Source: an uncultured Piscirickettsiaceae bacterium (GTDB taxonomy: Bacteria > Pseudomonadota > Gammaproteobacteria > GCF-002020875). From it: DNA of 64,000 bases. The stretch spans positions 851-64,850 of the forward strand of contig CAYFNH010000002.1 in assembly GCA_964344435.1 (NCBI GenBank), written 5' to 3'. The position numbers and the translations under genes are program-made. How positions within the stretch are numbered: position 1 is the stretch's first letter; the number at the start of each line of letters is the position of its first letter. A model generated the notes under the pieces. That model was not told where the DNA came from, ran no database searches, and saw nothing but the letters and a program-made list of their open reading frames with translations. Of this stretch, positions 1 to 64,000 are shown in pieces.

Positions 1-624
1 GTCGGGATCGATGCGGTGGTGCTCTCTACCCAGCACGACCCCGAGATCACCCACAAGGATCTGCAGGAGGCGGTGATGGAGGAGATCATCAAGCCAGTAC
101 TCCCCGCCGAGTGGCTCAACGCCAACACCAAATACCACATCAACCCCACCGGCAGTTTTGTGATCGGTGGTCCAGTGGGTGACTGCGGTCTGACCGGGCG
201 CAAGATCATCGTCGACACCTACGGTGGCATGGCCCGCCACGGTGGTGGTGCCTTCTCCGGCAAGGACCCCTCCAAGGTTGACCGCTCCGCCGCCTATGCC
301 GGGCGCTATGTGGCCAAGAACATCGTCGCCGCCGGTCTGGCCGAGCGCTGCGAGATTCAGGTCTCCTACGCCATTGGAGTTGCAGAGCCCACCTCGATCT
401 CGGTTGAAACCTTTGGCACCGGCAAGATTGAGGACAGCAAGATCGAGGCCCTGGTGCGCGAGCACTTCAACCTCAAGCCACGCGGCATTGTCGAGATGCT
501 CGACCTGCTGCGCCCGATCTACCAGAAAACAGCTTACTATGGACACTTCGGTCGTGAAGATGCCGACTTCAGCTGGGAACGTACCGACAAGGCTGCAGCA
601 CTGAAGGAGGCCGCTGGAGTGTAA
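1..624 (+). CDS. metK: S-adenosylmethionine synthetase, C-terminal part (5' end outside window)
   Basis: Frame-1 translation [14 protein letters not shown]...[50 protein letters not shown] matches the conserved MetK C-terminal half. Track ORF 16..624 is the same frame from an internal GTG. Confidence 0.9.
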
Positions 625-667
625 AACAGCGTCTCTGCGTCTTTGCGCGAGAATTGCTTTTCGCTGT

Positions 668-724
668 TTCCGGGGAGCGCTGCAACGATCTATCCGATCG
701 CCAGGCCCGGAAGCGGTGCACCAC
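668..724 (+). promoter_or_regulatory. Candidate SAH (S-adenosylhomocysteine) riboswitch in the ahcY leader
   Basis: CCGGGGAGCGCUGCAACGAUCUAUCCGAUCGCCAGGCCCGGAAGCGGUGCACCAC. P1 CCGGG/CCCGG, GAGCGCUGC core, internal hairpin CGAUC/GAUCG, CAGGCCCGGAA and a GCGGUGC tail fit the SAH element as I recall it. It sits ~40 nt upstream of the ahcY start. Confidence 0.5.
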
Positions 725-765
725 ATTATCAACTGCGCTCTCGATCTTATTAAACAGGAGATAGC

Positions 766-2184
766 ATGAGTAATATCGAGATCACAGACAACTATATCGT
801 CGCGGACATGAGCCTCAAGGAGTGGGGCCACAAGGAGTTGCGCATCGCCGAGGTGGAGATGCCCGGACTGATGGCGCTACGCAACAAATATGGCGAGGAG
901 AAACCGCTACAGGGGGCGAAAATCGCCGGTTCACTGCACATGACCATCCAGACTGCGGCCCTGATCGAGACCCTGACCGCACTCGGGGCCGAGGTGCGCT
1001 GGGCCTCCTGCAACATCTACTCTACCCAGGATCACGCCGCCGCCGCGATTGCCGATCAGGGCATCCCGGTCTTTGCCTACAAGGGAGAGAGCCTGGAGGA
1101 TTACTGGCAGTACACCCACAAGATCATGGAGTGGGGGGATGCCACCGAGAGCGGTGGTCCCAACATGATTCTGGACGATGGAGGGGACGCCACCCTGCTG
1201 TTGATCCTCGGTTCCAAGGCGGAGAAAGATCTCTCCGTACTCGATAATCCGGAGAGCGAAGAAGAGACCGTACTCTACGCCGCAATCAAGGCGAAACTGG
1301 CGGAGAGCCCGAACTGGTATTCGGAAAAACTGGCCGGTGTACAAGGGGTCACCGAGGAGACCACCACCGGTGTTCACCGTCTCTACCAGATGGAGGAGGC
1401 AGGTGAGTTGCCGTTCCCGGCCATCAACGTCAATGACTCGGTCACCAAGTCCAAGTTCGACAACCTCTACGGCTGTCGAGAGTCCCTGGTTGATGGCATC
1501 AAACGTGCCACCGACGTGATGATTGCCGGAAAGATTGCGCTCGTGCTCGGTTACGGAGACGTCGGTAAAGGGTGTGCTCAATCGCTACGCGGCCTCGGTG
1601 CCACCGTATGGGTCACCGAAATCGACCCCATCTGCGCGCTGCAGGCGTCAATGGAGGGATACCGCGTCGTAACCATGGATGAGGCCGCTTCACAAGCGGA
1701 CATCTTCGTCACCGCAACCGGTAACTTCAACGTCATCACCCATGACCACATGGTGCAGATGAAGCACGAGTCGATTGTCTGCAACATCGGTCACTTCGAC
1801 AACGAGATCGATGTCGCCAACATGAAGCAGTACGAGTGGGAGAACATCAAGCCTCAGGTCGACCACATCACCCTGCCCAGCGGCAACAAGATCATTCTTC
1901 TTGCCGAAGGTCGCTTGGTCAATCTGGGTTGTGCCACCGGCCACCCCAGCTTTGTGATGTCCAACTCCTTCACCAACCAGACCCTGGCACAGATGGAGCT
2001 GTTCAATCAGGATGGTAGCTACGAGAACAAGGTCTACACCCTGCCCAAGCACCTTGATGAGGAGGTGGCCCGCCACCACCTGGAGAAGATCGGAGCCCAC
2101 CTCACCACGCTGAGCCAGAAACAGGCAGACTACATCAGCGTACCAGTTCAAGGCCCCTACAAGCCTGACCACTACCGCTACTAA
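766..2184 (+). CDS. ahcY: adenosylhomocysteinase
   Basis: 472 aa; translation matches the SAH hydrolase family, including the NAD-binding region ([18 protein letters not shown]). Confidence 0.95.
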
Positions 2185-2203
2185 AAAGCGGCCTCACGCA
2201 AAG

Positions 2204-2246
2204 CCGCCAAGACGCAATATATTGTGTCTTGGCGGCTTTATTTTTT
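2204..2246 (+). terminator. Rho-independent terminator after ahcY
   Basis: Stem GCCGCCAAGAC / GTCTTGGCGGC, ~11-nt loop, followed by TTTATTTTTT. Confidence 0.7.
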
Positions 2247-2370
2247 GCAGAACAACACCGTCACTGCTACTGTTTCAGAATATTTATCAGCAATCTCTTT
2301 CATTTCTCTTGGTGCCTTTGCGCCTTTGCGTGAGAATGCTGTTCTTGTCTCATTAACAAGGTTAAACACG

Positions 2371-3222
2371 ATGAATAGCACCGCCCTCCAATTCAGCCTC
2401 GAATTCTTTCCCCCCAAAACCGACAAGGGACGAGAAAATCTGGCGAACACCCAGAAAACCCTGTTCGATGCAATACAACCCGCCTACGCCTCGGTCACCT
2501 TCGGGGCTGGCGGCAGTACTCAGGAGGGTACCTACGATGCGGTGATGGCGATACACCAACAGGGGATCGAGGCGGCTCCTCACCTCTCCTGTATCGGCTC
2601 CACCCGCGATGAACTCCGCAACATCCTCAATCGCTACAAGGATCAGGGCATCCACCGCATTGTTGCACTACGGGGCGACATGCCCTCCGGCATGGGAGCC
2701 GCCGGAGATTTTCGTTATGCCAATGAGCTGGTGGCATTCATTCGTGAAGAGACCGGCAATCACTTCCATATCGAGGTGGCGGCCTATCCCGAATTTCATC
2801 CACAGGCAGCGGATGCCTTCACCGACCTGCAGAACTTCAAGCGCAAGGTGGAGGCAGGCGCAGACAGCGCCATCACCCAGTATTTTTACAATATTGACGC
2901 TTATCTTCGCTTCAATGAGGAGTGCGCACTGATGGGGCTGGATCTGCCGATCGTCCCCGGCATCATGCCGATCACCAACTACACCAACCTTGCCCGCTTT
3001 TCCGAAATGTGCGGGGCGGAGATTCCTCGCTGGATTCGCGAACGGTTGGTTGCATATAGAGATGACACCGACTCACTGCGCTCCTTCGGGCTGGAGGTAA
3101 CCACCCGCCTCTGCCAGGATCTGCTCAGTGCCGGTGCCCCGGGGCTTCATTTCTACACCATGAACCAGTCTGCAGCAACGCTGGAGGTATTTAGCCATCT
3201 CGATCTGCAAGAAGAGAGATAA
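2371..3222 (+). CDS. metF: 5,10-methylenetetrahydrofolate reductase
   Basis: MNSTALQFSLEFFPPKT... matches the typical MetF N-terminus. ATG at 2371 lies inside track ORF 2224..3222; the upstream ORF extension reads through the ahcY terminator. Confidence 0.9.
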   Translation: MNSTALQFSLEFFPPKTDKGRENLANTQKTLFDAIQPAYASVTFGAGGSTQEGTYDAVMAIHQQGIEAAPHLSCIGSTRDELRNILNRYKDQGIHRIVALRGDMPSGMGAAGDFRYANELVAFIREETGNHFHIEVAAYPEFHPQAADAFTDLQNFKRKVEAGADSAITQYFYNIDAYLRFNEECALMGLDLPIVPGIMPITNYTNLARFSEMCGAEIPRWIRERLVAYRDDTDSLRSFGLEVTTRLCQDLLSAGAPGLHFYTMNQSAATLEVFSHLDLQEER

Positions 3223-3224
3223 CC

Positions 3225-3761
3225 ATGGGACAGAAATATCCGGCACTGGAACCGAAACATATCGAATTTATCGAGCAGCAGCCGCTCTTCTTTGTTGCCA
3301 CTGCCCCCAGAGAGGGGCATATCAACCTCTCTCCCAAGGGTTATGACTCCCTGCGGGTGCTGGGGCCCAACCGAATCATCTGGCTCAACCTCACCGGTAG
3401 TGGCAACGAGACCGCCGCCCATCTACTGGAAGATGAGCGCATGACGCTGATGTTCAACTCCTTTGCAGACTCCCCGCTGATTTTGCGCACCTATGGCACC
3501 GCTACTGCGGTCTATCCCGACCAACCGGAGTGGGAAGACCTCTATGCCCACTTCCCCGATAATGATGGCCACCGCCAGATCTTCGACCTGAAGATTGAGC
3601 TGGTACACACCTCCTGCGGTTTTGGTGTGCCCAAGATGGAGTGGATCGAAACCCGCCCCCACCTTGAGCGCTGGATCGAAAAGAAGGGAGTCAAAGGGAT
3701 CCAGCAATATCAGCACGAGAAGAATGAGATCAGTATGGATGGCAAGCCAACGCGCAAGTAG
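3225..3761 (+). CDS. pyridoxamine 5'-phosphate oxidase-family (FMN-binding split barrel) protein
   Basis: 178 aa; PLFFVATAPREGHINLSPKG...LTGSGNETAAHL pattern is typical of the PNPOx-like family. Confidence 0.6.
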   Translation: MGQKYPALEPKHIEFIEQQPLFFVATAPREGHINLSPKGYDSLRVLGPNRIIWLNLTGSGNETAAHLLEDERMTLMFNSFADSPLILRTYGTATAVYPDQPEWEDLYAHFPDNDGHRQIFDLKIELVHTSCGFGVPKMEWIETRPHLERWIEKKGVKGIQQYQHEKNEISMDGKPTRK

Positions 3762-3921
3762 CCATGATTTGAAAAGTAATGGCAGCTCCTGTCTGCGACA
3801 CGCTCAAGCACATCCCTGTGTCGCTCGACTGTGGGCATCCTTGCCCACAGACGGCCGCAGATCAGGACTGCCATTACTTTATAGATAGATGATTTATAAT
3901 CGATATTCTTTTGTTTCAGAC

Positions 3922-3960
3922 AAAAAAATGCCGGTTCGAGCGGGGGAAGCTCGAACCGGC
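3922..3960 (-). terminator. Orphan Rho-independent terminator on the minus strand
   Basis: On the minus strand: perfect 12-bp stem GCCGGTTCGAGC/GCTCGAACCGGC, loop TTCCCCC, followed by TTTTTTT. A second hairpin (GTGACAGG...CCTGTCAC, ~3961-3998) precedes it. No annotated minus-strand gene ends here. Confidence 0.5.
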
Positions 3961-4238
3961 GGTGACAGGTCTTAAATTGGGGGAAAGAGCCTGTCACAAT
4001 GAGCCTTGATGATCAGGATGCCTGAGGAGGAGGGTGGCAGTCACTGATCAGCTCAGTGCGTATATTATAATTCTATGATATAGACAAAAGCAACCTCTTT
4101 TTCCAATTTTTTTGTTCTCTTGTTTTCTCTGTCGACAAAGCAACCACAACGGATCCGAACAACAAAATGTCGGTTGCACAAGGGGCCTCTGGCCAGCCTG
4201 AAAAGGTCGTAAATCGATTATAATACTGCATAACCATC

Positions 4239-4964
4239 ATGCCTCTACCAAGAATCTACAGCCCCACCTCCCTCCATCCGGGTGCAACCATCCAGCTGGA
4301 ACCCTCGGCGCAGCGACATGCGATACAGGTTCTACGTTTGAAGGTTGGGGCACGGCTGCGGCTATTTGATGGAGAAGGGGGGGAGTTTAACGCCACGATT
4401 ACGGAAATTGACCGCAAGAAAACCACCGTAACTCTGCAACAGGCACATCAATCACGCTGCGAGAGCCCACTTCACACCCATCTCTATCAAGGGATTTCCA
4501 AGGGCGAGCGGATGGACTATGCCATCCAGAAGGCAGTGGAACTGGGCGTCAACGAGATCACCCCGCTGTTCTGTGAACGTAGCGTGGTCAAGCTGGATGC
4601 AAAGCGGCTACAGAAAAAACTGGATCACTGGCAGGGGGTTATCATCTCCGCCTGTGAGCAGTGTGGGCGCAGCCAGCTACCACGACTCCATCCAGGCAGA
4701 ACCTTTGAACAAGTCCGAACCCTGACTGATCAGAGCGGATTCCTGCTCAACCCCGAGGCCGCTACCCGGCTATCCGAGCACGCCTCACCACCGACCCGCT
4801 GTGCCCTGCTGATTGGCCCCGAAGGGGGGCTCTCTGCCAGCGAAATCGAACAAGCAGAGGCGGGAGGCTGGTTGGGGGTACGATTTGGCCCCCGCATCCT
4901 GCGCACTGAAACCGCCACCGTCGTGGCCCTTACCGCCCTGCAACAGCACTGGGGCGACCTCTAA
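4239..4964 (+). CDS. rsmE: 16S rRNA (uracil1498-N3)-methyltransferase
   Basis: 241 aa with the RsmE family pattern (MPLPRIY..., ...ALLIGPEGGLSASEIEQA...). Confidence 0.85.
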   Translation: MPLPRIYSPTSLHPGATIQLEPSAQRHAIQVLRLKVGARLRLFDGEGGEFNATITEIDRKKTTVTLQQAHQSRCESPLHTHLYQGISKGERMDYAIQKAVELGVNEITPLFCERSVVKLDAKRLQKKLDHWQGVIISACEQCGRSQLPRLHPGRTFEQVRTLTDQSGFLLNPEAATRLSEHASPPTRCALLIGPEGGLSASEIEQAEAGGWLGVRFGPRILRTETATVVALTALQQHWGDL

Positions 4965-4967
4965 ATC

Positions 4968-6284
4968 TTGAATACCATGCCAACCACACACGTCCCACAC
5001 CTCACCACCGCACTCACTGGCCCACTGCTGGAGATCGAGAGTCACCTGCTGGCCCGGCAGGCCGAGATCGAGACCTGGTTCCGCAGCCAGTGGCGGCAGA
5101 CCCCTGCCCCGTTCTACACCTCGGTCGATCTACGCAATGCCGGCTTCAAACTGGCTCCGGTCGATACCAACCTGTTCCCTGCCGGCTTCAACAATCTCAA
5201 CCCCGCCTTCTTCCCACTCTCGGTACAGGCGATCCAGAATGCGATTGAGCGCATCTGCCCGACCGCCTGCAATGTACTGATCATTCCGGAAAATCATACC
5301 CGTAACCTGTTCTATCTGGAGAGCCTGGCCACCCTGCAGCAAATTCTTTCCCATGCCGGTTTCCATGCACGCATTGGCTCGCTAATGGAGTCGCTGGACA
5401 CCCCGCAGTCGATCGATCTACCCTCCGGGGGAGCGCTCGTTCTGGAACCGGTAGTTCGCAATGGAGAGAATATAGAACTCAAAGGGGAGGATGGCACCCC
5501 CTTTCACCCTTGCGTCATCGTGATGAACAACGATCTCTCCGATGGCATTCCACAGCCGTTGCAGGGTATCGACCAGAACATTATCCCGCCGCTGGAGCTG
5601 GGCTGGGGTCAGCGCAGAAAATCGACCCACTTCCAGCACTACCACCAGATCACGCAGGAGTTTGCACAGTTACTGCAGATCGACCCCTGGCTGATCGATC
5701 CGATGTTCGAGAAGTGTGGCGAGATCGACTTCAAGAACCGTGAAGGGGAGGAGTGCCTGGCTGCCCATGTCGACCATCTCCTGGGAGAGATCCAGAAAAA
5801 GTATGACCAGTACCATGTCGATCGTCCCCCTTTCGTACTGGTCAAGGCCGATGCCGGTACCTACGGCATGGGGATCATGACCATCCACAGCGCCGATGAG
5901 ATCCATGAGCTCAACCGCAAACAGCGCAACAAGATGGCAAAAAGCAAGGGGGGGCAATCAGTTACTGATGTCATCATTCAGGAGGGAGTCTACACCTTCG
6001 AGACCCTGGGTGAAGAGCAGGCCGTGGCCGAGCCGGTGGTCTACATGATGGATCACCATGTCATCGGTGGCTTCTACCGGGTGCATACCGCGCGCGGCCC
6101 CAATGAAAATCTGAACGCCCCCGGCATGCACTTCGAGCCCCTCGCCTTTGCCAACCCGCTCAACCTGCCCGATCAGAACCGGGCCCCGGATGCAGAGCCC
6201 AACCGCTTCTACGCCTATGGGGTGATTGCACGACTGGCGATGCTGGCCGCTGCACGGGAAATTCGTGAGGTGATTGGGGCATGA
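4968..6284 (+). CDS. gshA: glutamate--cysteine ligase-like protein (short form, ~435 aa)
   Basis: ~438 aa, ATP-grasp-like. Sits immediately upstream of and overlapping gshB. Track ORF starts at TTG 4968; an ATG at 4977 (MPTTHV...) is the more likely start. Confidence 0.65.
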   Translation: MNTMPTTHVPHLTTALTGPLLEIESHLLARQAEIETWFRSQWRQTPAPFYTSVDLRNAGFKLAPVDTNLFPAGFNNLNPAFFPLSVQAIQNAIERICPTACNVLIIPENHTRNLFYLESLATLQQILSHAGFHARIGSLMESLDTPQSIDLPSGGALVLEPVVRNGENIELKGEDGTPFHPCVIVMNNDLSDGIPQPLQGIDQNIIPPLELGWGQRRKSTHFQHYHQITQEFAQLLQIDPWLIDPMFEKCGEIDFKNREGEECLAAHVDHLLGEIQKKYDQYHVDRPPFVLVKADAGTYGMGIMTIHSADEIHELNRKQRNKMAKSKGGQSVTDVIIQEGVYTFETLGEEQAVAEPVVYMMDHHVIGGFYRVHTARGPNENLNAPGMHFEPLAFANPLNLPDQNRAPDAEPNRFYAYGVIARLAMLAAAREIREVIGA

Positions 6285-7231
6285 TCAAGCTGGGCATGGT
6301 GATGGATCCGATCCAGGCAATCCATCCACAGAAGGACAGCAGCCTGGCTATGTTGCTGGAGGCGCAGCGACGTGGCTGGGCACTTCACTATATGGAGATG
6401 GATGACCTCTTTCTCTCTGATGGTGTGGTGCAGACCAACACCCACCCCCTGCAGGTCATCGATGACATCAACCACTGGTACACCCTGGGAGACCGGCAGA
6501 CCCTCGCCCTGAGTGAGCTGGATGTAATCCTGATGCGCAAGGATCCCCCGTTTGACCGCGAATACCTCTACGCCACCCATCTGCTGGAGCTGGCCGAGGT
6601 GGCCGGTGTGGTGGTGGTCAACAAGCCACAATCACTACGGGACTTCAACGAAAAGCTGGCCACCGCCTGGTTTCCCGACCTCACCCCCCCGATGCTGGTC
6701 ACCCGCAACCACCAGCAGATACGGGAGTTCCTCACCCAGCATGGGGAGATCATTCTCAAACCACTCGATGCCATGGGGGGCAGCTCGATCTTTCGCCTGC
6801 AGGCGGGTGACCCCAACAGTGGAGTTATCATCGAGACCCTGACCCAACACGGTGCCCACTACACCATGGTACAGCGCTACATTCCGGAAATCCGCGAGGG
6901 CGACAAACGCATTCTGCTGATTGATGGAGAGCCGGTACCCTATGCACTGGCCCGCATTCCGGCCGAGGGAGAACACCGTGGCAACCTCGCCGCCGGAGGA
7001 CATGGTGAGGGCCAGCCGCTCTCTCCTCGAGACTACGAAATCGTGGAGCAGGTCGCCCCCACCCTGCGGGAGAAGGGGCTACTCTTCGTCGGGCTGGATG
7101 TGATCGGTGACTACCTGACCGAGATCAACATCACCAGCCCCACCTGTATCCGTGAGCTGGACAAACAATTTGGACTCAATATCGCCGGGCAGTTGATGGA
7201 TGTGATTGAGGAAAAGCTTTGCAACGCGTAG
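6281..7231 (+). CDS. gshB: glutathione synthetase
   Basis: 316 aa; MIKLGMVMDPIQAIHPQKDSS...GDKRILLIDGEPVPYALARIP...GGHGEG matches GshB and its ATP-grasp motifs. Confidence 0.92.
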   Translation: MIKLGMVMDPIQAIHPQKDSSLAMLLEAQRRGWALHYMEMDDLFLSDGVVQTNTHPLQVIDDINHWYTLGDRQTLALSELDVILMRKDPPFDREYLYATHLLELAEVAGVVVVNKPQSLRDFNEKLATAWFPDLTPPMLVTRNHQQIREFLTQHGEIILKPLDAMGGSSIFRLQAGDPNSGVIIETLTQHGAHYTMVQRYIPEIREGDKRILLIDGEPVPYALARIPAEGEHRGNLAAGGHGEGQPLSPRDYEIVEQVAPTLREKGLLFVGLDVIGDYLTEINITSPTCIRELDKQFGLNIAGQLMDVIEEKLCNA

Positions 7232-7336
7232 ATGCAGAGATAATCGATAACAGGAATCCTTCATCGTTGCGTAATTATTTGCAGTTTCTACCCCCTCCCC
7301 AACCCTCCCCCTGCAAGGGGGAGGGAGCCTGGAGCA

Positions 7337-7368
7337 TCTTTGCGTCTTTGCGTCTTTGCGTCTTTGCG
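7337..7368. repeat. Perfect 4x tandem 8-bp repeat (TCTTTGCG)4
   Basis: Direct read: TCTTTGCGTCTTTGCGTCTTTGCGTCTTTGCG, just downstream of the gshB stop and a CCCTCCCCC-TGCAA-GGGGGAGGG hairpin. It overlaps the predicted signal-peptide coding start of apbE. Confidence 0.9.
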
Positions 7369-8376
7369 TTAAGCGCTTTTCTGTTAAGCAGTTGTAGTCA
7401 GCCTCCGAGACTGTACCAAGATCAGTTTCTCGCCTTCGGAACGGTGGTCTCTCTTTCCATCTGGGGAGCCCGCGATCAACAAAATGCCGAGGCCAGCCGC
7501 CTGATTCGGGAAGACTTTGCCGCAATGCACGACACCTGGCATGCCTGGAAGAAGGGGGGGCTGCTGGGGGAGATCAACCACAACATCGCCACCGGAAAGG
7601 CAACACAACTCTCTGCAGAGGCCGCCACCCTGCTGCAACGGACAGCGGAACTCTCCCGCCAGAGTAACCACCTCTTCAATCCGGCGATTGGCAAACTGAT
7701 CGCCCTGTGGGGCTTTCATGGCGAGCAGCGGAAGGGGCCACCGCCTACCCAGATGGAGATTGATGCGCTACTGCAGGCCGACCCGACCCTCGACAACCTC
7801 AATTTTGAATCCGGAACCGTCTCTGCCAGCAACCCTGAGGTGAAGATCGACCTCGGCGGCATCGCCAAGGGGTATGCCGTGGATCGTGCCATTGAGCAGC
7901 TCAAACAGCTTGGCATTAAAGATGCCATTGTCAACACCGGAGGGGATCTACGCGCCATTGGTGCCCGTGGTGAGCGCAAATGGAACATCGGCATCCGCTC
8001 TCCCGATGGTGGAGAGCCTGTCGCCTCACTACAGCCCCAGGGGGATGAGTCGATCTTCACCTCCGGTGACTATGAGCGGATGTTTGAATATAACGGGGAA
8101 CGCTACCACCACATCATCAACCCCCGCACCGGCTGGCCCGCGACAGGCACCCACTCGGTCACCGTCATTCATCCAAGTGCCACCGTGGCCGATGCCGCCG
8201 CTACCGCCCTGCTGATCGCCACACCAGAACAACGCTCGACCATTGCCCGGCAGATGGGAATCGAGCAGTTGCTGATTATCGATGCGGCCGGTGTATACCA
8301 TCTGACCGATGCTATGAAACAGCGGCTTACCCTGCTCCGGCCTCCCCCACAAATGGTACCAGTGGTGCTAAGATAA
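7348..8376 (+). CDS. apbE: FAD:protein FMN transferase (ApbE family lipoprotein)
   Basis: Body matches ApbE (…GGIAKGYAVDRA…, …GDLRAIG…). Track ORF 7219..8376 has no ATG near the N-terminus and reads through a hairpin and tandem repeat. An in-frame TTG at 7348 gives (M)RLCVFALSAFLLSSCSQ, a lipoprotein-like signal. Start is uncertain. Confidence 0.75.
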   Translation: MRLCVFALSAFLLSSCSQPPRLYQDQFLAFGTVVSLSIWGARDQQNAEASRLIREDFAAMHDTWHAWKKGGLLGEINHNIATGKATQLSAEAATLLQRTAELSRQSNHLFNPAIGKLIALWGFHGEQRKGPPPTQMEIDALLQADPTLDNLNFESGTVSASNPEVKIDLGGIAKGYAVDRAIEQLKQLGIKDAIVNTGGDLRAIGARGERKWNIGIRSPDGGEPVASLQPQGDESIFTSGDYERMFEYNGERYHHIINPRTGWPATGTHSVTVIHPSATVADAAATALLIATPEQRSTIARQMGIEQLLIIDAAGVYHLTDAMKQRLTLLRPPPQMVPVVLR

Positions 8377-8380
8377 CCTC

Positions 8381-8959
8381 ATGAGTCGCAAGATCCACCC
8401 CAAAGAGCACTATCTTGGCAACCACCTGCTGATTGCGATGCCCTCGCTCCAAGATAGCAACTTTGACCATACCGTTTCTCTGATCTGTGAACACAATGAG
8501 GAGGGTGCTATGGGCTTTGTCCTCAACCGCCCCACCTCTCTGCCAATTCATGACCTCTTCGACCATATGGATATCGCGGTCACGGTTCCACTCAGCTCAC
8601 AACAGATGCTGCATACCGGCGGACCGGTACAGCCCGAGCGCGGCTTTGTCATCCACTCCCCGGTGGGGGAGTGGGAGTCCACCCTGGAGTTGACCCCGGA
8701 GATCGGCATCACCGCCTCACGCGACATCCTCTTTGCCATTGCCAATGGCGACGGCCCGGAGAAACAGATCATCACCCTTGGCTATGCGGGCTGGGGGGCA
8801 GGCCAGCTCGAACGGGAATTTTCCGAAAACAGCTGGCTCAGCGTCGAAGCATCCGAAGAACTGATCTTTGATACCGACAACACCCTGCTCTGGCAACGCT
8901 CTGCCGACCAACTGGGCATCGACATCAACACCCTCACCACTCAGGCAGGGCATGCCTGA
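8381..8959 (+). CDS. yqgE: YqgE/AlgH family protein (UPF0301)
   Basis: 192 aa; NHLLIAMPSLQDSNFDHTVSLICEHNEEGAMGFVLNRP is the family signature. Confidence 0.85.
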   Translation: MSRKIHPKEHYLGNHLLIAMPSLQDSNFDHTVSLICEHNEEGAMGFVLNRPTSLPIHDLFDHMDIAVTVPLSSQQMLHTGGPVQPERGFVIHSPVGEWESTLELTPEIGITASRDILFAIANGDGPEKQIITLGYAGWGAGQLEREFSENSWLSVEASEELIFDTDNTLLWQRSADQLGIDINTLTTQAGHA

Positions 8960-8983
8960 TTCAGCGGATGGTGACCGTGGGTA

Positions 8984-9436
8984 GTGGCTAGTACGCATGA
9001 ACGCACACTGCTGGGATTTGATCTGGGCACCCACCGCATCGGCGTCGCCATCGGACAGGAGCTGACCCGGTCGGCCCGCCCCCTGACCACCCTCCAGCGC
9101 AAGAACAAAAAGTCGGACTGGGAGAGGATTGAAATGCTATTGCATGAGTGGGGCGCCAGTGCTGCGGTAGTGGGTATCCCGCTGCAGCAGGATGGCAGTG
9201 AGCAGGAGATGTCCCGGCTGGCACGAAAATTTTGCAACCAGTTGCGCGGACGTTTCAATATAACTGTCCATGAAATCGATGAGAGGCTGACCTCGATCGA
9301 AGCGGAGTCTATAATCCGTGCCAACCGCGGAGGCCGACGCCCCGCCGAGGAGCGGGATATCGATGCCGTAGCGGCAACCCGAATCCTGCAGAGTTGGCTC
9401 AACCAGAGCGCAAGTGAGGGTAAGCATGGACCATAG
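8984..9436 (+). CDS. ruvX: Holliday junction resolvase-like putative pre-16S rRNA nuclease
   Basis: 150 aa; [16 protein letters not shown]... is the YqgF/RuvX N-terminal motif. GTG start. Confidence 0.85.
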
Positions 9437-9944
9437 TGCAGTAGAAGACATGTCGGTTGACACACTGATCGAACAGATGGCCTCGCAGCTGCGTGAGCAG
9501 TTTGCCGACCGTCTTGAACGGGTCATCATTATCGGCATCCATACCGGCGGAACCTGGGTTGCAGAGCGCCTGCACCAGCTACTGGAGAACCCCAACCCAC
9601 TGGGGGAGCTCAACATCTCCTTCTATCGCGATGACTTTACCCGGGTAGGACTTCACCCCCAGGTATCCCCCTCCAACCTCCCCTGTGACATTGATGGTGC
9701 AGAGATCATACTGGTCGACGATGTACTCTACTCGGGCCGTACCATTCGTGCTGCACTCAATGAGATCTTTGACTATGGTCGCCCCGCCCAAGTGACCCTG
9801 GCGGTGCTGGTGGATCGTGATGAGCGCGAGCTGCCGATCCGGGCCGATGTAACCGGCAGCCGGATCACGTTGCAGGCAGAGCAGCAGATCAAGCTGCGTG
9901 GTCCCGCCCCACTCCAGCTTCAACTGCAAGAGGTGGAGGCGTGA
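9414..9944 (+). CDS. pyrR: bifunctional pyr operon regulator / uracil phosphoribosyltransferase
   Basis: PRTase motif [19 protein letters not shown], ~170 aa. True start is probably an internal Met (MDHSAV or MSVDTL). Overlaps the ruvX end. Confidence 0.85.
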
Positions 9945-10912
9945 ACAAACGCATTCAGCTCGATAGCAACGGCCGCCTGCGCCACTTCCTCTCAATCGAG
10001 GGGCTGAACCGGGGCCTGTTGACGGAGATCCTCGATACCGCCGAGAACTTTATCAGTGTGGGCAACCAGCAGGCAAAGAAGGTGCCCCTGTTGCGAGGCA
10101 AAACCATCGCCAACCTCTTTTTCGAGCCCAGCACCCGTACCCGCACCACCTTTGACCTGGCGGAGAAGCGGCTCTCTGCCGACGTCATCAACATCAATAT
10201 CAACACCTCGGCAACCACCAAGGGAGAGACCCTGCTCGATACGCTGCAAAACCTGATCGCGATGCAGATTGACCTGTTCGTGGTGCGCCACAGCGCCAGT
10301 GGTGCCGCCCACTTCATCGCCCAGCATGTTCCCTCCTCCGTCAGTGTCATCAATGCCGGAGATGGCCGCCACGCCCACCCCACCCAGGCGATGCTGGACA
10401 TGTTCACCATCCGCAAGCATAAAGAGGACTTTACCCGGCTGCGGGTTGCCATCATCGGAGACGTGATGCACTCCCGTGTTGCCCGATCACAAATCCACGC
10501 ACTCAACATGCTCGGCTGTCCCGAGGTTCGGGTGATCGGCCCCAACACCCTGAGTCCGGCCCATGTAGAGGACCTGGGAGTGCATTTCACCAGTAACATG
10601 GAGGCGGGTTTGGAGGGGGTTGATGTGGTCATCATGCTGCGGCTGCAGAACGAGCGTATGCGCGGTGCCCTGCTCCCCAGCAAGGATGAGTATTTTCACT
10701 ATTATGGCCTCACCTGGCAGCGCATGAAGCGAGCCGCGGAAGATGCCATCATCATGCACCCTGGGCCGATGAACCGAGGGGTGGAGATCGAGAGCAGTGT
10801 GGCCGAAAGTGGTCACTCGGTAATTTTACAGCAGGTCACCAACGGCATTGCGGTACGCATGGCGGTGCTCTCGATGGCGATGCAGCACAGTGGCGCGGGA
10901 GAAAACCGATGA
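9941..10912 (+). CDS. pyrB: aspartate carbamoyltransferase catalytic subunit
   Basis: 323 aa; [19 protein letters not shown] and HPTQAMLD motifs. 4-nt overlap with pyrR. Confidence 0.95.
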
Positions 10913-12177
10913 AGATTCTGATTCGCAATGGCCGCATCATCGACCCCGCCAACGAGATGGATCAGATCGGTGATCTGCGAATTGCCGATGGTTTCATCCA
11001 ACCCAACGATATCCCCTTCGAGGCCGACCAGGAGATCGATGCCAGTGGCAAGGTGGTCTGCCCCGGGCTGGTCGACTTGCGCGCACGGCTGCGCGAACCC
11101 GGCGAGAAACACAAGGGAACCATCCGCAGCGAGACCCGTGCGGCGGCTGCCGGAGGGGTAACTACCCTCGCAGTTCCCCCCGACACCCAACCCGCCATCG
11201 ACAGTCCCGCCGTGGTTGAACTGATCCGTCACAAGGCGGAGGTGGCCGGATATGCCGAGGTCATACCGATCGGTGCCCTGACCCGGGCGCTGGAGGGTGA
11301 AGTACTGAGCAACATGGGCGCACTCAAGCGCAGCGGCTGCCGGGTAGTCTCCAATGCACAACACCCGATCACCAACTCACTGGTGATGCGGCGGGCGATG
11401 GAGTATGCCGCTACCCATGACCTGACCCTCTTCCTCCACCCGGAAGACCCCTGGCTCAGCAACAACGGCTGTGCCCACGAGGGGCGTATCAGCACCCGAC
11501 TGGGGCTGCCCGGAATCCCCGATGCGGCTGAGAGTGCCGGAGTTGCCCGCGATCTGGTACTGATTCAACAGACCGGTGTACGTGCCCACTTTTGTGGCCT
11601 CAGCAGCCGCAGCGCACTGCAGATGGTTGCCCGCGCCCAGGCAGATGGTCTGGAGGTGAGTGCAGATGTGGCCGCCCACCACCTGTTCCTGACCGAGATG
11701 GATATTGGCAACTTCAACAGTCTCTGCCACCTGCGCCCTCCGCTGCGCACCGAGCGCGACCGCGACGGACTGATCGAGGGGCTCAGGCAAGGTGCACTGC
11801 AGGCCATCTGCTCCGACCACCAACCCCATGACGAAGATGCCAAGGCCGCCCCGTTCGAGGAGACCGAACCGGGTATCAGCAGCATCGAAACCCTGTTGCC
11901 ACTCACCCTGCGGCTTGCCCGCGAGCAGCAGATCCCGCTCTCGCAGGCGCTATCCTGGATCACCCATCAGCCAGCCTCGATTCTGCGCATCGACGCCGGC
12001 ACCCTGAGCCCGGGCGCACTGGCCAACGTCACCCTGTTCGATCCGGAAGCGTGGTGGAGCGTCACCCCGGAGAGCCTCTGCAGTGCCGGCAAAAACAGTG
12101 CACTGCTTGGCTGGGAACTACAGGGTAAAGTAACCCATACCCTACTCAATGGACAGATCATTTATGAAGCACCCTGA
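10909..12177 (+). CDS. pyrC': dihydroorotase-like protein, probably the non-catalytic PyrC' type
   Basis: 422 aa, amidohydrolase fold. The canonical DHOase metal-binding HxH in PGF(I/V)DxHVHLREPG reads here as [14 protein letters not shown] (His->Leu/Arg), so at least part of the metal-ligand set is missing. Translationally coupled to pyrB, as in the Pseudomonas pyrRBC' arrangement. Confidence 0.8.
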
Positions 12178-13036
12178 CCGCAACACACTCTTCAAGGAGG
12201 AGACCACCATTGTGCAGCATCTCCATCTGCAGGGAGATCAGCACATACTCCAGCTCAAGGCGCCGGAGATCGCCAGCCGCGCCCTGCCTGGCAGCTTTGT
12301 CCATGTGGAGTGCGGGCCGCAATTCACCCTGCGCCGCCCCATTTCCATCATGCGCACCGATCCGCAACAGCAGATCATCGAGCTGCTCTACAAAAAACTG
12401 GGCAGCGGCACTACCGTACTTAGTGAGAAGGTGGTCGGTGAGACACTCAGCCTGATTGGCCCCATCGGAAAACCGTTTACACTACATTCAGAGCACAGCC
12501 GTCCGCTGCTGATTGGTGGTGGCGTCGGAATGCCACCGATGGTCTTTATCGCCCAGTCGATCAAAGACAACCCTCACTTCCACCCCTTTGCCATTCTCGG
12601 CTCCGAAGTCCCCTTCCCTTTCCAGCCCACCCCTTCACAGATGATGCTACCGGGGATGCCCGATGGGGTAATTGCCGCAATGCCTCTACTGGAGGATTGG
12701 GGAATCCCCAGCCGTCTGGCCAGTCTGCAGGGATATGCCGGAACCCATGAGGGGTATGTAACCGACCTCGCACGCCACTGGCTCGATGCGCTGGATCAGG
12801 AGACACGAAACCAGGTCGAGATCTTCAGTTGTGGCCCCCACCCGATGCTGGAGGCGGTCGCCAAACTGGCAAAAGAGTACCAACTCCCATGTCAAGTCTC
12901 TCTGGAAGAGTTCATGGCCTGTGGGGTCGGCGGATGTGCCGGCTGCGTGGTAGAGGTCACCACCGAGACCGGCCCGGCAATGAAGCGGGTCTGTGTCGAT
13001 GGCCCGGTATTTGATGCCATACAGGTATTTGCTTAA
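12149..13036 (+). CDS. PyrK-like FAD/NAD(P)-binding oxidoreductase with C-terminal 2Fe-2S motif
   Basis: 295 aa. Ferredoxin-reductase-like FAD (RPISIM...) and NAD (LLIGGGVGMPPM) regions; C-terminal CGVGGCAGC cluster motif typical of dihydroorotate dehydrogenase electron-transfer subunits. Start may be the internal Met at 12164. Confidence 0.7.
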   Translation: MDRSFMKHPDRNTLFKEETTIVQHLHLQGDQHILQLKAPEIASRALPGSFVHVECGPQFTLRRPISIMRTDPQQQIIELLYKKLGSGTTVLSEKVVGETLSLIGPIGKPFTLHSEHSRPLLIGGGVGMPPMVFIAQSIKDNPHFHPFAILGSEVPFPFQPTPSQMMLPGMPDGVIAAMPLLEDWGIPSRLASLQGYAGTHEGYVTDLARHWLDALDQETRNQVEIFSCGPHPMLEAVAKLAKEYQLPCQVSLEEFMACGVGGCAGCVVEVTTETGPAMKRVCVDGPVFDAIQVFA

Positions 13037-13050
13037 ACTACCCATATGAG

Positions 13051-13782
13051 TTGCGGAATCATCAAGTAAACCAGCGAATGCCCAACACCTCATCACTCAA
13101 CATCACCATCATAGAAGACGATGAGCCCCTGCGTAGGCTGATCGTCAACGCGCTACGGGCTCAGGGGCATCATGTGATTGGGTTGGAGGATGCGGAATCG
13201 ATCGATGATGAAGGCGGGTCTCAACTGATCGATCTGCTGATTACAGACCTCAACCTGCCGGGAGAGAGCGGGCTTTCGCTCGCACAACGTTTCCGCAATG
13301 CACAACCTGGCGCCGGTGTCATCATGATAACCGCGCTCGATCAAGTGGCCGACAAAGTCAGCGGCTATGAGCATGGTGCCGACATCTATCTGACCAAACC
13401 CATTGACCCTGCCGAACTACTTGCCGTGGTGAATACATTTGCCCGTCGCCACTATGACCTTCACGCCAACGATAACCAGGGAAGCCAATTCACCCTCTAC
13501 CCCGACCAGCTCAACCTGACAGGTCCAGCCGCTACCGTCTCCGTTACCCGGGACGAGGCACTGATTCTGACCAGTCTGGCGCGTGCACCCGGTCATATGC
13601 TGGAGTACTGGCAGCTACTGGAGCTGCTGACAATGGAAGATACCTCGCATTCCAAATCCGCCCTGGAGGTTCGCATTGTCCGTCTGCGTAAAAAGATCAC
13701 CGAAGCGGGTTATCCATTGCCCCCGATCAAGAGCATTCGCAGCAAAGGATACCAACTCGCACTCTCACTACGGATCGGATAG
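13051..13782 (+). CDS. OmpR-family response regulator (REC + winged-helix), paralog 1
   Basis: ITIIEDDEP...LLITDLNLPGESG...YLTKP receiver domain; C-terminal ALEVRIVRLRKKI...KGYQL winged helix. Likely start is the internal Met (MPNTSS, 13078). Confidence 0.85.
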   Translation: MRNHQVNQRMPNTSSLNITIIEDDEPLRRLIVNALRAQGHHVIGLEDAESIDDEGGSQLIDLLITDLNLPGESGLSLAQRFRNAQPGAGVIMITALDQVADKVSGYEHGADIYLTKPIDPAELLAVVNTFARRHYDLHANDNQGSQFTLYPDQLNLTGPAATVSVTRDEALILTSLARAPGHMLEYWQLLELLTMEDTSHSKSALEVRIVRLRKKITEAGYPLPPIKSIRSKGYQLALSLRIG

Positions 13783-13990
13783 TTCACTGCAGTAATGGCG
13801 GCAGAACAGTGCTGCTTTCTGTAGGTTATCGTAGGAGTCAGAAGGGGTAGGTAGGATTCGTCCCATCCATTGCCGTATGATCTTCATTATTGAAACCTCA
13901 AAGCAAACTATAAAGTACTGCATAAGTCCATTCATACCACAATTCCAGGTGCGCTCAGGCACATCCTTTATCGCTTGACCGCAGCCATCC

Positions 13991-14770
13991 ATGGCTGCAG
14001 ACAACCTGGAATCGCGGTATGAACGAACTTTCGAGAAGATTGATAACCACCCAACATTCGAGCACCTTATGGACTACTCACCACTCAACATTACCGTAGT
14101 TGAAGACATCGAACCACAGCGATCTCTGGTCATCTCGCTGCTACGCCAGGAAGGACACCGTGTAAATGGGTTTGACAGTGCCGAAGCGGCAGAGAGTCAG
14201 AGCGGGTCAACGCCAATCGATTTATTGATTACCGACCTCAAACTTCCCGGGGAGAGCGGTCTCTCACTGGCAAGCAGTTTTCGCTCAGCTCATCCCGATA
14301 TCGGTATTATCATGCTGACAGCACTGGATGCCCCCGACGACAAGGTCTCCGGCTATAGCCACGGCGCGGATGTCTATCTCACAAAACCGATCGACGCCAA
14401 GGAGTTGATTGCTGTTGTTGGTGCAATCTCACGTCGTCTCCAGACAGCTACGACAGTGCCCGGCCCCAACGACCCGCTCATTCTCAACCCACAATTGCTG
14501 ACCCTACAGGGAAGCAAAGAGACCATTACCATCTCACAAAACGATGCACATATTTTGTCCAGCCTTATACACGCACCCGAGCATTTGCTGAAAATGGAGG
14601 AGATCTATGAGCTACTTCAGATCGTACCCAGCGCCTTGGCAAAGTCGGCTCTGGAGGTACGCATTGTTCGCCTACGTAAAAAAATCCGTGCCGCTGGATA
14701 CCCGCTGCAAAGTATAAAAAAAATTCGATACACTGGGTATAAACTGTACACCCCGATAACAATTATCTGA
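13991..14770 (+). CDS. OmpR-family response regulator, paralog 2 (tandem duplicate)
   Basis: Same architecture and roughly 50% identity to the upstream regulator (ITVVEDIEP...LLITDLKLPGESG...ALEVRIVRLRKKI). Start possibly the internal Met (MDYSPL, ~14069). No cognate kinase is adjacent. Confidence 0.85.
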   Translation: MAADNLESRYERTFEKIDNHPTFEHLMDYSPLNITVVEDIEPQRSLVISLLRQEGHRVNGFDSAEAAESQSGSTPIDLLITDLKLPGESGLSLASSFRSAHPDIGIIMLTALDAPDDKVSGYSHGADVYLTKPIDAKELIAVVGAISRRLQTATTVPGPNDPLILNPQLLTLQGSKETITISQNDAHILSSLIHAPEHLLKMEEIYELLQIVPSALAKSALEVRIVRLRKKIRAAGYPLQSIKKIRYTGYKLYTPITII

Positions 14771-14959
14771 ATAATATAACTCGAAGATGTAGGCTTTGTA
14801 GGAATATAGAGACGATTTACCTACAGTAAAACAACAATAAATGGCGGCATTCAACAACACAGAAAAACAATAATGAGAAACATTATCAACAGCATGAAAA
14901 CATTGGCCTTTCCAGTTTGACAACTGAGAAAAATCATTTAGCATAGGGCAACTGGGGTT

Positions 14960-14992
14960 CTTTTTCTTTTTCTTTTTCTTTTTCTTTTTCTT
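14960..14992. repeat. (CTTTTT)5 hexanucleotide microsatellite ~85 bp upstream of the Mms6-like gene
   Basis: Direct read: CTTTTTCTTTTTCTTTTTCTTTTTCTTTTTCTTC. It also creates a spurious poly-Lys ORF on the minus strand. Confidence 0.9.
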
Positions 14993-15076
14993 CAAAAGAG
15001 AGAAACAGGCCCACTGGAAAAAGTAAAACATGGAAAGTTGATAAATCAACAAAACTATTAAAAGAGGATAGAAATC

Positions 15077-16036
15077 ATGCAACAAGCATTGGCAGGGCAG
15101 GCAGCAACCGCAAATACAGGAGCTGCCAAAATTGGGGCAACCAAGGCGGCTACCGCAAAAGCTGCAGCAGTCAAGGGAGCTGCAGTAAAGGGGGCCACAT
15201 TGGGTACTGGGGTGGATCTGGCAACCTCTGCAACTGTCGGCAAGGATGTTGTTATCGGTAACGGTGCTGAAGTGATGGCCAAGGCCAAGATCAGCAGCGG
15301 TGCGGTAATCGGCTCTGACGCCACCATCCAGCAGGGAGCCGTCATTGGCAAAGGGGCTGTGATTGGACAGGATGCCACCATTACCAAGGGAGCCGTTGTC
15401 AAAAGTGGTGCCGTTATCAAGGATGGCGCTACCATCAAGGCTGCACCCGCAGCAAAAGTGGGGACTGCAAAGGTTGCTCCAATGGCAAAAACCGGAACGG
15501 CCGCTGCCAAGGCTGGCGCCACCGCAAAGGCTGCACCTGCTGCTGCCGCCGCTGCCGCTCCCCGTGGGGTAGAGATTGAAGGGCTGCGCAATGGTGCCAT
15601 GGCTGCAAAAACCGGGACTGCTAAAGCGGGCGCTGCCAAGACCGCTCCAGCTGCAATGGGTATGGGTACTCTCCCACCAGGTGTTGAAGTCGAAGGGCTA
15701 CGCAATGGCGCCATGGCTGCGAAGGCAGGAGCCGCCAAAACGGCGACAGGTAGTGCCAAGGCCGTTCAGGCCGCTGCGGTGACCTCTACGGCACCAGCCG
15801 CCAGCACCTCTTCCACCGCTGCCGCAACCGGTAAGACCGCTGCTGCCACCATCTGGAATGGCAAGGGCTGGAGCCTCGGTTTAGGGCTGGGCCTGGGTGC
15901 CTGGGGCACCGCTGCCGTAGGCCTGTTGGGTGCATCGGCCGCCTACGGTTACTACCGTCACCGCAAGAGCCTGCAAGAGGAAGCAGCGACCAGCGATAAA
16001 AATGTCGTGACTGAAGCTGCAAGCGACAAAGAGTAA
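15077..16036 (+). CDS. Mms6/MamG/MamD-like LG-repeat membrane protein (magnetosome biomineralisation-protein-like)
   Basis: 319 aa; AGAGGA RBS 8 nt upstream of the ATG. N-terminal Ala/Lys/Thr/Gly-rich low-complexity region (AKAGAAKTAPAA repeats) plus hexapeptide-like repeats (GAVIGxDATIxx). C-terminus reads TIWNGKGWSLGLGLGLGAWG + TM helix + AYGYYRHRK + acidic tail (SLQEEAATSDKNVVTEAASDKE). This follows the Mms6 C-terminal organisation (TIWTGKG-(LG)n-AWGP-TM-YAYMKSRD-acidic tail) as I remember it. Confidence 0.6.
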   Translation: MQQALAGQAATANTGAAKIGATKAATAKAAAVKGAAVKGATLGTGVDLATSATVGKDVVIGNGAEVMAKAKISSGAVIGSDATIQQGAVIGKGAVIGQDATITKGAVVKSGAVIKDGATIKAAPAAKVGTAKVAPMAKTGTAAAKAGATAKAAPAAAAAAAPRGVEIEGLRNGAMAAKTGTAKAGAAKTAPAAMGMGTLPPGVEVEGLRNGAMAAKAGAAKTATGSAKAVQAAAVTSTAPAASTSSTAAATGKTAAATIWNGKGWSLGLGLGLGAWGTAAVGLLGASAAYGYYRHRKSLQEEAATSDKNVVTEAASDKE

Positions 16037-16039
16037 ACA

Positions 16040-16366
16040 ATGGCCGCAGAAGTGATTGTGATGGACAGCCACTGGGGGCCACGCCTTCGTGCTGCCCTGA
16101 GTTACCTTGGCCCAGCGGTCTTTGTGCCACTATTCCTCTATCGCAATGACAAGTTTGTCTACTTCCATGCCCGTCAGGGGCTGGTACTCTGGGTAATCTC
16201 TGTACTCGCCATTGCCTCTCTGTTTCTGCCAGGATCAGGCAAGTTTCTGTTTGTGGTGTTGATGGGTATCTACCTGGCAGCCTCGGCAGTGGGGGTTCTC
16301 TCCTCCCTGTTAGGGGCCACCTGGGAGATTCCGGCTATCGGCAAACTTGCTCGCCGCTATTTTTAA
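16040..16366 (+). CDS. DUF4870-family 3-TM protein (MamF/MmsF-like)
   Basis: 108 aa. ALSYLGPAVFVPLFLYRNDKFVYFHARQGLVLW...GATWEIPAIGKLARRYF matches the DUF4870 signature (D/E-KF-V-R/Y-FHA-x-Q; C-terminal G-E-x-F-K-L-P-I-I-G) shared by magnetosome MamF/MmsF. It starts 4 nt after the Mms6-like gene, mirroring mms6-mmsF order. Confidence 0.6.
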   Translation: MAAEVIVMDSHWGPRLRAALSYLGPAVFVPLFLYRNDKFVYFHARQGLVLWVISVLAIASLFLPGSGKFLFVVLMGIYLAASAVGVLSSLLGATWEIPAIGKLARRYF

Positions 16367-16401
16367 TCTGGATTGCAGGCCAAAGTGTACCCGCACCATG
16401 G

Positions 16402-18213
16402 CTACCTTGAGTGCTGCTCCAGGTAGCTATTGATCTCCCGTAAAAAAGGCTCGCTGTACTTTTCCAGCTTCTTCTCCCCCACCCCGTTAATCTCCAGAAA
16501 ATCGGCACGCGTGGTTGGTTGGTGGATCGCCATCTGAGTCAGGGCCGCATCTCCAAACACCATAAATGGTGCAATCCCCTCCTCCTCGGCCAGCTCGCGA
16601 CGCAACCCCCGCAGCAGCTCAAACAGCAATTCGTCCCGCCCTTCGACTGCTACCGTCTCACTACGTTTACGCTGCCGCTTTCCGCTCTCTTTCAGACGTG
16701 GCTTCGCCAACTCCAGCGACCGCTCCCCTTTCAATAACGGACGTGCCAGGGCCGTCAACTGCAGTACCGAATAGTTGGCAATATCCTGCGTCAGATAACC
16801 ACGATGGATCAGCTGCCGCAGCAGGCTGGACCATTCTGCATCACTGCGCTCCTTGCCGATACCGTAGGTACTGAGCTGGTTATGGCGGAGGTTACGGATA
16901 CGCTCGTTGTCCATCCCCCGCAATACATCAATCACGTGACGCATACCAAAACGCTGCCCCACCCGATAGACACAAGAGAGCGCCTTCTGCGCATCCTCGG
17001 TCGCATCATAGCACTCGGGTGGATCGGAACAGAGGTCACAGTTGCCACAGTCTTCGGACAGCTCTTCACCAAAATAGTGCAGCAGCACCCGCCTGCGGCA
17101 GGTAAGCGCCTCGGCAAAGGCAACCATGCTGTTGAGTTTGTGGATCTCGATCCGTTTCTGTGCCTCATTATCACTGTTCTCCACCAGACGCCGTGCCATC
17201 ACCACATCCTGTGCGCCAAATAGCAGCAGCGCCTCGGCCGGTAGACCATCACGCCCGGCACGCCCAGTCTCCTGATAATACCCCTCGATATTCTTCGGCA
17301 GATCGTAGTGAACCACAAAGCGTACATCAGGCTTGTCGATGCCCATACCAAAGGCGACCGTAGCCACCACCACATCGACCTCGTCGCGCATGAACTGTTC
17401 ATGAACCTGCTCGCGCACTACGGCAGGCAGACCGGCATGGTAGGCAGCCGCGTTATAGCCGGCCAGACGCAACTTCTCCGCCAACTCCTCCACCCGCTTG
17501 CGACTGAGTGCGTATACAATGCCGCGCTCTCCGCTGAAACGGCCAAGAAAATGTTTGAGCTGATCAAACGGCTTGCGCTTCTCCAGCGCCCCGTAACGGA
17601 TATTGGGGCGATCAAAACCGGTAACATGGATACTGGGCTGGCGTAACTGCAGCCGCTGGACAATATCCCTGCGGGTCTGTGGATCGGCTGTGGCGGTCAG
17701 TGCCACCATCGGTGTATCGCTGAAACGCTCACGCAGAGCGCCCAGTTGTACATACTCGGGACGGAAATCGTGCCCCCACTGCGAAACACAGTGCGCCTCA
17801 TCCACTGCAAACAGTCCGATTTCGACCTCTTCCAGCCGTTGTAAAAAGCTCTCGGACATCAACCGTTCCGGAGCCACATAGAGCAGATCGAGGTTACCGG
17901 AATGGAGTCGGGCCAGGGTTTGTTGAGCCTCTTGCGCCTGCACCGAAGAGTTGTAACAGGCGGCATCGACCCCGTTGGCCTGCAACGCATCCACCTGATC
18001 CTTCATCAAGGAGATCAGCGGCGAAACCACGATGGTGGTTCCACCACGTAGCAACGCAGGCAACTGATAGCAGAGTGACTTACCGCCACCGGTCGGCATC
18101 AGCACAAAGGTGTCACGACCCGCCACCACATCCTCGATGATCTCCTGCTGGTGGGGACGAAAACTGCTGTAACCGAAGACACTCTGCAGTGTCTCCTGGG
18201 GGGAAGAGTACAT
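16402..18213 (-). CDS. recQ: ATP-dependent DNA helicase RecQ
   Basis: DEAH box (FAVDEAHCVSQWGHDFRPEY), RecQ Zn-finger cysteines, HRDC region. Start chosen at MYSSPQETLQSVFGYSSFRP, inside track ORF 16402..18318. Confidence 0.9.
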   Translation of the reverse strand: MYSSPQETLQSVFGYSSFRPHQQEIIEDVVAGRDTFVLMPTGGGKSLCYQLPALLRGGTTIVVSPLISLMKDQVDALQANGVDAACYNSSVQAQEAQQTLARLHSGNLDLLYVAPERLMSESFLQRLEEVEIGLFAVDEAHCVSQWGHDFRPEYVQLGALRERFSDTPMVALTATADPQTRRDIVQRLQLRQPSIHVTGFDRPNIRYGALEKRKPFDQLKHFLGRFSGERGIVYALSRKRVEELAEKLRLAGYNAAAYHAGLPAVVREQVHEQFMRDEVDVVVATVAFGMGIDKPDVRFVVHYDLPKNIEGYYQETGRAGRDGLPAEALLLFGAQDVVMARRLVENSDNEAQKRIEIHKLNSMVAFAEALTCRRRVLLHYFGEELSEDCGNCDLCSDPPECYDATEDAQKALSCVYRVGQRFGMRHVIDVLRGMDNERIRNLRHNQLSTYGIGKERSDAEWSSLLRQLIHRGYLTQDIANYSVLQLTALARPLLKGERSLELAKPRLKESGKRQRKRSETVAVEGRDELLFELLRGLRRELAEEEGIAPFMVFGDAALTQMAIHQPTTRADFLEINGVGEKKLEKYSEPFLREINSYLEQHSR

Positions 18214-18257
18214 AGGATAGTCTGGGATGGTCTGGATGATGGAAGTATACTCTGCCC

Positions 18258-18938
18258 ATGGAGATCGCAACACACCTGCAACAGATCCGTTCACGGATTG
18301 AGTCAGCCGCTGCAGCACACGGTAGAGACCCGGCTACCATTCAGCTGCTGGCGGTCAGCAAGACCAAACCTGCAGAGATGGTTGAGGCCGCCCATGCTGC
18401 CGGGCAGCGCCACTTCGGTGAGAGCTACCTGCAGGAGGCACTGGAAAAGGTGGACACTCTCCAGTTGGAAGGGGTGGTCTGGCACTTTATCGGTGCCATT
18501 CAATCCAACAAGACCCGTACCATCGCCCAGCACTTCGACTGGGTTCATGGGGTCGACCGGCTCAAGATTGCACAACGACTCGGCAACCAACGCCCGGTCA
18601 AACAAGGGCCGCTCAACCTCTGCATCCAGGTCAACAGCAGCGGGGAGACAAGCAAGGCGGGGGTGAGCTTCGAGGCACTGCCGGAGCTGGCCAGACAGAT
18701 TAGCGCCATCTCCAATATTCGTCTGCGCGGATTGATGACACTACCGGCACCTGCCTCCGATTTTGAACAGCAACGCCGCCCGTTCCGTAAATTGAGAGAG
18801 GCACTGGATCAGCTCAACCAACAAGGACTGGCACTGGACACCCTCTCCATGGGGATGTCGAGTGACATGGAGGCAGCCATTGCCGAAGGGGCCACCATGG
18901 TCCGTATTGGTACCGCACTCTTTGGTGCACGACCGTGA
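18258..18938 (+). CDS. yggS: YggS-family pyridoxal-phosphate homeostasis protein
   Basis: 226 aa; LLAVSKTKP...HFIGAIQSNKT motifs. Confidence 0.88.
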   Translation: MEIATHLQQIRSRIESAAAAHGRDPATIQLLAVSKTKPAEMVEAAHAAGQRHFGESYLQEALEKVDTLQLEGVVWHFIGAIQSNKTRTIAQHFDWVHGVDRLKIAQRLGNQRPVKQGPLNLCIQVNSSGETSKAGVSFEALPELARQISAISNIRLRGLMTLPAPASDFEQQRRPFRKLREALDQLNQQGLALDTLSMGMSSDMEAAIAEGATMVRIGTALFGARP

Positions 18939-19756
18939 GGCCAATCGTCCTCGCAATGGGGGGACATGACCCCACCGGGGGGGCCGGTATTCAGGCAGAT
19001 ATCGAAACCGTAAGCGCACTGGGGGGAACTGCCCTCACCCTGCCAACCGCACTCACCATTCAGGATAGCCATCGAGTACACCGCTTCACCCCCACCCCGG
19101 TCGACTACCTGCTGGAACAGGGGCATCTGCTGCTACAGGAATTTCCCATCTCCGCCATCAAGATCGGCATGGTCGCCAGCGTAGAGAGTGCCGCTGCAAT
19201 AGCCAGGCTCCTCCAGCCCTATGGTGAGATCCCGGTGGTGCTCGATCCGGTACTTGCCGCTGGCGGTGGAGGGGCACTCCACACTGAAGGAGTGGCCTCT
19301 GCACTACGGCAAACCCTGCTGCCAATCACCACGATGGCCACCCCCAACCGGGAGGAGCTTGGCAGACTGGTTCCCGAGAAAACGGAAGAGGGGGCACGCA
19401 GCCAGCAGCTGATCAATCTTGGAACCGAAGCGGTGCTGGTAACCGGTACAGACCAGCCAGCTAGCGGTGAAGGTGAGCATATCTGCCACACTCTCTACCA
19501 AGATACTCGATACACCCCCTTCCAGAGCCCACGCCTCCCCCACCACTACCACGGTTCCGGCTGCACCCTGGCATCAGCCATTGCCACCCTGATTGCACAG
19601 AAGATCCCTCTTGCAGAGGCCATTCAGACAGCGCTTGACTACACCCTGGAAACACTACGCCATGCCTCTCACCCAACCTCGGGGCAGCACTTTCCAAACC
19701 GATACTTTCCAAACCGTTTGACAAAAAATATCTGCTGGATTAACTCGGTCGAGTAA
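18935..19756 (+). CDS. thiD: hydroxymethylpyrimidine/phosphomethylpyrimidine kinase
   Basis: 273 aa; VLAMGGHDPTGGAGIQADIETVSALGG is the ThiD/PdxK family N-terminus. Confidence 0.85.
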   Translation: MRPIVLAMGGHDPTGGAGIQADIETVSALGGTALTLPTALTIQDSHRVHRFTPTPVDYLLEQGHLLLQEFPISAIKIGMVASVESAAAIARLLQPYGEIPVVLDPVLAAGGGGALHTEGVASALRQTLLPITTMATPNREELGRLVPEKTEEGARSQQLINLGTEAVLVTGTDQPASGEGEHICHTLYQDTRYTPFQSPRLPHHYHGSGCTLASAIATLIAQKIPLAEAIQTALDYTLETLRHASHPTSGQHFPNRYFPNRLTKNICWINSVE

Positions 19757-19861
19757 CTATACTCTCTTGTGCGACCATTGACTTTCTGACAGTATATATA
19801 TAGCTAGAAAATCATGGCGTTACATATCATATAACTTATATACTATAAACGGGAGACTCTC

Positions 19862-20701
19862 ATGAACATTCACAAAGCCACCTGGGCTGAGCACCTGCTT
19901 GCAAGCACACTGATACTGCTTACCACCCTGACAACCTCAACACAACTGCTGGCAGACGAGTTCCCGCTACGAGCCAAATTTTCAGAGGTCACCCCCATAT
20001 CCGGTGAGGCACTGAACGAAAAATATAATGACTACACCATCGTTGATGCCCGCTCCGCCTTTGAGTTCGATACCATCCATATTGCCAAGGCGATCAACAT
20101 TCCGGTTGCCAGTAAGTCTTTTGACAAACTGCTCGCCCAAAAGGTAGCCAAAGATGCGCCGGTTGCCTTCTACTGCAATGGAATCACCTGTGCCAAGAGC
20201 TACAAGGCGGCACGCAAGGCAGCCTCTCTCGGCTATACCCAGGCACGGGTGTACGATGCCGGCATCTTCACCTGGATCAAAACCTATCCACAACGCGCAT
20301 CGCTGATCGGCACCACCCCGGCAGATCCAGCACACCTGATCTCCAAGGCGGATCTGCAGGCAAAGATGGTTGATTTTGCCGGTTTCCAGAAAATCGCCAA
20401 GGAGAGTGGCAACACGGTTCTGATCGACGTTCGCGACCCCTATCAGCGTACACTCGCCTCAGACCGCAGCAAGAAGATTGATCTGCCAGCCATTGATGGT
20501 CTGCGCCCACGCAACATACCACTCGATAGAATGGGCAAAATGCTCAAGAGTGGACAGATGAAAGACAAGACTCTGCTGATCTATGATGCCGTGGGCAAAC
20601 AGGTACGCTGGCTGCAGTACCACCTGGAAGGGAATGGTTACGGCGATTACTACTTCCTCAACAAGGGTGTATTCGGCGTTACCGGTATCGTTAACAAATA
20701 G
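19862..20701 (+). CDS. periplasmic tandem-rhodanese-domain protein (sulfurtransferase-like)
   Basis: Signal peptide; first rhodanese domain has an active-site Cys loop (FYCNGITCAKS). Second domain lacks the catalytic Cys. Confidence 0.7.
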   Translation: MNIHKATWAEHLLASTLILLTTLTTSTQLLADEFPLRAKFSEVTPISGEALNEKYNDYTIVDARSAFEFDTIHIAKAINIPVASKSFDKLLAQKVAKDAPVAFYCNGITCAKSYKAARKAASLGYTQARVYDAGIFTWIKTYPQRASLIGTTPADPAHLISKADLQAKMVDFAGFQKIAKESGNTVLIDVRDPYQRTLASDRSKKIDLPAIDGLRPRNIPLDRMGKMLKSGQMKDKTLLIYDAVGKQVRWLQYHLEGNGYGDYYFLNKGVFGVTGIVNK

Positions 20702-20732
20702 TCTCTCGCTCGACAGAGTGGTTCTCAAAATT

Positions 20733-20760
20733 CCCCCAAGGGTTGTTTGGGGGCGTTTTG
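20733..20760 (+). terminator. Rho-independent terminator after the rhodanese gene
   Basis: CCCCCAA-GGGTTGT-TTGGGGG followed by CGTTTTG. Confidence 0.6.
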
Positions 20761-20818
20761 GGTCACTCTGTATCTTGCCGCCACTCCACCTCTCTGATCA
20801 CTTTACGGATGCTCTAAC

Positions 20819-23017
20819 ATGAAGCTGGGTCTTAACGTCAAAAGTCTACTTTTTACCTCCGTCAGCATGTTGCTGCTGTTGGCAATCACGCTGACCGCCT
20901 CACTCCATCTCTCCGGAGAGGCACAACAGCACCAACTGTCAGAGACGATCACCTTGCTGGATACCCAACTGGAGGCACAGCAACAACTACTGCAGGAGGG
21001 ACTGCAGCAGAAAAGTGACAACCTCAGTGGACTGCTGACCATGATTGCCCCACAGGCAATCTTCTCCTTCGACTTCGATGCCCTACAGAGCTATGCAGAG
21101 GCCGCCGTTCGTGACAAGGAGATTGACCGGGTACGCTTTCTCAATGCGCAGGGAGAGACCATCGCAGACAGCGACCTTGAACAGCCTTCCATGGAAAACC
21201 CTCAGGTTTCAATTGCACTCGAACTGGATGGAGAGTCACTCGGCACCCTGCAGATGGCGGTGAATCATAACCACATCGACACGGCCATGAACCATACCCG
21301 CATCAACAATGAGCGCTATCAGGAGCAGATTCGTAGCGACACCGAAGCCGGGCGCAGCAACACCTTGTACTGGTCGATCCTGTTTGGTGTCATTACACTG
21401 CTGGCTACGGCCATTGTCTCCATCCTCTATATACGCAGCAGCATTACCGCCCCGATTCAGCAAGTGATCGAGCTTTTCAAGCAGATTGGTAGCGGCAAGT
21501 ATGATAACGAGATCACGACCCGGAGAAAGGATGAGATTGGCCAACTATTCCTGGATCTGCAACTGATGCAGCAGCAGCTCTCGGACAACATCGATCAGAT
21601 GCGTGAAAACGAGCAGCGTGCACTACGCATTAAGGTTGCCCTCGACAATGTCAGCGGCAACATCATGGTGGCCGACAATGACTTCAACATTATCTACATG
21701 AACCGTGAGCTGAAGCACTTCTTCACCGATCGAGCCGATGCCATCGCAACGGAGATCCAGGGTTTCAATGCCGACGATCTACTCAACACCAACATTGACA
21801 CTTTCCACAAGGAGCCACAGCGAATTCGCGATTTTCTCAACCAACTGGAGAGCTCCCATCGAGGTCAGGTCACCATTGCCGGCCTCACCTTTTCACAGAC
21901 CATCAATCCGGTGATCAATGATAACGGTGAGCGCCTTGGATATGCAGTGGAGTGGGATGACAAGACCGACCAGCTTGAGGCAGAGCAGGCCATCCAACAG
22001 CTGATTCAGGATGCCGAAAACGGCCATATGGAACGTCGTCTCAGTGCCGACCACTACCAGGGCTTCATGAAGACTCTGGGCAGCGGTATCAACACCGTAC
22101 TGGACGCCATCCACACCCCACTGCAAGAGGTGATCGAAACCCTTACCGCACTCTCCAACGGGGATCTCACCCGGCGTATGGAGGGGGCCTATAGCGGAGA
22201 GTTTGCAACCCTGAAAGAGGCCTACAACAACAGTGTCGGCAACCTGCAGGATATGGTGATCAACATCCGTACGGTTGCCAATGCGATCACCCTGGCATCC
22301 AGTGAGATTTCAACCGGCACCAATGATCTCTCCTCCCGCACCAGTGCGCAGGCCGCCAGTCTGGAGCAGACCTCTGCCAGCATGGAGGAGATGACCTCCT
22401 CGGTACAGCAAAATGCGAAACACGCCAACGATGCGGATCGTATCGCCAGCCAGACCAATCAACTCGCCTCGGAGGGGCGTGATGTGGTCCACCAGGCGAT
22501 CGACTCGATGGAGCGAATCAACCAGGCCAGTGACAAGATTGCCAACATCATCAGCACCATCGATGACATCGCCTTTCAGACCAATCTGCTCGCCCTCAAT
22601 GCGGCGGTCGAGGCAGCACGCGCCGGAGAGCAGGGGCGTGGCTTTGCCGTGGTTGCCGGAGAGGTGCGTTCACTGGCACAGAAGGCAACGCTGGAGGCAC
22701 AGAACATCAAGGCGCTGGTCGATGAAACCACCGAAAGCATCGGCGCTGGCAGCAGCCTGGTCAACCGTACCGGAGAATCCCTGCAGTCCATCGCCGCTTC
22801 AACCCAACAGGTGAGCGATGTGGTTGCCCAGATCACCCAGGCCAGCCAGGAGCAGTCCAACGGCATCGGTCAGGTCAACAACGCCATTGCCAAACTCGAC
22901 AGTGCCAACCAGCAGAATGCCGCTCTGGTTGAGGAGACTGCCGCCAGCAGCAGCTCGATGGATCAACAGGCAAGAGAGCTGGAAGAGATGATGAGCCGCT
23001 TCAAAACCGGCGGCTGA
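20819..23017 (+). CDS. methyl-accepting chemotaxis protein (periplasmic sensor, HAMP, PAS, MA domain)
   Basis: 732 aa. Two TM helices flank a ~150-aa periplasmic region. PAS-like segment; highly conserved MCP signalling domain ([36 protein letters not shown]). Confidence 0.9.
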
Positions 23018-23023
23018 CACGAG

Positions 23024-23662
23024 ATGTCCGCACCTACACCGGAACAGCATCTTCGCGGCCTCTATCTGATTACTGACCACCAGCTAACCGAAAAGAGTGG
23101 ACTGGTAGCGGCCGTCGCGGCCGCCATTCAGGGGGGCGCCCGACTGGTTCAGTACCGCAACAAACACGCTACACAGGCACGCAAACGGTGGGAAATCGAG
23201 GATCTGCTAACCCTGTGCCGCCCGCTCGGGATCCCTCTGATTGTCAACGATGATATTGCACTGGCTGCCGAGACCGGGGCAGATGGGGTTCACCTCGGCA
23301 CTGAGGATGGCGACATCTCGGCAGCACGAACCCGACTCGGCACTGCAGCGATCATCGGTGCCTCCTGTTACAATTCACTGGATCGTGCCAGAACAGCAGC
23401 CGCTGAAGGAGCCAGTTACGTCGCCTTTGGTCGCTTCTTCCCCTCGCAAACCAAGCCAGACGCGGTTCTGGCCACACCGGATCTGCTTCAGGCTGCACGT
23501 GCAGAGCTGAAGATTCCACTCTGTGCCATCGGGGGGATCGATGCCACCAATGGTACGGAGCTGATCACAGCCGGTGCGGATATGCTGGCTGTGGTTCATG
23601 CCGTTCTGGCTGCCGATGATATTACTGCGGCAGCTGGCACACTGAATAACCTGTTTCATTAA
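23024..23662 (+). CDS. thiE: thiamine-phosphate synthase
   Basis: 212 aa; [12 protein letters not shown]... and GADGVHLG motifs. Confidence 0.88.
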
Positions 23663-23681
23663 AAATTCCAGAGGAGGGAAT

Positions 23682-24962
23682 ATGACCCGCTCACATGACC
23701 TGTTTCAAACTGCTCAACAACACATCCCCGGCGGCGTAAACTCCCCGGTACGCGCCTTTCGTGGCGTTGGCGGCGACCCGGTCTATATCAAACGGGCCGA
23801 AGGGGCCTATATCTATGATGAGGATGGCCGTGGCTATATCGACTATGTTGGCTCCTGGGGGCCGATGATCCTGGGGCATGCCCACCCGGAAGTGATCGAG
23901 ACGGTACAGCGCAGTGCCGCCAATGGCCTCAGCTTCGGTGCCCCTACCGAAATCGAGACCATCATGGCGGAGAAGGTGAAGGCCCTGGTTCCCTCCATCG
24001 AGATGGTGCGTATGGTCAGCTCCGGTACCGAGGCGACCATGAGTGCGATCCGTCTCGCCCGTGGCTATACCGGACGTGACAAGATCGTCAAGTTCGAGGG
24101 CTGCTACCATGGCCACGCCGACTCTCTGTTGGTAAAGGCCGGCTCCGGCGCCCTTACCTTTGGTGAGCCTACTTCACCCGGTGTTCCCAAGGCACTGGCA
24201 GAGCACACCATCACCCTCAACTACAATGACAGTGATCAGGTACGAACGCTGTTTGCCGAGATCGGGGATGAGATCGCCTGCATCATCGTCGAACCGGTGG
24301 CCGGCAACATGAACTGCATCCCCCCGGTAGCGGGTTTTCTTGAAACCCTGCGCGAGGTGTGTGATGCCCACGGCTCGGTTCTGATTCTGGATGAGGTGAT
24401 GACCGGCTTCCGCGTCAGCCTCGGCGGTGCACAGGGCAAACTCGGCATTACCCCCGACCTGACCACGCTGGGCAAGGTGATTGGTGGCGGTATGCCGGTA
24501 GGGGCATTCGGCGGCAAACGCGAGATCATGGAACATCTATCCCCTCTGGGCCCGGTCTACCAGGCGGGTACCCTCTCCGGCAATCCTCTGGCGATGGCCG
24601 CCGGGCTCAAAACCCTGGAGCTGATCTCTGCCGACGGCTTCTTTGATGAACTGGAACAGAAAGTCGCCATTCTCACCGACGGCATCCTGGAGGCAGCCAA
24701 CGAACACAATATCCCGATGCGCTGCAACCGTATCGGCGGCATGTTTGGCCTCTTCTTCACCGAAGCCGACAAGGTGGAGACCTTTGCCGCAGTCAGTAAC
24801 TGTGATGGTGAACGCTTCAACCGCTTCTTCCATGGTATGCTCAAGGAGGGAGTCTATCTGGCCCCCTCCTCCTACGAGGCTGGTTTTGTCTCCTCGGCAC
24901 ACCGTGAATCAGACCTGGAGGCGACCATCAAGGCGGCACGCAAGGTACTCGCCTCACTTTGA
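23682..24962 (+). CDS. hemL: glutamate-1-semialdehyde 2,1-aminomutase
   Basis: 426 aa class-III aminotransferase; [12 protein letters not shown] and [16 protein letters not shown] (PLP-Lys) motifs. Confidence 0.95.
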
Positions 24963-25444
24963 GCGCATTGTGGACGGCACTGAACGACTGGTTCAGTGCC
25001 AATGAGACGCTACTGTTCTGGGTTGGAGTGGGCTCGTCCGCAATGCTGGTTGGCTCCATTCTGGCCCTGCCCTGGCTGGTAGGGCAGATCCCGGAAAACT
25101 ACTTCCGCCACCCACAGGAGCCGGTTGCCCCTGCCCTGCAGGAGCATCCCCTGCTGCGCCTGCTGCTCCACCTGCTGAGAAATGTGGTCGGAGGTATCCT
25201 GATTATCGCCGGATTCCTGATGCTGTTCCTGCCGGGACAGGGATTATTGACCCTGCTACTGGGGATCATGCTCTGCCATTTTCCCGGCAAATACCGTCTG
25301 GAGCAGTGGTTCATCCGCCAACCCGGTATACTTGGCGCTTTAAACTGGTTTCGTGAAAGGGGTAACCACCCCCCACTGAGCCTTGCACCCAACGAAGATA
25401 ACCATGAACAATCACGAATCAACCGCTCCTCTGGAAGGTGCTGA
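24959..25444 (+). CDS. small membrane protein (PGPGW-like motif)
   Basis: 161 aa, 2-3 TM helices, LFLPGQGLL motif. Confidence 0.45.
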
Positions 25445-25832
25445 CCCAGAAAAAGCGGATGTCCGCCTGGCACTCTGGGCGGCCTCCCTCTATCTCATCA
25501 ACCTGCTGCTGCTACCGGGCATCGGTTACCTGCTGCTTGGCTGGCTCTACTTTCGCAACCGTGAGCGTGATGACCGACCGCTCGGTAACATCCACCTGCG
25601 CGAGGCCTTTACCGCCTCCACGGTTGGCGGAGGGCTGATTTTCGCCACCCTGCTCTTCTTCTGGATCGGTGGCTTCGATGTCTCCAGCAGCTGGGTCTAT
25701 GCCATCATCTACTTTACCCTGATCCACTCCAGCTTTATTCTGCTGGGGGTATTGGCACTGGCTCGCGCCTTTGCCGCAGAACCTTTCTACTATCCCCTTA
25801 TCGGCAAACACCGCGCACGGCTGTTTGATTGA
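25383..25832 (+). CDS. hypothetical polytopic membrane protein
   Basis: ~140 aa with 4 predicted TM helices. Start uncertain; overlaps the upstream gene. Confidence 0.4.
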   Translation: MHPTKITMNNHESTAPLEGADPEKADVRLALWAASLYLINLLLLPGIGYLLLGWLYFRNRERDDRPLGNIHLREAFTASTVGGGLIFATLLFFWIGGFDVSSSWVYAIIYFTLIHSSFILLGVLALARAFAAEPFYYPLIGKHRARLFD

Positions 25833-25839
25833 TGTACTC

Positions 25840-26766
25840 ATGATGAACCGTTACCAGAGTACAGAGCTGGAGGATGCCGTTGCCGAACTGAAGCGGGAGA
25901 TGCGCCGTGGGCGCTGGTTCAAGAATACCCTCTACCTGCTGCTGATCGGCTATCTACTGCTACTGATTCTCGCCTCGGTGGGGGTAATTGATGAGATTGA
26001 TCCGGCACAACGGATCGCCTCGATCAAGCTACAGGGGGAAATCAGCAGCGAGACCCCCAACAGTGCAGAGATTCTGGCCCCAGCCATCCGCAGGGCAGCC
26101 AAGGACGAGCGCGTAAAACATATACTGCTGCAGCTCAACTCCCCCGGTGGCACCCCCTCCCAGGCTGAACGGCTCTGGCAGCTGCTGCGCCAGGTAAAAA
26201 AGGATCACCCTGAAAAGAAGATCCTGGTCAGTATCGATGAGCTCTGTGCCTCTGCCTGCTACTACATCGCCTCCGCGGCCGATGAGATCCATGCCACCGA
26301 GGTCTCTCTGATCGGTTCCATCGGGGTACGCATGGGTGGTTTTGGCTTTGTTGGTGCGATGCAGAAGCATGGTGTTGAACAGCGTGAGCTGACCGCAGGC
26401 GAGTACAAGGCGCTGCTCGACCCGTTCTCTCCACGCAATCCGGAGACAGAGCAGTTCCTCAAGGAGCATGTACTGGCTACCACCCACAACATCTTTATTG
26501 ACCGGGTCAAACAGGGGCGAGGTGATCGACTCGACCACGATAGCGAGCTGTTCAACGGGCTCATCTGGGTGGGTCAGGAGGCGAAGTCGCTGGGGCTGAT
26601 CGACGGTTTCTCCTCTCCCCGGGAGATGGCTGACAACCTGCAGGTCGAGAGTATTGTGGATTACACCCCCAAGGTGGATCTGTTCGAGCAGTACGCCAAC
26701 CAGTTTGCCGCCAGCCTGCGCAGTAGCTGGCGCAGTCTGACCCACAGCCGAGTGGAGATGCGGTAG
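25840..26766 (+). CDS. sppA: signal peptide peptidase SppA (S49, 36K type)
   Basis: LQLNSPGGTPSQAERL...SIDELCASACYYIASAADEIHA...GSIGV motifs. ATG at 25840 inside track ORF 25771..26766. Confidence 0.85.
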   Translation: MMNRYQSTELEDAVAELKREMRRGRWFKNTLYLLLIGYLLLLILASVGVIDEIDPAQRIASIKLQGEISSETPNSAEILAPAIRRAAKDERVKHILLQLNSPGGTPSQAERLWQLLRQVKKDHPEKKILVSIDELCASACYYIASAADEIHATEVSLIGSIGVRMGGFGFVGAMQKHGVEQRELTAGEYKALLDPFSPRNPETEQFLKEHVLATTHNIFIDRVKQGRGDRLDHDSELFNGLIWVGQEAKSLGLIDGFSSPREMADNLQVESIVDYTPKVDLFEQYANQFAASLRSSWRSLTHSRVEMR

Positions 26767-26770
26767 GGGG

Positions 26771-28483
26771 CTACTCCGGTAGCGCCTCGATAATGGCCTC
26801 ATCCAGGGCTCTGGCTGCAGCCTCAATCTCCTCATCGGAGCTGAGCTGATCCACGGCATCACACACCGTTCTCGCCAGATCGGTCAACCGAGGGTAGCCA
26901 AAGTTCGCGGCACTACCTTTGATGTTGTGTGCAGCCAACCGCAGCGCCTCCCACGCCCGTTCCTGCAGGGCACTACGAATTTCATGCTGGCGCTCGGCCG
27001 TACCCTGTAGAAAAATTTCTCTCAACTCGTCACTCACCACCAATTCATGGCTATGCGGGGCAAGCTGAAGTGACTTTGCCTCCTCTGCACTGAGTGATTG
27101 CAGGTACTGCTGCAACACCTTCTCCAGTGTGGATTCATCAACCGGCTTGGAGAGAAATGCATCGGCCCCCGCCTGCATGAATTTATTGCGATGCACCTGC
27201 ATCACATTGGCCGTGAGTGCAACAATCGGCACCTGACAGAAGGATTGGCGCAACAAGGTAGTGGCCTCAATGCCATCCATCACCGGCATCTGCATATCCA
27301 TCAAAATCAGATCCCAGGATTCAGATAACCCCCGCTCCAGAGCCTGCTGGCCATCCTCGGCAATCACCACTTCGATGCCATACCCCTCCAGCAACTGGCG
27401 CATCAGCAACTGTACCTCGCGGGTATCTTCCGCCACCAAGATCCGTCCTTGAAAATAGAGCAGCTCATCCTCCTGTCCGGCCTCTGCAATCGGCTCCCCC
27501 TGCTGCAACGGAAGATCCACCTGAAAACGGGAACCTCTCCCCTCTTCACTCTGTACCTCCACCATTCCCCCCATCAGCTGGATCAGTTTCCAGGAGATGT
27601 GCAACCCCAGTCCGGTTCCACCGTGCCTGCGGGAGATTGCCGAGTCGGCCTGATAGAAGGGTTCAAAGAGCTGTTCGATCACCTCTGTGGACATGCCGAT
27701 TCCCTGATCCTCAACCACGATCCGGATCCAGCTCCCCTGCCCCAGTGGCCCCTCCTCCAGCTGTTCAACCTGTAGATGTACCTCACCCTGATCGGTGAAC
27801 TTCACCGCATTGCCACAGAGGTTGAGCATAATCTGGCGAACCCGCTGCAGATCACCAATCAACAGGTGGTCAAAAACCCCCTTCAGTTCCGCCTTGAAGG
27901 TGATGCCATCATCGGTCGAGCGGCGTGGAAAAATCTTCTGCAGCTCCTCAACCAGCTCACGCATGTTGAAAGGGCTCCACTCCAGACTGAACCCCTCGGT
28001 ATCCAGTCGGGAGAGATCCAGAATGTCATTCAGCATATAGAGTAGAGAGCGCCCGGAGATATCGATGGTCTGCAGTGTCTCCTGTTGCACCACAGTCAAG
28101 TCACTCTTTGCCAGCTGATCACTACTGCCCAGCAGAACCGTCAATGGGGTGCGCAGTTCGTGGCTCATGGTGGCCATGAACTCATCCCGAGCCTGATGGG
28201 CCCTGTCAATCTCCGCTTGCTGCTCCCGCAGTTGCTGCTGCATCGGGGTGACTACCACCTGCTGCACACTGCTCCAGAGCAGCCCCCAGACCGCCCCGAT
28301 AAACAGAACCAATACAACCATGGTCTCCATCAGGTAGAGCTCTACAAAGGTATTACTAACCAGCCCCAACCCAACCAACACCAACAGCACGACCGCAGCC
28401 AACAGCAACAGCACTCGACGCAGCAACGGACGCTGCCAGCGCAGCTCGACCGCTTCATCCCCCCTGTGTACGAATGCTCCCAT
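26771..28483 (-). CDS. hybrid sensor histidine kinase (2 TM, HisKA, HATPase, REC, Hpt)
   Basis: H-box MSHELRTPLT, G-boxes, receiver LILMDMQMPVMDG, C-terminal Hpt signature AAHNIKGSAANFG. Confidence 0.9.
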   Translation of the reverse strand: MGAFVHRGDEAVELRWQRPLLRRVLLLLAAVVLLVLVGLGLVSNTFVELYLMETMVVLVLFIGAVWGLLWSSVQQVVVTPMQQQLREQQAEIDRAHQARDEFMATMSHELRTPLTVLLGSSDQLAKSDLTVVQQETLQTIDISGRSLLYMLNDILDLSRLDTEGFSLEWSPFNMRELVEELQKIFPRRSTDDGITFKAELKGVFDHLLIGDLQRVRQIMLNLCGNAVKFTDQGEVHLQVEQLEEGPLGQGSWIRIVVEDQGIGMSTEVIEQLFEPFYQADSAISRRHGGTGLGLHISWKLIQLMGGMVEVQSEEGRGSRFQVDLPLQQGEPIAEAGQEDELLYFQGRILVAEDTREVQLLMRQLLEGYGIEVVIAEDGQQALERGLSESWDLILMDMQMPVMDGIEATTLLRQSFCQVPIVALTANVMQVHRNKFMQAGADAFLSKPVDESTLEKVLQQYLQSLSAEEAKSLQLAPHSHELVVSDELREIFLQGTAERQHEIRSALQERAWEALRLAAHNIKGSAANFGYPRLTDLARTVCDAVDQLSSDEEIEAAARALDEAIIEALPE

Positions 28484-28493
28484 CAGCCCCCAT

Positions 28494-29327
28494 CTATCTG
28501 GTAATTGAGTTGTGATCTCTCAGCAACTGTTCGATTCGATCGAGACGCCGCTCCATCGCCTCGGTATGCTCCCGAATCCAGTGTACCTCTCCCGCTTCCC
28601 CCTCGCCACTCTCCTGGTCGAACCGTTGATGCTCCCGGGTCAGTACATCGAGCACGATACCAACCATCATATTGAGAAAGACAAAAGTAGTGAGGAAGAT
28701 GAAGCTGAGATAGTAGATCCAGCTCAGCGGGTAGACCGCCATGGTCTCATACATCACATCGGTCCAGTCCTCGAAGGTGGAGACCCGAAACAGGGTAAGC
28801 ATTGAGATCGCCACATCTCCCCACAGGGTTTCGTTGATCTTCTCGAACAGAAAGCTGCCAACCGCCCCGTAGATATAGAAGATGACAAACATCAACAGCA
28901 CCACATAACCCATGCGCGGAATCGCCTTGAACAGCGCATTGATCAACAGGCGCAGCTCGGGGATGAGTGAAACCAGTCGCAACACCCGGAAGATGCGCAG
29001 TAGCCGGGCCAGCAGCACCAGCTCGCTATCCTCCAGCGGGATCAGACTGGCAACCACAATGGTAAAATCAAACAGATTCCAGCCGGAGCGGAAGAAGTTG
29101 AGAAAGCGCCGCTCTGCCAACATGCGCACCGAGATCTCCAGTACAAAGAAGAGGGTGACACCGATATCGAGCCACTCCAGTGCCTGTGTCAGCTCCAGAC
29201 TCAGGTTGTAGGTCTTGGCACCAATGGTGAGTGCAGAGACCACGATGATCAGGATGACCGCCGACTCGAACCATTTATTGCGCTGAAGCTGCTCCAATCG
29301 GGACTGAAAACCGGTTAACGTATTCAC
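28494..29327 (-). CDS. voltage-gated ion channel superfamily protein (NaChBac-like single 6-TM domain)
   Basis: 277 aa. S4 voltage-sensor-like helix with Arg every third residue (LARLLRIFRVLRLVSLIPELRLL), pore-loop region, then a C-terminal coiled-coil-like tail. Confidence 0.75.
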   Translation of the reverse strand: MNTLTGFQSRLEQLQRNKWFESAVILIIVVSALTIGAKTYNLSLELTQALEWLDIGVTLFFVLEISVRMLAERRFLNFFRSGWNLFDFTIVVASLIPLEDSELVLLARLLRIFRVLRLVSLIPELRLLINALFKAIPRMGYVVLLMFVIFYIYGAVGSFLFEKINETLWGDVAISMLTLFRVSTFEDWTDVMYETMAVYPLSWIYYLSFIFLTTFVFLNMMVGIVLDVLTREHQRFDQESGEGEAGEVHWIREHTEAMERRLDRIEQLLRDHNSITR

Positions 29328-29655
29328 AACAAATTCCTCGACTCCATTATCGGTCTACCGGGGGGCAAACAGCGACCTTATCCATGGTATCCCACTGCGA
29401 TCAACAGACCGCCTACCGCCACGCCAAGCAGAAAAACGGCCAGCATCGCCAACAGCTTGCCCCACTAGGTACGCGGCACAAGACTCAGTGCCCACTCAAA
29501 AAAGATGCACATCGTTCAACGCTGCATCTGATGCAATTCTTCTTGCCAGAGGCGTTTTGCACCATTCCCCCCAGAAGGTGTGCGTCACCTCTCCCTCTCG
29601 CAACTGCTCCAGCGCACCCTCCTGAAAATCGAAGAGCCGAATCCTCACTGCAGCA

Positions 29656-29859
29656 TCATCCCTGCGCTGCAACCCGACGGAATGCCACTTCCTCCATATC
29701 AGCCTGAATCGAGGCGCGCTCAATGGTCATGTTGACGACATTGCCCTGCTGATCCAGATCGACGTAGAGGTTCTCATTGATCTCTTTCGTTTCCGATACC
29801 GGATGGTCAGAAAACTCCATCAACGCCGTATCGGTATCTTCAAAATACTTAATTTTCAT
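29656..29859 (-). CDS. DUF2283-family small protein (putative antitoxin)
   Basis: MKIKYFEDTDTALMEFSD...YVDLDQQGNVVNMTIERAS matches the DUF2283 pattern (YD.E.DAL.I.L ... D.D..G.IVGIEIL). Start at the internal Met of track ORF 29656..29913. Confidence 0.6.
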   Translation of the reverse strand: MKIKYFEDTDTALMEFSDHPVSETKEINENLYVDLDQQGNVVNMTIERASIQADMEEVAFRRVAAQG

Positions 29860-30097
29860 CATTCGACTCCTTAAACCCCCGATCAAAGAATGCATTATGG
29901 ATGGTTTCTCCATCCTCCAGAAGAATCACCCGCAAATACTTCCCCTCTTCTGCAATATATCCCCACTTTCTGATCCGTCCATCCTGCTGAACCTCTGTTG
30001 CAACAGGCTCTCTGACCACCGATTCGATCCATGCCGTATCAATCATGGCCCGGTCTGCCCGCTGCCGGGTATAGAGAAAATATTGGGTAAACTTCAT
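29849..30097 (-). CDS. DUF4258-family protein (putative toxin of a DUF4258/DUF2283 pair)
   Basis: 82 aa. Overlaps the downstream DUF2283 gene by ~11 nt, the typical operon arrangement for this pair. Confidence 0.55.
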   Translation of the reverse strand: MKFTQYFLYTRQRADRAMIDTAWIESVVREPVATEVQQDGRIRKWGYIAEEGKYLRVILLEDGETIHNAFFDRGFKESNDEN

Positions 30098-30105
30098 CTG
30101 CTGAT

Positions 30106-30324
30106 CTATCCTTCTCGATTGATTACGAAATTCTCAAGATAGTCCCGATAGAGCTGCACCACATTGGCTACGCTCACCGATTCGTCAGGAACGAATCGGG
30201 ACGCATCCCGTGCGCCCGAAGGGGACACACCAGGGACGGTGTAGATCAGCTGCGAAGACATCTCCTGAAAGGCATCATCGGAGTCCGTCACCAGATAAAT
30301 ATGGGTCAATCCCTCTCTGATCAA
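30106..30324 (-). CDS. hypothetical small ORF, possible gene remnant
   Basis: 72 aa, no recognisable family. A short upstream ORF in another frame (MAAIDDLIDQRG...) suggests a decayed or frameshifted gene. Confidence 0.25.
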   Translation of the reverse strand: MIREGLTHIYLVTDSDDAFQEMSSQLIYTVPGVSPSGARDASRFVPDESVSVANVVQLYRDYLENFVINREG

Positions 30325-30388
30325 TCAGGTCATCAATAGCTGCCATAGCAGACCTCTATAGATTTTGAATACAGGGCAAATTTTATCA

Positions 30389-31015
30389 CTACTCTAATCC
30401 CCATTGAGGAATCAACTGCTGCTCCAGACCCAACTGATCCAGAATCCGTGCCACCACAAAATCAACCAGGTCTTCCACCGACTGGGGCTGCTGATAGAGT
30501 CCTGGGCTGGCCGGTAGAATGGTGACACCATTTTGCGACAACTTGAGCATATTCTCCAGATGGATGGTGGAGTAGGGGGTCTCTCTTGGGACCAGAATCA
30601 GCTTTCTCCGCTCCTTGATCATTACATCGGCGGCACGCTCCAGCAGGTTATCACTACTACCATGTGCAATCGCCGAGAGTGCCCCCATCGAGCAGGGGCA
30701 GACCACCATCGCACGCGGGCCACCGCTACCACTGGCCACCGGAGACAACCACTCCTGTTTTTCATACAGTGCCAACTGGCCCGGTTCTGCATGAAAGCGC
30801 TCCGCCAACAACAGTTGGGCCGTCTCACTCTCCGCCGGCAGGGCCACACCGGCTTCCATCTCCATCACGATCCGGGCGGCATCAGAGAGCATCAACCAGA
30901 CCCGCTGCTCTGCTGCCAGCAGTTGCTCCAGCAGGCGCAGTGCATAGGCTGCACCGGAGGCCCCGGTCACTCCCAGCGCAATGCTGTTGCTGCGACTCCA
31001 GTTGGATTGGTTCAT
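30389..31015 (-). CDS. ubiX: flavin prenyltransferase UbiX
   Basis: 208 aa; [17 protein letters not shown]...[16 protein letters not shown]. Confidence 0.9.
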
Positions 31016-32358
31016 GCCTGTGACAACCCCGCCAGCAGCTTCTGGTGAATCCCGCCAAATCCGCCATTACTCATCACCAATAGGTGGTCACCAGACTGGC
31101 ACCATGCCAGTGCCTGCTCAACCATCTGCTCGACCGAGGGGAGCAACTGATACGCCACAGTACTCTCCGCCATTGCCTCGGCAAGATCCCACTCCAATCC
31201 TTGATCGAGCAACAGAACCCGATCTGCAGCCTTGAATGCAGCCGCCAGGGTGTGTTGATGCACCCCCATCCGCATGGTGTTGGAGCGCGGCTCCATAATC
31301 GCCAGAATACGATCCGACCCCACCTGCTCACGTAGCCCCTGCAGGGTCAGCTTGATCGCCGTGGGGTGGTGGGCAAAGTCATCATAGACCTGCACGCCAT
31401 TGACCTCCCCTCGTAGCTCCATACGGCGCTTCACATTGCGGAACTCGGTCAGTGCATCAATCGCATGGTGGGCAGGCACACCGGCATGACGGGCAGCTGC
31501 AATCGCCGCCAATGCGTTATTACTGTTATGTACCCCGCTCAGGGACCAGTTGACCTCCCCCTGCAGCGCTTCATCAATCTGCACCTCAAAACGGCCCCAG
31601 GCCGGAGCGGTCTGCTTTGCCTGCCATCCACCACCGATGGTTTCCGTTGGGCTCCAGCACCCCATCTCCAGCACCTCATCTACCGCAGCTACCGACTGTG
31701 GATGGACAATCAACCCGTTCCCCGGCACCGTACGCAGCAGGTGGTGGAACTGGCGCTGTATCGCCGCCAGATCATCAAAAATATCGGCATGATCAAACTC
31801 CAGATTGTTCACCACCAGGGTACGAGGACGGTAGTGGACGAACTTGGAACGCTTGTCGAAAAAGGCGGTGTCGTACTCATCCGCCTCCACCACAAAGAAG
31901 GGGGTCTCTCCCAGGCGAGCAGAAACTGCGAAATTCTGTGGTACACCGCCAATCAGAAAACCGGGGCTCATCCCGGCGTATTCCAGAACCCACGCCAGCA
32001 TGCTCGCAGTCGTGGTCTTGCCATGGGTGCCGGATACCGCCAGTACCCAACGCCCCTGCAACACATGCTCGGCCAGCCACTGCGGGCCCGAGGTGTAGGG
32101 CAGCCCCTGTTCCAGCACATACTCCACCGCCGGATTACCTCGGCTCATCGCATTGCCAACCACCACCATGTCGGGGGCGGGCTGAAGATGAGCAGGGTCA
32201 TACCCCTCCTGCAGACTGATCCCCGCCTCTTCCAGCTGTGTACTCATGGGTGGATAGACATTGGCATCAGAGCCGGACACGGTATGCCCCGCTGCACGTG
32301 CCAGCAGTGCGATACCGCCCATAAAGGTACCGCAGATGCCCAAAATATGGATATTCAT
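31012..32358 (-). CDS. mpl: UDP-N-acetylmuramate:L-alanyl-gamma-D-glutamyl-meso-DAP ligase
   Basis: 448 aa; [21 protein letters not shown]-terminus and Mur-ligase motifs ([10 protein letters not shown]). Confidence 0.9.
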
Positions 32359-32384
32359 AGGGTGGCTATGGTAGCGTATATGGC

Positions 32385-32735
32385 ATGAATGTTCTCTACG
32401 GAATCCCCAACTGCGACACCATCCGCAAGGCCAAAAAATGGCTCACAACCGCCGGTGTTGATTTTCAATTTCACGACCTGCGCAAGGATGGCATCGATGC
32501 CGCTCTGCTACACAAATGGGTCACCCAAGTCGGCTGGGAAGTGCTGCTCAATAAACGGGGCACCACCTGGCGGCAGATCCCTGCTGAACAGAAAGGTTCG
32601 CTGGATGAGGCGAGTGCCATTACCCTGCTGTTGGAGCATCCTGCAATGATCAAGCGCCCTGTACTGGAAAGTGACCAATTCTCACAGATCGAGGTTGGCT
32701 TCTCCGAACCGCGCTACCGGGAAATTTTTGGTTGA
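32385..32735 (+). CDS. ArsC/Spx-family protein (YffB-like)
   Basis: 116 aa; MNVLYGIPNCDTIRKAKKWL with CxxxR-type N-terminal Cys. Confidence 0.8.
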   Translation: MNVLYGIPNCDTIRKAKKWLTTAGVDFQFHDLRKDGIDAALLHKWVTQVGWEVLLNKRGTTWRQIPAEQKGSLDEASAITLLLEHPAMIKRPVLESDQFSQIEVGFSEPRYREIFG

Positions 32736-32797
32736 TTGGCCTGTAGCTGCAACAAAGAAAAACGCCTTGCCAGTTATGCTGACAAGGCGTTACTTTA

Positions 32798-32873
<76 letters not shown>

Positions 32874-33036
32874 AGATTGGCTCTGTACTGCACGATACAG
32901 CGAGCTGCGTATTGAACCCTATTCGTCTCATCAGGTCAAGGGGTATGCAGCTGCAAATGTACTCAATCGTTGTTGCTACTAACCTCTTTTACCTATACCC
33001 TACTTTCTCCGGAATTGGGGAAGAAGGGGGAATCCA

Positions 33037-34188
33037 TTGATGGATATTGAGACACTAATACAGCGCAATCGGGAACAGTTCAAGGCACTTAATATCGAGG
33101 ATCTGTTGACGATCCGCAACCACTCGAACGACTTCAACGGCACCCGGGCCGAACAGGTCAATATGCGCCTGCAGCTGATTGCGCTCGCCTTTGGGGTGAT
33201 GGCTCCATTCTGGATTCCGATCGATTACTACTCTCTCGATCAGATCGCCTTTTACGACATGGTGTGGATGCGTATCGGCTTCTCGCTTTCGATGCTGGTG
33301 ATCGGTTTCTGGGCAACCCAAACCTTCGACATTCACAGCAGTCGAATACGCTTGGCCATGATGCTGCTTCCTCCCGGAATCTTCTATGCCAGCTCTTTAC
33401 ACATACTCGATGGGGCGGTCACCAATGATGCCCTGCTGGTCGGCTACACTTTTTTCCCCTTTCTCATGGTGGTGATGCTGACCATCTTCCCTCTTACCAT
33501 GCTGGAGGGGTTGAGTTATACCGCACTGATTACCCTGTTTGCCCTTGCCCCTCATATCATGCAGGGGGCTCTGTTCAGTGCCGAGTCATTGAAGGACCTC
33601 TGGCTGCTGGGGCTGCTGGCCGGCATCTGCATGTGGCCGGGCATGGCACAGCTGCATATGTTGCTCACCCTCTATCGACAGGCAAGTCGTGACCCCCTTA
33701 CCCGCTTGGTCAACCGGCGCATTCTGATGAAGCTGTTAGAGCAGGAGATCAAATCCTCCCGACAGCAACCAGACCGCCCCCTCTCCATCCTGCTGATGGA
33801 TCTGGATCGGTTCAAGCGCGTCAATGACACCTACGGACATCTGGTGGGGGATCAGGTACTGATCGACTTCAGCAACCTGTTGCAGGAGAGTGTACGCAAT
33901 AGTGATATCGCCGGGCGCTACGGTGGCGAAGAGTTTATGGTACTGCTACCCAATAGTGATGCCGACACCGCAAAGGCCATTGCCAACATCATCCACAAGG
34001 GGTGTCACCAACGCTCCATCGAGGTCACAAACGAGCAACAGGAAATGAGCATTCTCAACTACACCGTAAGCATCGGGGTCGCCCAGCTACAGCCGGGAGA
34101 ACAGGGGCTTCAACTGATCGAGCGGGTAGATGATGGGCTCTATCTGGCCAAGGATGGTGGCCGTGACCGGGTCACTCTGGTCACATAA
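33037..34188 (+). CDS. membrane-anchored diguanylate cyclase (multi-TM N-terminus + GGDEF)
   Basis: 383 aa, ~6 TM helices, then GGDEF domain (RYGGEEFMVLLP). Confidence 0.88.
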   Translation: MMDIETLIQRNREQFKALNIEDLLTIRNHSNDFNGTRAEQVNMRLQLIALAFGVMAPFWIPIDYYSLDQIAFYDMVWMRIGFSLSMLVIGFWATQTFDIHSSRIRLAMMLLPPGIFYASSLHILDGAVTNDALLVGYTFFPFLMVVMLTIFPLTMLEGLSYTALITLFALAPHIMQGALFSAESLKDLWLLGLLAGICMWPGMAQLHMLLTLYRQASRDPLTRLVNRRILMKLLEQEIKSSRQQPDRPLSILLMDLDRFKRVNDTYGHLVGDQVLIDFSNLLQESVRNSDIAGRYGGEEFMVLLPNSDADTAKAIANIIHKGCHQRSIEVTNEQQEMSILNYTVSIGVAQLQPGEQGLQLIERVDDGLYLAKDGGRDRVTLVT

Positions 34189-34198
34189 AGCTCACTTG

Positions 34199-34436
34199 AA
34201 CCTAGATTCCTCAGTTGGACGGGCCAAAGTGTGCGTACAGGCGTGCGCAGGACAAGGCACAACGACGCGTAATAGCCAGCTATTGCAAGGAGTTGTAACG
34301 CAGTAATGCGTGCGCCTGTGCGTGCAATTTGGTTCGTAGCGATCTTCACCCGTTGAGTGAAGCTGGTTTCTTGAGAAATTGTTTGCATAAGAAGATGTTG
34401 AGCCTGCTTCAAGCGGTCAACTGAGGATTCTAGGTT
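34199..34436. mobile_element. MITE-like element, copy 1 (~238 bp, ~20-bp terminal inverted repeats)
   Basis: Ends AACCTAGATTCCTCAGTTGGAC ... GTCAACTGAGGATTCTAGGTT are near-perfect inverted repeats. Non-coding, with internal imperfect palindromes (GTGCGTACAGGCGTGCGCAGG / GCGTGCGCCTGTGCGTGC). A second ~96% identical copy is at 43918..44155. Confidence 0.8.
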
Positions 34437-34442
34437 AAAGAC

Positions 34443-35393
34443 TCACTTTCGGCGCAGCTTTTCGACCACCTCGGCACCGTAGAGCTCAACCATCGTTGAC
34501 TCTCCCAGCTTTGCCATCATCTGGCGCTGGGTCTTCTGTACCTTGTAGCGCATACCACGCTCCTGATAGGCCGCTACCAGAGATACCCACGCCTTGCGGT
34601 TCCTGTCATTGGCCACCAGTGCCACTTTCAGCATCTGAATGGCCCGCATCGCCTTGATATTGTCACTTTTGGGTCTGGGGCGGCTCCCCTGTTCCTGATA
34701 GTGGTCGGACAGTTCGTGGCGCTGAGGCTGGGTCATTTTGTCCCGCTCCATCATTGCTGGTAACTCTTTCAGAAACTGGTCGATGGATCCCATATTCTTG
34801 ATCTTCTCATCGATCTGACTAACCAGTTTACCCAGTGCGGTGGTGGAGAAGTCCCGGAGCTGGACATCCTTTTGACTCCCGGTCTGTTCCCAGTGGCGAT
34901 CCAGCGCCAGAAACCAGTAGACGATAGCCAGAAAGCAGACCAGGATAAAGAGGCTTCCGATCTGTATGATCCTGCGCTCCCAGCTCCACCCGGACTTTTC
35001 AGCCTCCTCTTCCTCGGATGCAGCACCTTCCCCCTCTTCAGAGTCACTCTCCTCAGACTCTGCCACCTCAACACCAACACCCCCGGTTACCTCTTCCTGC
35101 TGGGGTTCCGCCTCCTCTTCCGGCTCGGGTTCTGGCTCCGGTTCCGGCTCCGGATCCATCAGATCACGCAACTTGATTTCACAACCCGCCTCAATCAGTT
35201 CACGGATCGCCGTCTGCGCCTCCTTGAGGGTAAAGAAGGAGACCGGCAGTTTGAAGGGTGGGGACTGCACCGCCCGATAGGCATCCTCGGAACTCATCGA
35301 ATAGTGCTGCTGCAACAGTTGAACAACCTTGCCCTGACCGCTGGGAACCGCAACCACCGTTGCGATGATGGTTGGATACTCATTAAAACTCAT
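34443..35393 (-). CDS. single-pass membrane protein, paralog A: N-terminal L7/L12-CTD/ClpS-like domain, acidic PE-repeat linker, TM, conserved C-terminal helical domain
   Basis: 316 aa. N-term VVAVPSGQGKVVQLLQQHYSMSSEDAYRAVQSPPFKLPVSFFTLKEAQTAIRELIEAGCEIKL aligns by eye to the ribosomal L7/L12 C-terminal domain (VILKAAGANKVAVIKAVR...GLKEAKDLVE...ALEEAGAEVEVK). Then (PE)n/acidic linker, one TM helix, and a C-terminal domain conserved with paralog B. Confidence 0.5.
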   Translation of the reverse strand: MSFNEYPTIIATVVAVPSGQGKVVQLLQQHYSMSSEDAYRAVQSPPFKLPVSFFTLKEAQTAIRELIEAGCEIKLRDLMDPEPEPEPEPEPEEEAEPQQEEVTGGVGVEVAESEESDSEEGEGAASEEEEAEKSGWSWERRIIQIGSLFILVCFLAIVYWFLALDRHWEQTGSQKDVQLRDFSTTALGKLVSQIDEKIKNMGSIDQFLKELPAMMERDKMTQPQRHELSDHYQEQGSRPRPKSDNIKAMRAIQMLKVALVANDRNRKAWVSLVAAYQERGMRYKVQKTQRQMMAKLGESTMVELYGAEVVEKLRRK

Positions 35394-35411
35394 GACTGCC
35401 TATCTTCTCTC

Positions 35412-35903
35412 TTATCTACCGCAACATTTTTTGTATTTTTTACCCGATCCACACGGGCAGGGTTCGTTTCGCCCCACCTTTTTCGCTGCATTGCGAACCG
35501 TCTCCGGCTTGGGCATTTCACCATCCACATACACCCAGTTACCCGCCACTTTTTCAAACTGACTCACCTCATGGGCCTGACGCAGACCGCCACGATCCCG
35601 GTAGTTGGCCTTGAACTCGACCACTCCAGTCTGATCCTCTGCCCCACCCTGCTCGGTTGCCACGATCTCCAACCCCAACCATTGCGAATCCAGCGACCAC
35701 TTTCTGGCCGCTTCCAGATCGTGATCATCACGATGATCCGGATGGAGCGTATTATGGATGTAGTCAATCTCGCCCTTCACATAGGCACTATAGCGCGAAC
35801 GCATCAACTGCTCGGCTGTCTCCGGGCTCTGCTCTCCCTGATGAAAAGGTTGACAACAGGACTCATAGGGGCGGCCAGAGCCGCAGGGACATTCACTCAT
35901 CAC
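35412..35903 (-). CDS. ychJ: YchJ-family protein (UPF0225) with SEC-C metal-binding motifs at both termini
   Basis: 163 aa; N-terminal CPCGSG...SCC and C-terminal [21 protein letters not shown] motifs. Confidence 0.85.
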
Positions 35904-36823
35904 GCTTCACTCTCTTCAGCTAGGATCTCGGCAGTATCCTCTTCTCCAAAAATCTCAACCATCTCTTTACGCAACTCTTCCACCTTCAAACTGGCACCGA
36001 TCGCCTGATACTCTGCCACCAACCGCCTCCAGGCATCCTTGTTCTTGCGATAGAAGGCAATGGAAACCTGTAGCATCTCGATGTTGTGCTGGCGGGTCTC
36101 CCGGTGCCGTATCGGTTTGTCGCCCTTGACCTCCTTCTGGTAGGTAGTAGAGTGCTCGACCCGCTGTGCCGGGGTATAGTTCTGTTTCTCGATAAATGCC
36201 TGCAGATTACTCACCACCTGAGCAAAGGATCCACCGGATCCCCCTCCTCCATGCAGCTGACTCATAATCCGCTGATCAACCTTACCAGAGACAGTATCGG
36301 TATCACCATCACTCATCTGCTGATACCCATACAGCGCCATGGCGAGAACGGCACCAACCGCCAGAGCAATACCGGCGATATGCTTCCACGGTTTTGGTGT
36401 AGCCTTCTCTTCCTTCTTATCCTTCTCCTCCATCTCCGAACTGCGCTGCTCTCGCGCGCCAACCGGCTCTCCTCCCTGCTCATCACGAGAAGGTCGAGTT
36501 GCCTCTCGCTGCACAGCAGAGATGGTCTCTTCAACCATATCCTCATCACTCTCACCCCGGGCTGCCTTCTCGGCCCTGGCCTTGCGCTCACTGAGGCTTT
36601 CGGTACCAATCATGCACCCCAGCGCCTCCAGCTTGCTGACAAAGTCCTTGGCCTCTTCCCGTGAAGGGAACCCCATCGGGATCTCGAAGGGAAGCTGGTG
36701 CTCCACCAGCTCTGCCTCCCCGTGGCCCAGCACCACATTCTCTTCCAGCCAGTCCACCACCTCCTGCAGCTGTTTTTTGTGGTGGAACCCACGAATCAAC
36801 ACAAAAAAGACATCACTACTCAT
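35900..36823 (-). CDS. single-pass membrane protein, paralog B (same architecture as 34443..35393)
   Basis: 307 aa. N-term ...[27 protein letters not shown] parallels paralog A; acidic linker; TM ([22 protein letters not shown]). C-terminal [35 protein letters not shown] parallels A's NIKAMRAIQMLKVALVANDRNRKAWVSLVAAYQERGMRYKV. Confidence 0.5.
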
Positions 36824-36878
36824 GCGCTACCTATCCCCCATTCGCCTTGGCATACCTGGCTTCTGCGATGTAATCCAC

Positions 36879-40574
<3,696 letters not shown>

Positions 40575-40655
40575 TCATTTGCTTCCAAAAGGGATAGCCC
40601 CCCATTTTACCTCAAGAATTGGGTAGAATCTCTAACTCTGACACCCTTACCCATC

Positions 40656-42629
40656 ATGAAACTGCCTCAACTCTCGATCCGCACCCGGCTGCTGCTATTC
40701 TCAATCCTGTTGATTCTGATTGGAGTCAGCATCACGGTCGCGGTTTCACTCTATGTACAGGTACATACACTGTAGAAGAGCTTCCAACACCAGGGCCAGA
40801 AGATCACTGAAATTCTTGCTGCCAACATCCAGACCTCCTTTCGCAACCGGGAGGTCGAAAAACTCAAGGTTCAGCTACAAAACCTGAGACAGGGGGAGCA
40901 TCTTCTACAGGGACTGATTCTGGATCAGCAGGGCACGGTTGTTACCGATGGCAGCGAAGAGAACCAACTGCAGGGGAAACAGATCCCCGACCTGCTGCCG
41001 ATACTACAGAACCTGAAACAGAAGCGTGAAATCACCCAGGCCTGGGAGCACAACAACCACATCGCCATCACCCACCGGGTGGTCACCACCACGGGGGACT
41101 TTCTCGGCTACATCCACCTGGAACTCAGCCGCGACCACATTGACCATGCGACCCACGCACTTTTGCAGCAGTTCCTGGTACTGGAGCTTCTGCTACTGAT
41201 CTTCTCCACCATCGCCGGAGTGCTGCTGGCCAACTACTTTCACTACCCACTCAAGGAGGCAGTCGCATCCGCCAACCGTATCGCAATGGGCAACTATGAT
41301 GTTCCTCCCAACAACCGTTCAGATGAGTTTGGTGAGCTCAGCTGTGCTCTGCAGCAGATGGGACAACAGATCGATGAAACCATCCATGCACTCAATGGAG
41401 CACAACTGGAGATGGAGGAGATCTTTCGCTCAATGACCGATGGCGTGCTGCTAATCGATCGCAGCGGTATCATCACCAAACTCAACCAGCGCATGGAGAT
41501 TCTTTGTCACCGGCTCCATAGTGATCTGGTAGGGCAGCCTCTCAGTATGATCATCGCCGGAGAATACACTCTGGATTCACTCCACGGAGATGGTATCGAA
41601 AAAATTCTGCTACGCCCGGAGGATGAGGTTTCGGTACAGGTATCCGGCGCACTCATCCACCCACCCCACCTCGACCACCCAATCGGCTCGGTCATCGTAA
41701 TCCATGACCTCAGTGACCGCATGCGAGCAGAATCACAGGAGCAGTATGCCGCCTTCCAGGCCGGCATTGCCGAGATGGGGGCATCGGTACTGCATAATAT
41801 CGGCAATGTCATTACCGGCATGACCGGGCACATTATCAAGCTACAGTCCCGCATTCGCCCACTGGAGAAGCTGATCCCTGCGCTCAACCGCTTTGCCGAA
41901 GAGAGCGAGCGTAACGCCAAAGAGTGCGACGATACCGAGACCCTGAGGAGCCGCCTGATCGAGACCACCAAGGTGCTCAAGAGCAGCACCGACAGCTTTG
42001 CGCGCATCCATCAGCAGTTTGATAACCTGAAAAAGCTGGAGAGCGGTATTCGTCATATCGGTGACATCATCTCCATTCAGCAGAGTGCATCACGCCCGGT
42101 ACTTACTGCCACCCGCTTCAACCTCAAACAGCTGGTGGATGACACCTACAGCCTGATCGATGAACGCCTCTCCAAATACTCGGTGGAGTGGCGTGGCCGC
42201 TTCTCAGCCGAGATCACAACGGTACAGCTACCCCGCAACCCACTGATGCAGCTGTTACTCAACCTGATCAAGAACAGTCTCGAGGCGATTATTGCCGAGA
42301 TGCTGGAGAACCAGGAGCTGGTGGGAGTAATCACCCTCACGGTCGAACCACAACCGGATGGTCACTTCAGTATCACCATTACCGACAACGGCTGTGGCAT
42401 CAAACCCGAACAGCTGGAGAAGATTTTCACCCCTCGTTACACCACCAAGTCAACCGGTAGTGGCTACGGGCTTCACTCTGCAATCAACTTTGTACGCCAG
42501 ATCGACGGCAAAATCGAGGCAGAGAGCGACGGTCCCCACAGCGGCGCCCGGATTATCCTCACGCTGCCACTGAAGGTGGAGAAGGAGATTGCTGCAGATA
42601 TCAACCCAACCACCATTGAAATTGGATAA
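40656..42629 (+). pseudogene. sensor histidine kinase (TM-sensor-TM-HAMP-PAS-HisKA-HATPase) with an in-frame TAG after TM1; alternatively an intact shorter CDS from 41079
   Basis: ATG 40656 gives MKLPQLSIRTRLLLFSILLILIGVSITVAVSLYVQVHTL, then TAG at 40773..40775. The same frame continues open (KSFQHQGQKITEILAANIQ...) into track ORF 41079..42629 (PAS, H-box, HATPase GSGYGLHSAINFVRQIDGKIE). Confidence 0.55.
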
Positions 42630-42687
42630 AACTCTCCTATATTGAGGATGAAAGCATCTTGCTTTCTTGTTAACCAGGAGGTGTATC

Positions 42688-43128
42688 ATGAGAGACTTGA
42701 AAACTGTACCAGACAGACTCTTCAACCATGACCTGTTTGATGAGCTGCTTCATGGATTCCTCCGTCCCCTGCCTCGGGAGGAGAAATCTGTTTCCAACCT
42801 GTTGATTCCGCTAGCTGACGTAGTAGAGACCGAATTTGCCTACAGCGTTCGGATGGAGCTGCCAGGGCTGAAACGGGATGATATTCATATCCATTTCAGT
42901 GATGGCATGCTCACAATCCAGGGAGAGAGCATCACCGAAACCCGTGAGGAAGAGGAGATCCTCCACCAGGAGCGTAGCCAACGCAGCTATCGCAGAACCA
43001 TGCGGGTACCTCGTCGTGTCGACGTCGAGCATATCCATGCCGAATTCGTCGACGGCCTGCTGGAAGTGGTACTGCCCAAACTGACCGAGGCAACCACAGA
43101 CGACCCGATGGAGATCAAGGTCGCCTGA
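42688..43128 (+). CDS. Hsp20/alpha-crystallin family small heat-shock protein
   Basis: AGGAGG RBS 8 nt upstream of ATG 42688. Alpha-crystallin domain (…DVVETEFAYSVRMELPGLKRDDIHIHFSDGMLTIQGE…). Confidence 0.85.
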   Translation: MRDLKTVPDRLFNHDLFDELLHGFLRPLPREEKSVSNLLIPLADVVETEFAYSVRMELPGLKRDDIHIHFSDGMLTIQGESITETREEEEILHQERSQRSYRRTMRVPRRVDVEHIHAEFVDGLLEVVLPKLTEATTDDPMEIKVA

Positions 43129-43236
43129 ATGATCTGGCCAATCGCCAACCATGCCCCACAGCGTAACTGCCTGCGGGGCACTTTTTTCAGCTCTTCAGGA
43201 GATCGGACTTTGAGTACTGCTACAGGTCAGGGGGCC

Positions 43237-43623
43237 TCAGCTTAGCGCATCAACAGTCCGCACAGAATACCGAGGAAAAACTTCATCTTTTGTGATTACC
43301 TCCAACCCTTCTGATTGTGCCTGGGCAATCAACATACGATCAAATGGATCGTTGTGGTGCTTTGGCAGCGCACCTGCACGGTCTCCATGAAAGTTGGAGA
43401 CCGGTAATTTAATAAAGCCTTCATCCTCAATATCAGAATCGAGGTTATCAGGAGCCTCCAATTTCCCCAAGGCCTTTTTGATCGAGATTTCCCAATTGGT
43501 TGCAGCGCTCACATAAACCTGATTTCTGGGGTCGCTGATGCAGCTTTTTGCAGCGGTTCCAAGCCTGGAGTTATTATCCAGCCACCAGAGGAAAACATGC
43601 GTATCGAGCAGGAGTCGCCTCAT
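43237..43623 (-). CDS. vapC: PIN-domain toxin VapC
   Basis: 128 aa; LLLDTHVFLWWL N-terminus and conserved acidic residues. Overlaps the upstream antitoxin gene by 4 nt. Confidence 0.8.
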   Translation of the reverse strand: MRRLLLDTHVFLWWLDNNSRLGTAAKSCISDPRNQVYVSAATNWEISIKKALGKLEAPDNLDSDIEDEGFIKLPVSNFHGDRAGALPKHHNDPFDRMLIAQAQSEGLEVITKDEVFPRYSVRTVDALS

Positions 43624-43853
43624 ATCTCTCCTTCAAAGGCGGCAATGACCTCACTTGGGGTTTCATCAAAATCCTCACTAACCTTGATCTGGCCTTCGTA
43701 TCTGCCAGGTTTTCTGGGAACTGGATTTTCTCTGTGCGGAACCAGATCCAAATAGGGTTTTCCCGCTTTTGCAATCACAACCTCCTCACCAGCCCAGGCA
43801 TATTCAGCCAACCTGGAAAGCTGAGATTTCGCCTCATGCATATTCACCTGCAT
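43620..43853 (-). CDS. Phd/YefM-family antitoxin
   Basis: MQVNMHEAKSQLSRLAEYAWAGEEVVIAKAGKPYLDLVP is a typical Phd/YefM N-terminus. Start at the internal Met of track ORF 43620..43874. Confidence 0.75.
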   Translation of the reverse strand: MQVNMHEAKSQLSRLAEYAWAGEEVVIAKAGKPYLDLVPHRENPVPRKPGRYEGQIKVSEDFDETPSEVIAAFEGEI

Positions 43854-43917
43854 TTCGTTTTCTCCTGATTGCAATTAGCTAACTTAGCTATATTGTACAA
43901 TCACCCTTGTGATTTTC

Positions 43918-44155
43918 AACCTAGATTCCTCAGTTGGACGAGCCAAAGTGTGCGTACAGGCGTGCGCAGGACAAGGCACAACGACGCGTAATAGCCAGCT
44001 ATTGCAAGGAGTTGTAACGCAGTAATGCGTGCACCTGTGCGTGCAATTTGGTTCGTAGCGATCTTCACCCGTTGAGTGAAGCTGGTTTCTCGATAAATTG
44101 TTTATATAATAAGATGTTGATCCTGTTTCAAGCGGTCAACTGAGGATTCTAGGTT
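43918..44155. mobile_element. MITE-like element, copy 2
   Basis: ~96% identical to 34199..34436, same terminal inverted repeats, same orientation. Confidence 0.8.
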
Positions 44156-44172
44156 CAACCACAGTTTGCACA

Positions 44173-44553
44173 TTGCCTTTTCAATCAACAAAAGTCGATA
44201 ATCCCGGAATGATTCAATTCTCGCCCATCCCTCCCGGTCCACTACATGACTCCTTCCACGCATCGATCCGTCAACAGATCGAAGCACTGAACCACGACCA
44301 GCTCCCTCTGCAGCAGGCACTGCAACAGACCTCGGTGGTCAGTCTGGAGGATCCGTTCCAGGCCATCATCCTCCATACTGACGACAGCCCAGAGTCTATT
44401 GTGGTGAAGTGTGGCATCTTCTATGCCGGGGTGATTGGGGGCTGTAGCTGTGCAGATGACCCCACGCCAACCGATACCCTGCAAGAGTACTGCGAGATTG
44501 AGCTGGAGATCGACCGTGGCAGCGGCAAGGTGCTCCACCTGACCCTGCTATAG
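44173..44553 (+). CDS. hypothetical protein
   Basis: ~115-126 aa ORF with no recognisable family. Contains a Cys cluster (VVKCGIFYAGVIGGCSCADD). Confidence 0.3.
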   Translation: MPFQSTKVDNPGMIQFSPIPPGPLHDSFHASIRQQIEALNHDQLPLQQALQQTSVVSLEDPFQAIILHTDDSPESIVVKCGIFYAGVIGGCSCADDPTPTDTLQEYCEIELEIDRGSGKVLHLTLL

Positions 44554-44724
44554 CGGCAACAGTGAACACTCGGCAGCTGTTCCACAAACCGGAATAGGCC
44601 GCAGGAAACCTTGTAACCCATTCACAACCAATGAACTTTTATAACCCACTAAGGATTTCCTCAGCCTCTGGCACAACCCTTGCTCTATCCCTTGCAGAAA
44701 CCAAACCGCAAGGAAACGCCTCAG

Positions 44725-45195
44725 ATGCCCCTCCTCCGAACCCTCACTCTCACCCTACTCCTGCTCTCCAGCAGTCCCGGGTTCGCCGTGGTGGAGGGGT
44801 ATTCATTTCACGCCTCGCGCCTCGAAAACAGAACACCTCCAACCTCACAGACAGAGACCGCCATCCCCTACGAAACCCTTAGCCACCATACCCGCCACCG
44901 CAAGTACCACTCAGCCCTGAGCGTCAACCGACAGGTAAGTCAGGTATCCATCGTATTCCATACCAAACAGGAGCTGATCTCACTACGTGGCCCCAGGGTA
45001 AACGGCTTCTCCAGAGTACACAGTGATGGGCGCTGCGAGATCCATGTGATGATGCCCTACCACTGGAACGATGACGATGCGATGCGTACCGTGGGTCATG
45101 AGCTGATGCACTGCTTTGGCGCCGAACATGAGCGTGGAGAAACGGAAGATCCCACTCACTCACAACAATCAAACCGCATTGCACTATCAGACTAA
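44725..45195 (+). CDS. small secreted protein with HExxHxxGxxH zinc-binding motif (minimal metzincin-like)
   Basis: Signal peptide MPLLRTLTLTLLLLSSSPGFA. Exact metzincin zinc motif HELMHCFGAEH near the C-terminus; mature size ~130 aa. Start taken at the internal Met of track ORF 44680..45195. Confidence 0.4.
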   Translation: MPLLRTLTLTLLLLSSSPGFAVVEGYSFHASRLENRTPPTSQTETAIPYETLSHHTRHRKYHSALSVNRQVSQVSIVFHTKQELISLRGPRVNGFSRVHSDGRCEIHVMMPYHWNDDDAMRTVGHELMHCFGAEHERGETEDPTHSQQSNRIALSD

Positions 45196-45212
45196 TGCTT
45201 TAAGGAGTCCCC

Positions 45213-48200
45213 CTATCGGAACAGGGGCTGGCGCTGGTCATGCGCACTCCCGCCCCAGAAGCGATCGGCATTGAGTTTGGTTGCATCCGGGTGTTTACTG
45301 ACCGAGAGGATGCTGTACTCCTGCTGTTGAACGTCCCGTTTCAGTGGGCGTTGGTAACATTCACCATTCTTATCCCAAACCGCCATCACCATCGGGTGCA
45401 GCGCACTCTCTCCGCGCTTGACCACCAATGCAATCTCACCAGAGGCCAGTTTTACCGTGGTACCTGGTGGGTAGATCCCGAGCTCTGCAATCAACACCTT
45501 GCTCAACTGCACGTCATAATGCCCCTTTTTGCTGGAGACAAACTGCTGCATGATCTGCCGGGGAGTACCGGGGCTGCGGTAGCGGCGTGGTGAAATCATC
45601 GCACCATAGCGATCAGACAATGCAATCAACCGCGCCTCTAGCGGGATATCCCTGGCATGATAGCCATTGGGGTAACCGCTGCCATCCATCATCTCATGGT
45701 GATAGGCCACCGCATTGAGCCAGGTACGGTCGGTCACCCCCATCTTGATCAACGCCTTGACACTGTTTTTGGGATGCAGGCGAATGTGCATCTGGTGAAA
45801 AGTACTCAACGTCCCCTCCATCTCATGGAGATCATTTTGCATTGGGTAGAGCCCCAGGTTTTGGGTCAGACTGGCGCAGGAGAGCGCACGAATCGTGTGC
45901 TCACTCCAGCCAAGGCGCTGTGCCGTCAACACCGCCACCATGGTGTTCTGAATGGTACGCATGATGGTGTGTGGAAAATGGGTGTAGAGATGGATCACTC
46001 CGATAAAGAGGTCTGCATCCTCAGTCAGTTTCGTAACCACCTCGTCCGCCAGCTCGACAATATCCTCGGAGAGGTTATAGCCATCCTGGGCATAGCTGGA
46101 ATAGAGCTTCTCGAGCCGCTCCACCAGCTCTTCTACATATCGGCTTGCCGTGGGCACACGTCGCAGATGGTTGAAGTGTTCTCGGGTCTGCTCCCAATCC
46201 AGCTGCTGCAACGACTCAATCAGGGCCTCCTTGCTACGGCTGGTACGCTGAACAAAGGAGGTGATCAGCTCTTCATCACTCTGGGCCGACATCTGCTTCA
46301 ACAGGTACTGGTTGACCACATAACGCAACTCGTTATGATCCAGTGGTTTGCTCATGAAGCCGTCACAACCTGCCTCAAAAAATTCATCCTGATAACGCTG
46401 TTCGGTATAGGCCGTCAGGGCGATGATCGGAGCCTCGCAACTCTGCTCTCGCAGAATGCTGGTTGCCTCAACCCCCCCCATGACCGGCATCTCCATATCC
46501 ATCAAGATCAGGTCGAAGTGCTCCTGCAGCGCCCGCTCAACCGCCTCCTTGCCATTGCTGGCAACCACCACCGAGGCCCCCACCTGCTCCAGCATACGCT
46601 TCTCCAGAGCCTGCATGATCGGCACATCATCCACCACCAGCACCTTGCCGGAGACTCGTTGATGTTGCGCAGAGCGCTCCTGTGGTTCATTCACAGAAGA
46701 CTTCAGTGGAGTGCGACCGACAGGGCGATAGGGGAGTTTGAGACGAAAGATCGAGCCAACCCCAAGCTCACTGGTCACATCCATCGCCCCCCCATCAATC
46801 TGGCCAACTGGAAAGCAACATAGAGGCCAAGCCCGTGCCCGGAGAATGTGCTCTCCTTCTGCTCTATCCGCTCCTTGAGCCGCCCCAGATCTTTCTCGGA
46901 CATCCCTACACCGGTATCCTCCACCTTGAAAAACAGGTGCTTCGTATCGTACCAGCAGGTGAGGCTGATCAATCCATGGTGGGTAAATTCAACCGCATTG
47001 TCCAACAGATGGGCGATGATCTGGGTGATACGGTGAGCATCCCCGTTGAGCTGGATATCCTGCTTGCCGGGGGGATGAAGCTGGAACTCCAGCCCGGCAT
47101 CATGAACGATGGTGATATAGTCGTGCTCGATATCCTTGAGCAGCACCGAAAGGCTGTAGTGGGTCTCATCCAGATCCAGAGTGCCACTCTCGATCTTGGA
47201 CATATCGATAATGTCGCCCACCAGCGAGAGCCGTTTGCGATCTGCCTTGGCAAAGGCCAGCGCCATCTGCCGCTCCTGCTCCATCCACTGTACATCGTTG
47301 GGATCATACTTGAGGGAGATAAATTTGATCGCCTCCCCATGCTGATCCATCACCGGGATAATCATGGAGCGGTTCCAGAAGGTGGCTCCATCCTTTCTGC
47401 GGTCCATAAGATCACCGTACCAGACCTCCCCCTTGCCAATCATCTCCCACATCTTCTGGTAGAAGGCCTCTGAATGTTCACCGGAGTTGAAGATACGGTG
47501 GTTTTCTCCGATCAGTTCACTACGCGAGTATCCGGTCAGCTCACAGAACAGGTCATTGACGTAGATAATTTTTCCTTCCCGGTCGGTAACACTGACATAG
47601 GTGCGCTTGTCCGCTTCCGGCACCGGGTATCTCCCCTCCTGTTGCACCATCTCGGGCAGGGGCTGTCCGCCCTGTGTCTTATGCTGCTCCAGCTGCTTGA
47701 ATCGACTCCAGCAGCTGGCGAGCGAGAGCGCTGTCTGTAGCAACCGTTTTGGTTCGACTGGCTTCCTGAAGTAGTCAAAATCGACCCCTACCTCTGCATG
47801 AAGCTGCTCCAGCTCATAATCGGAGTAGGCGCTGCAAAAGATGATGCGCACATTCCGGTCCACCGTCCGGATCATCTTTGCGGTCTTGACCCCATCCCAT
47901 CCCGGAGGCATCCGCATATCCAGCAGAATCACCGCATAGGGGCTGTTCTCGGCCAGCGCCTGCTTGACCATCAGGAACCCCTCCTTGCCGCTCAATGCAC
48001 AGTCGTGTTCGAAATAGATGGGGGTATCACTGGAGATCTCCATATCCCCCCCATCATTGCCGTCATCTCATGCAGAACAGGGTCAATCCCGGTGTCGTGC
48101 CGGAAGATGGTTGCATAGGTATCGTGTACTTGTTTGCTGTCGTCAATAGAGAGTAGCCGCCACCTCGGCTGCTGAACCTCCTCACTATTGATTGGCTCTC

Positions 48201-48225
48201 CCACCTGACGTCTCCCCTGCCTCAT
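45213..48225 (-). pseudogene. REC-PAS-HisKA-HATPase-REC-HD-GYP multidomain signalling gene split into three ORFs (47992..48225, 46775..48043, 45213..46784) by two frameshifts at G7 tracts
   Basis: ORF 46775..48043 ends ...GHGLGLYVAFQLARLMGGRWM*. ORF 45213..46784 begins MDVTSELGVGSIFRLKLPY (the end of the same HATPase_c domain), then REC (VLVVDDVPIM...LILMDMEMPVMGG) and HD-GYP (HHEMMDGSGYPNGY). One extra G in the run ATGGGGGGGCG (~46786-46793) would give ...LMGGAMDVTSELGVGS.... A second G7 run (~48046-48052) separates the N-terminal REC fragment; +1 G there gives ...MTAMMGGDMEISSDTPIYF.... Confidence 0.7.
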
Positions 48226-48269
48226 CCTCTATGGCAAAAATCACCTTGTAAGCGATGGTATCTGACAAC

Positions 48270-51200
48270 TCAGAGCAGTACCTGCTCTACTCCATCCTGC
48301 TCCACTGTCTGCAGGAAGCGCTCCTGCCACCCTTGACCATGGAGCTGTTTTACCAACTCTACCACCAGATAGTCTACCTCCAATCCACTACCAGGTTGAT
48401 AACGAATCAGCCCCTGCTGACAGGAGGGGCAGGAGGTCAGAATCTTCTTCGCCTGCGTCAGTTCACCACAATTCTTCTTCAGCTCACGCTCCTTGCGGAA
48501 CTTCACCTGGGTGGCAATATCGGGCCGGGTTACCGCAAAGGTGCCCGACTCACCACAGCAACGGTCAGAGAGCTTCACCGTTGCCCCGGTCAGTGCCGTA
48601 GCCACCCGCTGCGGCGCATACTGCTTCATCGGCGAGTGACAGGGATCATGGAAGAGGTACTCGGTATCACCTTGCCCATCCGTCAACTTCACCCCCTTCT
48701 CCAGCAGGTACTCATGGATATCGAGTAGCCGACAACCGGGGAAGATCTGCTCGAACTGGTACTGCATAAGCTGATCCATACAGGTACCACAGGAGACCAG
48801 TACCGTCTTGATATCGAGATAGTTGAGGGTGTTGGCAATACGGTGGAAAAGAATACGATTACCCATCGAGATCTGCTCACTCTTCTCCAGCTCCCCAACT
48901 GCACGCTGTGGATAGCCACAACAGAGGTAACCCGGTGGCAGCACCGTCTGTACATCCAGCTCATAGAGCATACTGAGGGTAGCCAACTCCACCTGTCCGA
49001 AGAGCCGCTCGGAACCACAGCCGGGGAAGTAGAACAGTGCCTCCGACTCGATACTGGTAGTGCGCGGATTACGCACAATCGGCACAAAACGGTTGTCCTC
49101 GATACCCAACAGGGCACGCGGACTCTTCTGTGCCATCCCCCCCGGCATTGGACGGTGGAAGAATTGCACCAGCTGCCCCTTGAACTCCGGTTTGCCGCTG
49201 GTCGCGGTTGGGCGCTTCGTCCGTTTAAGCAGGCCACCAGCATGCATCAGTTGATATCCCATGCGCTGCAGCGCATAGCTCCAGGTGACCATAGCGGTAC
49301 GCATGATGCGAATCAGGCGTGGGTCGGTCACATTGAGAAACTGCATCGCCAGCCACCCCGCCGGCTTGAACCAGCGTTTGCGCTGGCGCTTGAGGATGGT
49401 GCGCATCAACACGGTAACATCGCCAAAGTCGATATTGACCGGGCACGGCGTTTCACAACGATGACAGACGGTACAGTGGTCGGCCACATCGTTCATCTCT
49501 TCAAAATGGCGTAGCGAGATCCCGCGGCGAGTCTGCTCCTCGTAGAGCACCGCCTCGATCATCAAGCCGGTGGCGAGAATCTTGTTGCGTGGCGAGTAGA
49601 GCAGGTTGGCAGCCGGCACATGGGTGGTACAGACCGGCTTGCACTTGCCACAACGCAGACAGTCCTTGACCATATGGTTGAGCTCTCCCAGATCATTGGC
49701 CTCCAGAATCAAGGCCTCCTGCGCCAACAGCTGCAACGACGGAGTATAGGCATTATCAAGCCCGGAGCCTGCCATCAGCTTGCCGCGATTGAAACGCCCT
49801 TGCGGATCGACCTGCTGCTTGTAGCTGCTGAATTCAGCCACCTCCTGCTCACCCAGATAGTGCATCTTGGTGAGGCCAATGCCGTGTTCCCCGGAGATGA
49901 CTCCGCCCAGCGAGGTGGCCAGCGCCATGATGCGATCCACTACACGGTCTGCCTCCTGCAACATTGCATAATTATTGGAGTGAACCGGAATATTGGTATG
50001 AACATTGCCATCCCCTGCGTGCATGTGGGTAGCAACAAAGAGTCGACGATTCTTCACCTCGGCGTGGAGCGCATCCATTCTACTGCGCAGGCTCTCCAGC
50101 GCCTGATTGGCAAACAGCTCCTTGAGCGGACGGGCCAGCTCACGCTTCCAGGAGATACGCAGCGCTCCACGTTGAATCAGACGGAATACCGTGCTCTCCG
50201 AATCGAGCTCATCGTTGACCGCCAAATTGAGCTTGCGATACTTCAGATCCAGTGAGTCTCGCAAGGTTTGCCAACGCTGCCGCACCCGCTCCAGCAGGGC
50301 CAGTGCCGCTTCATGTTTGGTATGGAGAATCTGCTGCTGCTCGCTGCTGTCGGCCAGTCGCGCCAGCTGCTCCTGGCTACCCAACACCGTCTGGATCAGC
50401 GCCTCCAGCTCTTCCAGCCCCCCAAGCTTGTTCTCGATCGACTGCTCGATGTTGATGCGCTCGATGCCATCTCCATAGTCGGCCAGTCGATCCAGCGGAA
50501 TCACCACATCCTCGTTGACCTTGAAGGCGTTGGTATGGGCTGCAATTGCCGCGGTTCGGGTACGATCAGACCAGAATGAGGTACGCGCCTGCGGACTGAT
50601 GGCCACAAATCCCTCTGCACCCCGACGTCGGGCCGCCTCCACCACCGCATTCACCGCCTGCTGCAATACCGTCTCGTCTTCACCACCGATATCGGCCAGC
50701 AGCACCATTTTCGGCAGATCCGATCGAGCCGCCTTGGAGCTGTACTTGACCGCCTTTACATAACGCTCATCAAGGTGCTCCAGACCGGAGAGGGCCACCC
50801 CTTCCGCCTGCTGCAGGATCTCGATGGTCTCGACAATGGCCGGGACGGCACGGTGCAGGTCGGGATCGAAAAACTCCAGGCAGACCGTATGGGTCAGGGG
50901 CGAAGCCGGATGCAGCAGAAATACCGCCGAGGTGATAAGCCCATCACACCCCTCCTTCTGGGCACCGGGCAACCCCCCCAGAAACTTGCTGGTAACGTCC
51001 TTGCCCAGACCCGGCTTGCGCAGCTGTTGTGCCGGAATTTGCAATGTTGCGACCGCCCCCTTCGGGGTCTTGCCGTCCTTCTCATAACGCTGGATCTGAA
51101 ACTCGGCATGGGGTTGATCATGCAACTTGCCCAGATTGTGGTTGGTGCGGGTCACCTCCAACCACTCTGCCTGCGGGGTCACCATTCTCCAGGAGAGCAG

Positions 51201-52100
51201 GTTATCCAGTGTTGTACCCCAACGCACCGCCTTCTTGCCACCGGCATTCATCGCAATGTTGCCGCCAATGGTGGAGGCGTGCTGCGAGGTTGGATCCACC
51301 GCAAAGATCAGTCCTGCGGCACTGGCTAGCTCACTGACCCGATAGGTAACGACTCCCGACTCCACCGCCACGGTGGCTACCGGCTCCTCCACACCGGGTA
51401 TCTTCTGCCTGACCACCGCACCCAGTCGCTCCAGGCGCTCGATATTGATGACCACACTGTCCGCCTCCAGCGGTACCGCACTGCCGGTATAGCCGGTGCC
51501 CCCTCCGCGCGGGATGATGGTCAGACCCAGCTCGATGCAGACCTCGACAATGTCGCGCACCTCCACTTCGCTATCCGGGGTAACCACCACGAACGGAAAC
51601 TCGACACGCCAGTCGGAGGCATCGGTAGCATGTGAGACCCGTGCCAGCCCGTCGAACTGGATGTTATCCCTGCGTGTCACCTTGGCCAGTGCACGTTCGG
51701 TCTTCTTGCGGAAGGTGGCCTGATTATCAATCCAGGAGCGGAACTGCTCCACCGCCTGACGTGCCCGCTCCACCAGCTGCAGTGCCAGCACATTACCATC
51801 GGCTCGCAGCTCAATCTGATCCAGTCGGTGTCTCAGTGCCTGCACCAACGCCCCACGACGACCACTGTTGTCGATCAGGTCATCCTGAATATAGGGGTTG
51901 CGACGCACCACCCAGATGTCACCCAGCACCTCAAACAGCATGCGTGCGGAGCGCCCGGTCTGGCGCTGCCCACGGAGCTGGTTGAGCACATCCCACATCT
52001 CCTCCCCGAGAAAACGGATAACGATTTCACGATCGGAGAAGGAGGTGTAGTTATACGGAATCTCGCGGATTCTCGGTGCATCTGGAGCAGTGGTGGTCAT
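48270..52100 (-). CDS. YdiJ-like giant FAD-linked oxidase / Fe-S oxidoreductase fusion (DUF3683 + GlcD-like + 4Fe-4S + GlcF-like CCG domains)
   Basis: 1276 aa. FAD-binding PCMH region ([16 protein letters not shown]); ferredoxin-type cysteine clusters ([23 protein letters not shown]); two Cys-rich CCG-like segments near the C-terminus. Confidence 0.75.
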
Positions 52101-52437
52101 AAGAGGGCGAATGATACCTGATTGATGATGCCCCTATAAGCATGGAGACTCAATACTACCCATAAAATCCCGTAACAAATAAAAACGGCCTTCAGGGGAT
52201 GAAGCCTGAAAGCCGCGAATGTTTCCTTTGATGGTTATTGTTATTATCTGTTGGCTCTTCCCCCAAGGATGGATTGAAACCTTATTGTTATCTTCGTCAG
52301 AGAGTGTCTGTTATCACCACCTGACCTTGCGAAGAGAATATACCCACCCCACTAAACCATGTCAAGCTATTGTTTTTACTATAATATAATCATAATATCC
52401 TAATATTCTCCAAGCCTTGAGCAGAACATTACACCCC

Positions 52438-53277
52438 CTATCTTCCCTTCTGCCGCGCCTCTTCCAACGCCTCGCAGAGCAACTTCGCCCCCTCCACCAA
52501 ACGGGGGCCGTGGCGTTGCAGAAGATCCGGAGGAACATGATAAAGATTTTCCTCCCGAACAGCCTGCAGCAGCGGGAAACGACTCCAGCTATCGAGCCAC
52601 TCCGGACGGGACTCATCCATACCACTGGCAATGATCACCTCCGGATTGCGCTCCAGCACCGCCTCTACACCAATCTGGGGGGAGAGGCTGTCAAGCCCGG
52701 CAAAGACATTGCGACCACCACACAACTCAATTACGTGACTGATGATCTGCTCCCCATTGATGGTGATCAAGGGCTGGTTCCAGACCTGATAAAAGACATC
52801 GACCAAATGCTTTCCCTGGTACCGGTTGCGCAGCTGCTGCAGATGGTTGCGGTAGTCGTGAGCCTGCTCACCGGCCTGCTGCTCACGCCCCAACACCCCC
52901 CCCAACTGCTCCATGACGGTGGCCACATCCTCCAGTCGACGAGGCTCCGAGATATGGAATTTGAAGCCAAGCTGGCGCAGCTTTTCCAGCTCACCCGGCG
53001 CATTACCACTCTCCCATCCCACAATCAGATCCGCTCGACTGGCAATGATCGCCTCCAGATCGAGACGGTTATACCCCCCCACTTGAGGAATCCTCCCTGC
53101 TGCCTCGGGGTAGTTGCTGTAATTCACGGTACCGACCACCTGTTCCCCGGCACCGATTGCGAACAGCATTTCGGTCAGGTGTGGTGCCAGACTCACCACA
53201 CGCAGGGCGTGACGCTCGTCAGCCTGTACGGCAAAGCTGAGAAACAGCAGGAGCAGTCGAATCAAAGAGGCAGCCAT
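52438..53277 (-). CDS. btuF: vitamin B12 ABC transporter periplasmic binding protein
   Basis: 279 aa with signal peptide, BtuF/FecB-like fold (RVVSLAPHLTEMLFAIGAGEQVVG). Confidence 0.8.
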   Translation of the reverse strand: MAASLIRLLLLFLSFAVQADERHALRVVSLAPHLTEMLFAIGAGEQVVGTVNYSNYPEAAGRIPQVGGYNRLDLEAIIASRADLIVGWESGNAPGELEKLRQLGFKFHISEPRRLEDVATVMEQLGGVLGREQQAGEQAHDYRNHLQQLRNRYQGKHLVDVFYQVWNQPLITINGEQIISHVIELCGGRNVFAGLDSLSPQIGVEAVLERNPEVIIASGMDESRPEWLDSWSRFPLLQAVREENLYHVPPDLLQRHGPRLVEGAKLLCEALEEARQKGR

Positions 53278-54032
53278 GCAACCCGCCCCTGCGCCCGAAG
53301 TTGCACCATCCCGGTGTCGTAGAGTCGATCCATATTTTCCGAGGTTGCCAGCACCTCAACCCCCCCCTGCGCCACCTCACCATGGCCAAACAGCAGTAAC
53401 AGATGGGTGCAATAACGCATCGCTAGATTGATATCATGCAGCACCATCACACTGGCTGCAGCTTGCTGTCGAACCGACTCGGTCAGCTGCAGGAAGATCT
53501 GCTGCTGATATTTGGGGTCAAGATGGGCCTCCGGCTCATCCAGCAGATAGAGCTGTGGCTGCTGCGCCAGAATGGTGGCGATGGCAACCCGACGACGCTC
53601 CCCACCGGAGAGGCTCTGAACAGTGCGCTGCTGAAGTGCATTGAGCTCCATCACCTCCAGTGCCCACTCTACCCGTTTCCGGTCTTCCGCACCCTCTCCA
53701 CGCAGCAACGTGGTATGGGGATGGCGCCCCATCATCACCTGATCCAGTACCGTGGTGGGGAAGATGTCATCCTGATGCTGGAAAACCAGCCCAACCCGAC
53801 GTGCAACTTCACGACGATTAAGGTGGGTTAACGGTTGACCATTGAGCAAAATCTCACCCTGATTGATCGGATGCAGCCCTGCCAGTGCGCGCAGCAGGGT
53901 ACTCTTGCCCACTCCATTGACCCCCAGCACCCCCCAGATCTGTTCAGGTTCAATCCGCCAATCCAGCCGCTCACAGATCGATTTGTCCGCAATGGAGAGA
54001 GAAAGTTGATTGACTTGCAACACCGGACTCAC
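53262..54032 (-). CDS. btuD: ABC transporter ATP-binding protein (cobalamin/iron-siderophore type)
   Basis: Walker A GVNGVGKST; ABC signature LSGGERRRV; Walker B LYLLDEP. Confidence 0.85.
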   Translation of the reverse strand: MSPVLQVNQLSLSIADKSICERLDWRIEPEQIWGVLGVNGVGKSTLLRALAGLHPINQGEILLNGQPLTHLNRREVARRVGLVFQHQDDIFPTTVLDQVMMGRHPHTTLLRGEGAEDRKRVEWALEVMELNALQQRTVQSLSGGERRRVAIATILAQQPQLYLLDEPEAHLDPKYQQQIFLQLTESVRQQAAASVMVLHDINLAMRYCTHLLLLFGHGEVAQGGVEVLATSENMDRLYDTGMVQLRAQGRVAWLPL

Positions 54033-55018
54033 CGCCCACTCCGTTGCAACAGATAGAGGAAGAGAGGTACACCAAGCATCGCCGTCACCACCCCGACCGG
54101 CAGCTGCTGTGGTGCCAGCAGCGTACGTGCCAGGGTATCGGAGAGAATCAGCAACCCGCCCCCCAGCAGCACCGTGGCCGAGACCAGCAGACGATGATCC
54201 CCGCCGACCATCAGACGAATCATGTGTGGCACCACCAGCCCGACAAATCCGACACTACCCGCCAGGGTAACCGCCGTTGCCGTCAGTAGTGAGGCCAGCA
54301 GAAAGAGGGTCAACCGCAGTCGTTCCACTGCAACCCCAAAGGCCGCAGCCTGTGCCCCTCCTCGGGTGAGCACATTGATCTCACGCGCCAATAGCAATGC
54401 AATGGCAGTACCCAACAGCAGCAGCAGAGATTCCCATCCAGGCAGATCGGGCTGCCCGAGATCCCCCATCAACCAGAAGACCATCCCCCGTAGCGCCTGA
54501 TCGGGGCTTACCGCCAACAAGAAAGTAATCACTGCTCCCCACCCTGCAGCCACCACCACCCCGGTCAACAGCAGCCGCATCGGCTCCCAGCTTCCATGCA
54601 GACGCGCAAGCCCAAACACCAGCAACATCGACAACAGGGCTCCACCAAAGGCGGCCGGTGCCAGCCATACGACAGAGAGCCCCGTCATCAATGCCAACAG
54701 CGCTGCCACTGCCGCCCCACCAGACACACCCAGCACATAAGGGTCTGCCAACGGGTTACGCAGCAGAATCTGCATCAACAGCCCGGAGAGCGCCAACAGA
54801 CCACCAACCACAAAGGCGGTGACAACTCGCGGCAAACGCAGCTCCAGCACCACCGTGGAGAGCACACCTGCATCACCCCCCCGCAGGATCTGCCACAGCA
54901 ACTCCCAACTCACACTGCTGTTGCCAAGCTTCAACGAGAACAGCGCAGCCAACAGCACAAAAGCAACAAACGGGAGCAGTCGCAGGCTGTTGTGGGCGGT
55001 AGTGGGCAGGGCATCCAT
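54029..55018 (-). CDS. btuC: FecCD-family ABC permease (cobalamin import)
   Basis: 329 aa, ~9-10 TM helices, FecCD pattern. Confidence 0.85.
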   Translation of the reverse strand: MDALPTTAHNSLRLLPFVAFVLLAALFSLKLGNSSVSWELLWQILRGGDAGVLSTVVLELRLPRVVTAFVVGGLLALSGLLMQILLRNPLADPYVLGVSGGAAVAALLALMTGLSVVWLAPAAFGGALLSMLLVFGLARLHGSWEPMRLLLTGVVVAAGWGAVITFLLAVSPDQALRGMVFWLMGDLGQPDLPGWESLLLLLGTAIALLLAREINVLTRGGAQAAAFGVAVERLRLTLFLLASLLTATAVTLAGSVGFVGLVVPHMIRLMVGGDHRLLVSATVLLGGGLLILSDTLARTLLAPQQLPVGVVTAMLGVPLFLYLLQRSGR

Positions 55019-55159
55019 AGGCTGGCTATTATCCCCTCAGTTGAGAGAACTTCAAACGGGGCTGCACCACTCATTCTGGAAAGGCCGGAAATTGGTCTCC
55101 TGCAGAAAAGTCCCGTTTGACTTGGTAAAACAATCTCTATATGATCCGCCTCCTGTTTT

Positions 55160-55400
55160 GGGTTCTCTGCTCAATATCCATTGAACAGGGTGAAAAGGGA
55201 AGTCTGGTGCGCTCAACCACAGCAACTCCAGCGCTGCCCCCGCAACGGTAGGTGAGGATAATCGGATCACACGCCACTGCATCGATGATGTGGGAAGGCG
55301 ATTCGAACGGTACACAGAGACCACTCACAAGCCCGGAGACCTGCCCGAGACAATACGTAGGCCAAATCGCGGCGGGCGATAGCCGGGCAACGCTACTGCT
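55160..55400 (+). promoter_or_regulatory. cobalamin (AdoCbl) riboswitch in the btuB leader
   Basis: Conserved GGTGAAAAGGGAA...GGTGCG...CTGCCCCCGCAACGGTA core, B12 box ACGCCACTG, and downstream GGGAAGGCG. It sits ~100-300 nt upstream of the btuB ATG (55478). Confidence 0.8.
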
Positions 55401-55477
55401 GTCTTGTCTCTCTGTTCGCCGTGCTGGCTTTGGATTATCCCAGCGATATGCGGGCGTGCATATCTGGAGCATAGACA

Positions 55478-57328
55478 ATGAACAGAATCAGTACCCTCTC
55501 TGTTGCCCTGTTGGCAACGGCTACCCCTTTTTCCTTGATGGCTGCCAGTGAACTGGAGCCGGTGATTGTGACCGCAACCCGTACCGCGCAAACGGTGGAT
55601 GAGAGCTTGGCGGCAGTCACAGTACTATCTCGCAACACCATCGAACAGAGCGGTGCAAGCAACCTAATGGAACTGCTAGCAGGTTATCCCGGAATCTATG
55701 TATCAGGTAAAGGTGGTGCTGGAACCGAGCAATCGATATTTTTGAGAGGGACAAACTCGGATGCTGTATTGGTACTGATTGATGGAATCAAATTGGGATC
55801 CGCTACCACTGGACAACCTTCTTTCGCCCATTATCCACTATCGAACATTGAAAAAATCGAGATAGTCCGCGGCCCACGTTCCGCAATTTACGGAAGTGGA
55901 GCAATTGGTGGGGTAATCCAGATTTTCACAACAAAAGGTTCCACAAATAATAAAACGATCACAACACTTGGGGTAGGCTCACTCGACACACACAAAATAT
56001 CTATTACAAACAGTGGATCAATACCACAACTAAATTACTCTTTTACAGCAAGTCATTTCAGAACAGAAGGAATTACCTCTAAATTGGGTGAAAGTGGAAC
56101 CGAAGCCGATCGGGACGGGTATGAAAACAACTCATTCGGTCTATCTCTTAGCAGCTACCTATCGGATTACACAGACATTTCCGTTCAATGGATGTATGCC
56201 AATGGAGAGGTTCAACTGGATGACCACCAATATGATGCACCAGGCGGAGCCTATTCTGATACCCTGCAACAATCTATTGGTACAACTCTGAATCACCAGG
56301 TCAGTGAACACTGGGACAGTAAACTTAAAATCGGTTATGTAGAAGACCTTTCTCAGACCTATGACAGTAACCCATCCACTATTGATACCTATAGAACCTC
56401 TGCCACCTGGCAAAATGATCTTTACATCGATGACAACACAATAACCCTTGGCGTTGATCATACTCAAGACAAGATCTCTTCTACAAAAAATTACTCTAAC
56501 AACCGTGTGCAGGAGGATGCCCTGTTTGGTCAGTACCAAACCAAGACCTATAACGGAGACTGGTTACTCGCATTTCGACACATTGATAACAACAGCTTTG
56601 GCTCACACAACACTGGCAATATCGAGTACGGGACAGAAATCTTTGACCACTTAAGAGTTACTGCTGCATATGGTGAAGCATTCCATGCACCAGATATCAA
56701 TGATCTTTACTGGCCTGTTCTAGGCAACACCTCCCTTTCTCCAGAAACATCTAAAACATACGAGATCGGTTTCAGATTCAATATTTTTTCTGCCAAATGG
56801 AAAACTTCACTCTATCGAACTACGATAAAGAACTTGATCGAGTGGGCTGATTCTGGAAGCGACCTTGATGGAGATGGATGGGATGACTGGATTCCCAGCA
56901 ATGTAGGTAAAGCGCGGATTAAGGGCATTGAGGTTGAGGCCGAAACCTCGATCAGCGGTTGGGACAGCCTGCTATCTCTCTCCTACATAGACCACAAAGA
57001 TACCACTGTAAACAAAAGACTCATTCGAAGACCCATGTGGTCATACCGAGCTGCTGCCGACAAGCAGTACAACGAATATACATTTGGTTTAGCACTGCAT
57101 GGTCAATCTTCCGCTTTCGACGACAAGAACAACACCAGAACACTGGGAGGGTATACCTTGGTTGACACCTATATTAGGTACATGATGAATCCACAAACAA
57201 CTTTAAACGCTACAGTAACCAACCTCTCAAACCGGCAATACACACATGCCCTAGACAGTTCTACTCCCAGAAAAGCATATAATGCTCCTGATCGTGAGTT
57301 GATGTTATCGGTAAACTACGAGTTTTAA
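55478..57328 (+). CDS. btuB: TonB-dependent vitamin B12 receptor
   Basis: 616 aa. Signal peptide, TonB box EPVIVTATR, plug domain, 22-strand barrel, C-terminal aromatic residue (…SVNYEF). Confidence 0.88.
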   Translation: MNRISTLSVALLATATPFSLMAASELEPVIVTATRTAQTVDESLAAVTVLSRNTIEQSGASNLMELLAGYPGIYVSGKGGAGTEQSIFLRGTNSDAVLVLIDGIKLGSATTGQPSFAHYPLSNIEKIEIVRGPRSAIYGSGAIGGVIQIFTTKGSTNNKTITTLGVGSLDTHKISITNSGSIPQLNYSFTASHFRTEGITSKLGESGTEADRDGYENNSFGLSLSSYLSDYTDISVQWMYANGEVQLDDHQYDAPGGAYSDTLQQSIGTTLNHQVSEHWDSKLKIGYVEDLSQTYDSNPSTIDTYRTSATWQNDLYIDDNTITLGVDHTQDKISSTKNYSNNRVQEDALFGQYQTKTYNGDWLLAFRHIDNNSFGSHNTGNIEYGTEIFDHLRVTAAYGEAFHAPDINDLYWPVLGNTSLSPETSKTYEIGFRFNIFSAKWKTSLYRTTIKNLIEWADSGSDLDGDGWDDWIPSNVGKARIKGIEVEAETSISGWDSLLSLSYIDHKDTTVNKRLIRRPMWSYRAAADKQYNEYTFGLALHGQSSAFDDKNNTRTLGGYTLVDTYIRYMMNPQTTLNATVTNLSNRQYTHALDSSTPRKAYNAPDRELMLSVNYEF

Positions 57329-57352
57329 TAGGCAACAGACCTCATTGACGAG

Positions 57353-58276
57353 ATGGTTAACTATTTTCCTTCCAAGCAAAGCCATTTCGCCTTTCATACG
57401 CGTGCCCTCTATCTGTTTATCACGCTCTCCGTCCTGATCCATGGGTTCATACTATACAACTGGAAAGAGCCTCTCCAATTCGACTTCGGGGGGCAACAAC
57501 TCAATCAGCAGACCCTACAAATTGCGCTGCGTACACCTACCCCCAGACATGTCGAAGTTGAACCTGCTGAGAAACCGGTAGAGCAGGCTGTTGAGCCTCC
57601 GCCCCCCCCTGTGGAAGAGGTGGCAGTCAAACAGGAACAGTCGGTAGAGGTCATTGAAGAGCCACCCCCGCAACCTGAACCTAAACCTGATCCTGATCCT
57701 GAGCCTGAGCCTGAGTCTGAGCCTGAGCCTGAGCCTCAAGTCATTCAACAACCCTCTCCTCCTGCACCCAAACCAAAAAAACAGCACGTTCCCTTTCAAC
57801 AGAAGAAGGCAGTAAAACCGGTTACAACCAAGCCGGTTAAATCAGTCGCAGCTGAAAAGGTGATTGATCCGACTCCGGTCAAACCAGTAACAGATCCCAA
57901 ACCTGCCCCCAAATCAGCTCCTGAAGAAAAGACTGCAGAAGAGCCCGAAACCAAGCTCAACGAGAGCGAAGCCACCCAACAATCCATCGCCATGATCCGC
58001 CGTCTGATTCAAGGTGAGCTCGGGCGGCACTTTCAATACCCCAGGGTGGCACGCCGTCGTGGATGGGAGGGGAAGGTACAGCTTGAATTTACCGTACTAC
58101 CGGATGGAGCAATCACCAACATCCGCATCATGCAGGGCAGCCAGTATAAAATACTGGATCGTTCTGCCGTGAATACCATGACCCGTATCCACCACCTCAA
58201 GCAGATCTCCGAGGGGATGCTGCGTGCCCCTGTGCGCATGGAGATCCCGATCATCTATCAACTCAGCAACCGTTAA
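57353..58276 (+). CDS. tonB: energy transducer TonB
   Basis: N-terminal TM anchor, Pro/Glu-rich spacer with (EP)n and (PK) repeats, conserved C-terminal TonB domain. Confidence 0.85.
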   Translation: MVNYFPSKQSHFAFHTRALYLFITLSVLIHGFILYNWKEPLQFDFGGQQLNQQTLQIALRTPTPRHVEVEPAEKPVEQAVEPPPPPVEEVAVKQEQSVEVIEEPPPQPEPKPDPDPEPEPESEPEPEPQVIQQPSPPAPKPKKQHVPFQQKKAVKPVTTKPVKSVAAEKVIDPTPVKPVTDPKPAPKSAPEEKTAEEPETKLNESEATQQSIAMIRRLIQGELGRHFQYPRVARRRGWEGKVQLEFTVLPDGAITNIRIMQGSQYKILDRSAVNTMTRIHHLKQISEGMLRAPVRMEIPIIYQLSNR

Positions 58277-58280
58277 TACC

Positions 58281-58877
58281 ATGTCCAAAGAAGAGAACCA
58301 CAAACAACGCATGCAACGTAAAAAGGCGGTGATTGATGCCTCCATCGCCAAGGCCGACCGTGAACAAGGGGTACTCCTGGTACTGACCGGCAACGGCAAG
58401 GGCAAGTCCAGCTCGGCCTTTGGCATGGTGGCACGTGCACTGGGGCATGGACTACGTGTCGGTGTGGCGCAGTTTATCAAGGGTAGCTCCGATACCGGTG
58501 AGGAGGCCTTTTTCAACCAACACCCCAACGTCAGCTGGCATGTACTGGGCGAGGGCTTCACCTGGGAGACACAGAATCTTGCTCAGGATATTGAAACCGC
58601 TCGGAAGGGGTGGGCCGTGGTCAAAGAGATGCTGGACGACGACTCCGTTGATCTGATCGTGCTCGATGAGCTCACCTATCCACTCAAATATGGCTGGCTT
58701 GATCTCGACACCATATTAAACGACCTCAAGGGGCGCCCTCCAATGCAACATGTGGTGATCACCGGCCGTGGTGCACCGGATGCTCTCTGCGAGGCCGCAG
58801 ACACGGTCACTGACCTGAAGGATGTCAAGCATGCCTACCGTGCTGGAATCAAGGCTCAGCAAGGGATTGACCTGTAA
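58281..58877 (+). CDS. btuR: cob(I)yrinic acid a,c-diamide adenosyltransferase
   Basis: GVLLVLTGNGKGKSSSAFGMVARALGHGLRVGVAQFIKG P-loop is the CobA/CobO/BtuR signature. ATG at 58281 inside track ORF 58224..58877. Confidence 0.88.
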   Translation: MSKEENHKQRMQRKKAVIDASIAKADREQGVLLVLTGNGKGKSSSAFGMVARALGHGLRVGVAQFIKGSSDTGEEAFFNQHPNVSWHVLGEGFTWETQNLAQDIETARKGWAVVKEMLDDDSVDLIVLDELTYPLKYGWLDLDTILNDLKGRPPMQHVVITGRGAPDALCEAADTVTDLKDVKHAYRAGIKAQQGIDL

Positions 58878-58938
58878 TCCCACTCAATCATGGAGAGGAA
58901 ATTGATACAATTTTGCTCCAGCAACCAATGAGAATATT

Positions 58939-59712
58939 ATGAGTAACAAACAACCTGTAATTCTGATCGGTGCCGGTGAGATGGGCGGTGTATTCGCCCG
59001 TGGACTGCTGCGTGCCGGTTATCCCGTCCATCCGGTCACCCGCAAGATCTCGCTGGAGGAGACCGCCAACACGATTCCCGATCCGGAGTTTGTACTGGTG
59101 AGTGTAGCCGAAGGGGATCTCCACCCAGTACTGGAGCAGATTCCGGCTGCATGGCGTGACCGTCTGGTACTGCTGCAAAATGAGCTTCTGCCCCGCGACT
59201 GGAAGCAGCATGGCCTCGACAACCCCACCGTGATCTCGGTCTGGTTTGAGAAGAAAAAGGGGATGGACTTCAAGGTGATCATCCCCTCTCCAGTGCTTGG
59301 CCCACACGCCCAGACCATTGCTGATGCACTCGCCACCCTGGAGATCAGCAGCAAGGTGCTGACCACCGATAGCGAACTGCTGCTGGAGCTGGTGCTGAAG
59401 AATGTCTACATCCTCACCACCAACATTGCCGGGCTCAAGGTGGGCGGCACGGTGGGTGAACTCTGGGAGAATCATGAAGAGTTTGCTCGTACGGTAGCCA
59501 ACGAGGTGATCGATCTGCAAGAGTGGCTGACTGGTGAGAAGCTGGATCGCGAGGCGCTGATCAACGGTATGGTGAGCGCTTTCAACGGGGATCCAAACCA
59601 TGGCTGCATGGGACGTAGTGCCCCGGCAAGGCTACAACGGGCGCTACAACAGGCCGCTGAGGCTGGGCTCTCACTGCCCACACTGGAACAGATCCGCGCG
59701 CTCAATGAGTGA
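58939..59712 (+). CDS. NAD(P)-binding Rossmann-fold protein (ketopantoate-reductase/ApbA N-terminal-like)
   Basis: VILIGAGEMGGVFARGLLRAGYPV dinucleotide-binding motif; 257 aa. Confidence 0.45.
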   Translation: MSNKQPVILIGAGEMGGVFARGLLRAGYPVHPVTRKISLEETANTIPDPEFVLVSVAEGDLHPVLEQIPAAWRDRLVLLQNELLPRDWKQHGLDNPTVISVWFEKKKGMDFKVIIPSPVLGPHAQTIADALATLEISSKVLTTDSELLLELVLKNVYILTTNIAGLKVGGTVGELWENHEEFARTVANEVIDLQEWLTGEKLDREALINGMVSAFNGDPNHGCMGRSAPARLQRALQQAAEAGLSLPTLEQIRALNE

Positions 59713-60841
59713 GCTGAACCACGCCGCAGAGGCCCGTCACGCCACCCTCATCGGGGCATTGATCAATCTGCTGCTGAGTGGATTGAAAATCGTGGTCGGC
59801 ACCGTGGGGAACTCTCACTCACTGGTTGCCGATGGGGTGCACTCCCTCTCTGATCTGATCTCTGACGTGATGGTGCTCTACGGAACCCACCATGGCAACC
59901 AGGAGGCTGATGAAGCACACCCGTATGGCCATGGACGCATCGAGACCTTGATCACAGTTGCTGTCGGCCTGTTACTGATCGCCATCGCCATCGGCATTGC
60001 ACTGAATGCGATTGACCACCTCTTTAATCCACAAACCCTGTCACAGCCCGGGAGCATGGTTCTAATCGCGGCGGCACTCTCCATTCTGTTCAAGGAGGGG
60101 CTCTACCACTACACCATGAGAGTGGCCACGCGCATCCGCTCCAAACTGCTACGCGCCAATGCCTGGCACCATCGCACCGATGCGCTCTCTTCCGTGGTGG
60201 TACTGATTGGCGTCAGCGGTACCCTGGCCGGCCTGGAATATCTGGATGCCATCGCCGCTGTGCTGGTGGCGGTGATGATTGCCCATGCCGGATTCGAACT
60301 GGGGTGGGAGTCGATTCAGGAGCTGATCGATACCGGACTGGAGCAGGAGCAACTGGAGCAGGTACGAGTGCAGATCCATCATGTGGAAGGGGTACGGGCC
60401 ATGCACCGGCTGCGTACCCGCCGCATGGGGGCGAATGTACTGGTCGATGTCCATATTCTGGTCGACCCCCGTCTCAGTGTCTCTGAAGGTCACAAAATTG
60501 CTGACCATGTAGAGATGACACTCTATCAGGAGATCAGGGATGTCACTGATGTTACCGTTCATATCGACCCGGAAAACGATGAACAAAATCACCCCTGTAC
60601 CGACCTGCCGATGCGCAGTGAACTGATTGAACGGCTCACTACCTGCTGGGCCGACATCCCGGAGAGCCGCTATATTGAAGACTACACCCTCCACTATCTC
60701 GATGGGGAGCTGGATCTGGAGGTGTGGATACCACTATCCAAAATGGATTCGCTTTCCGAGGCTACTTCACTACAGCAGCGCATGAGCCACTGCCTCTCCG
60801 ACGACCTGCAGATCAAACGGGTACGCCCACTCTTCTTCTGA
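59705..60841 (+). CDS. cation diffusion facilitator (CDF) family transporter with extended C-terminal domain
   Basis: 6-TM CDF core with HSLxxD...HxxxD metal sites (HSLSDLISD, HRTDAL), plus a ~90-aa extra C-terminal segment. ATG 59705 inside track ORF 59600..60841. Confidence 0.8.
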   Translation: MSELNHAAEARHATLIGALINLLLSGLKIVVGTVGNSHSLVADGVHSLSDLISDVMVLYGTHHGNQEADEAHPYGHGRIETLITVAVGLLLIAIAIGIALNAIDHLFNPQTLSQPGSMVLIAAALSILFKEGLYHYTMRVATRIRSKLLRANAWHHRTDALSSVVVLIGVSGTLAGLEYLDAIAAVLVAVMIAHAGFELGWESIQELIDTGLEQEQLEQVRVQIHHVEGVRAMHRLRTRRMGANVLVDVHILVDPRLSVSEGHKIADHVEMTLYQEIRDVTDVTVHIDPENDEQNHPCTDLPMRSELIERLTTCWADIPESRYIEDYTLHYLDGELDLEVWIPLSKMDSLSEATSLQQRMSHCLSDDLQIKRVRPLFF

Positions 60842-60848
60842 CCAGATC

Positions 60849-61763
60849 ATGCTGGAAATTCTGATCCCGATGGCCTCGTTGATTCTGGTCGGTTCACTGT
60901 GGCGACCACTGCAGCCGATGGGGCTGGATGCAGACACCACCCGCCGATCTCTCACCGGACTGGTCTATGTACTACTACTGCCGGCACTGGTACTGGATGT
61001 GCTGTGGAAGGCCCCACTGGGAGTCGACTCCTTGCGCATCATCCTGATGGCAGCCTTCAGCGTGGTCAGTGCCGCACTTATCAGTACACTGGTTTTTCGC
61101 CGTCAGTGGGTTGCCGACCCCGCACGGGGTGCGCTCATCCTCGCTGCTGCCTGGGGCAATGTCACCTACCTGGGGCTGCCGGTACTGGAGCAGACCTTCG
61201 GCACTGCGTTTCGCAGCGTCGCCCTGCAGTTTGACCTGTTTGCCAACACTCCGCTGCTGCTCACCCTGGGAGTCTGGGTCGCACAGCGTCACGGCCAAGG
61301 TGTAGAGCCACGCAGTGCCGCTGCCGAGATCGCCCGGGTACCTGCCGTCTGGGCCGCCATTGCAGGGGTACTGCTCAACTTGAACCAGATCCCCAGCCCG
61401 GAGGGGCTGACAACCGTACTCAAACTGCTGGGCAATTCGGTACCTCCGCTGATGCTGCTGGCGCTGGGCATGGGGCTGCGCTGGGATGTACTGCAGTGGC
61501 GTGTTCTGCCCGTACTGCTGCCGGTGGTGCTGATACAGCTACTGATCACCCCCTTTGTCATCTACTGGATCAGCCTCGGTGTGGGACTGGAGGGCGACCT
61601 GCGCAGTGCCGTCATCCTCGAGGCCGCCATGCCCACCATGGTGCTGGGCATGGTGATCTGTGACCGCTACCAGCTCGATACCGGTCTGTTTGCCGCAGCC
61701 ACCACCCTCTCCACCGCACTCTCTCTGCTGACACTGCCACTCTGGTACAGCTGGCTTGGCTGA
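60849..61763 (+). CDS. AEC (auxin efflux carrier) family transporter
   Basis: 304 aa, ~10 TM helices, two-repeat AEC topology. Confidence 0.75.
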   Translation: MLEILIPMASLILVGSLWRPLQPMGLDADTTRRSLTGLVYVLLLPALVLDVLWKAPLGVDSLRIILMAAFSVVSAALISTLVFRRQWVADPARGALILAAAWGNVTYLGLPVLEQTFGTAFRSVALQFDLFANTPLLLTLGVWVAQRHGQGVEPRSAAAEIARVPAVWAAIAGVLLNLNQIPSPEGLTTVLKLLGNSVPPLMLLALGMGLRWDVLQWRVLPVLLPVVLIQLLITPFVIYWISLGVGLEGDLRSAVILEAAMPTMVLGMVICDRYQLDTGLFAAATTLSTALSLLTLPLWYSWLG

Positions 61764-61806
61764 TTTATGATCCTCTCCATCAATCACAACAGAGGATGGA
61801 GAAACC

Positions 61807-62919
61807 ATGAAAGCACGTTTGCGTATCGCTGCAATCGCACTGGCGCTCGCTACTACTCTCAGCGGGTGCGGAGAGAATAACAACACTACTCAACAGAGCA
61901 CTGCACCGGCAGCTGCCAAGGAGAGCTACAACCTGCGTCTGGCCCACACCTGGCCCACCAATTTTCCGATCTTCGGGGATGCCATCCACAACATGGCAAA
62001 GATGGCCCACAAAATGTCCGATGGCCGCATCAACATCACCATCGACTCCAAGAACAAACACAAGGCTCCCCTCGGTATCTTCGATATGGTGAAGTCCGGT
62101 CAGTATGACATGGGCCACTCCGCCTCCTACTATTGGAAGGGCAAGGTTCCCAATACCCTCTTCTTTACCACCATGCCCTTCGGCATGACTGCACCAGAGC
62201 AGTACGCCTGGCGCTACTATGGTGGAGGTCAGGAGCTGGCGGAGAAGGTATATGCACCGCACAACCTGATCCCCTTCCCCGGTGGCAACACCAGCAACCA
62301 GATGGGTGGCTGGTTCCAGAAGGAGATCAACAGTATCGAAGATCTGCAGGGGCTGAAGATGCGGATCCCCGGTTTTGCCGGAGAAGTACTGGCCAAGGTA
62401 GGGGCCAAGCCAACCAATATCCCGGCGGGTGAGCTCTACACCGCATTGGAGCGCGGCACCATCGATGCTCTGGAGTGGGTTGGCCCCTCACTGGATCTGC
62501 GCATGGGGTTCCACAAGATCGCCCCCTACTACTACACCGGCTGGCACGAGCCCGCTACCGAGCTGCAGTTTTTGGTAAACAAGGAGAAGTGGAACAGCTT
62601 CCCGGCCGATATTCAGGAGATCCTGCGGGTGGCGATGCGTACTGCCGCGTATGACATGTACGCCCACTCCTACCATGAGAGCGCCAACAACTGGGCCTCG
62701 ATCCAGACCGAGTACCCCAATATTCAGGTCAAATCCTTCCCGGCAGAGGTACTGCAAGCGATGAAGCATGCCAACGACACCTTGATCGCGGAGCGGGCTG
62801 CTGCCGATCCACTGGCCAAGGAGATCATTGACTCACAATCCACCTACCTGACCAAGGCACGCGCATGGAGCAAGATCTCTGATCAGAGTTACTTCGAGAC
62901 CATGGAGGCGTTGAAATAA
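61807..62919 (+). CDS. TRAP transporter substrate-binding lipoprotein (DctP-type)
   Basis: Lipobox LSGC; DctP-like fold residues (…YDMGHSASYYWKGK…, …MRIPG…). Confidence 0.75.
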   Translation: MKARLRIAAIALALATTLSGCGENNNTTQQSTAPAAAKESYNLRLAHTWPTNFPIFGDAIHNMAKMAHKMSDGRINITIDSKNKHKAPLGIFDMVKSGQYDMGHSASYYWKGKVPNTLFFTTMPFGMTAPEQYAWRYYGGGQELAEKVYAPHNLIPFPGGNTSNQMGGWFQKEINSIEDLQGLKMRIPGFAGEVLAKVGAKPTNIPAGELYTALERGTIDALEWVGPSLDLRMGFHKIAPYYYTGWHEPATELQFLVNKEKWNSFPADIQEILRVAMRTAAYDMYAHSYHESANNWASIQTEYPNIQVKSFPAEVLQAMKHANDTLIAERAAADPLAKEIIDSQSTYLTKARAWSKISDQSYFETMEALK

Positions 62920-62988
62920 CCCAAAACACCCACCCCTCTCAGGCAGGTGAGGGGTGGGTGTCTGTCACCACAAGGGGCCTCCAGCCCA

Positions 62989-63987
62989 CTATCGGGACAG
63001 ATCGATATTAACGCCACGATCGAGTAGCTGCTGGGTTCTGGCTCCCAGATATTTGTAGAAGTCATCCGGATAACGCTGATAGTGGCGCTCAGCCACATAA
63101 CGCAGCACCTCTTCAAAATGGTAGCTGTAGAGCAGACCATCAATGCGGCGAATCTCCCTACCCTTGTCAAACAGTACAATCCCCGGTCGATAGGTCAGGC
63201 CGAGACTTTTTGCATACGCTCTGGCTGTGGTCTGCCGCCCCTCCACATCAATGAGTGGGGCCTCCGAAGCGGCATCGAGCCGCACTACGGTCATCTTCTC
63301 CAGTACCCCGGTGATCGCCGGATTCTTCAGGTGTCCATCATGCAGGGCATCGCAGGCATCACAACTGCTATCTTCAAACAGCAGTGCCAGCGGTCCTTCC
63401 ACCTGACTCAGATCCTCCATCACAGTAAACAGGGGGTGGTCACGCAGTTGATAGTGCACAGGTGCCTGCTGCTGTTCGATATAGTCGGCAAGCTTCATCT
63501 CGGTATATTTCTTCTGCTGCACATAGCGCAGAGCCTGGCCAAATTTCTCTACCGAACGATAACCGTTTAGTTTGAGCACCACCTGGTTCTCCTGATTGAG
63601 AAATACGGTGGTGGGGGTGTAGTTGACCTGCACCAGATCAGCCAGCTGCTTCTCGGTAACCGTCACCTCTTCATTGAAGGCAACCTCACGATCCCCCTTG
63701 ATGTTGATGGCGATAACCTCAAAGTGCTCACGGATCAAGTCGGTATCCAGTGAATGCTTGAAGTTCTCCTCAATCATCTTGTTGCAGTAGGGACAGCCAT
63801 TGAGGTACATGAAGAGGATGACATGCTTGTCTGCCTCCGCCGCCTCTCCCACATCCTCTGCGATATCGAGAAAGCTCTCCTTGAACCACTCCGGATGGTG
63901 AGACTGGATGCCTCCAGTCACCTTTCCGGTAGCCAGTGCGGCAGTTGAAATCAGTGCCACCAACAGTGTTGCAACCCATCTACTCAT
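62989..63987 (-). CDS. periplasmic thioredoxin-fold protein (CPYC motif, two Trx-like domains)
   Basis: Signal peptide; NGCPYCNKM thioredoxin active-site motif; second Trx-like half contains CDAC. Confidence 0.65.
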   Translation of the reverse strand: MSRWVATLLVALISTAALATGKVTGGIQSHHPEWFKESFLDIAEDVGEAAEADKHVILFMYLNGCPYCNKMIEENFKHSLDTDLIREHFEVIAINIKGDREVAFNEEVTVTEKQLADLVQVNYTPTTVFLNQENQVVLKLNGYRSVEKFGQALRYVQQKKYTEMKLADYIEQQQAPVHYQLRDHPLFTVMEDLSQVEGPLALLFEDSSCDACDALHDGHLKNPAITGVLEKMTVVRLDAASEAPLIDVEGRQTTARAYAKSLGLTYRPGIVLFDKGREIRRIDGLLYSYHFEEVLRYVAERHYQRYPDDFYKYLGARTQQLLDRGVNIDLSR

Positions 63988-64000
63988 CCTTAATCTCCTC

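Follow-up and report, generated by a model that had tools for sequence, protein, structure and literature searches.

A probable satellite magnetosome operon encoding an Mms6-type protein with a predicted left-handed beta-helix domain in an uncultured marine gammaproteobacterium

Analysis of a 64-kb window (the whole stretch of DNA under study) revealed a pair of adjacent genes that most probably forms a satellite magnetosome operon, one lying apart from the mamAB cluster, in a marine, as yet uncultured magnetotactic gammaproteobacterium. The first gene (15077..16036; features whose coordinates are written with two dots lie on the forward strand) starts with ATG and encodes a 319-aa protein of the Mms6/MamD/MamG family with a clade-specific N-terminal domain, and the second (16040..16366, also with an ATG start) encodes a membrane protein of the MamF/MmsF family, 108 aa in length, that has three long helices. 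Both open reading frames are present as described in the initial annotation, which had proposed either a satellite magnetosome locus or an Mms6-like/DUF4870 module employed outside magnetosomes. Only 3 nt separate the TAA stop codon of the mms6-like gene from the ATG of the mmsF-like gene, and the latter is therefore probably translationally coupled. The pair is flanked by the dihydroorotate-dehydrogenase subunit gene of the pyr cluster and by recQ. The remainder of the window holds housekeeping genes (MetK, AhcY, MetF, GshAB, ApbE, pyr genes, RecQ, ThiDE, HemL, MetH and a B12 uptake cluster), and no mam genes were found within the 64 kb, in agreement with the earlier description of the surroundings. 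The pair would thus belong to the magnetosome machinery rather than represent a new use of the module, and it would add accessory biomineralisation genes to the inventory of widespread, uncultured marine low-oxygen magnetotactic Gammaproteobacteria; in related MAGs from Saanich Inlet, probably of the same group, a survey reported mam genes alone.

Judged from its genome, the host is magnetotactic, and related MAGs place it near Candidatus Thiopontia in the GTDB family GCF-002020875. The satellite locus corresponds to contig 31 of the MAG GCA_973355605.1, and a mamAB-type cluster is located on another contig of this genome. Contig 15 encodes MamM, MamO, MamA, MamQ, an HTH protein, MamB, MamS, MamT, an LG-like protein, MamF, MamH, MamI, MamE and MamK. 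Curated cut-offs were exceeded by MamB (461 bits against 350), MamM (441/350), MamQ (262/250), MamK (495/400), MamH (620/300) and MamI (86/80), and MamO, MamE, MamA, MamS and MamT were identified as best matches below the cut-off. The 71-kb mamAB contig was covered over positions 1261-22205. Window and mamAB contig showed a tetranucleotide correlation of 0.967, equal to the value measured within the window. Moreover, the satellite pair co-occurs with a mamAB cluster in GCA_018671205.1 (loci L018 and L016), which has been placed in the GTDB genus Thiopontia in a published study, and in GCA_964416755.1 (L014 and L082); the link between the two contigs is one of MAG binning, though it recurs across three independent MAGs. 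The mamAB cluster of the same genome also contains a second pair, consisting of a 239-aa LG-like protein and a 107-aa MamF.

These observations bear on the second alternative of the initial annotation, according to which the module serves a non-magnetosome purpose in a non-magnetotactic bacterium. Such a reading could draw on the lack of mam genes in the 64-kb window, on the conserved housekeeping synteny in which the pair is set, and on the LbH domain, response regulators and microsatellite described below, which are clade-specific and missing from known mms6 operons. However, full mamAB clusters are present in the same MAG and in two related ones, the composition of the window agrees with that of the mamAB contig, LbH-LG and MmsF paralogues occur in or beside the magnetosome cluster of related genomes (L016, L015), and the homologues that can be detected for either protein are, essentially without exception, from magnetotactic lineages. 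We therefore consider this alternative very improbable, and the first one, a satellite magnetosome locus, is the reading favoured by the mamAB cluster on another contig and by the same co-occurrence in two related MAGs. It has been reported for Pseudomonadota that clusters of the mms6 type may be 'scattered outside the MGCs' (PMC9840458). Accessory biomineralisation genes that lie apart from mamAB in ordinary chromosomal surroundings are likewise known from the magnetosome islet of M. magneticum AMB-1 and from other genes located outside the main island (PMC9840458, PMC11332177); in contrast to these cases, the satellite site is fixed, vertically inherited in at least seven species and composed of a two-gene module alone.

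By its sequence, the 319-aa protein is an Mms6/MamD/MamG-family LG-repeat protein. It ends in ...TIWNGKGWSLGLGLGLGAWGTAAVGLLGASAAYGYYRHRKSLQEEAATSDKNVVTEAASDKE, and the C-terminal organisation recognised in the initial annotation (TIWNGKGWS, (LG)4, AWG, a helix and an acidic tail) agrees with this sequence. NCBIfam models matched the C-terminal part only, with E values of 1.8e-12 for MamD, 1.6e-10 for Mms6 and 1e-7 for MamG. None of these equivalog models reached its cut-off: the Mms6 model NF040917 gave 41.5 bits against 200 and matched only residues 171-311, the MamD model NF040916 gave 47.1 bits against 100, and the MamG model NF040985 gave 32.1 bits against 100. As controls, protein P0002 scored 230.6 bits with the Mms6 model, above its 200-bit curated cut-off, and P0006 and P0008 scored 206.9 and 196.2 bits with the MamD model. 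A word-index search with the full 319-aa query returned just nine matches, as it was swamped by low-complexity words, and residues 160-319 were for that reason chosen as the query for an exhaustive search. Against 1.84 billion representative proteins, this query detected 95 LG-repeat proteins (E up to 1e-3), P0002 among them. The resemblance to the family goes beyond chance. All nine word-index homologues, among them a bona fide Mms6 and MamD-type proteins, carry Pfam PF28196, and for the 319-aa protein itself no PF28196 match is present in the precomputed table. Across 99 family members the columns G262 to G277 and Y290 are invariant or nearly so, with G270 and G272 strictly invariant. The TIWxGxG-(LG)n-WGP-helix module, homology in which defines membership in the LG-repeat superfamily, is accordingly found in the 319-aa protein, and BLASTP aligned the protein to the Mms6 P0002 with 54% identity across 63 residues. 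The likeness to Mms6 first proposed therefore holds at the level of LG-repeat family homology, whereas strict orthology to Mms6 is not supported (41.5 of 200 bits, with MamD scoring about equally).

The C-terminal part resembles Mms6 in the order of its modules, in which TIWxGKG-(LG)n-AWG is followed by a hydrophobic helix, Y-x-Y-basic residues and an acidic tail. The segment from TIWNGKGWS-(LG)4-AWG through a weakly hydrophobic helix to AYGY (15848..15952, residues 258-292) matches the GL-repeat and TM modules of Mms6; WS-(LG)4-AWG occupies residues 265-277, and AF2 predicted a helix at residues 280-304. A Gly-Leu repeat followed by a hydrophobic segment, the functional hallmark applied to Mms6, is present, but the hydrophobic segment is weak (Kyte-Doolittle maximum just 1.47). 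The helix is followed by the juxtamembrane YRHRK and the acidic tail SLQEEAATSDKNVVTEAASDKE (15953..16033), the putative counterpart of the magnetite-interacting component of Mms6. The tail is only moderately acidic, with six Asp/Glu and two Lys among 22 residues, and unlike in Mms6 the DEEVE-type motif, which is iron-binding in Mms6 and reads SDEEVELRDALA in P0002, is not conserved. The tails of the orthologues are all acidic and vary in length and sequence. Mms6 is further defined by binding tightly to magnetite crystals and by maturation from a precursor into a ~6-kDa C-terminal peptide. Because the basic YRHRK stretch follows the helix, the positive-inside rule predicts a cytoplasmic tail; the topology of Mms6 is not settled (PMC11332177).

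The same LG-repeat/TM module is common to MamD and MamG of the mamGFDC operon and to the 'Mms6-L' of Pseudomonadota MTB (PMC9840458), and in the mamGFDC operon, too, an LG-repeat protein is paired with a MamF/MmsF paralogue. It may thus be asked whether the 319-aa protein acts like MamD, as a negative regulator of magnetosome membrane growth that is released by proteolysis, and not as a regulator of crystal faces. MamD did give the top NCBIfam score (47.1 bits against 41.5 for Mms6), the length of 319 aa is near that of the MamD model (318), and conditional localisation is common to MamD and Mms6 (PMC11332177). Nevertheless, the difference between the two scores is negligible, the match covers only positions 208-310 of the MamD model, so that the MamD N-terminal domain is missing, and both the ExEG motifs and the order of the LG-repeat gene before mmsF point to Mms6, which makes a MamD-like role unlikely. 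In contrast to the 319-aa protein, four family representatives, including the MamD-type P0008, carry a FlgD_tudor-like match.

The N-terminal part of the protein had been read as no more than Ala/Lys/Thr/Gly low complexity. This description does not stand, since residues ~37-125 (15185..15451) consist of 14 hexads of the form xxGAxI and are, according to the structure models, a left-handed beta-helix (LbH) of the hexapeptide-repeat type. The Pfam model Hexapep PF00132 matched this region with 48.1 bits, above its cut-off of 27 (E 7.3e-13), and AF2 placed a strand every six residues with pLDDT values of 83-93. When the N-terminal domain was submitted to Foldseek, the top matches were all LbH proteins (LpxD with 0.7 A across 74 columns), and gamma-carbonic anhydrases and acetyltransferases were also retrieved. 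The hexad periodicity and predicted fold are those of LpxA/LpxD, of the PglD/PerB acetyltransferases and of gamma-carbonic anhydrases. LbH domains of solved structures are generally trimers. Residues 37-125 contain no histidine, so that the domain has neither the zinc site of gamma-carbonic anhydrases nor the catalytic His of the acyltransferases; because of this it is probably non-enzymatic. All NCBIfam enzyme models scored far below their cut-offs on the 319-aa protein. Moreover, no catalytic or nucleotide-binding domain flanks the LbH region as it does in LbH enzymes, and it is fused instead to a biomineralisation module.

The LbH domain is present in 2 of the 99 family representatives, and phmmer with the LbH region as query gave matches confined to loci L009-L018 and to protein P0028. 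In a literature search combining magnetosome, hexapeptide and Mms6, nothing relevant to an LbH link was found. An LbH head on an Mms6-type protein thus appears to be new and has been seen only in this gammaproteobacterial clade. Between the LbH domain and the LG repeat, two copies of the motif GVE[IV]EGLRNGAMAAK (15566..15709, residues 164-173 and 202-211) lie in an Ala/Lys/Thr-rich linker that is predicted to be disordered. The number of copies differs among orthologues: one in L018, two in the window, three in L013 and L084 and none in L015. Related motifs occur in P0002, a true Mms6 (GEMEREG, twice), and in three copies in the MGC-borne LG-like protein of the same genome. An ExEG-type motif in the N-terminal domain and an Ala/Lys/Thr-rich, probably disordered pre-sequence are therefore features shared with Mms6. 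The N-terminal domain differs from that of Mms6 in its size (~257 residues against ~98) and in its folded LbH. In the domain model of Mms6, composed of NTD, GL, TM and MIC, the NTD has a role in conditional localisation (PMC11332177). The LbH-headed Mms6-type protein would be a new architecture in a family that serves as a template for biomimetic magnetite synthesis, and its head bears on what the Mms6 N-terminal domain does.

The 108-aa protein is, again by its sequence, a MamF/MmsF-family membrane protein. The Pfam model PF09685 (MamF_MmsF/DUF4870) gave 13.6 bits (E 0.071), below the gathering cut-off of 25, and is marked 'weak' in the precomputed table. As no NCBIfam model matched any MamF/MmsF protein tested, including the cluster-borne MamF, we built a custom profile from non-gammaproteobacterial MamF/MmsF sequences only, each located within 10 kb of mam genes. 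With this profile the 108-aa protein scored 100.0 bits (E 3.9e-27) and the cluster-borne MamF of the genome 127.8, and the DUF4870-like ORF at 25383-25832 was not detected. The family placement made in the initial annotation was thus upheld by a mam-linked profile despite the sub-threshold Pfam score. Homologues of the protein are 69-80% identical, one of which (P0019, 72%) sits within a magnetosome gene cluster, and the identity to the cluster-borne MamF of the same genome is 47%. AF2 with an alignment (mean pLDDT 80) predicted helices at residues 12-33, 38-60 and 67-91; together with a hydrophobic span at residues 44-93 this corresponds to three transmembrane helices. Two MmsF peptide patterns, run against the whole of GTDB, retrieved 65 loci, nearly all from magnetotactic lineages, and at 49 of these mam genes were present within 10 kb.

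In at least seven species the gene pair is found at the same site, with the dihydroorotate-dehydrogenase subunit gene on one side and recQ on the other. The block that starts with the former gene and runs via recQ, yggS, thiD and thiE to hemL is common to L009, L013, L014, L017 and L018, and L084 shares the pair and the convergent recQ with the satellite locus. Both reading frames are intact in all eight species examined (the window, L009, L013, L014, L015, L017, L018 and L084), in seven of them next to recQ. The dN/dS values were 0.055-0.124 for the mms6-like gene against five orthologues and 0.07-0.18 for the mmsF-like gene, giving a range of 0.05-0.18 for the pair with synonymous sites saturated; purifying selection acts on both genes. 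The orthologues retain the start codon, the AGAGGA ribosome-binding site and the spacing of 3 nt between the genes. That family members can decay is evident from SI037_bin54, in which the LbH-LG copy of the magnetosome cluster has an in-frame stop at a conserved Trp; this broken copy and the detachment of the pair from the mamAB cluster would be the grounds for regarding the pair as the non-functional, decaying remains of an earlier magnetosome island left over from rearrangement, a reading that the intact frames, the low dN/dS values and the preserved translation signals render very unlikely. The order of an LG-repeat gene followed by a mamF/mmsF-like gene, which had been compared to mms6-mmsF, recurs in many magnetotactic genomes, including the Magnetospirillum mms6 operon. 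Unlike that operon, the satellite operon is located far from mamAB in housekeeping synteny and is preceded by a microsatellite and two response-regulator genes.

By analogy with the Magnetospirillum proteins, the MmsF-like protein of the satellite operon would enter the magnetosome membrane and promote crystal maturation. The GL repeat and hydrophobic helix of the Mms6-like protein may mediate its association with the membrane, and the acidic C-terminal tail of the protein could then act on the growing magnetite crystal, tuning size and shape. The weakness of the hydrophobic segment, the cytoplasmic position predicted for the tail, the moderate acidity of the tail, the non-conserved DEEVE-type motif and the equivalog scores below cut-off are points against this picture. 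The LbH domain might take the part of the Mms6 NTD, keeping the protein soluble or mis-localised until biomineralisation begins; it would perhaps also oligomerise the protein and could be cut off by MamE-type proteolysis.

The region upstream of the pair encodes two OmpR/PhoB-family response regulators. The first, RR1 (13051..13782; Pfam Response_reg 1.7e-21, Trans_reg_C 6.6e-11), has a receiver and a winged-helix DNA-binding domain and is 74% identical to its L014 orthologue; no sensor kinase lies beside it. Its paralogue RR2 (13991..14770; Pfam Response_reg 9.2e-22, Trans_reg_C 5.1e-8) is conserved in L014, L017 likewise carries a regulator at its start, and L018 is without RR2. The interval between RR1 and RR2 contains the direct repeat TGTAGGTTATCGTAGG (13820..13835), one mismatch from TGTAGG-N4-TGTAGG and a candidate regulator-binding site, and an exact TGTAGG-N4-TGTAGG copy is found at the equivalent place in L014 (7757-7772). 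A second direct repeat, TGTAGGCTTTGTAGG (14788..14802), is a candidate OmpR-type operator situated 18 nt past the RR2 stop codon and 275 nt before the mms6-like ATG. Within the 64 kb its repeat pattern has no other exact occurrence (0.00 expected), and among 83 loci exact matches were found only in the regulator-bearing L001, L002, L014 (two sites) and L017. Transcription may begin at a sigma-70-like promoter (TTGACA-16-TAGCAT, 14917..14944), which matches the consensus at 10 of 12 positions, a consensus match only; in L014 and L017, similar -35/-10-like hexamers were recognised by eye immediately before the microsatellite. No RNA family was found near the locus in an Rfam scan.

A perfect hexanucleotide microsatellite, (CTTTTT)5, lies at 14958..14992 according to TRF (unit TTCTTT, 5.8 copies), and its exact-unit run ends at 14989, 88 nt before the mms6-like ATG. 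No other perfect repeat of short unit (period up to 8) occurs in an intergenic region of the window. Its length is polymorphic, with four units in the NCBI MAG contig L001 and five in the window and L002, and four Logan contigs break within it. Repeats of variable length occupy this position, 85-130 nt upstream of the mms6-like gene, in six species: (CTTTTT) units number at least 19 in L014, eight in L017 and five in L084, and (GTATT) units about 15 in L018 and at least 11 in L013. As none was found in the mamAB contigs L078 and L011, the microsatellite seems specific to the satellite operon. A leader fold in which (CUUUUU)n would hide the ribosome-binding site was no better than that of shuffled sequence (z 0.24).

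The microsatellite and the two OmpR-type regulators with their conserved TGTAGG direct repeats look like new features; repeat-mediated variation and a specific two-component regulator of magnetosome genes were not met in magnetosome literature searches aimed elsewhere. The adjacent regulators may work through the TGTAGG repeats, and the hypervariable U-rich microsatellite of the leader could modulate the output. A more far-reaching and rather doubtful proposal is that these elements form a contingency module, in which the hypermutable microsatellite and the OmpR pair would set the dose of the LbH-headed, probably trimeric Mms6-type protein and so give heritable crystal variation. If this were true, crystal size and shape would vary heritably from cell to cell or at the population level in bacteria of oxygen-minimum zones. 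The microsatellite and the pair of regulators with candidate operators offer testable leads on the regulation of magnetosome accessory genes, a field that is almost unexplored.

Two further candidates in the window were set aside. A minus-strand ORF of 233 aa at 15058-15759 was interpreted as a shadow cast by the Ala-rich reading frame. The only CDF transporter of the window, encoded at 59600-60841, had MamM and MamB as its best equivalog matches, but it is considered generic because of its 31-34% identity to the MamB and MamM of the same genome.

The Mms6-like ORF (15077-16036, + strand; 319 aa) is followed by the MmsF-like ORF (16040-16366, + strand; 108 aa), which starts 3 nt past the upstream TAA stop. 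An AGAGGA ribosome-binding site is located 5' of the ATG of the first ORF, and recQ lies convergently on the opposite strand with its end at 16402. Both ORFs were recovered where the initial annotation had placed them, together with the described C-terminal layout of the 319-aa protein: TIWNGKGWS-(LG)4-AWG, a helix, AYGYYRHRK and a Ser/Glu/Asp-rich tail. An antisense Ala/Pro-rich ORF of 233 aa (15058-15759, - strand) most likely does not represent a gene but a shadow of the mms6-like coding frame, which is rich in GC and Ala. The remaining window contains housekeeping genes (metK, ahcY, metF, gshAB, apbE, ruvX, pyrRBC, the gene for the dihydroorotate-dehydrogenase electron-transfer subunit, recQ, yggS, thiDE, hemL, metH and a B12 uptake cluster). 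The SAH riboswitch 5' of ahcY (666-747) and the cobalamin riboswitch 5' of the TonB-dependent receptor in the B12 uptake cluster (55143-55362) are ordinary.

The pair had been read either as a satellite magnetosome locus or as a non-magnetosome use of an Mms6-like/DUF4870 module. The latter was rejected and the former upheld, since a mamAB cluster is present in the same MAG and the same co-occurrence was found in two further MAGs. Contig CCWXVF010000031.1 of MAG GCA_973355605.1 encodes a protein identical to the 319-aa product, which was also detected in runs ERR2281799-806. A mamAB-type cluster was found on another contig of this MAG, CCWXVF010000015.1 (71 kb), which carries the MamB orthologue P0118 (88% identical to MamB of a related cluster); P0118 was found in the same run series. 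The part of this contig that was read encodes MamM, MamO, MamA, MamQ, an HTH protein, MamB, MamS and MamT, and further an LG-like protein, MamF, MamH, MamI, MamE, one unassigned protein and MamK. Curated cut-offs were passed by MamB (461/350 bits), MamM (441/350), MamQ (262/250), MamK (495/400), MamH (620/300) and MamI (86/80). The tetranucleotide correlation between the window and CCWXVF010000015.1 was 0.967, and that between the two window halves 0.966; with other magnetotactic MAGs, apparently from the same study (isolate labels with ERP019367), it was 0.48-0.60. In GCA_018671205.1 (SI037_bin54), a species representative of the GTDB genus Thiopontia (PMC10463829), the satellite pair is located on L018 and the mamAB cluster on L016, and in GCA_964416755.1 they are located on L014 and L082, respectively. 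Thus, the host is magnetotactic at the level of the MAG, the links between contigs resting on binning. The CDF transporter of the window (59600-60841) was rejected as a magnetosome gene. Its identity with the genuine MamB and MamM of this genome amounts to only 31-34%, so that it is a generic FieF-like exporter, and its best NCBIfam equivalogs, MamM (211 bits) and MamB (202 bits), both scored below the 350-bit cut-off.

The 319-aa protein matched the NCBIfam models of MamD (E 1.8e-12, 47.1 bits; curated equivalog cut-off 100), Mms6 (E 1.6e-10, 41.5 bits; cut-off 200) and MamG (E 1e-7, 32.1 bits; cut-off 100), its C-terminal part aligning only with the LG/TM portion of each. Pfam PF28196 was present in all nine of its word-index homologues; among the homologous proteins, P0002 is a true Mms6 (230.6 bits, cut-off 200), and P0006 and P0008 are true MamD proteins. 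With P0002 the 319-aa protein shares 54% identity across the 63-residue module that comprises TIW, the LG repeat, the helix and the tail (BLASTP). When 1.84 billion representatives were scanned exhaustively with residues 160-319 (HMMER), 95 relatives were recovered, and every sequence inspected among them was an LG-repeat protein. N-terminal to the LG module there are two copies of the motif GVE[IV]EGLRNGAMAAK. The true Mms6 has this motif twice in its N-terminal domain, in the form GEMEREG, and the LG-like protein of the genome's own mamAB cluster has three copies. The model matches, the PF28196 homologues, the identity with P0002 and the shared motif therefore place the protein in the Mms6/MamD/MamG superfamily, with a layout closest to that of Mms6, and by its scores it is an equivalog of none of the three. 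On sequence alone, a MamD-like role, i.e., restraining membrane growth, is inseparable from an Mms6-like one.

The N-terminal part of this protein had been taken for mere low-complexity sequence, which overlooked a folded-type left-handed beta-helix (LbH) domain. Residues ~37-125 form 14 regular hexads (xxGAxI), which match Pfam Hexapep with 48.1 bits (gathering score 27). AlphaFold2 run on the single sequence predicted a strand every six residues in this region (pLDDT 83-93), a disordered linker and a C-terminal helix at 280-304. Foldseek against the PDB retrieved LbH proteins only, including LpxD (0.7 A over 74 columns), gamma-carbonic anhydrases and sugar N-acetyltransferases. The LbH domain contains no histidine and therefore has neither the gamma-carbonic anhydrase zinc site nor the acyltransferase catalytic His; it probably serves as a scaffold and not as an enzyme. 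LbH domains in solved structures are generally trimers, and the 319-aa protein may also trimerise. Among 99 LG-family representatives the domain occurs only in this protein and its homologue P0028, and phmmer with the LbH region as a query matched only the related gammaproteobacterial loci L009-L018 and P0028. We found no relevant paper on an LbH-headed Mms6-type architecture in the literature searched, and it appears to be undescribed.

The 108-aa protein scored below the threshold with Pfam DUF4870/MamF_MmsF (13.6 bits), and no NCBIfam model recognised MamF/MmsF, the cluster-borne MamF included. Its homologues are 69-80% identical; one of them, P0019 (72%), is located in a magnetosome gene cluster next to MamC, MamT-like, MamS/X-like, MamB, MamQ and MamO-like genes. 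Scanning of 185,579 GTDB species genomes with two conserved peptides of the protein uncovered 65 loci, overwhelmingly from Magnetococcales, magnetotactic Rhodospirillales, Nitrospirota, SAR324, Nitrospinota and similar lineages, and mam genes were located within 10 kb in 49 of them. A custom profile trained exclusively on 74 non-gammaproteobacterial MamF/MmsF sequences adjoining mam genes recognised the protein with 100.0 bits (E 3.9e-27), and AlphaFold2 with 13 sequences predicted three long helices (mean pLDDT 80). The protein can thus be assigned to the MamF/MmsF family. An LGLGLG protein is encoded directly 5' on the same strand in many of the 65 loci; the order of an LG-repeat gene followed by mmsF is a widespread magnetosome motif. 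The profile score and the recurrent order bear out the mms6-mmsF order and the DUF4870/MamF membership proposed in the initial annotation. A second small membrane protein is encoded at 25383-25832, 5' of an S49/NfeD-like peptidase gene. Its orthologue (L009 8010-8429) has a weak precomputed PF09685 (MamF_MmsF/DUF4870) match, and the custom profile did not detect the window protein, which is a generic DUF4870-type protein unrelated to the magnetosome pair.

The neighbourhood of the pair is shared by five loci from other species (L009, L013, L014, L017 and L018), in which the dihydroorotate-dehydrogenase subunit, LbH-Mms6-like, MmsF-like, recQ (opposite strand), yggS, thiD, thiE and hemL genes are syntenic, together with the response regulators where present. 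In L084, which represents the variant found most often (198 blocks of the collection), the pair with its convergent recQ is kept and the downstream genes differ. Comparison with five to eight orthologues gave dN/dS values of 0.055-0.124 (Mms6-like gene) and 0.067-0.184 (MmsF-like gene), the synonymous sites being saturated. These low values and the saturation therefore indicate that both genes are functional and have long been inherited vertically at the recQ-adjacent site.

Two paralogous OmpR-type response regulator genes without an adjacent kinase precede the operon in the window (RR1, 13051..13782; RR2, 13991..14770; both + strand) and in L014; L017 carries at least one such gene and L018 none. 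A TGTAGG-N3/4-TGTAGG direct repeat occurs once in the window (14788-14802; 0.00 expected), and a copy with one mismatch is located between RR1 and RR2 (13820-13835). Among 83 loci, exact repeats were found only where OmpR regulators are present, at equivalent positions (L014 7757-7772 and 8538-8553; L017 352-367). Operators of the OmpR family are usually direct repeats spaced by about one helical turn. The repeat is a candidate operator linking the regulators to the satellite operon, and because of this operator type and the co-occurrence both the operon and RR2 are inferred to be under the control of these regulators.

Directly 3' of a sigma-70-like sequence match, TTGACA-16-TAGCAT (14917-14944), lies a perfect (CTTTTT)5 microsatellite (14958-14992); no other perfect repeat with a period of ≤8 was found between genes of the window. 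Six species carry a perfect microsatellite 85-130 nt 5' of the mms6-like start codon, with the unit CTTTTT in four and GTATT in two and with 4 to at least 19 copies: besides the window, at least 19 CTTTTT units in L014 (8729-8942), 8 in L017 (516-571) and 5 in L084 (362-391), and about 15 GTATT units in L018 (~130 nt upstream of 1151) and at least 11 in L013 (1-55). A mere remnant is present in L009. Within the window species there are four units in the NCBI MAG (L001 9890-9913) and five in the window and the ENA contig; four Logan contigs end within the repeat. No comparable microsatellite was found in the mamAB contigs, and folding of the leader RNA gave no significant structure. Since the position is kept, the unit differs between species and the length varies within one species, the microsatellite may be a tuning or contingency element. 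The set of microsatellite, regulators and operator appears undescribed in the literature searched.

Magnetospirillum Mms6 is built from four parts, namely an N-terminal domain, a GL repeat, a TM segment and an acidic magnetite-interacting component; membrane localisation requires the GL region, the N-terminal domain retains Mms6 in the cytosol until conditions for biomineralisation arise and may be removed by cleavage, the localisation of MmsF to magnetosomes is constitutive, and the topology of Mms6 is still debated (PMC11332177). By homology, the MmsF-like protein would be a constitutive magnetosome membrane protein promoting crystal maturation, and the LbH-Mms6-like protein would be recruited via its GL/helix module and act on the crystal through its acidic tail, the enlarged and possibly proteolytically processed N-terminal domain governing its solubility, oligomeric state and timing. 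Like the AMB-1 magnetosome islet (PMC11332177, PMC9840458), the window pair represents accessory magnetosome genes outside the main cluster. Because this islet is known and mms6-type clusters have been described as 'scattered outside the MGCs' (PMC9840458, PMC11332177), the satellite locus is not categorically new. The fixed satellite site in the Thiopontia-related clade appears undescribed in the literature searched, as a survey of related Saanich Inlet MAGs reported only mam genes (PMC7449369) and we found no paper there linking Thiopontia with magnetosomes.

A second, paralogous pair lies inside the mamAB cluster of the same MAG (L078 12253-13505). Its first gene encodes an LG-like protein of 239 aa, in which the LG repeat is degenerate (GVLGLGIGIW) and the motif GVE[VM]EG[LM]RN occurs three times; the second encodes a MamF of 107 aa, which shares 47% identity with the satellite MmsF-like protein. 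A third set, a short LbH-LG protein and MmsF, is located at the mamAB-cluster flank in related genomes (L015, L016). In SI037_bin54 the cluster LbH-LG gene (L016 7459-8040) has an in-frame stop at the conserved Trp of LGVWGP, past which a normal helix and acidic tail are still encoded in frame. Two independent assemblies agree on this stop (L011 9297-9878 is the same sequence), which could reflect recent pseudogenisation, a site of read-through or an error common to both.

Two further repeats were observed within genes of the window. A (CCTGAG) x 10.5 repeat (57674-57736) in a TonB-like gene encodes a Pro-Glu-rich spacer, and such spacers are typical of TonB proteins. The 5' part of the apbE ORF (7219-8376) contains a perfect 8-nt tandem repeat (TCTTTGCG) x 4.1 at 7337-7369, in which gain or loss of a unit would cause a frameshift.

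Follow-up and report, generated by a model that had tools for sequence, protein, structure and literature searches.

Intergenic repeats of an uncultured Piscirickettsiaceae bacterium as probable MITE copies with IS1380-type ends and a hairpin apparently selected on one strand

What are the two near-identical intergenic repeats found in this window, a stretch of 64,000 nucleotides from an uncultured Piscirickettsiaceae bacterium, and what might the structured core that they share be for? [quoted passage not shown] Both repeats were recovered at these positions and are non-coding; aligned from AACCTAG to CTAGGTT they are near-identical, and their flanks (50 nt on each side) are dissimilar. The description as a discrete, TIR-bounded element was upheld, whereas its dimensions were corrected: the true size is 234 bp, and the inverted repeats, CCTAGATTCCTCAGTTGG / CCTAGAATCCTCAGTTGA, extend over only about 17-18 bp. 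The boundaries were shifted 2 bp inward at each end because the outermost AA and TT are part of a 5-bp target-site duplication, which leaves an element of the form CCTAGA...TCTAGG at 34201-34434 and 43920-44153. Over these 234 bp the copies differ at 9 positions (96.2% identity), in agreement with the earlier figure, and 7 of the 9 differences fall in a 49-nt AT-rich segment. A repeat search of the window returned a single two-copy family (244 nt at 95%) and no longer repeat joining the two regions. The 22-nt terminus, with up to 3 mismatches allowed, was found at four places in the window, namely the two ends of each copy, where 0 occurrences were expected from 100 shuffles. The parts of the two copies are as follows.

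34196-34200, no strand: left target-site duplication of copy 1 (TTGAA), matching the right duplication TTAAA at 4/5 positions
34201-34434, + strand: MITE copy 1, 234 bp (CCTAGA...TCTAGG), delimited by alignment, repeat search and terminus search
34201-34218, + strand: TIR-L (CCTAGATTCCTCAGTTGG), equivalent to the transposase-distal (IRR) end of full-length IS copies
34219-34337, + strand: long imperfect hairpin of about 119 nt, kept in structure and variable in sequence, G-U-rich on the + strand
34336-34341, + strand: GTAGCG linker at the 3' foot of the hairpin, nearly invariant alignment columns
34345-34361, + strand: small sequence-conserved palindrome of the TTCACCC-N-GGTGAA type, antisense of the first transposase codons (LHPxGE) in full-length IS
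34362-34410, + strand: AT-rich, fast-evolving segment, antisense of a transposase promoter/5'UTR remnant, homologous to the IRL side of L064 and L105
34411-34434, + strand: TIR-R with conserved extension (AAGCGGTCAACTGAGGATTCTAGG), the transposase-proximal (IRL) end
34435-34439, no strand: right target-site duplication of copy 1 (TTAAA)
43915-43919, no strand: left target-site duplication of copy 2 (TTCAA)
43920-44153, + strand: MITE copy 2, 234 bp, with the same internal parts as copy 1
43920-43937, + strand: TIR-L of copy 2
43938-44056, + strand: hairpin of copy 2
44055-44060, + strand: GTAGCG of copy 2
44064-44080, + strand: small palindrome of copy 2
44081-44129, + strand: AT-rich segment of copy 2
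44130-44153, + strand: TIR-R of copy 2
44154-44158, no strand: right target-site duplication of copy 2 (TTCAA), perfect

Assignment of the window repeats to the bacterial MITEs is supported; the class is ordinary and the element is undescribed. The label "novel" is accurate in this latter sense only, as public genomes and metagenomes contain the family in abundance. No ORF is conserved over an alignment of 41 sequences, and the start codon and reading frame of the transposase are degraded. A candidate conserved small ORF of 16 codons (34306-34356), located after AAGGAG, was rejected, its ATG being missing in the betaproteobacterial and Thiothrix subfamilies. The repeats had also been taken as evidence of recent mobilisation by a transposase encoded elsewhere. 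Target-site duplications were indeed found in the flanks (perfect for copy 2, 4/5 for copy 1), and these, together with the distribution of the element, argue for mobility; "recent" can be retained only as a relative term, given 4% divergence and one decayed duplication. No transposase gene was found across the 64-kb window, so that mobilisation must take place in trans, and full-length IS with the same terminus do exist elsewhere.

The surrounding window is ordinary chromosome, containing a Mur-ligase family gene, tRNA-Phe, a GGDEF protein, YchJ, MetH, a histidine kinase and Phd/VapC. As first described, both copies are intergenic, copy 1 beside the GGDEF gene and copy 2 beside Phd/VapC. Copy 1 lies between convergent stop codons, 12 nt past the GGDEF stop and 8 nt from the stop of a gene for a 316-aa protein, and copy 2 separates a 126-aa ORF from the divergent phd-vapC operon. 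In the predicted phd/vapC promoter (minus strand), the -35-like hexamer TTGAAA is mostly supplied by the left duplication TTCAA of copy 2. In the metagenomic source population (PRJEB17505; also GCA_973355605.1), all retrieved contigs spanning the sites carry both copies, and neither an empty site nor a polymorphic insertion was found for either copy among them. Several short-read contigs of this population end inside the element, in keeping with a multi-copy repeat. Overall, the consequences within the window are small: two intergenic insertions, one abutting two stop codons and one at the -35 of a toxin-antitoxin promoter.

From which transposon family do the ends derive? Full-length IS with the same termini were sought and found in public genomes, where they encode IS1380-family transposases. 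Locus L064 contains a 1.68-kb IS (4958-6637) with an ATAA duplication; its terminus is identical to the MITE TIR for 17-18 nt, and its two ORF fragments match IS1380 transposase models. In an Opitutaceae MAG (L078), a transposase gene follows a terminus identical to that of the MITE over about 17-19 nt. An intact, 98%-identical relative (P0002) scored 179.9 bits against the NCBIfam model transpos_IS1380 (cutoff 180), aligning to positions 2-411 of the 419 in the profile. This model was the best match for all of these transposases, with E values of 1e-12 to 1e-36 for the fragments, and the proteins also matched Pfam DDE_Tnp_1_4. A 1.7-kb relative, L120, has a slightly different terminus. In L064, L120, L124 and a remnant in L105, the terminus is followed by about 45 nt, an ATG and then …(L/T)HPxGE codons, which form the palindrome TCACCC-N4-GGTGA; the equivalent codons of L078, IQLAGEA, form a partial palindrome at best. 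The right-hand ~95 bp of the MITE, read on the minus strand, is homologous to this IRL region of the IS (terminus, AT-rich stretch, palindrome), and the left terminus, of which about 20 bp is kept, corresponds to the opposite IS end. The IS copies with MITE termini have direct repeats of 4-5 bp and ends starting with CC, both being features of the IS1380 family as known from ISfinder. On the strength of this homology, the parent family of the MITE ends can be identified as IS1380.

Like the MITE, IS1380 members such as ISEcp1 and ISPme1 have termini starting with CCTAGA… and direct repeats of 4-5 bp; the IRL of ISEcp1 is CCTAGATTCTACGT. Unlike them, the MITE has no transposase, keeps only ~95 bp and ~20 bp of the IS ends, and is a hairpin for half of its length. 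This hairpin of about 120 nt lies between the left terminus and the palindrome and is followed by the nearly invariant GTAGCG. It is absent from the four full-length or truncated IS copies inspected; in L064 and L120, the distance from the transposase stop codon to the terminus is only 58-88 nt, and the sequence there is unrelated to the hairpin. An autonomous IS with the exact IRL-proximal sequence of the MITE (…CAGTTGACCGCT…) was not found, the recovered L064-type transposase genes being mostly broken or short, and a search of 688 kb surrounding 120 hairpin-bearing elements from the matches listed gave no IS1380 transposase. Several loci considered as full-length IS with the hairpin were rejected: L105 and L204 (1.8-1.9 kb) are MITEs split by an unrelated IS4-family element, L009 and L016 combine a MITE with a separate solo end, and the loci with a single terminus are truncated copies. 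IS1380 members including ISEcp1 and ISPme1 have been reported to acquire DNA adjoining their 3' end via substitute right ends (PMC9330008). As a conjecture, the foreign hairpin could plausibly have been captured via a substitute right end of an IS1380 member, with internal deletion afterwards.

How far does the element extend beyond this bacterium? The same ends and architecture were found in more than 200 fetched loci. Representative genomes of 185,579 species, one per species, were scanned with the terminus AACCTAGAWTCCTCAGTTG, which returned at least 118 stretches. The matches listed belong to about 45 assemblies (MAGs and isolates), nearly all from Beta- and Gammaproteobacteria, with carriers including Rhodoferax and other Comamonadaceae, Nitrosomonas (including the isolate Nm33), Accumulibacter, Hydrogenophilales, Thiothrix, Thiotrichaceae, Thiodiazotropha, Sedimenticola, Arenicellales and others. 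The matches listed mostly either form +/- pairs spaced by about 235 bp or fall at the ends of contigs. Among the complete elements in these listed matches, 38 of 63 are flanked by perfect 5-bp duplications, mostly TTNAA; other perfect duplications are CTGAA, ATGAA, GTAAA, TTCAT and TTGAT, none of them explicable by a conserved flank. Over this sample and the metagenome sample described below, the non-consensus pentamers also include ATGAT. Element flanks elsewhere are unrelated to the window sequence, and the family-wide target consensus is WTNAW.

An independent sample was obtained by scanning JGI metagenomes with the hairpin apical motif AAGGCRCAACGAYGCGGAAT instead of the terminus, which returned at least 120 stretches. 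About half of the matches listed lack the original terminus and show the same architecture with other terminus subtypes, in which the left and right copies match each other (CCTAAATCCGGCAGTTG, CCTAGAAACCTCAGTTG, CCTAGAAACGGCAGTTG, CCTGGAAAGATCAGTTG and more). Perfect 5-bp duplications were observed for 48 of the 74 complete elements among the metagenome matches listed, TTCAA, ATCAT, TTTAA and ATAAT being the commonest. The length mode is 236-237 bp in the metagenome sample and within 234-237 bp in both samples, for the matches listed. Except for the chance-like L228, no occurrence of the hairpin motif outside the TIR-bounded architecture was found among the metagenome matches listed. A search of viral contigs with the terminus gave no match; the plasmid collection gave no DNA match, and among proteins it yielded only a Polaromonas copy, truncated and uninformative, and a distant Aliarcobacter protein (27% identity). 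The family appears to be a large, purely non-autonomous lineage in which the termini diversified and the hairpin was kept.

What, then, has been conserved in the hairpin? The internal imperfect palindrome noted at the outset is real, the + strand folding as RNA at -113.5 kcal/mol (z = -9.2). Its description as a GC-rich palindrome can be refined, in that the palindrome is present and is a structure selected on one strand, not filler. A structure alignment was built from 41 elements (226-252 bp) of many genera, oriented by homology. RNAalifold predicted 53 pairs from these 41 elements, with compensatory double changes in 34 of them. Standard pairs account for 95.7% of cells, compared with 76.0% after column shuffling (0 of 500 shuffles reached the observed value) and 33-40% when partners were slid, and the covariation score of the hairpin is 0.545 versus 0.176. 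The stems are wholly different by lineage, and all are paired: GTGTGCGTACAGGCGTGCGCA in the window, GGGCTGCCAGGAGCGTGCA in Comamonadaceae and AGTAATTCTTTTAGGCTGA in Thiotrichaceae. A purine-rich internal loop with AAGGAG (…ACGACGC… facing …CAAGGAG…) is conserved. Conservation at the sequence level is instead seen in the small palindrome and the termini, a pattern that would suit protein-binding sites on double-stranded DNA. Divergence between copies within a genome is 14.1% for the AT-rich segment, 7-8.5% for the hairpin and 3.7% for the TIRs. Hairpin-less deletion derivatives occur, each of them unique and none a multi-copy lineage. No Rfam family reached its gathering score in the window, and a permissive search with three element variants and one expanded variant gave chance-level matches only, at E up to 10.

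The pairing is also asymmetric between the strands. The hairpin cells comprise 1050 Watson-Crick, 222 G·U and 14 A·C pairs, a G·U to A·C ratio of 16:1, although the consensus structure was predicted on the + strand and itself favours G-U counts. About 16% of the hairpin cells are wobble pairs; at alignment columns 33/192 a wobble in either orientation is present in 37 of 41 sequences, and the neighbouring pair is G-U in 20 of 41. The asymmetry in per-sequence folding energy is independent of the choice of strand for the consensus: in 42 of 43 elements the equivalent of the window + strand gives a more stable fold than the complementary strand, with a margin of up to 35 kcal/mol, and for the window copy the complement reaches only -78.1 kcal/mol. 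Because G·U and A·C arise equally by transition and insertions occur in both orientations, mutational bias should cancel, and the ratio of 16:1 is therefore attributed to selection. Judged from the aligned sequences and their predicted folds, pairing is shown to be selected in a single-stranded form of the window + strand only.

Which single-stranded form would this be? No sigma-70-like promoter was predicted upstream of the hairpin, so that a + strand RNA would need read-through transcription. The recognisable promoter element points the opposite way, with a -35-like TTGACC in the right terminus on the minus strand, and the folded strand is antisense to the transposase remnant. A terminator-like call on the small palindrome was found in the window copies only and was rejected as a conserved terminator. 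No orientation bias was detected relative to flanking ORFs (reading-in upstream 21 versus downstream 22; divergent 13 versus 15) or relative to local GC skew (20 versus 23, a weak test). Gene ends are preferred: 43 of 71 neighbouring ORFs end beside the element and 28 start there.

Overall, the repeats are very probably non-autonomous MITE copies with IS1380-type ends and a one-strand-selected hairpin, moved in trans. An IS1380-family DDE transposase, made elsewhere in the cell, would bind both MITE ends and probably also the sub-terminal palindrome TCACCC-N4-GGTGA, which is kept from the transposase-proximal ~95 bp of the IS, and would insert the MITE by a 5-bp staggered cut. With lower confidence, the single-stranded form may be RNA produced by read-through transcription; RNA seems likelier than single-stranded DNA in view of the density and positional conservation of the wobble pairs and the conserved purine-rich loop. 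Owing to the lack of orientation bias, any benefit would most likely fall to the element lineage (propagation or tolerance) and not to individual host genes. The absent bias argues against selection on single insertions for their effect on a neighbouring gene, and is compatible with selection among copies, only suitably transcribed or replicated copies being active and insertions landing randomly. As to its function, we tentatively consider it possible that the hairpin functions as a module in single-stranded form, most likely as an RNA whose tandem-purine/AAGGAG loop is conserved. Selected within the MITE lineage across Beta- and Gammaproteobacteria, it would serve the propagation or control of the element, for instance through binding of the transposase or of a host RNA-binding protein.

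Could the hairpin instead act as single-stranded DNA extruded from one strand, for instance in the lagging-strand template or a transposition intermediate, drawing the ends together or forming a structure-specific binding site and thereby raising transposition? Any single-stranded form would suffice for the strand asymmetry, no DNA mismatch is more stable than G-T, and the asymmetry between G-T and A-C is explained equally well as by RNA. The + strand has no predicted promoter, and there is no orientation bias relative to genes; the tight length mode of 234-237 bp in both samples (matches listed) suggests a geometric constraint between the ends, and the hairpin-less deletion derivatives, each unique, were not seen as multi-copy lineages. 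However, orientation was also unbiased relative to local GC skew, albeit in a weak test (20 versus 23), and wobble pairs in about 16% of cells, with one position wobble in 37 of 41 sequences, are more RNA-like than DNA-like. DDE transposases of the IS1380 superfamily act on double-stranded ends, and we know of no single-stranded step for IS1380 or piggyBac relatives. Action as single-stranded DNA is accordingly regarded as rather doubtful.

It is improbable that the repeats are paralogous genes of a structured small-RNA family, their "inverted repeats" forming a closing stem. Covariation as strong as in curated RNA families, the strand-specific fold and the conserved purine-rich internal loop with AAGGAG would all be expected of such genes. 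Nevertheless, 5-bp target duplications flank most copies, the sequence of the supposed closing stem is identical to the termini of transposase-encoding IS, and one arm is a remnant of a transposase promoter and start; moreover, the copies occur in unrelated contexts and both orientations, with no predicted promoter and no Rfam match. The small-RNA gene is thus contradicted as an exclusive reading, and survives in the form of a MITE carrying an RNA module.

A hairpin that is conserved in structure, variable in sequence and strand-specific also recalls systems of hairpin-dependent single-strand recombination, namely integron attC sites, IS200/IS605-type elements, REP/RAYT or retron msr-msd; GTTGGAC fits the attC core GTTRRRY, and a GTAG tetranucleotide is present at the hairpin foot. 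Such systems make no 5-bp duplications, however, whereas the MITEs do, and the GTTRRRY match sits inside a transposon terminus common to DDE-transposase elements. Neither window copy adjoins an integrase, Y1 transposase or reverse transcriptase, the neighbours being GGDEF, the unknown 316-aa protein, Phd/VapC and the unknown 126-aa protein, and the 688 kb around 120 relatives (matches listed) likewise contain no IS1380 transposase; an origin in such a system is therefore very improbable. Finally, a segmental duplication, or a longer repeated block to which both copies would belong, has nothing in its favour beyond the existence of two copies 9.7 kb apart. It can be dismissed as next to impossible because flanking homology, far from continuing beyond the element, stops exactly at its termini, outside which the sequences are unrelated; no further long repeat links the regions, and hundreds of copies exist in unrelated contexts.

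How do these MITE copies with IS1380-type ends compare with known elements? The bcr1 element of the Bacillus cereus group is about 155 bp long, non-autonomous and transcribed, with 5-bp direct repeats and compensatory changes that keep the RNA structure (PMC3184786). It is unrelated to the present MITE in host phylum, sequence and parent transposase, and the MITE spans two proteobacterial classes with several terminal-repeat subtypes. ERIC and Correia/NEMIS elements are intergenic, TIR-bounded and 100-160 bp long; on co-transcription they form RNA hairpins, and they can change the stability of mRNAs (PMC3184786). The MITE resembles them in preferring gene ends; unlike it, they have a TA target, different termini and different or unknown parent transposases. 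ERIC, Correia and especially bcr1 are close functional analogues of the MITE. IS1380 transposases are distant prokaryotic relatives of piggyBac and have been used as its outgroup (PMC10140906). The TTAA target, CCC… termini and asymmetric sub-terminal repeats of piggyBac have counterparts in the TTNAA/ATNAT target, CCT… termini and one-sided sub-terminal palindrome of the MITE, which differs in its 5-bp rather than 4-bp duplication and its prokaryotic host. The WTNAW target and CCTAG termini fit the kinship between IS1380 and piggyBac. In the literature searched, neither the terminus strings nor an IS1380-derived MITE of such type was found. What is unusual in this MITE is its breadth over two proteobacterial classes, its foreign structured core, and the strong structural selection on one strand with no orientation bias to host genes.

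The family is abundant in environmentally important bacteria, among them Nitrosomonas, Accumulibacter, Rhodoferax, Thiothrix and sulfur-oxidising symbionts, and it breaks short-read assemblies. It offers a natural case for asking why MITEs retain structured cores: here the core is foreign, its covariation is RNA-like, and it is selected on one strand with no orientation bias, a set of traits suggesting that selection acts on the element lineage. The question of the hairpin is testable in culture, since Nitrosomonas sp. Nm33 is a carrier with at least 4 copies (L047, L063, L084). If the tentative reading of the hairpin as a functional RNA module is true, these elements would represent an undescribed class of structured RNA spread by IS1380-type MITEs.

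The long hairpin (the rod) of the 234-bp MITE is found in two kinds of enlarged form among loci fetched from other genomes and metagenomes. The expanded form of about 380–400 bp, seen at L138 (839–1214), L162, L168, L179, L202, L214, L219 and L220, carries in the apical loop of the hairpin a conserved, GC-rich insertion of about 150–170 nt (GCGACCGCGAAGGGAGGAGCAGTGCCTTCCGCAGGAAGG…). This insertion was found repeatedly, in several metagenomes, and a search of one expanded variant against Rfam returned no match to it. Variants of 278–320 bp have additional hairpin segments within the rod, not at its tip, and occur at three loci:

L016, 4082–4401: size variant with extra hairpin segments
L111, 7437–7714: size variant with extra hairpin segments
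L102, about 640–953: size variant with extra hairpin segments

Extension of the rod is tolerated.

Within the hairpin, a conserved internal loop contains AAGGAG, a Shine-Dalgarno-like motif that the element alignment shows to be kept in both Beta and Gamma MITE subfamilies. In the window copies, a 16-codon ORF (MRAPVRAIWFVAIFTR) follows 13 nt after it:

Window 34285–34356 (copy 1) and 44004–44075 (copy 2): AAGGAG and downstream 16-codon ORF

This ORF is probably not functional, because its ATG is absent from other subfamilies in the same alignment.

Copy 2 adjoins a promoter identified by prediction, consisting of TTGAAA, a 16-nt spacer and TACAAT:

Window 43892–43919, minus strand: predicted phd/vapC promoter

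The −35 hexamer and the target duplication of copy 2 overlap, indicating that the MITE inserted at this predicted promoter without destroying it. Other features of the window are as follows:

Window 666–747, plus strand: SAH riboswitch
Window 32798–32873, minus strand: tRNA-Phe
Window 36879–40574: B12-dependent MetH
Window 55143–55362, plus strand: cobalamin riboswitch

A 122-nt direct repeat (family D2; 27249–27370 and 46450–46571, 71% identity) was also observed, and is probably paralogous coding sequence.

Among the retrieved proteins P0121–P0240 and the IS1380-family loci L064, L120 and L124, nearly all L064-type transposase genes are broken or short, with products of ≤390 aa versus about 470–510 aa expected; that of L120 has a frameshift near the ENVFDELKNQWG motif. 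Either the majority of copies are dead, or expression requires recoding.

The small palindrome of the MITE, CACCC-N4-GGTG, is itself interrupted by an IS4-family element at two loci that are independent of each other and carry different MITE subtypes:

L105, 4826–6454: IS4-family IS in MITE
L204, about 917–2463, read on the minus strand: IS4-family IS in MITE

The element encodes a transposase of 429–453 aa and has ends of about ACGGTGTCCGG, and an 11-bp duplication, ACCCCGCAGGT, is present at the L204 insertion. This IS appears to target palindromes, in the manner of IS1397 and ISKpn1 in REP sequences.

Follow-up and report, generated by a model that had tools for sequence, protein, structure and literature searches.

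In Bordetella pertussis, a C6/C7 change in a coding tract of bvgS switches the sensor kinase: a one-base change in a short G/C homopolymer truncates a two-component sensor protein, and the two alleles interconvert and are both observed in cultures (PMC1891110). In the thymidine kinase gene of HSV, a G7 run is rescued by very low-level frameshifting; a -1 slip on G_GGG_GGG would restore the frame (PMC5009743). Unlike the motifs of dnaX/IS-type -1 programmed frameshifting, motifs of this class perform poorly in bacteria: G_GG.G_GG.U in E. coli yields 0.018% shifting without a stimulator (PMC4066793). On the protein side, a close architectural counterpart is PA2572 of Pseudomonas aeruginosa, a receiver followed by a YN-GYP domain, for which c-di-GMP hydrolysis is reported to be undetectable although signalling is retained (PMC3411652). 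The locus described here shares traits with each of these systems.

It lies on the minus strand of a 64,000-nucleotide stretch of DNA, analysed as a whole and referred to below as the window. Three overlapping ORFs in frames 1, 0 and 2 together form a single split gene, with a -1 step at each of the junctions J1 and J2 (Table 1). Each step falls at a G7 run, the coding strand reading ...GCAATGATGGGGGGGATATGGAG... at J1 and ...AGATTGATGGGGGGGCGATGGATGTGA... at J2. Addition of one G to each run gives, by computation, an unbroken product of 1004 amino acids, in which all conserved motifs are kept and no extra stops were found. The sequence-only reading had joined the ORFs into one gene, which is confirmed by their frames and by the end-to-end alignment of the 1004-aa product with orthologues, and had ascribed both breaks to single-G deficits, which agrees with the restored frame; its label "giant" is too strong for a gene of this size. 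Long G/C runs make up only about 22 of the 3013 nt of the locus, so the position of both lesions within such runs is not due to chance.

Table 1. Features of the split gene and their positions in the window.
Feature	Position	Strand	Description
ORF1, 77 aa	47992..48225	(-)	gene start; receiver 1 beta1/alpha1 with the D28-D29 acidic pair
J1, first -1 frameshift, G7	48046..48052	(-)	variable loop of receiver 1; no equivalent tract in orthologues
J1 30-nt segment (TGATGGGGGGGATATGGAGATCTCCAGTGA)	48027..48056	(-)	near-copy of the J2 segment
ORF2, 422 aa	46775..48043	(-)	remainder of receiver 1, PAS, DHp remnant without H-box, truncated HATPase_c
DHp remnant	47045..47287	(-)	interval between PAS and HATPase_c; no HisKA match, no conserved His; 42-column gap relative to P0003/P0004
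HATPase_c	46725..47044	(-)	reconstruction residues 395-501; conserved residues in the N, G1, F and G2 boxes; broken by J2
J2, second -1 frameshift, G7	46787..46793	(-)	in HATPase_c, at the conserved LMGG
J2 30-nt segment (TGATGGGGGGGCGATGGATGTGACCAGTGA)	46768..46797	(-)	ancestral flanks
ORF3, 523 aa	45213..46784	(-)	final HATPase_c strands, receiver 2, helical linker, HD_5 (QN-GYP), C-terminal extension
Third tract, G8, in frame	46472..46479	(-)	encodes MPVMGGVE in receiver 2
HD_5 / HD-GYP-like domain	45504..45974	(-)	residues 752-908; QN in place of HD at 45858-45863; HHEMMDGSGYP at 45669-45701

Two proteins, P0001 (1003 aa) and P0002 (999 aa), are orthologues encoded by single ORFs. They are 65% and 47% identical to the 1004-aa product, align with it across 98-99% of its length and share its architecture. 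At J2 the orthologues read LMGG-T/R-I-D/K; the match of ORF2 runs to MGG and that of ORF3 starts from the next residues, which locates the shift no more than a codon away from the run, and reconstruction with G8 gives a gap-free alignment at the conserved LMGG of HATPase_c. The actual ORF2 ends in ...LMGG-RWM*, and its HATPase_c is truncated past the G2 box, while ORF1 ends in a 17-aa out-of-frame tail past J1. Neither orthologue carries the tract found here at J1, J2 or the third site, the codons being ATG GGG GGA (G6) at J2 and ATG GAT GGC ATT at the third site. The frameshifts are absent from both orthologues, and their sites are thus not conserved features of the family.

Pfam analysis of the reconstruction revealed REC, PAS, HATPase_c, REC and HD_5 domains. 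The receiver profile PF00072 matches in two stretches (3.7e-39), with the motifs LLDMRMP (D103) and LILMDMEMP (D577) conserved. The ATPase domain (PF02518, 1.6e-21) covers residues 395-501 and profile positions 1-110 of 111; N410, D437, G439, G441, F461, G463 and G467 are invariant across the three orthologues, and without frame correction the domain breaks off at residue 480. By contrast with PF00512 in P0003 (1.5e-17), HisKA gave no match even at E<=10 in the inter-domain segment, the reconstruction, P0001 or P0002. The H-box ...FFASMSHELRTPL... of P0003 and P0004 is covered exactly by a gap of 42 columns, common to the orthologues. These two hybrid kinases (REC-PAS-HisKA-HATPase-REC-Hpt) are closest to the N-terminal 680 residues, at 36-38% identity, and the domain order matches theirs up to receiver 2; they keep the H-box and an Hpt end, whereas in the present family the H-box helix is missing and an xN-GYP domain takes the place of Hpt. 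Of the architecture proposed from the sequence alone, REC-PAS-HisKA-HATPase-REC-HD-GYP, all elements stand in their order except HisKA, which is absent by Pfam, with HD_5 as the output domain.

The output domain matches PF13487 (2.8e-22) and the solved HD-GYP proteins 4r8z, 5z7c and 4mcw (5e-9 to 4e-7). LTQNLG stands opposite LHDIGK of 5z7c, the catalytic HD dyad being replaced by QN, and this replacement is kept in P0001 and P0002. The xN form is typical among the nearest 27 relatives sampled, only two of which have HD or YD. The HHExxDGxGYP motif is present as HHEMMDGSGYP, with H203, H204, E205, G211 and Y212 invariant (alignment A3). As in PA2572, compared here by architecture rather than by direct homology, a receiver precedes an HD-GYP-like domain in which the dyad is replaced and HHExxDGxGYP is kept; the present proteins differ in having QN and in placing the REC-xN-GYP module behind a REC-PAS-HATPase module. 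Before its interruption, the protein had the architecture REC-PAS-(DHp remnant without His)-HATPase-REC-(QN)GYP, a degenerate kinase joined to a non-canonical HD-GYP-like output. Judging from these motifs, it probably lacked both self-phosphorylating kinase activity and c-di-GMP phosphodiesterase activity, and its role was probably that of a signalling or adaptor protein rather than of a c-di-GMP hydrolase. A phosphorelay coupled to c-di-GMP hydrolysis, as first proposed, does not follow, because the protein and its intact orthologues lack HisKA and the H-box and carry QN for the HD dyad; the tempting annotation "phosphorelay-controlled c-di-GMP phosphodiesterase" is corrected accordingly.

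The G tracts themselves are peculiar to this lineage. Met-Gly-Gly motifs are coded as a G8 tract at three of three sites in this gene and at none of six elsewhere, with an expectation of about 0.027 per site. An ancestral G5 with a two-G insertion, considered instead of G8, was rejected at J2, where it would leave the invariant MGG one Gly short; the loop at J1 is not conserved, and the orthologues do not fix the ancestral tract length there. The 30-nt segments around J1 and J2 are near-copies of each other, identical at 24 of 30 positions, and the ancestral flanks of the J2 segment make it the likely template for the J1 segment. The two broken sites may accordingly share an origin and perhaps are not independent hits. 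From their near-identity there is a hint that a mutable tract, perhaps together with its frameshift, can spread within a gene by short templated copying.

Flow-based and nanopore sequencing errors classically appear as single-base homopolymer deficits, and both defects are of this form. If the two tracts were truly G8 and had been under-called, the gene would be intact. Several of the assemblies are built from the runs of one project, which would favour such an artefact; however, the G7/G7/G8 state recurs in assemblies from three pipelines (MEGAHIT, Logan and, by protein provenance, the NCBI MAG), several runs and at least two projects. All six loci and 15 contigs retrieved show it, one of the contigs being present in 8 samples. 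The loci come from Logan assemblies of ERR2281803/04/06/07 and SRR22722185 and from a MEGAHIT assembly in ENA; each matches the window at 100% identity, and no gap interrupts the 2.8-21.6 kb compared. Not a single indel difference occurs in stretches of up to 21.6 kb that include about a dozen G/C runs of at least 7. The window holds 17 such runs, close to random expectation, three of them in this gene. Apart from the two broken runs, the other 15 (five 8-mers and ten 7-mers), including one within the same gene, are all in frame, so that a survey for like defects returned none; the genes concerned, with end-to-end family matches, include MetH, GshA, GshB, ApbE, ThiD, RsmE, ABC transporter genes and TonB. 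Two random errors would both strike this gene with a probability of 3/136 = 0.02. Three ORF overlaps elsewhere in the window (18258/18935, 53262/52438 and 57353/58224) were considered as further frameshifts and rejected, each representing two complete, different genes. The breaks are not a sequencing or assembly artefact; that reading is largely refuted and retains only a very small probability, and the systematic under-calling once suggested is not supported by the identical independent assemblies and the in-frame runs. Homopolymer frameshifts in metagenome-derived genomes should thus not be "repaired" by reflex: reproducible across assemblies, those described here indicate real loss or silencing of the gene in one lineage, whereas it is intact in two co-occurring relatives.

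The lesions interrupt conserved domains, J2 falling within the Pfam HATPase_c match, and relatives have intact orthologues. A two-component-type signalling gene has probably been inactivated by a double frameshift fixed in the population, giving a recent pseudogene or, equivalently, a locus locked "off". Among the options of the sequence-only reading, the decaying gene is the best supported of the three, given the reproducible lesions and intact orthologues. In the mechanism proposed, all three Met-Gly-Gly motifs of this lineage would have become ATG GGG GGG G.., creating G8 tracts absent from orthologues, and two of these would then have lost one G each by slipped-strand mispairing during replication. 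The later lesion could have arisen neutrally at a further hot-spot, or one 30-nt segment could have passed it to its near-copy through short-homology template switching or micro-conversion. Unlike two random errors, another neutral mutation is to be expected once a gene is dead. Judging from the domain anatomy, ribosomes from the native start would stop 17 codons past J1; J1 would leave beta1/alpha1 cut off from the remainder of receiver 1, and J2 would drop the final strands of the ATP-binding domain. For a full-length product, ribosomes would have to slip by -1 twice in succession, each time on a very poor slippery motif, and such a product would effectively not be made.

Several observations stand against inactivation. 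The frame-corrected gene shows no further damage, and a relative-rate test with 81 versus 65 unique (lineage-specific) changes gave no significant acceleration (p ~0.2). With neither extra damage nor a significant rate difference, loss of constraint is not demonstrated, and the inactivation, if real, is recent; an intact-looking remainder is expected soon after such an event. The occurrence of three G8-type tracts in one gene is unexpected, and both downstream ORFs open with an ATG 2 nt past a G-run, a possible Shine-Dalgarno mimic. The tract excess and the ATG placement would fit a switch or split expression as well. Inactivation of an ordinary kind nevertheless remains the most likely reading: as in unitary frameshifted pseudogenes at mutational hot-spots, relatives have an intact orthologue, the indels lie in slippage-prone runs and the remainder looks intact. 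It differs from these in that the lesion sites are 30-nt near-copies, perhaps reflecting dependent hits.

Reversible phase variation, in which the G tracts would grow and shrink by replication slippage and toggle the signalling protein in subpopulations, was among the options first raised. Homopolymer tracts that set the frame by their length lie inside the coding sequence, one of them close to the 5' end, the three lineage-specific ATGGGGGGGG tracts exceed the codon-usage expectation for one gene, and bvgS offers a precedent for a sensor kinase switched in this way. However, in contrast to the interconverting bvgS alleles, only the broken state is observed, with two tracts off together, so that reversion would need two events; the change would moreover be a contraction from a presumed G8 rather than a C6 to C7 expansion. 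At the consensus level, all assemblies agree on the broken state. An exact look-up of six hypothetical ON-form proteins (covering G8/G8, G8/G7 and G7/G8 and two possible start codons) among ~15 billion proteins returned none, and both fragments form singleton clusters at 90%. Tracts of G7-G8 are short for a high-rate switch, and runs of equal length in housekeeping genes (metH, gshA) suggest that such tracts are not especially unstable here. Phase variation is therefore unlikely and, with no G8 allele on record, unsupported. The locus could also still be expressed, either by low-level -1 ribosomal or transcriptional slippage or as separate polypeptides, ORF3 above all; the two routes taken together are improbable to a similar degree. 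In the zero frame of both sites, the G of the ATG and the two following GGG codons, (AT)G_GGG_GGG, formally constitute an X_XXY_YYZ heptamer, on which a -1 slip would yield an orthologue-like protein, as in the HSV thymidine kinase case. The difference from HSV and from dnaX/IS-type programmed frameshifting is that here stimulator and conservation are both lacking and two shifts are needed. G_GG.G_GG.N is among the weakest shifters in E. coli, and the yield from two in succession would be vanishingly small. A search for recoding stimulators by RNA folding of the 86 nt downstream of each junction found none convincing: the region past J1 folds no better than shuffles (z -0.18), and that past J2 only marginally better (z -1.66; 11/200 shuffles).

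For the second route, ORF3 contains a complete receiver and output domain and could act as a stand-alone REC-(QN)GYP response regulator of PA2572/RpfG-like architecture. Its ATG lies 7 nt ahead of the ORF2 TGA, and the G7 run could serve as the Shine-Dalgarno mimic, with ORF3 coupled to the overlapping ORF2 stop (ATGGATGTGA); internal initiation driven by G-rich runs has been observed in E. coli reporters (PMC4066793). Against expression by either route, the orthologues have no frameshifts, the splits fall within the folds of receiver 1 and HATPase_c rather than in linkers, and lineage-specific substitutions in the ORF3 part are, if anything, in excess (48 versus 30). A composite of these ideas would treat the three ATGGGGGGGG cassettes, two of which are the 30-nt near-copies and each of these followed by an in-frame ATG, as a built-in multi-switch that combines slippage of DNA, RNA or ribosome with internal initiation at G-runs and has spread by short-homology template switching. 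This is quite unlikely; if true, a single locus could give the full-length protein, a sensor-only fragment or the stand-alone REC-(QN)GYP regulator.

Among the JGI metagenome contigs scanned for close relatives, only distant hybrid kinases of at most 38% identity were found. Among species-representative genomes, the full architecture is present only in two MAGs of "uncultured Piscirickettsiaceae". Fusions of a degenerate kinase to a degenerate HD-GYP domain are a small family, with three members so far.

The three minus-strand reading frames that cover the broken gene occupy frames 1, 0 and 2 in succession, so that each junction is a -1 step. Insertion of one G in each of the two G7 runs, J1 and J2, yields a single uninterrupted product of 1004 aa, 98–99% of which is covered when it is aligned with P0001 (1003 aa, 65% identity) or P0002 (999 aa, 47% identity), each of them the product of one ORF. 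The sequence-only reading, according to which the three ORFs are one gene and one extra G restores the frame at each G7 junction, is borne out. The alignment runs without gaps across the conserved LMGG motif at J2, placing this lesion within one codon of the run. As judged from domain matches and the orthologue alignment, both junctions lie within folds and neither in a linker: at J1, receiver 1 is split between beta1/alpha1, which includes the acidic pair D28-D29, and the remainder, and at J2 (residue 480) the Bergerat ATP-binding fold loses its terminal strands.

Pfam analysis of the reconstruction revealed two Response_reg domains, PAS, HATPase_c (residues 395–501, across J2) and HD_5. The REC, PAS, HATPase, REC and HD-GYP-type modules proposed from sequence inspection are thereby recovered, and HisKA has to be removed from the list, since it has no match in the reconstruction, the isolated PAS-to-HATPase segment, P0001 or P0002, even at E<=10; in the related hybrid kinase P0003 it is matched at 1.5e-17. 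All three family members lack 42 alignment columns, where P0003 and another hybrid kinase, P0004, carry the H-box (...FFASMSHELRTPL...), and their DHp remnant comprises the second helix only (...LSLVGDIIDMSKIESG...). The N, G1, F and G2 residues of HATPase_c are kept. In the C-terminal domain, LTQNLG and DRYGAM stand opposite LHDIGK and DIFDAL of the solved HD-GYP enzyme 5z7c, while HHEMMDGSGYP is kept; both orthologues likewise have QN. When the C-terminal 364 residues were used in an exhaustive profile-free search (E<=1e-30), 510 cluster representatives were retrieved, mostly stand-alone proteins of 370–400 aa. The HD position is xN (LT[AQSEM]N...) in 25 of 27 sampled relatives, and HHExxDGxGYP is invariant. 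The intact orthologues share the missing HisKA and the QN, which are thus traits of the family rather than signs of decay in the window lineage. This QN-GYP domain belongs to the non-canonical HD-GYP class, an example being the YN-GYP protein PA2572 of Pseudomonas aeruginosa, for which c-di-GMP phosphodiesterase activity is undetectable but which still functions in signalling (PMC3411652). With the H-box absent and QN in place of HD, there is no support for the suggested coupling of a phosphorelay to a c-di-GMP phosphodiesterase; REC-PAS-(His-less DHp remnant)-HATPase-REC-(QN)GYP is the best description of the predicted ancestral product.

The gene contains a third, in-frame G8 tract. The orthologues have ATG GGG GGA (G6) at the J2 site, and ATG GAT GGC ATT at the third site, while the J1 site, a variable receiver 1 loop, is unrelated in sequence; the three ATGGGGGGGG tracts are thus specific to the window lineage. 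Met-Gly-Gly is encoded as ATG GGG GGG G.. at 3/3 sites in the broken gene versus 0/6 in the 45 other genes of the window, the expectation from window codon usage being 0.027 per site. Relative to the orthologues, the in-frame tract arose by four substitutions, every one towards G. The 30 nt at J1 (TGATGGGGGGGATATGGAGATCTCCAGTGA, 48027–48056) and J2 (TGATGGGGGGGCGATGGATGTGACCAGTGA, 46768–46797) are identical at 24 positions (17/23 outside the run), and, of all 128,000 window positions, none matches the J2 segment as well as the J1 segment does; the peptides correspond too (MMGGDMEISS and LMGGAMDVTS). This near-identity suggests that a short stretch was copied, by templating, from one part of the gene to another. 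Since the J2 flanks are ancestral, J2 is likely the template and J1 its copy. The two lesions may thus not be independent: copying may have carried a contraction from one site to the other, or may have started from an already contracted tract. Six mismatches between the segments argue that the copying was not very recent.

It is very improbable that the tracts are truly G8 and the gene intact, as systematic homopolymer under-calling would imply. Identical coding for the 523-aa and 422-aa fragments was found on 15 public contigs. Six loci were retrieved, from one ENA MEGAHIT assembly (ERR2281805) and five Logan assemblies (ERR2281803, ERR2281804, ERR2281806, ERR2281807 and SRR22722185, the contig of the last being present in 8 samples). 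All six show the state G7/G7/G8 and match the window at 100% identity with zero gaps over 2.8–21.6 kb, a span with about a dozen G/C runs of at least 7. Such indel-free agreement across runs and assemblers makes a homopolymer-prone platform an unlikely source. The window holds 17 runs of this length, three of them inside the broken gene; a survey of the 15 other than J1 and J2 found none that breaks a gene, and they lie in unbroken genes with products matching their families end to end, including MetH (2137 bits), GshA (1–402 of 402), GshB, ApbE, ThiD, RsmE, PBP/ABC/permease genes and TonB. Two random errors would both strike the broken gene, with 3/17 of the runs, at p = 3/136 (~0.02). That the frameshifts are real can be demonstrated from metagenome assemblies.

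On balance, two G8 tracts were probably shortened to G7, by replication slippage, leaving the gene inactive and fixed in that state among the sampled population. No damage beyond the two frameshifts was found in the gene, and a relative-rate test was not significant (81 vs 65 unique changes, p ~0.2), indicating that inactivation is recent or that constraint has not yet measurably relaxed. Inactivation of genes by homopolymer slippage, two-component sensor genes included, is a well-known phenomenon. The locus would add an example from an uncultured environmental gammaproteobacterium, of modest interest for its real frameshifts, near-copied lesion sites and rare fusion family. Phase variation, with the G tracts as an on/off switch, is unlikely: the bvgS C6/C7 tract is a good precedent (PMC1891110) and the surplus of tracts is suggestive, but every assembly is in the doubly-off state, from which two reversions would be required, no ON protein is on record, and runs of equal length occur in housekeeping genes. 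Continued expression despite the frameshifts is equally doubtful. G_GGG_GGG is formally a slippery heptamer at which a -1 slip gives the exact orthologue-like sequence, and very low-level frameshifting rescues a G-run indel in HSV thymidine kinase (PMC5009743); however, G_GG.G_GG.N ranks with the poorest shift motifs in E. coli (0.018% without stimulator; PMC4066793), downstream RNA structure is unconvincing (z -0.18 and -1.66), the orthologues have no frameshifts, and two serial shifts would give negligible full-length yield. A more plausible variant is translation of ORF3 alone as a putative PA2572-like REC-(QN)GYP regulator; translation would begin at the ATG 2 nt past the G-run, which can act as a Shine-Dalgarno mimic, as noted for G-rich runs (PMC4066793), and would be coupled to the overlapping ORF2 stop.

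The family joins a His-less kinase module to an HD-GYP-like output of the non-canonical class, a rare type of fusion. Two MAGs of one sequencing project, both labelled "uncultured Piscirickettsiaceae", were the only genomes in which its full architecture turned up, and JGI metagenomes gave no example. The presence of SoxYZ near P0002 suggests that its host is a sulfur-oxidising gammaproteobacterium. Beside soxYZ, ~5 kb downstream in this intact locus (L008, 17978–21368), are a REC-GGDEF-EAL gene and a DUF3369-HD_5 gene.

A distance of 44 nt separates the broken gene from the end of the upstream gene for a 1276-aa fusion protein, and the two may be co-transcribed; this synteny is absent from the P0002 locus. 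Two further signalling genes, for a diguanylate cyclase and a histidine kinase, lie nearby. A ~244-nt element without an Rfam match occurs in two intergenic copies, 95.9% identical and in opposite orientation, with 22-nt terminal inverted repeats (TTCAACCTAGATTCCTCAGTTG / CAACTGAGGATTCTAGGTTCAA). The end of all five Logan contigs falls inside it (window 44129), and the element is therefore probably MITE-like, with multiple copies in the genome.

Features of the broken gene and its surroundings in the window
Feature	Coordinates	Strand	Remarks
ORF1	47992–48225	minus	77 aa, frame 1
ORF2	46775–48043	minus	422 aa, frame 0
ORF3	45213–46784	minus	523 aa, frame 2
J1, G7 run	48046–48052	minus	...ACG GCA ATG ATG GGG GGG ATA TGG...
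J2, G7 run	46787–46793	minus	...AGA TTG ATG GGG GGG CGA TGG ATG TGA
Third tract, G8	46472–46479	minus	same gene, in frame
SAH riboswitch	666–747	+	56 bits; upstream of ORF 766–2184
tRNA gene	32801–32873	minus	
GGDEF diguanylate cyclase	33037–34188	+	
~244-nt element, two copies	34196–34436, 43915–44158		
HAMP-PAS histidine kinase	41079–42629	+	
Hsp20 gene	42667–43128		
PIN-domain toxin ORF	43237–43623	minus	small ORF upstream
1276-aa fusion protein gene	48270–52100	minus	DUF3683, FAD_binding_4, FAD-oxidase_C, 4Fe-4S, CCG; GlcD/GlcF/LdhH-like
FecCD/ABC/periplasmic-binding-protein operon	52438–55018	minus	divergent from cobalamin-riboswitch genes
Cobalamin riboswitch	55143–55362	+	105 bits; upstream of TonB-dependent receptor
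TonB-dependent receptor	55478–57328		
TonB	57353–58276		
Corrinoid adenosyltransferase	58224–58877
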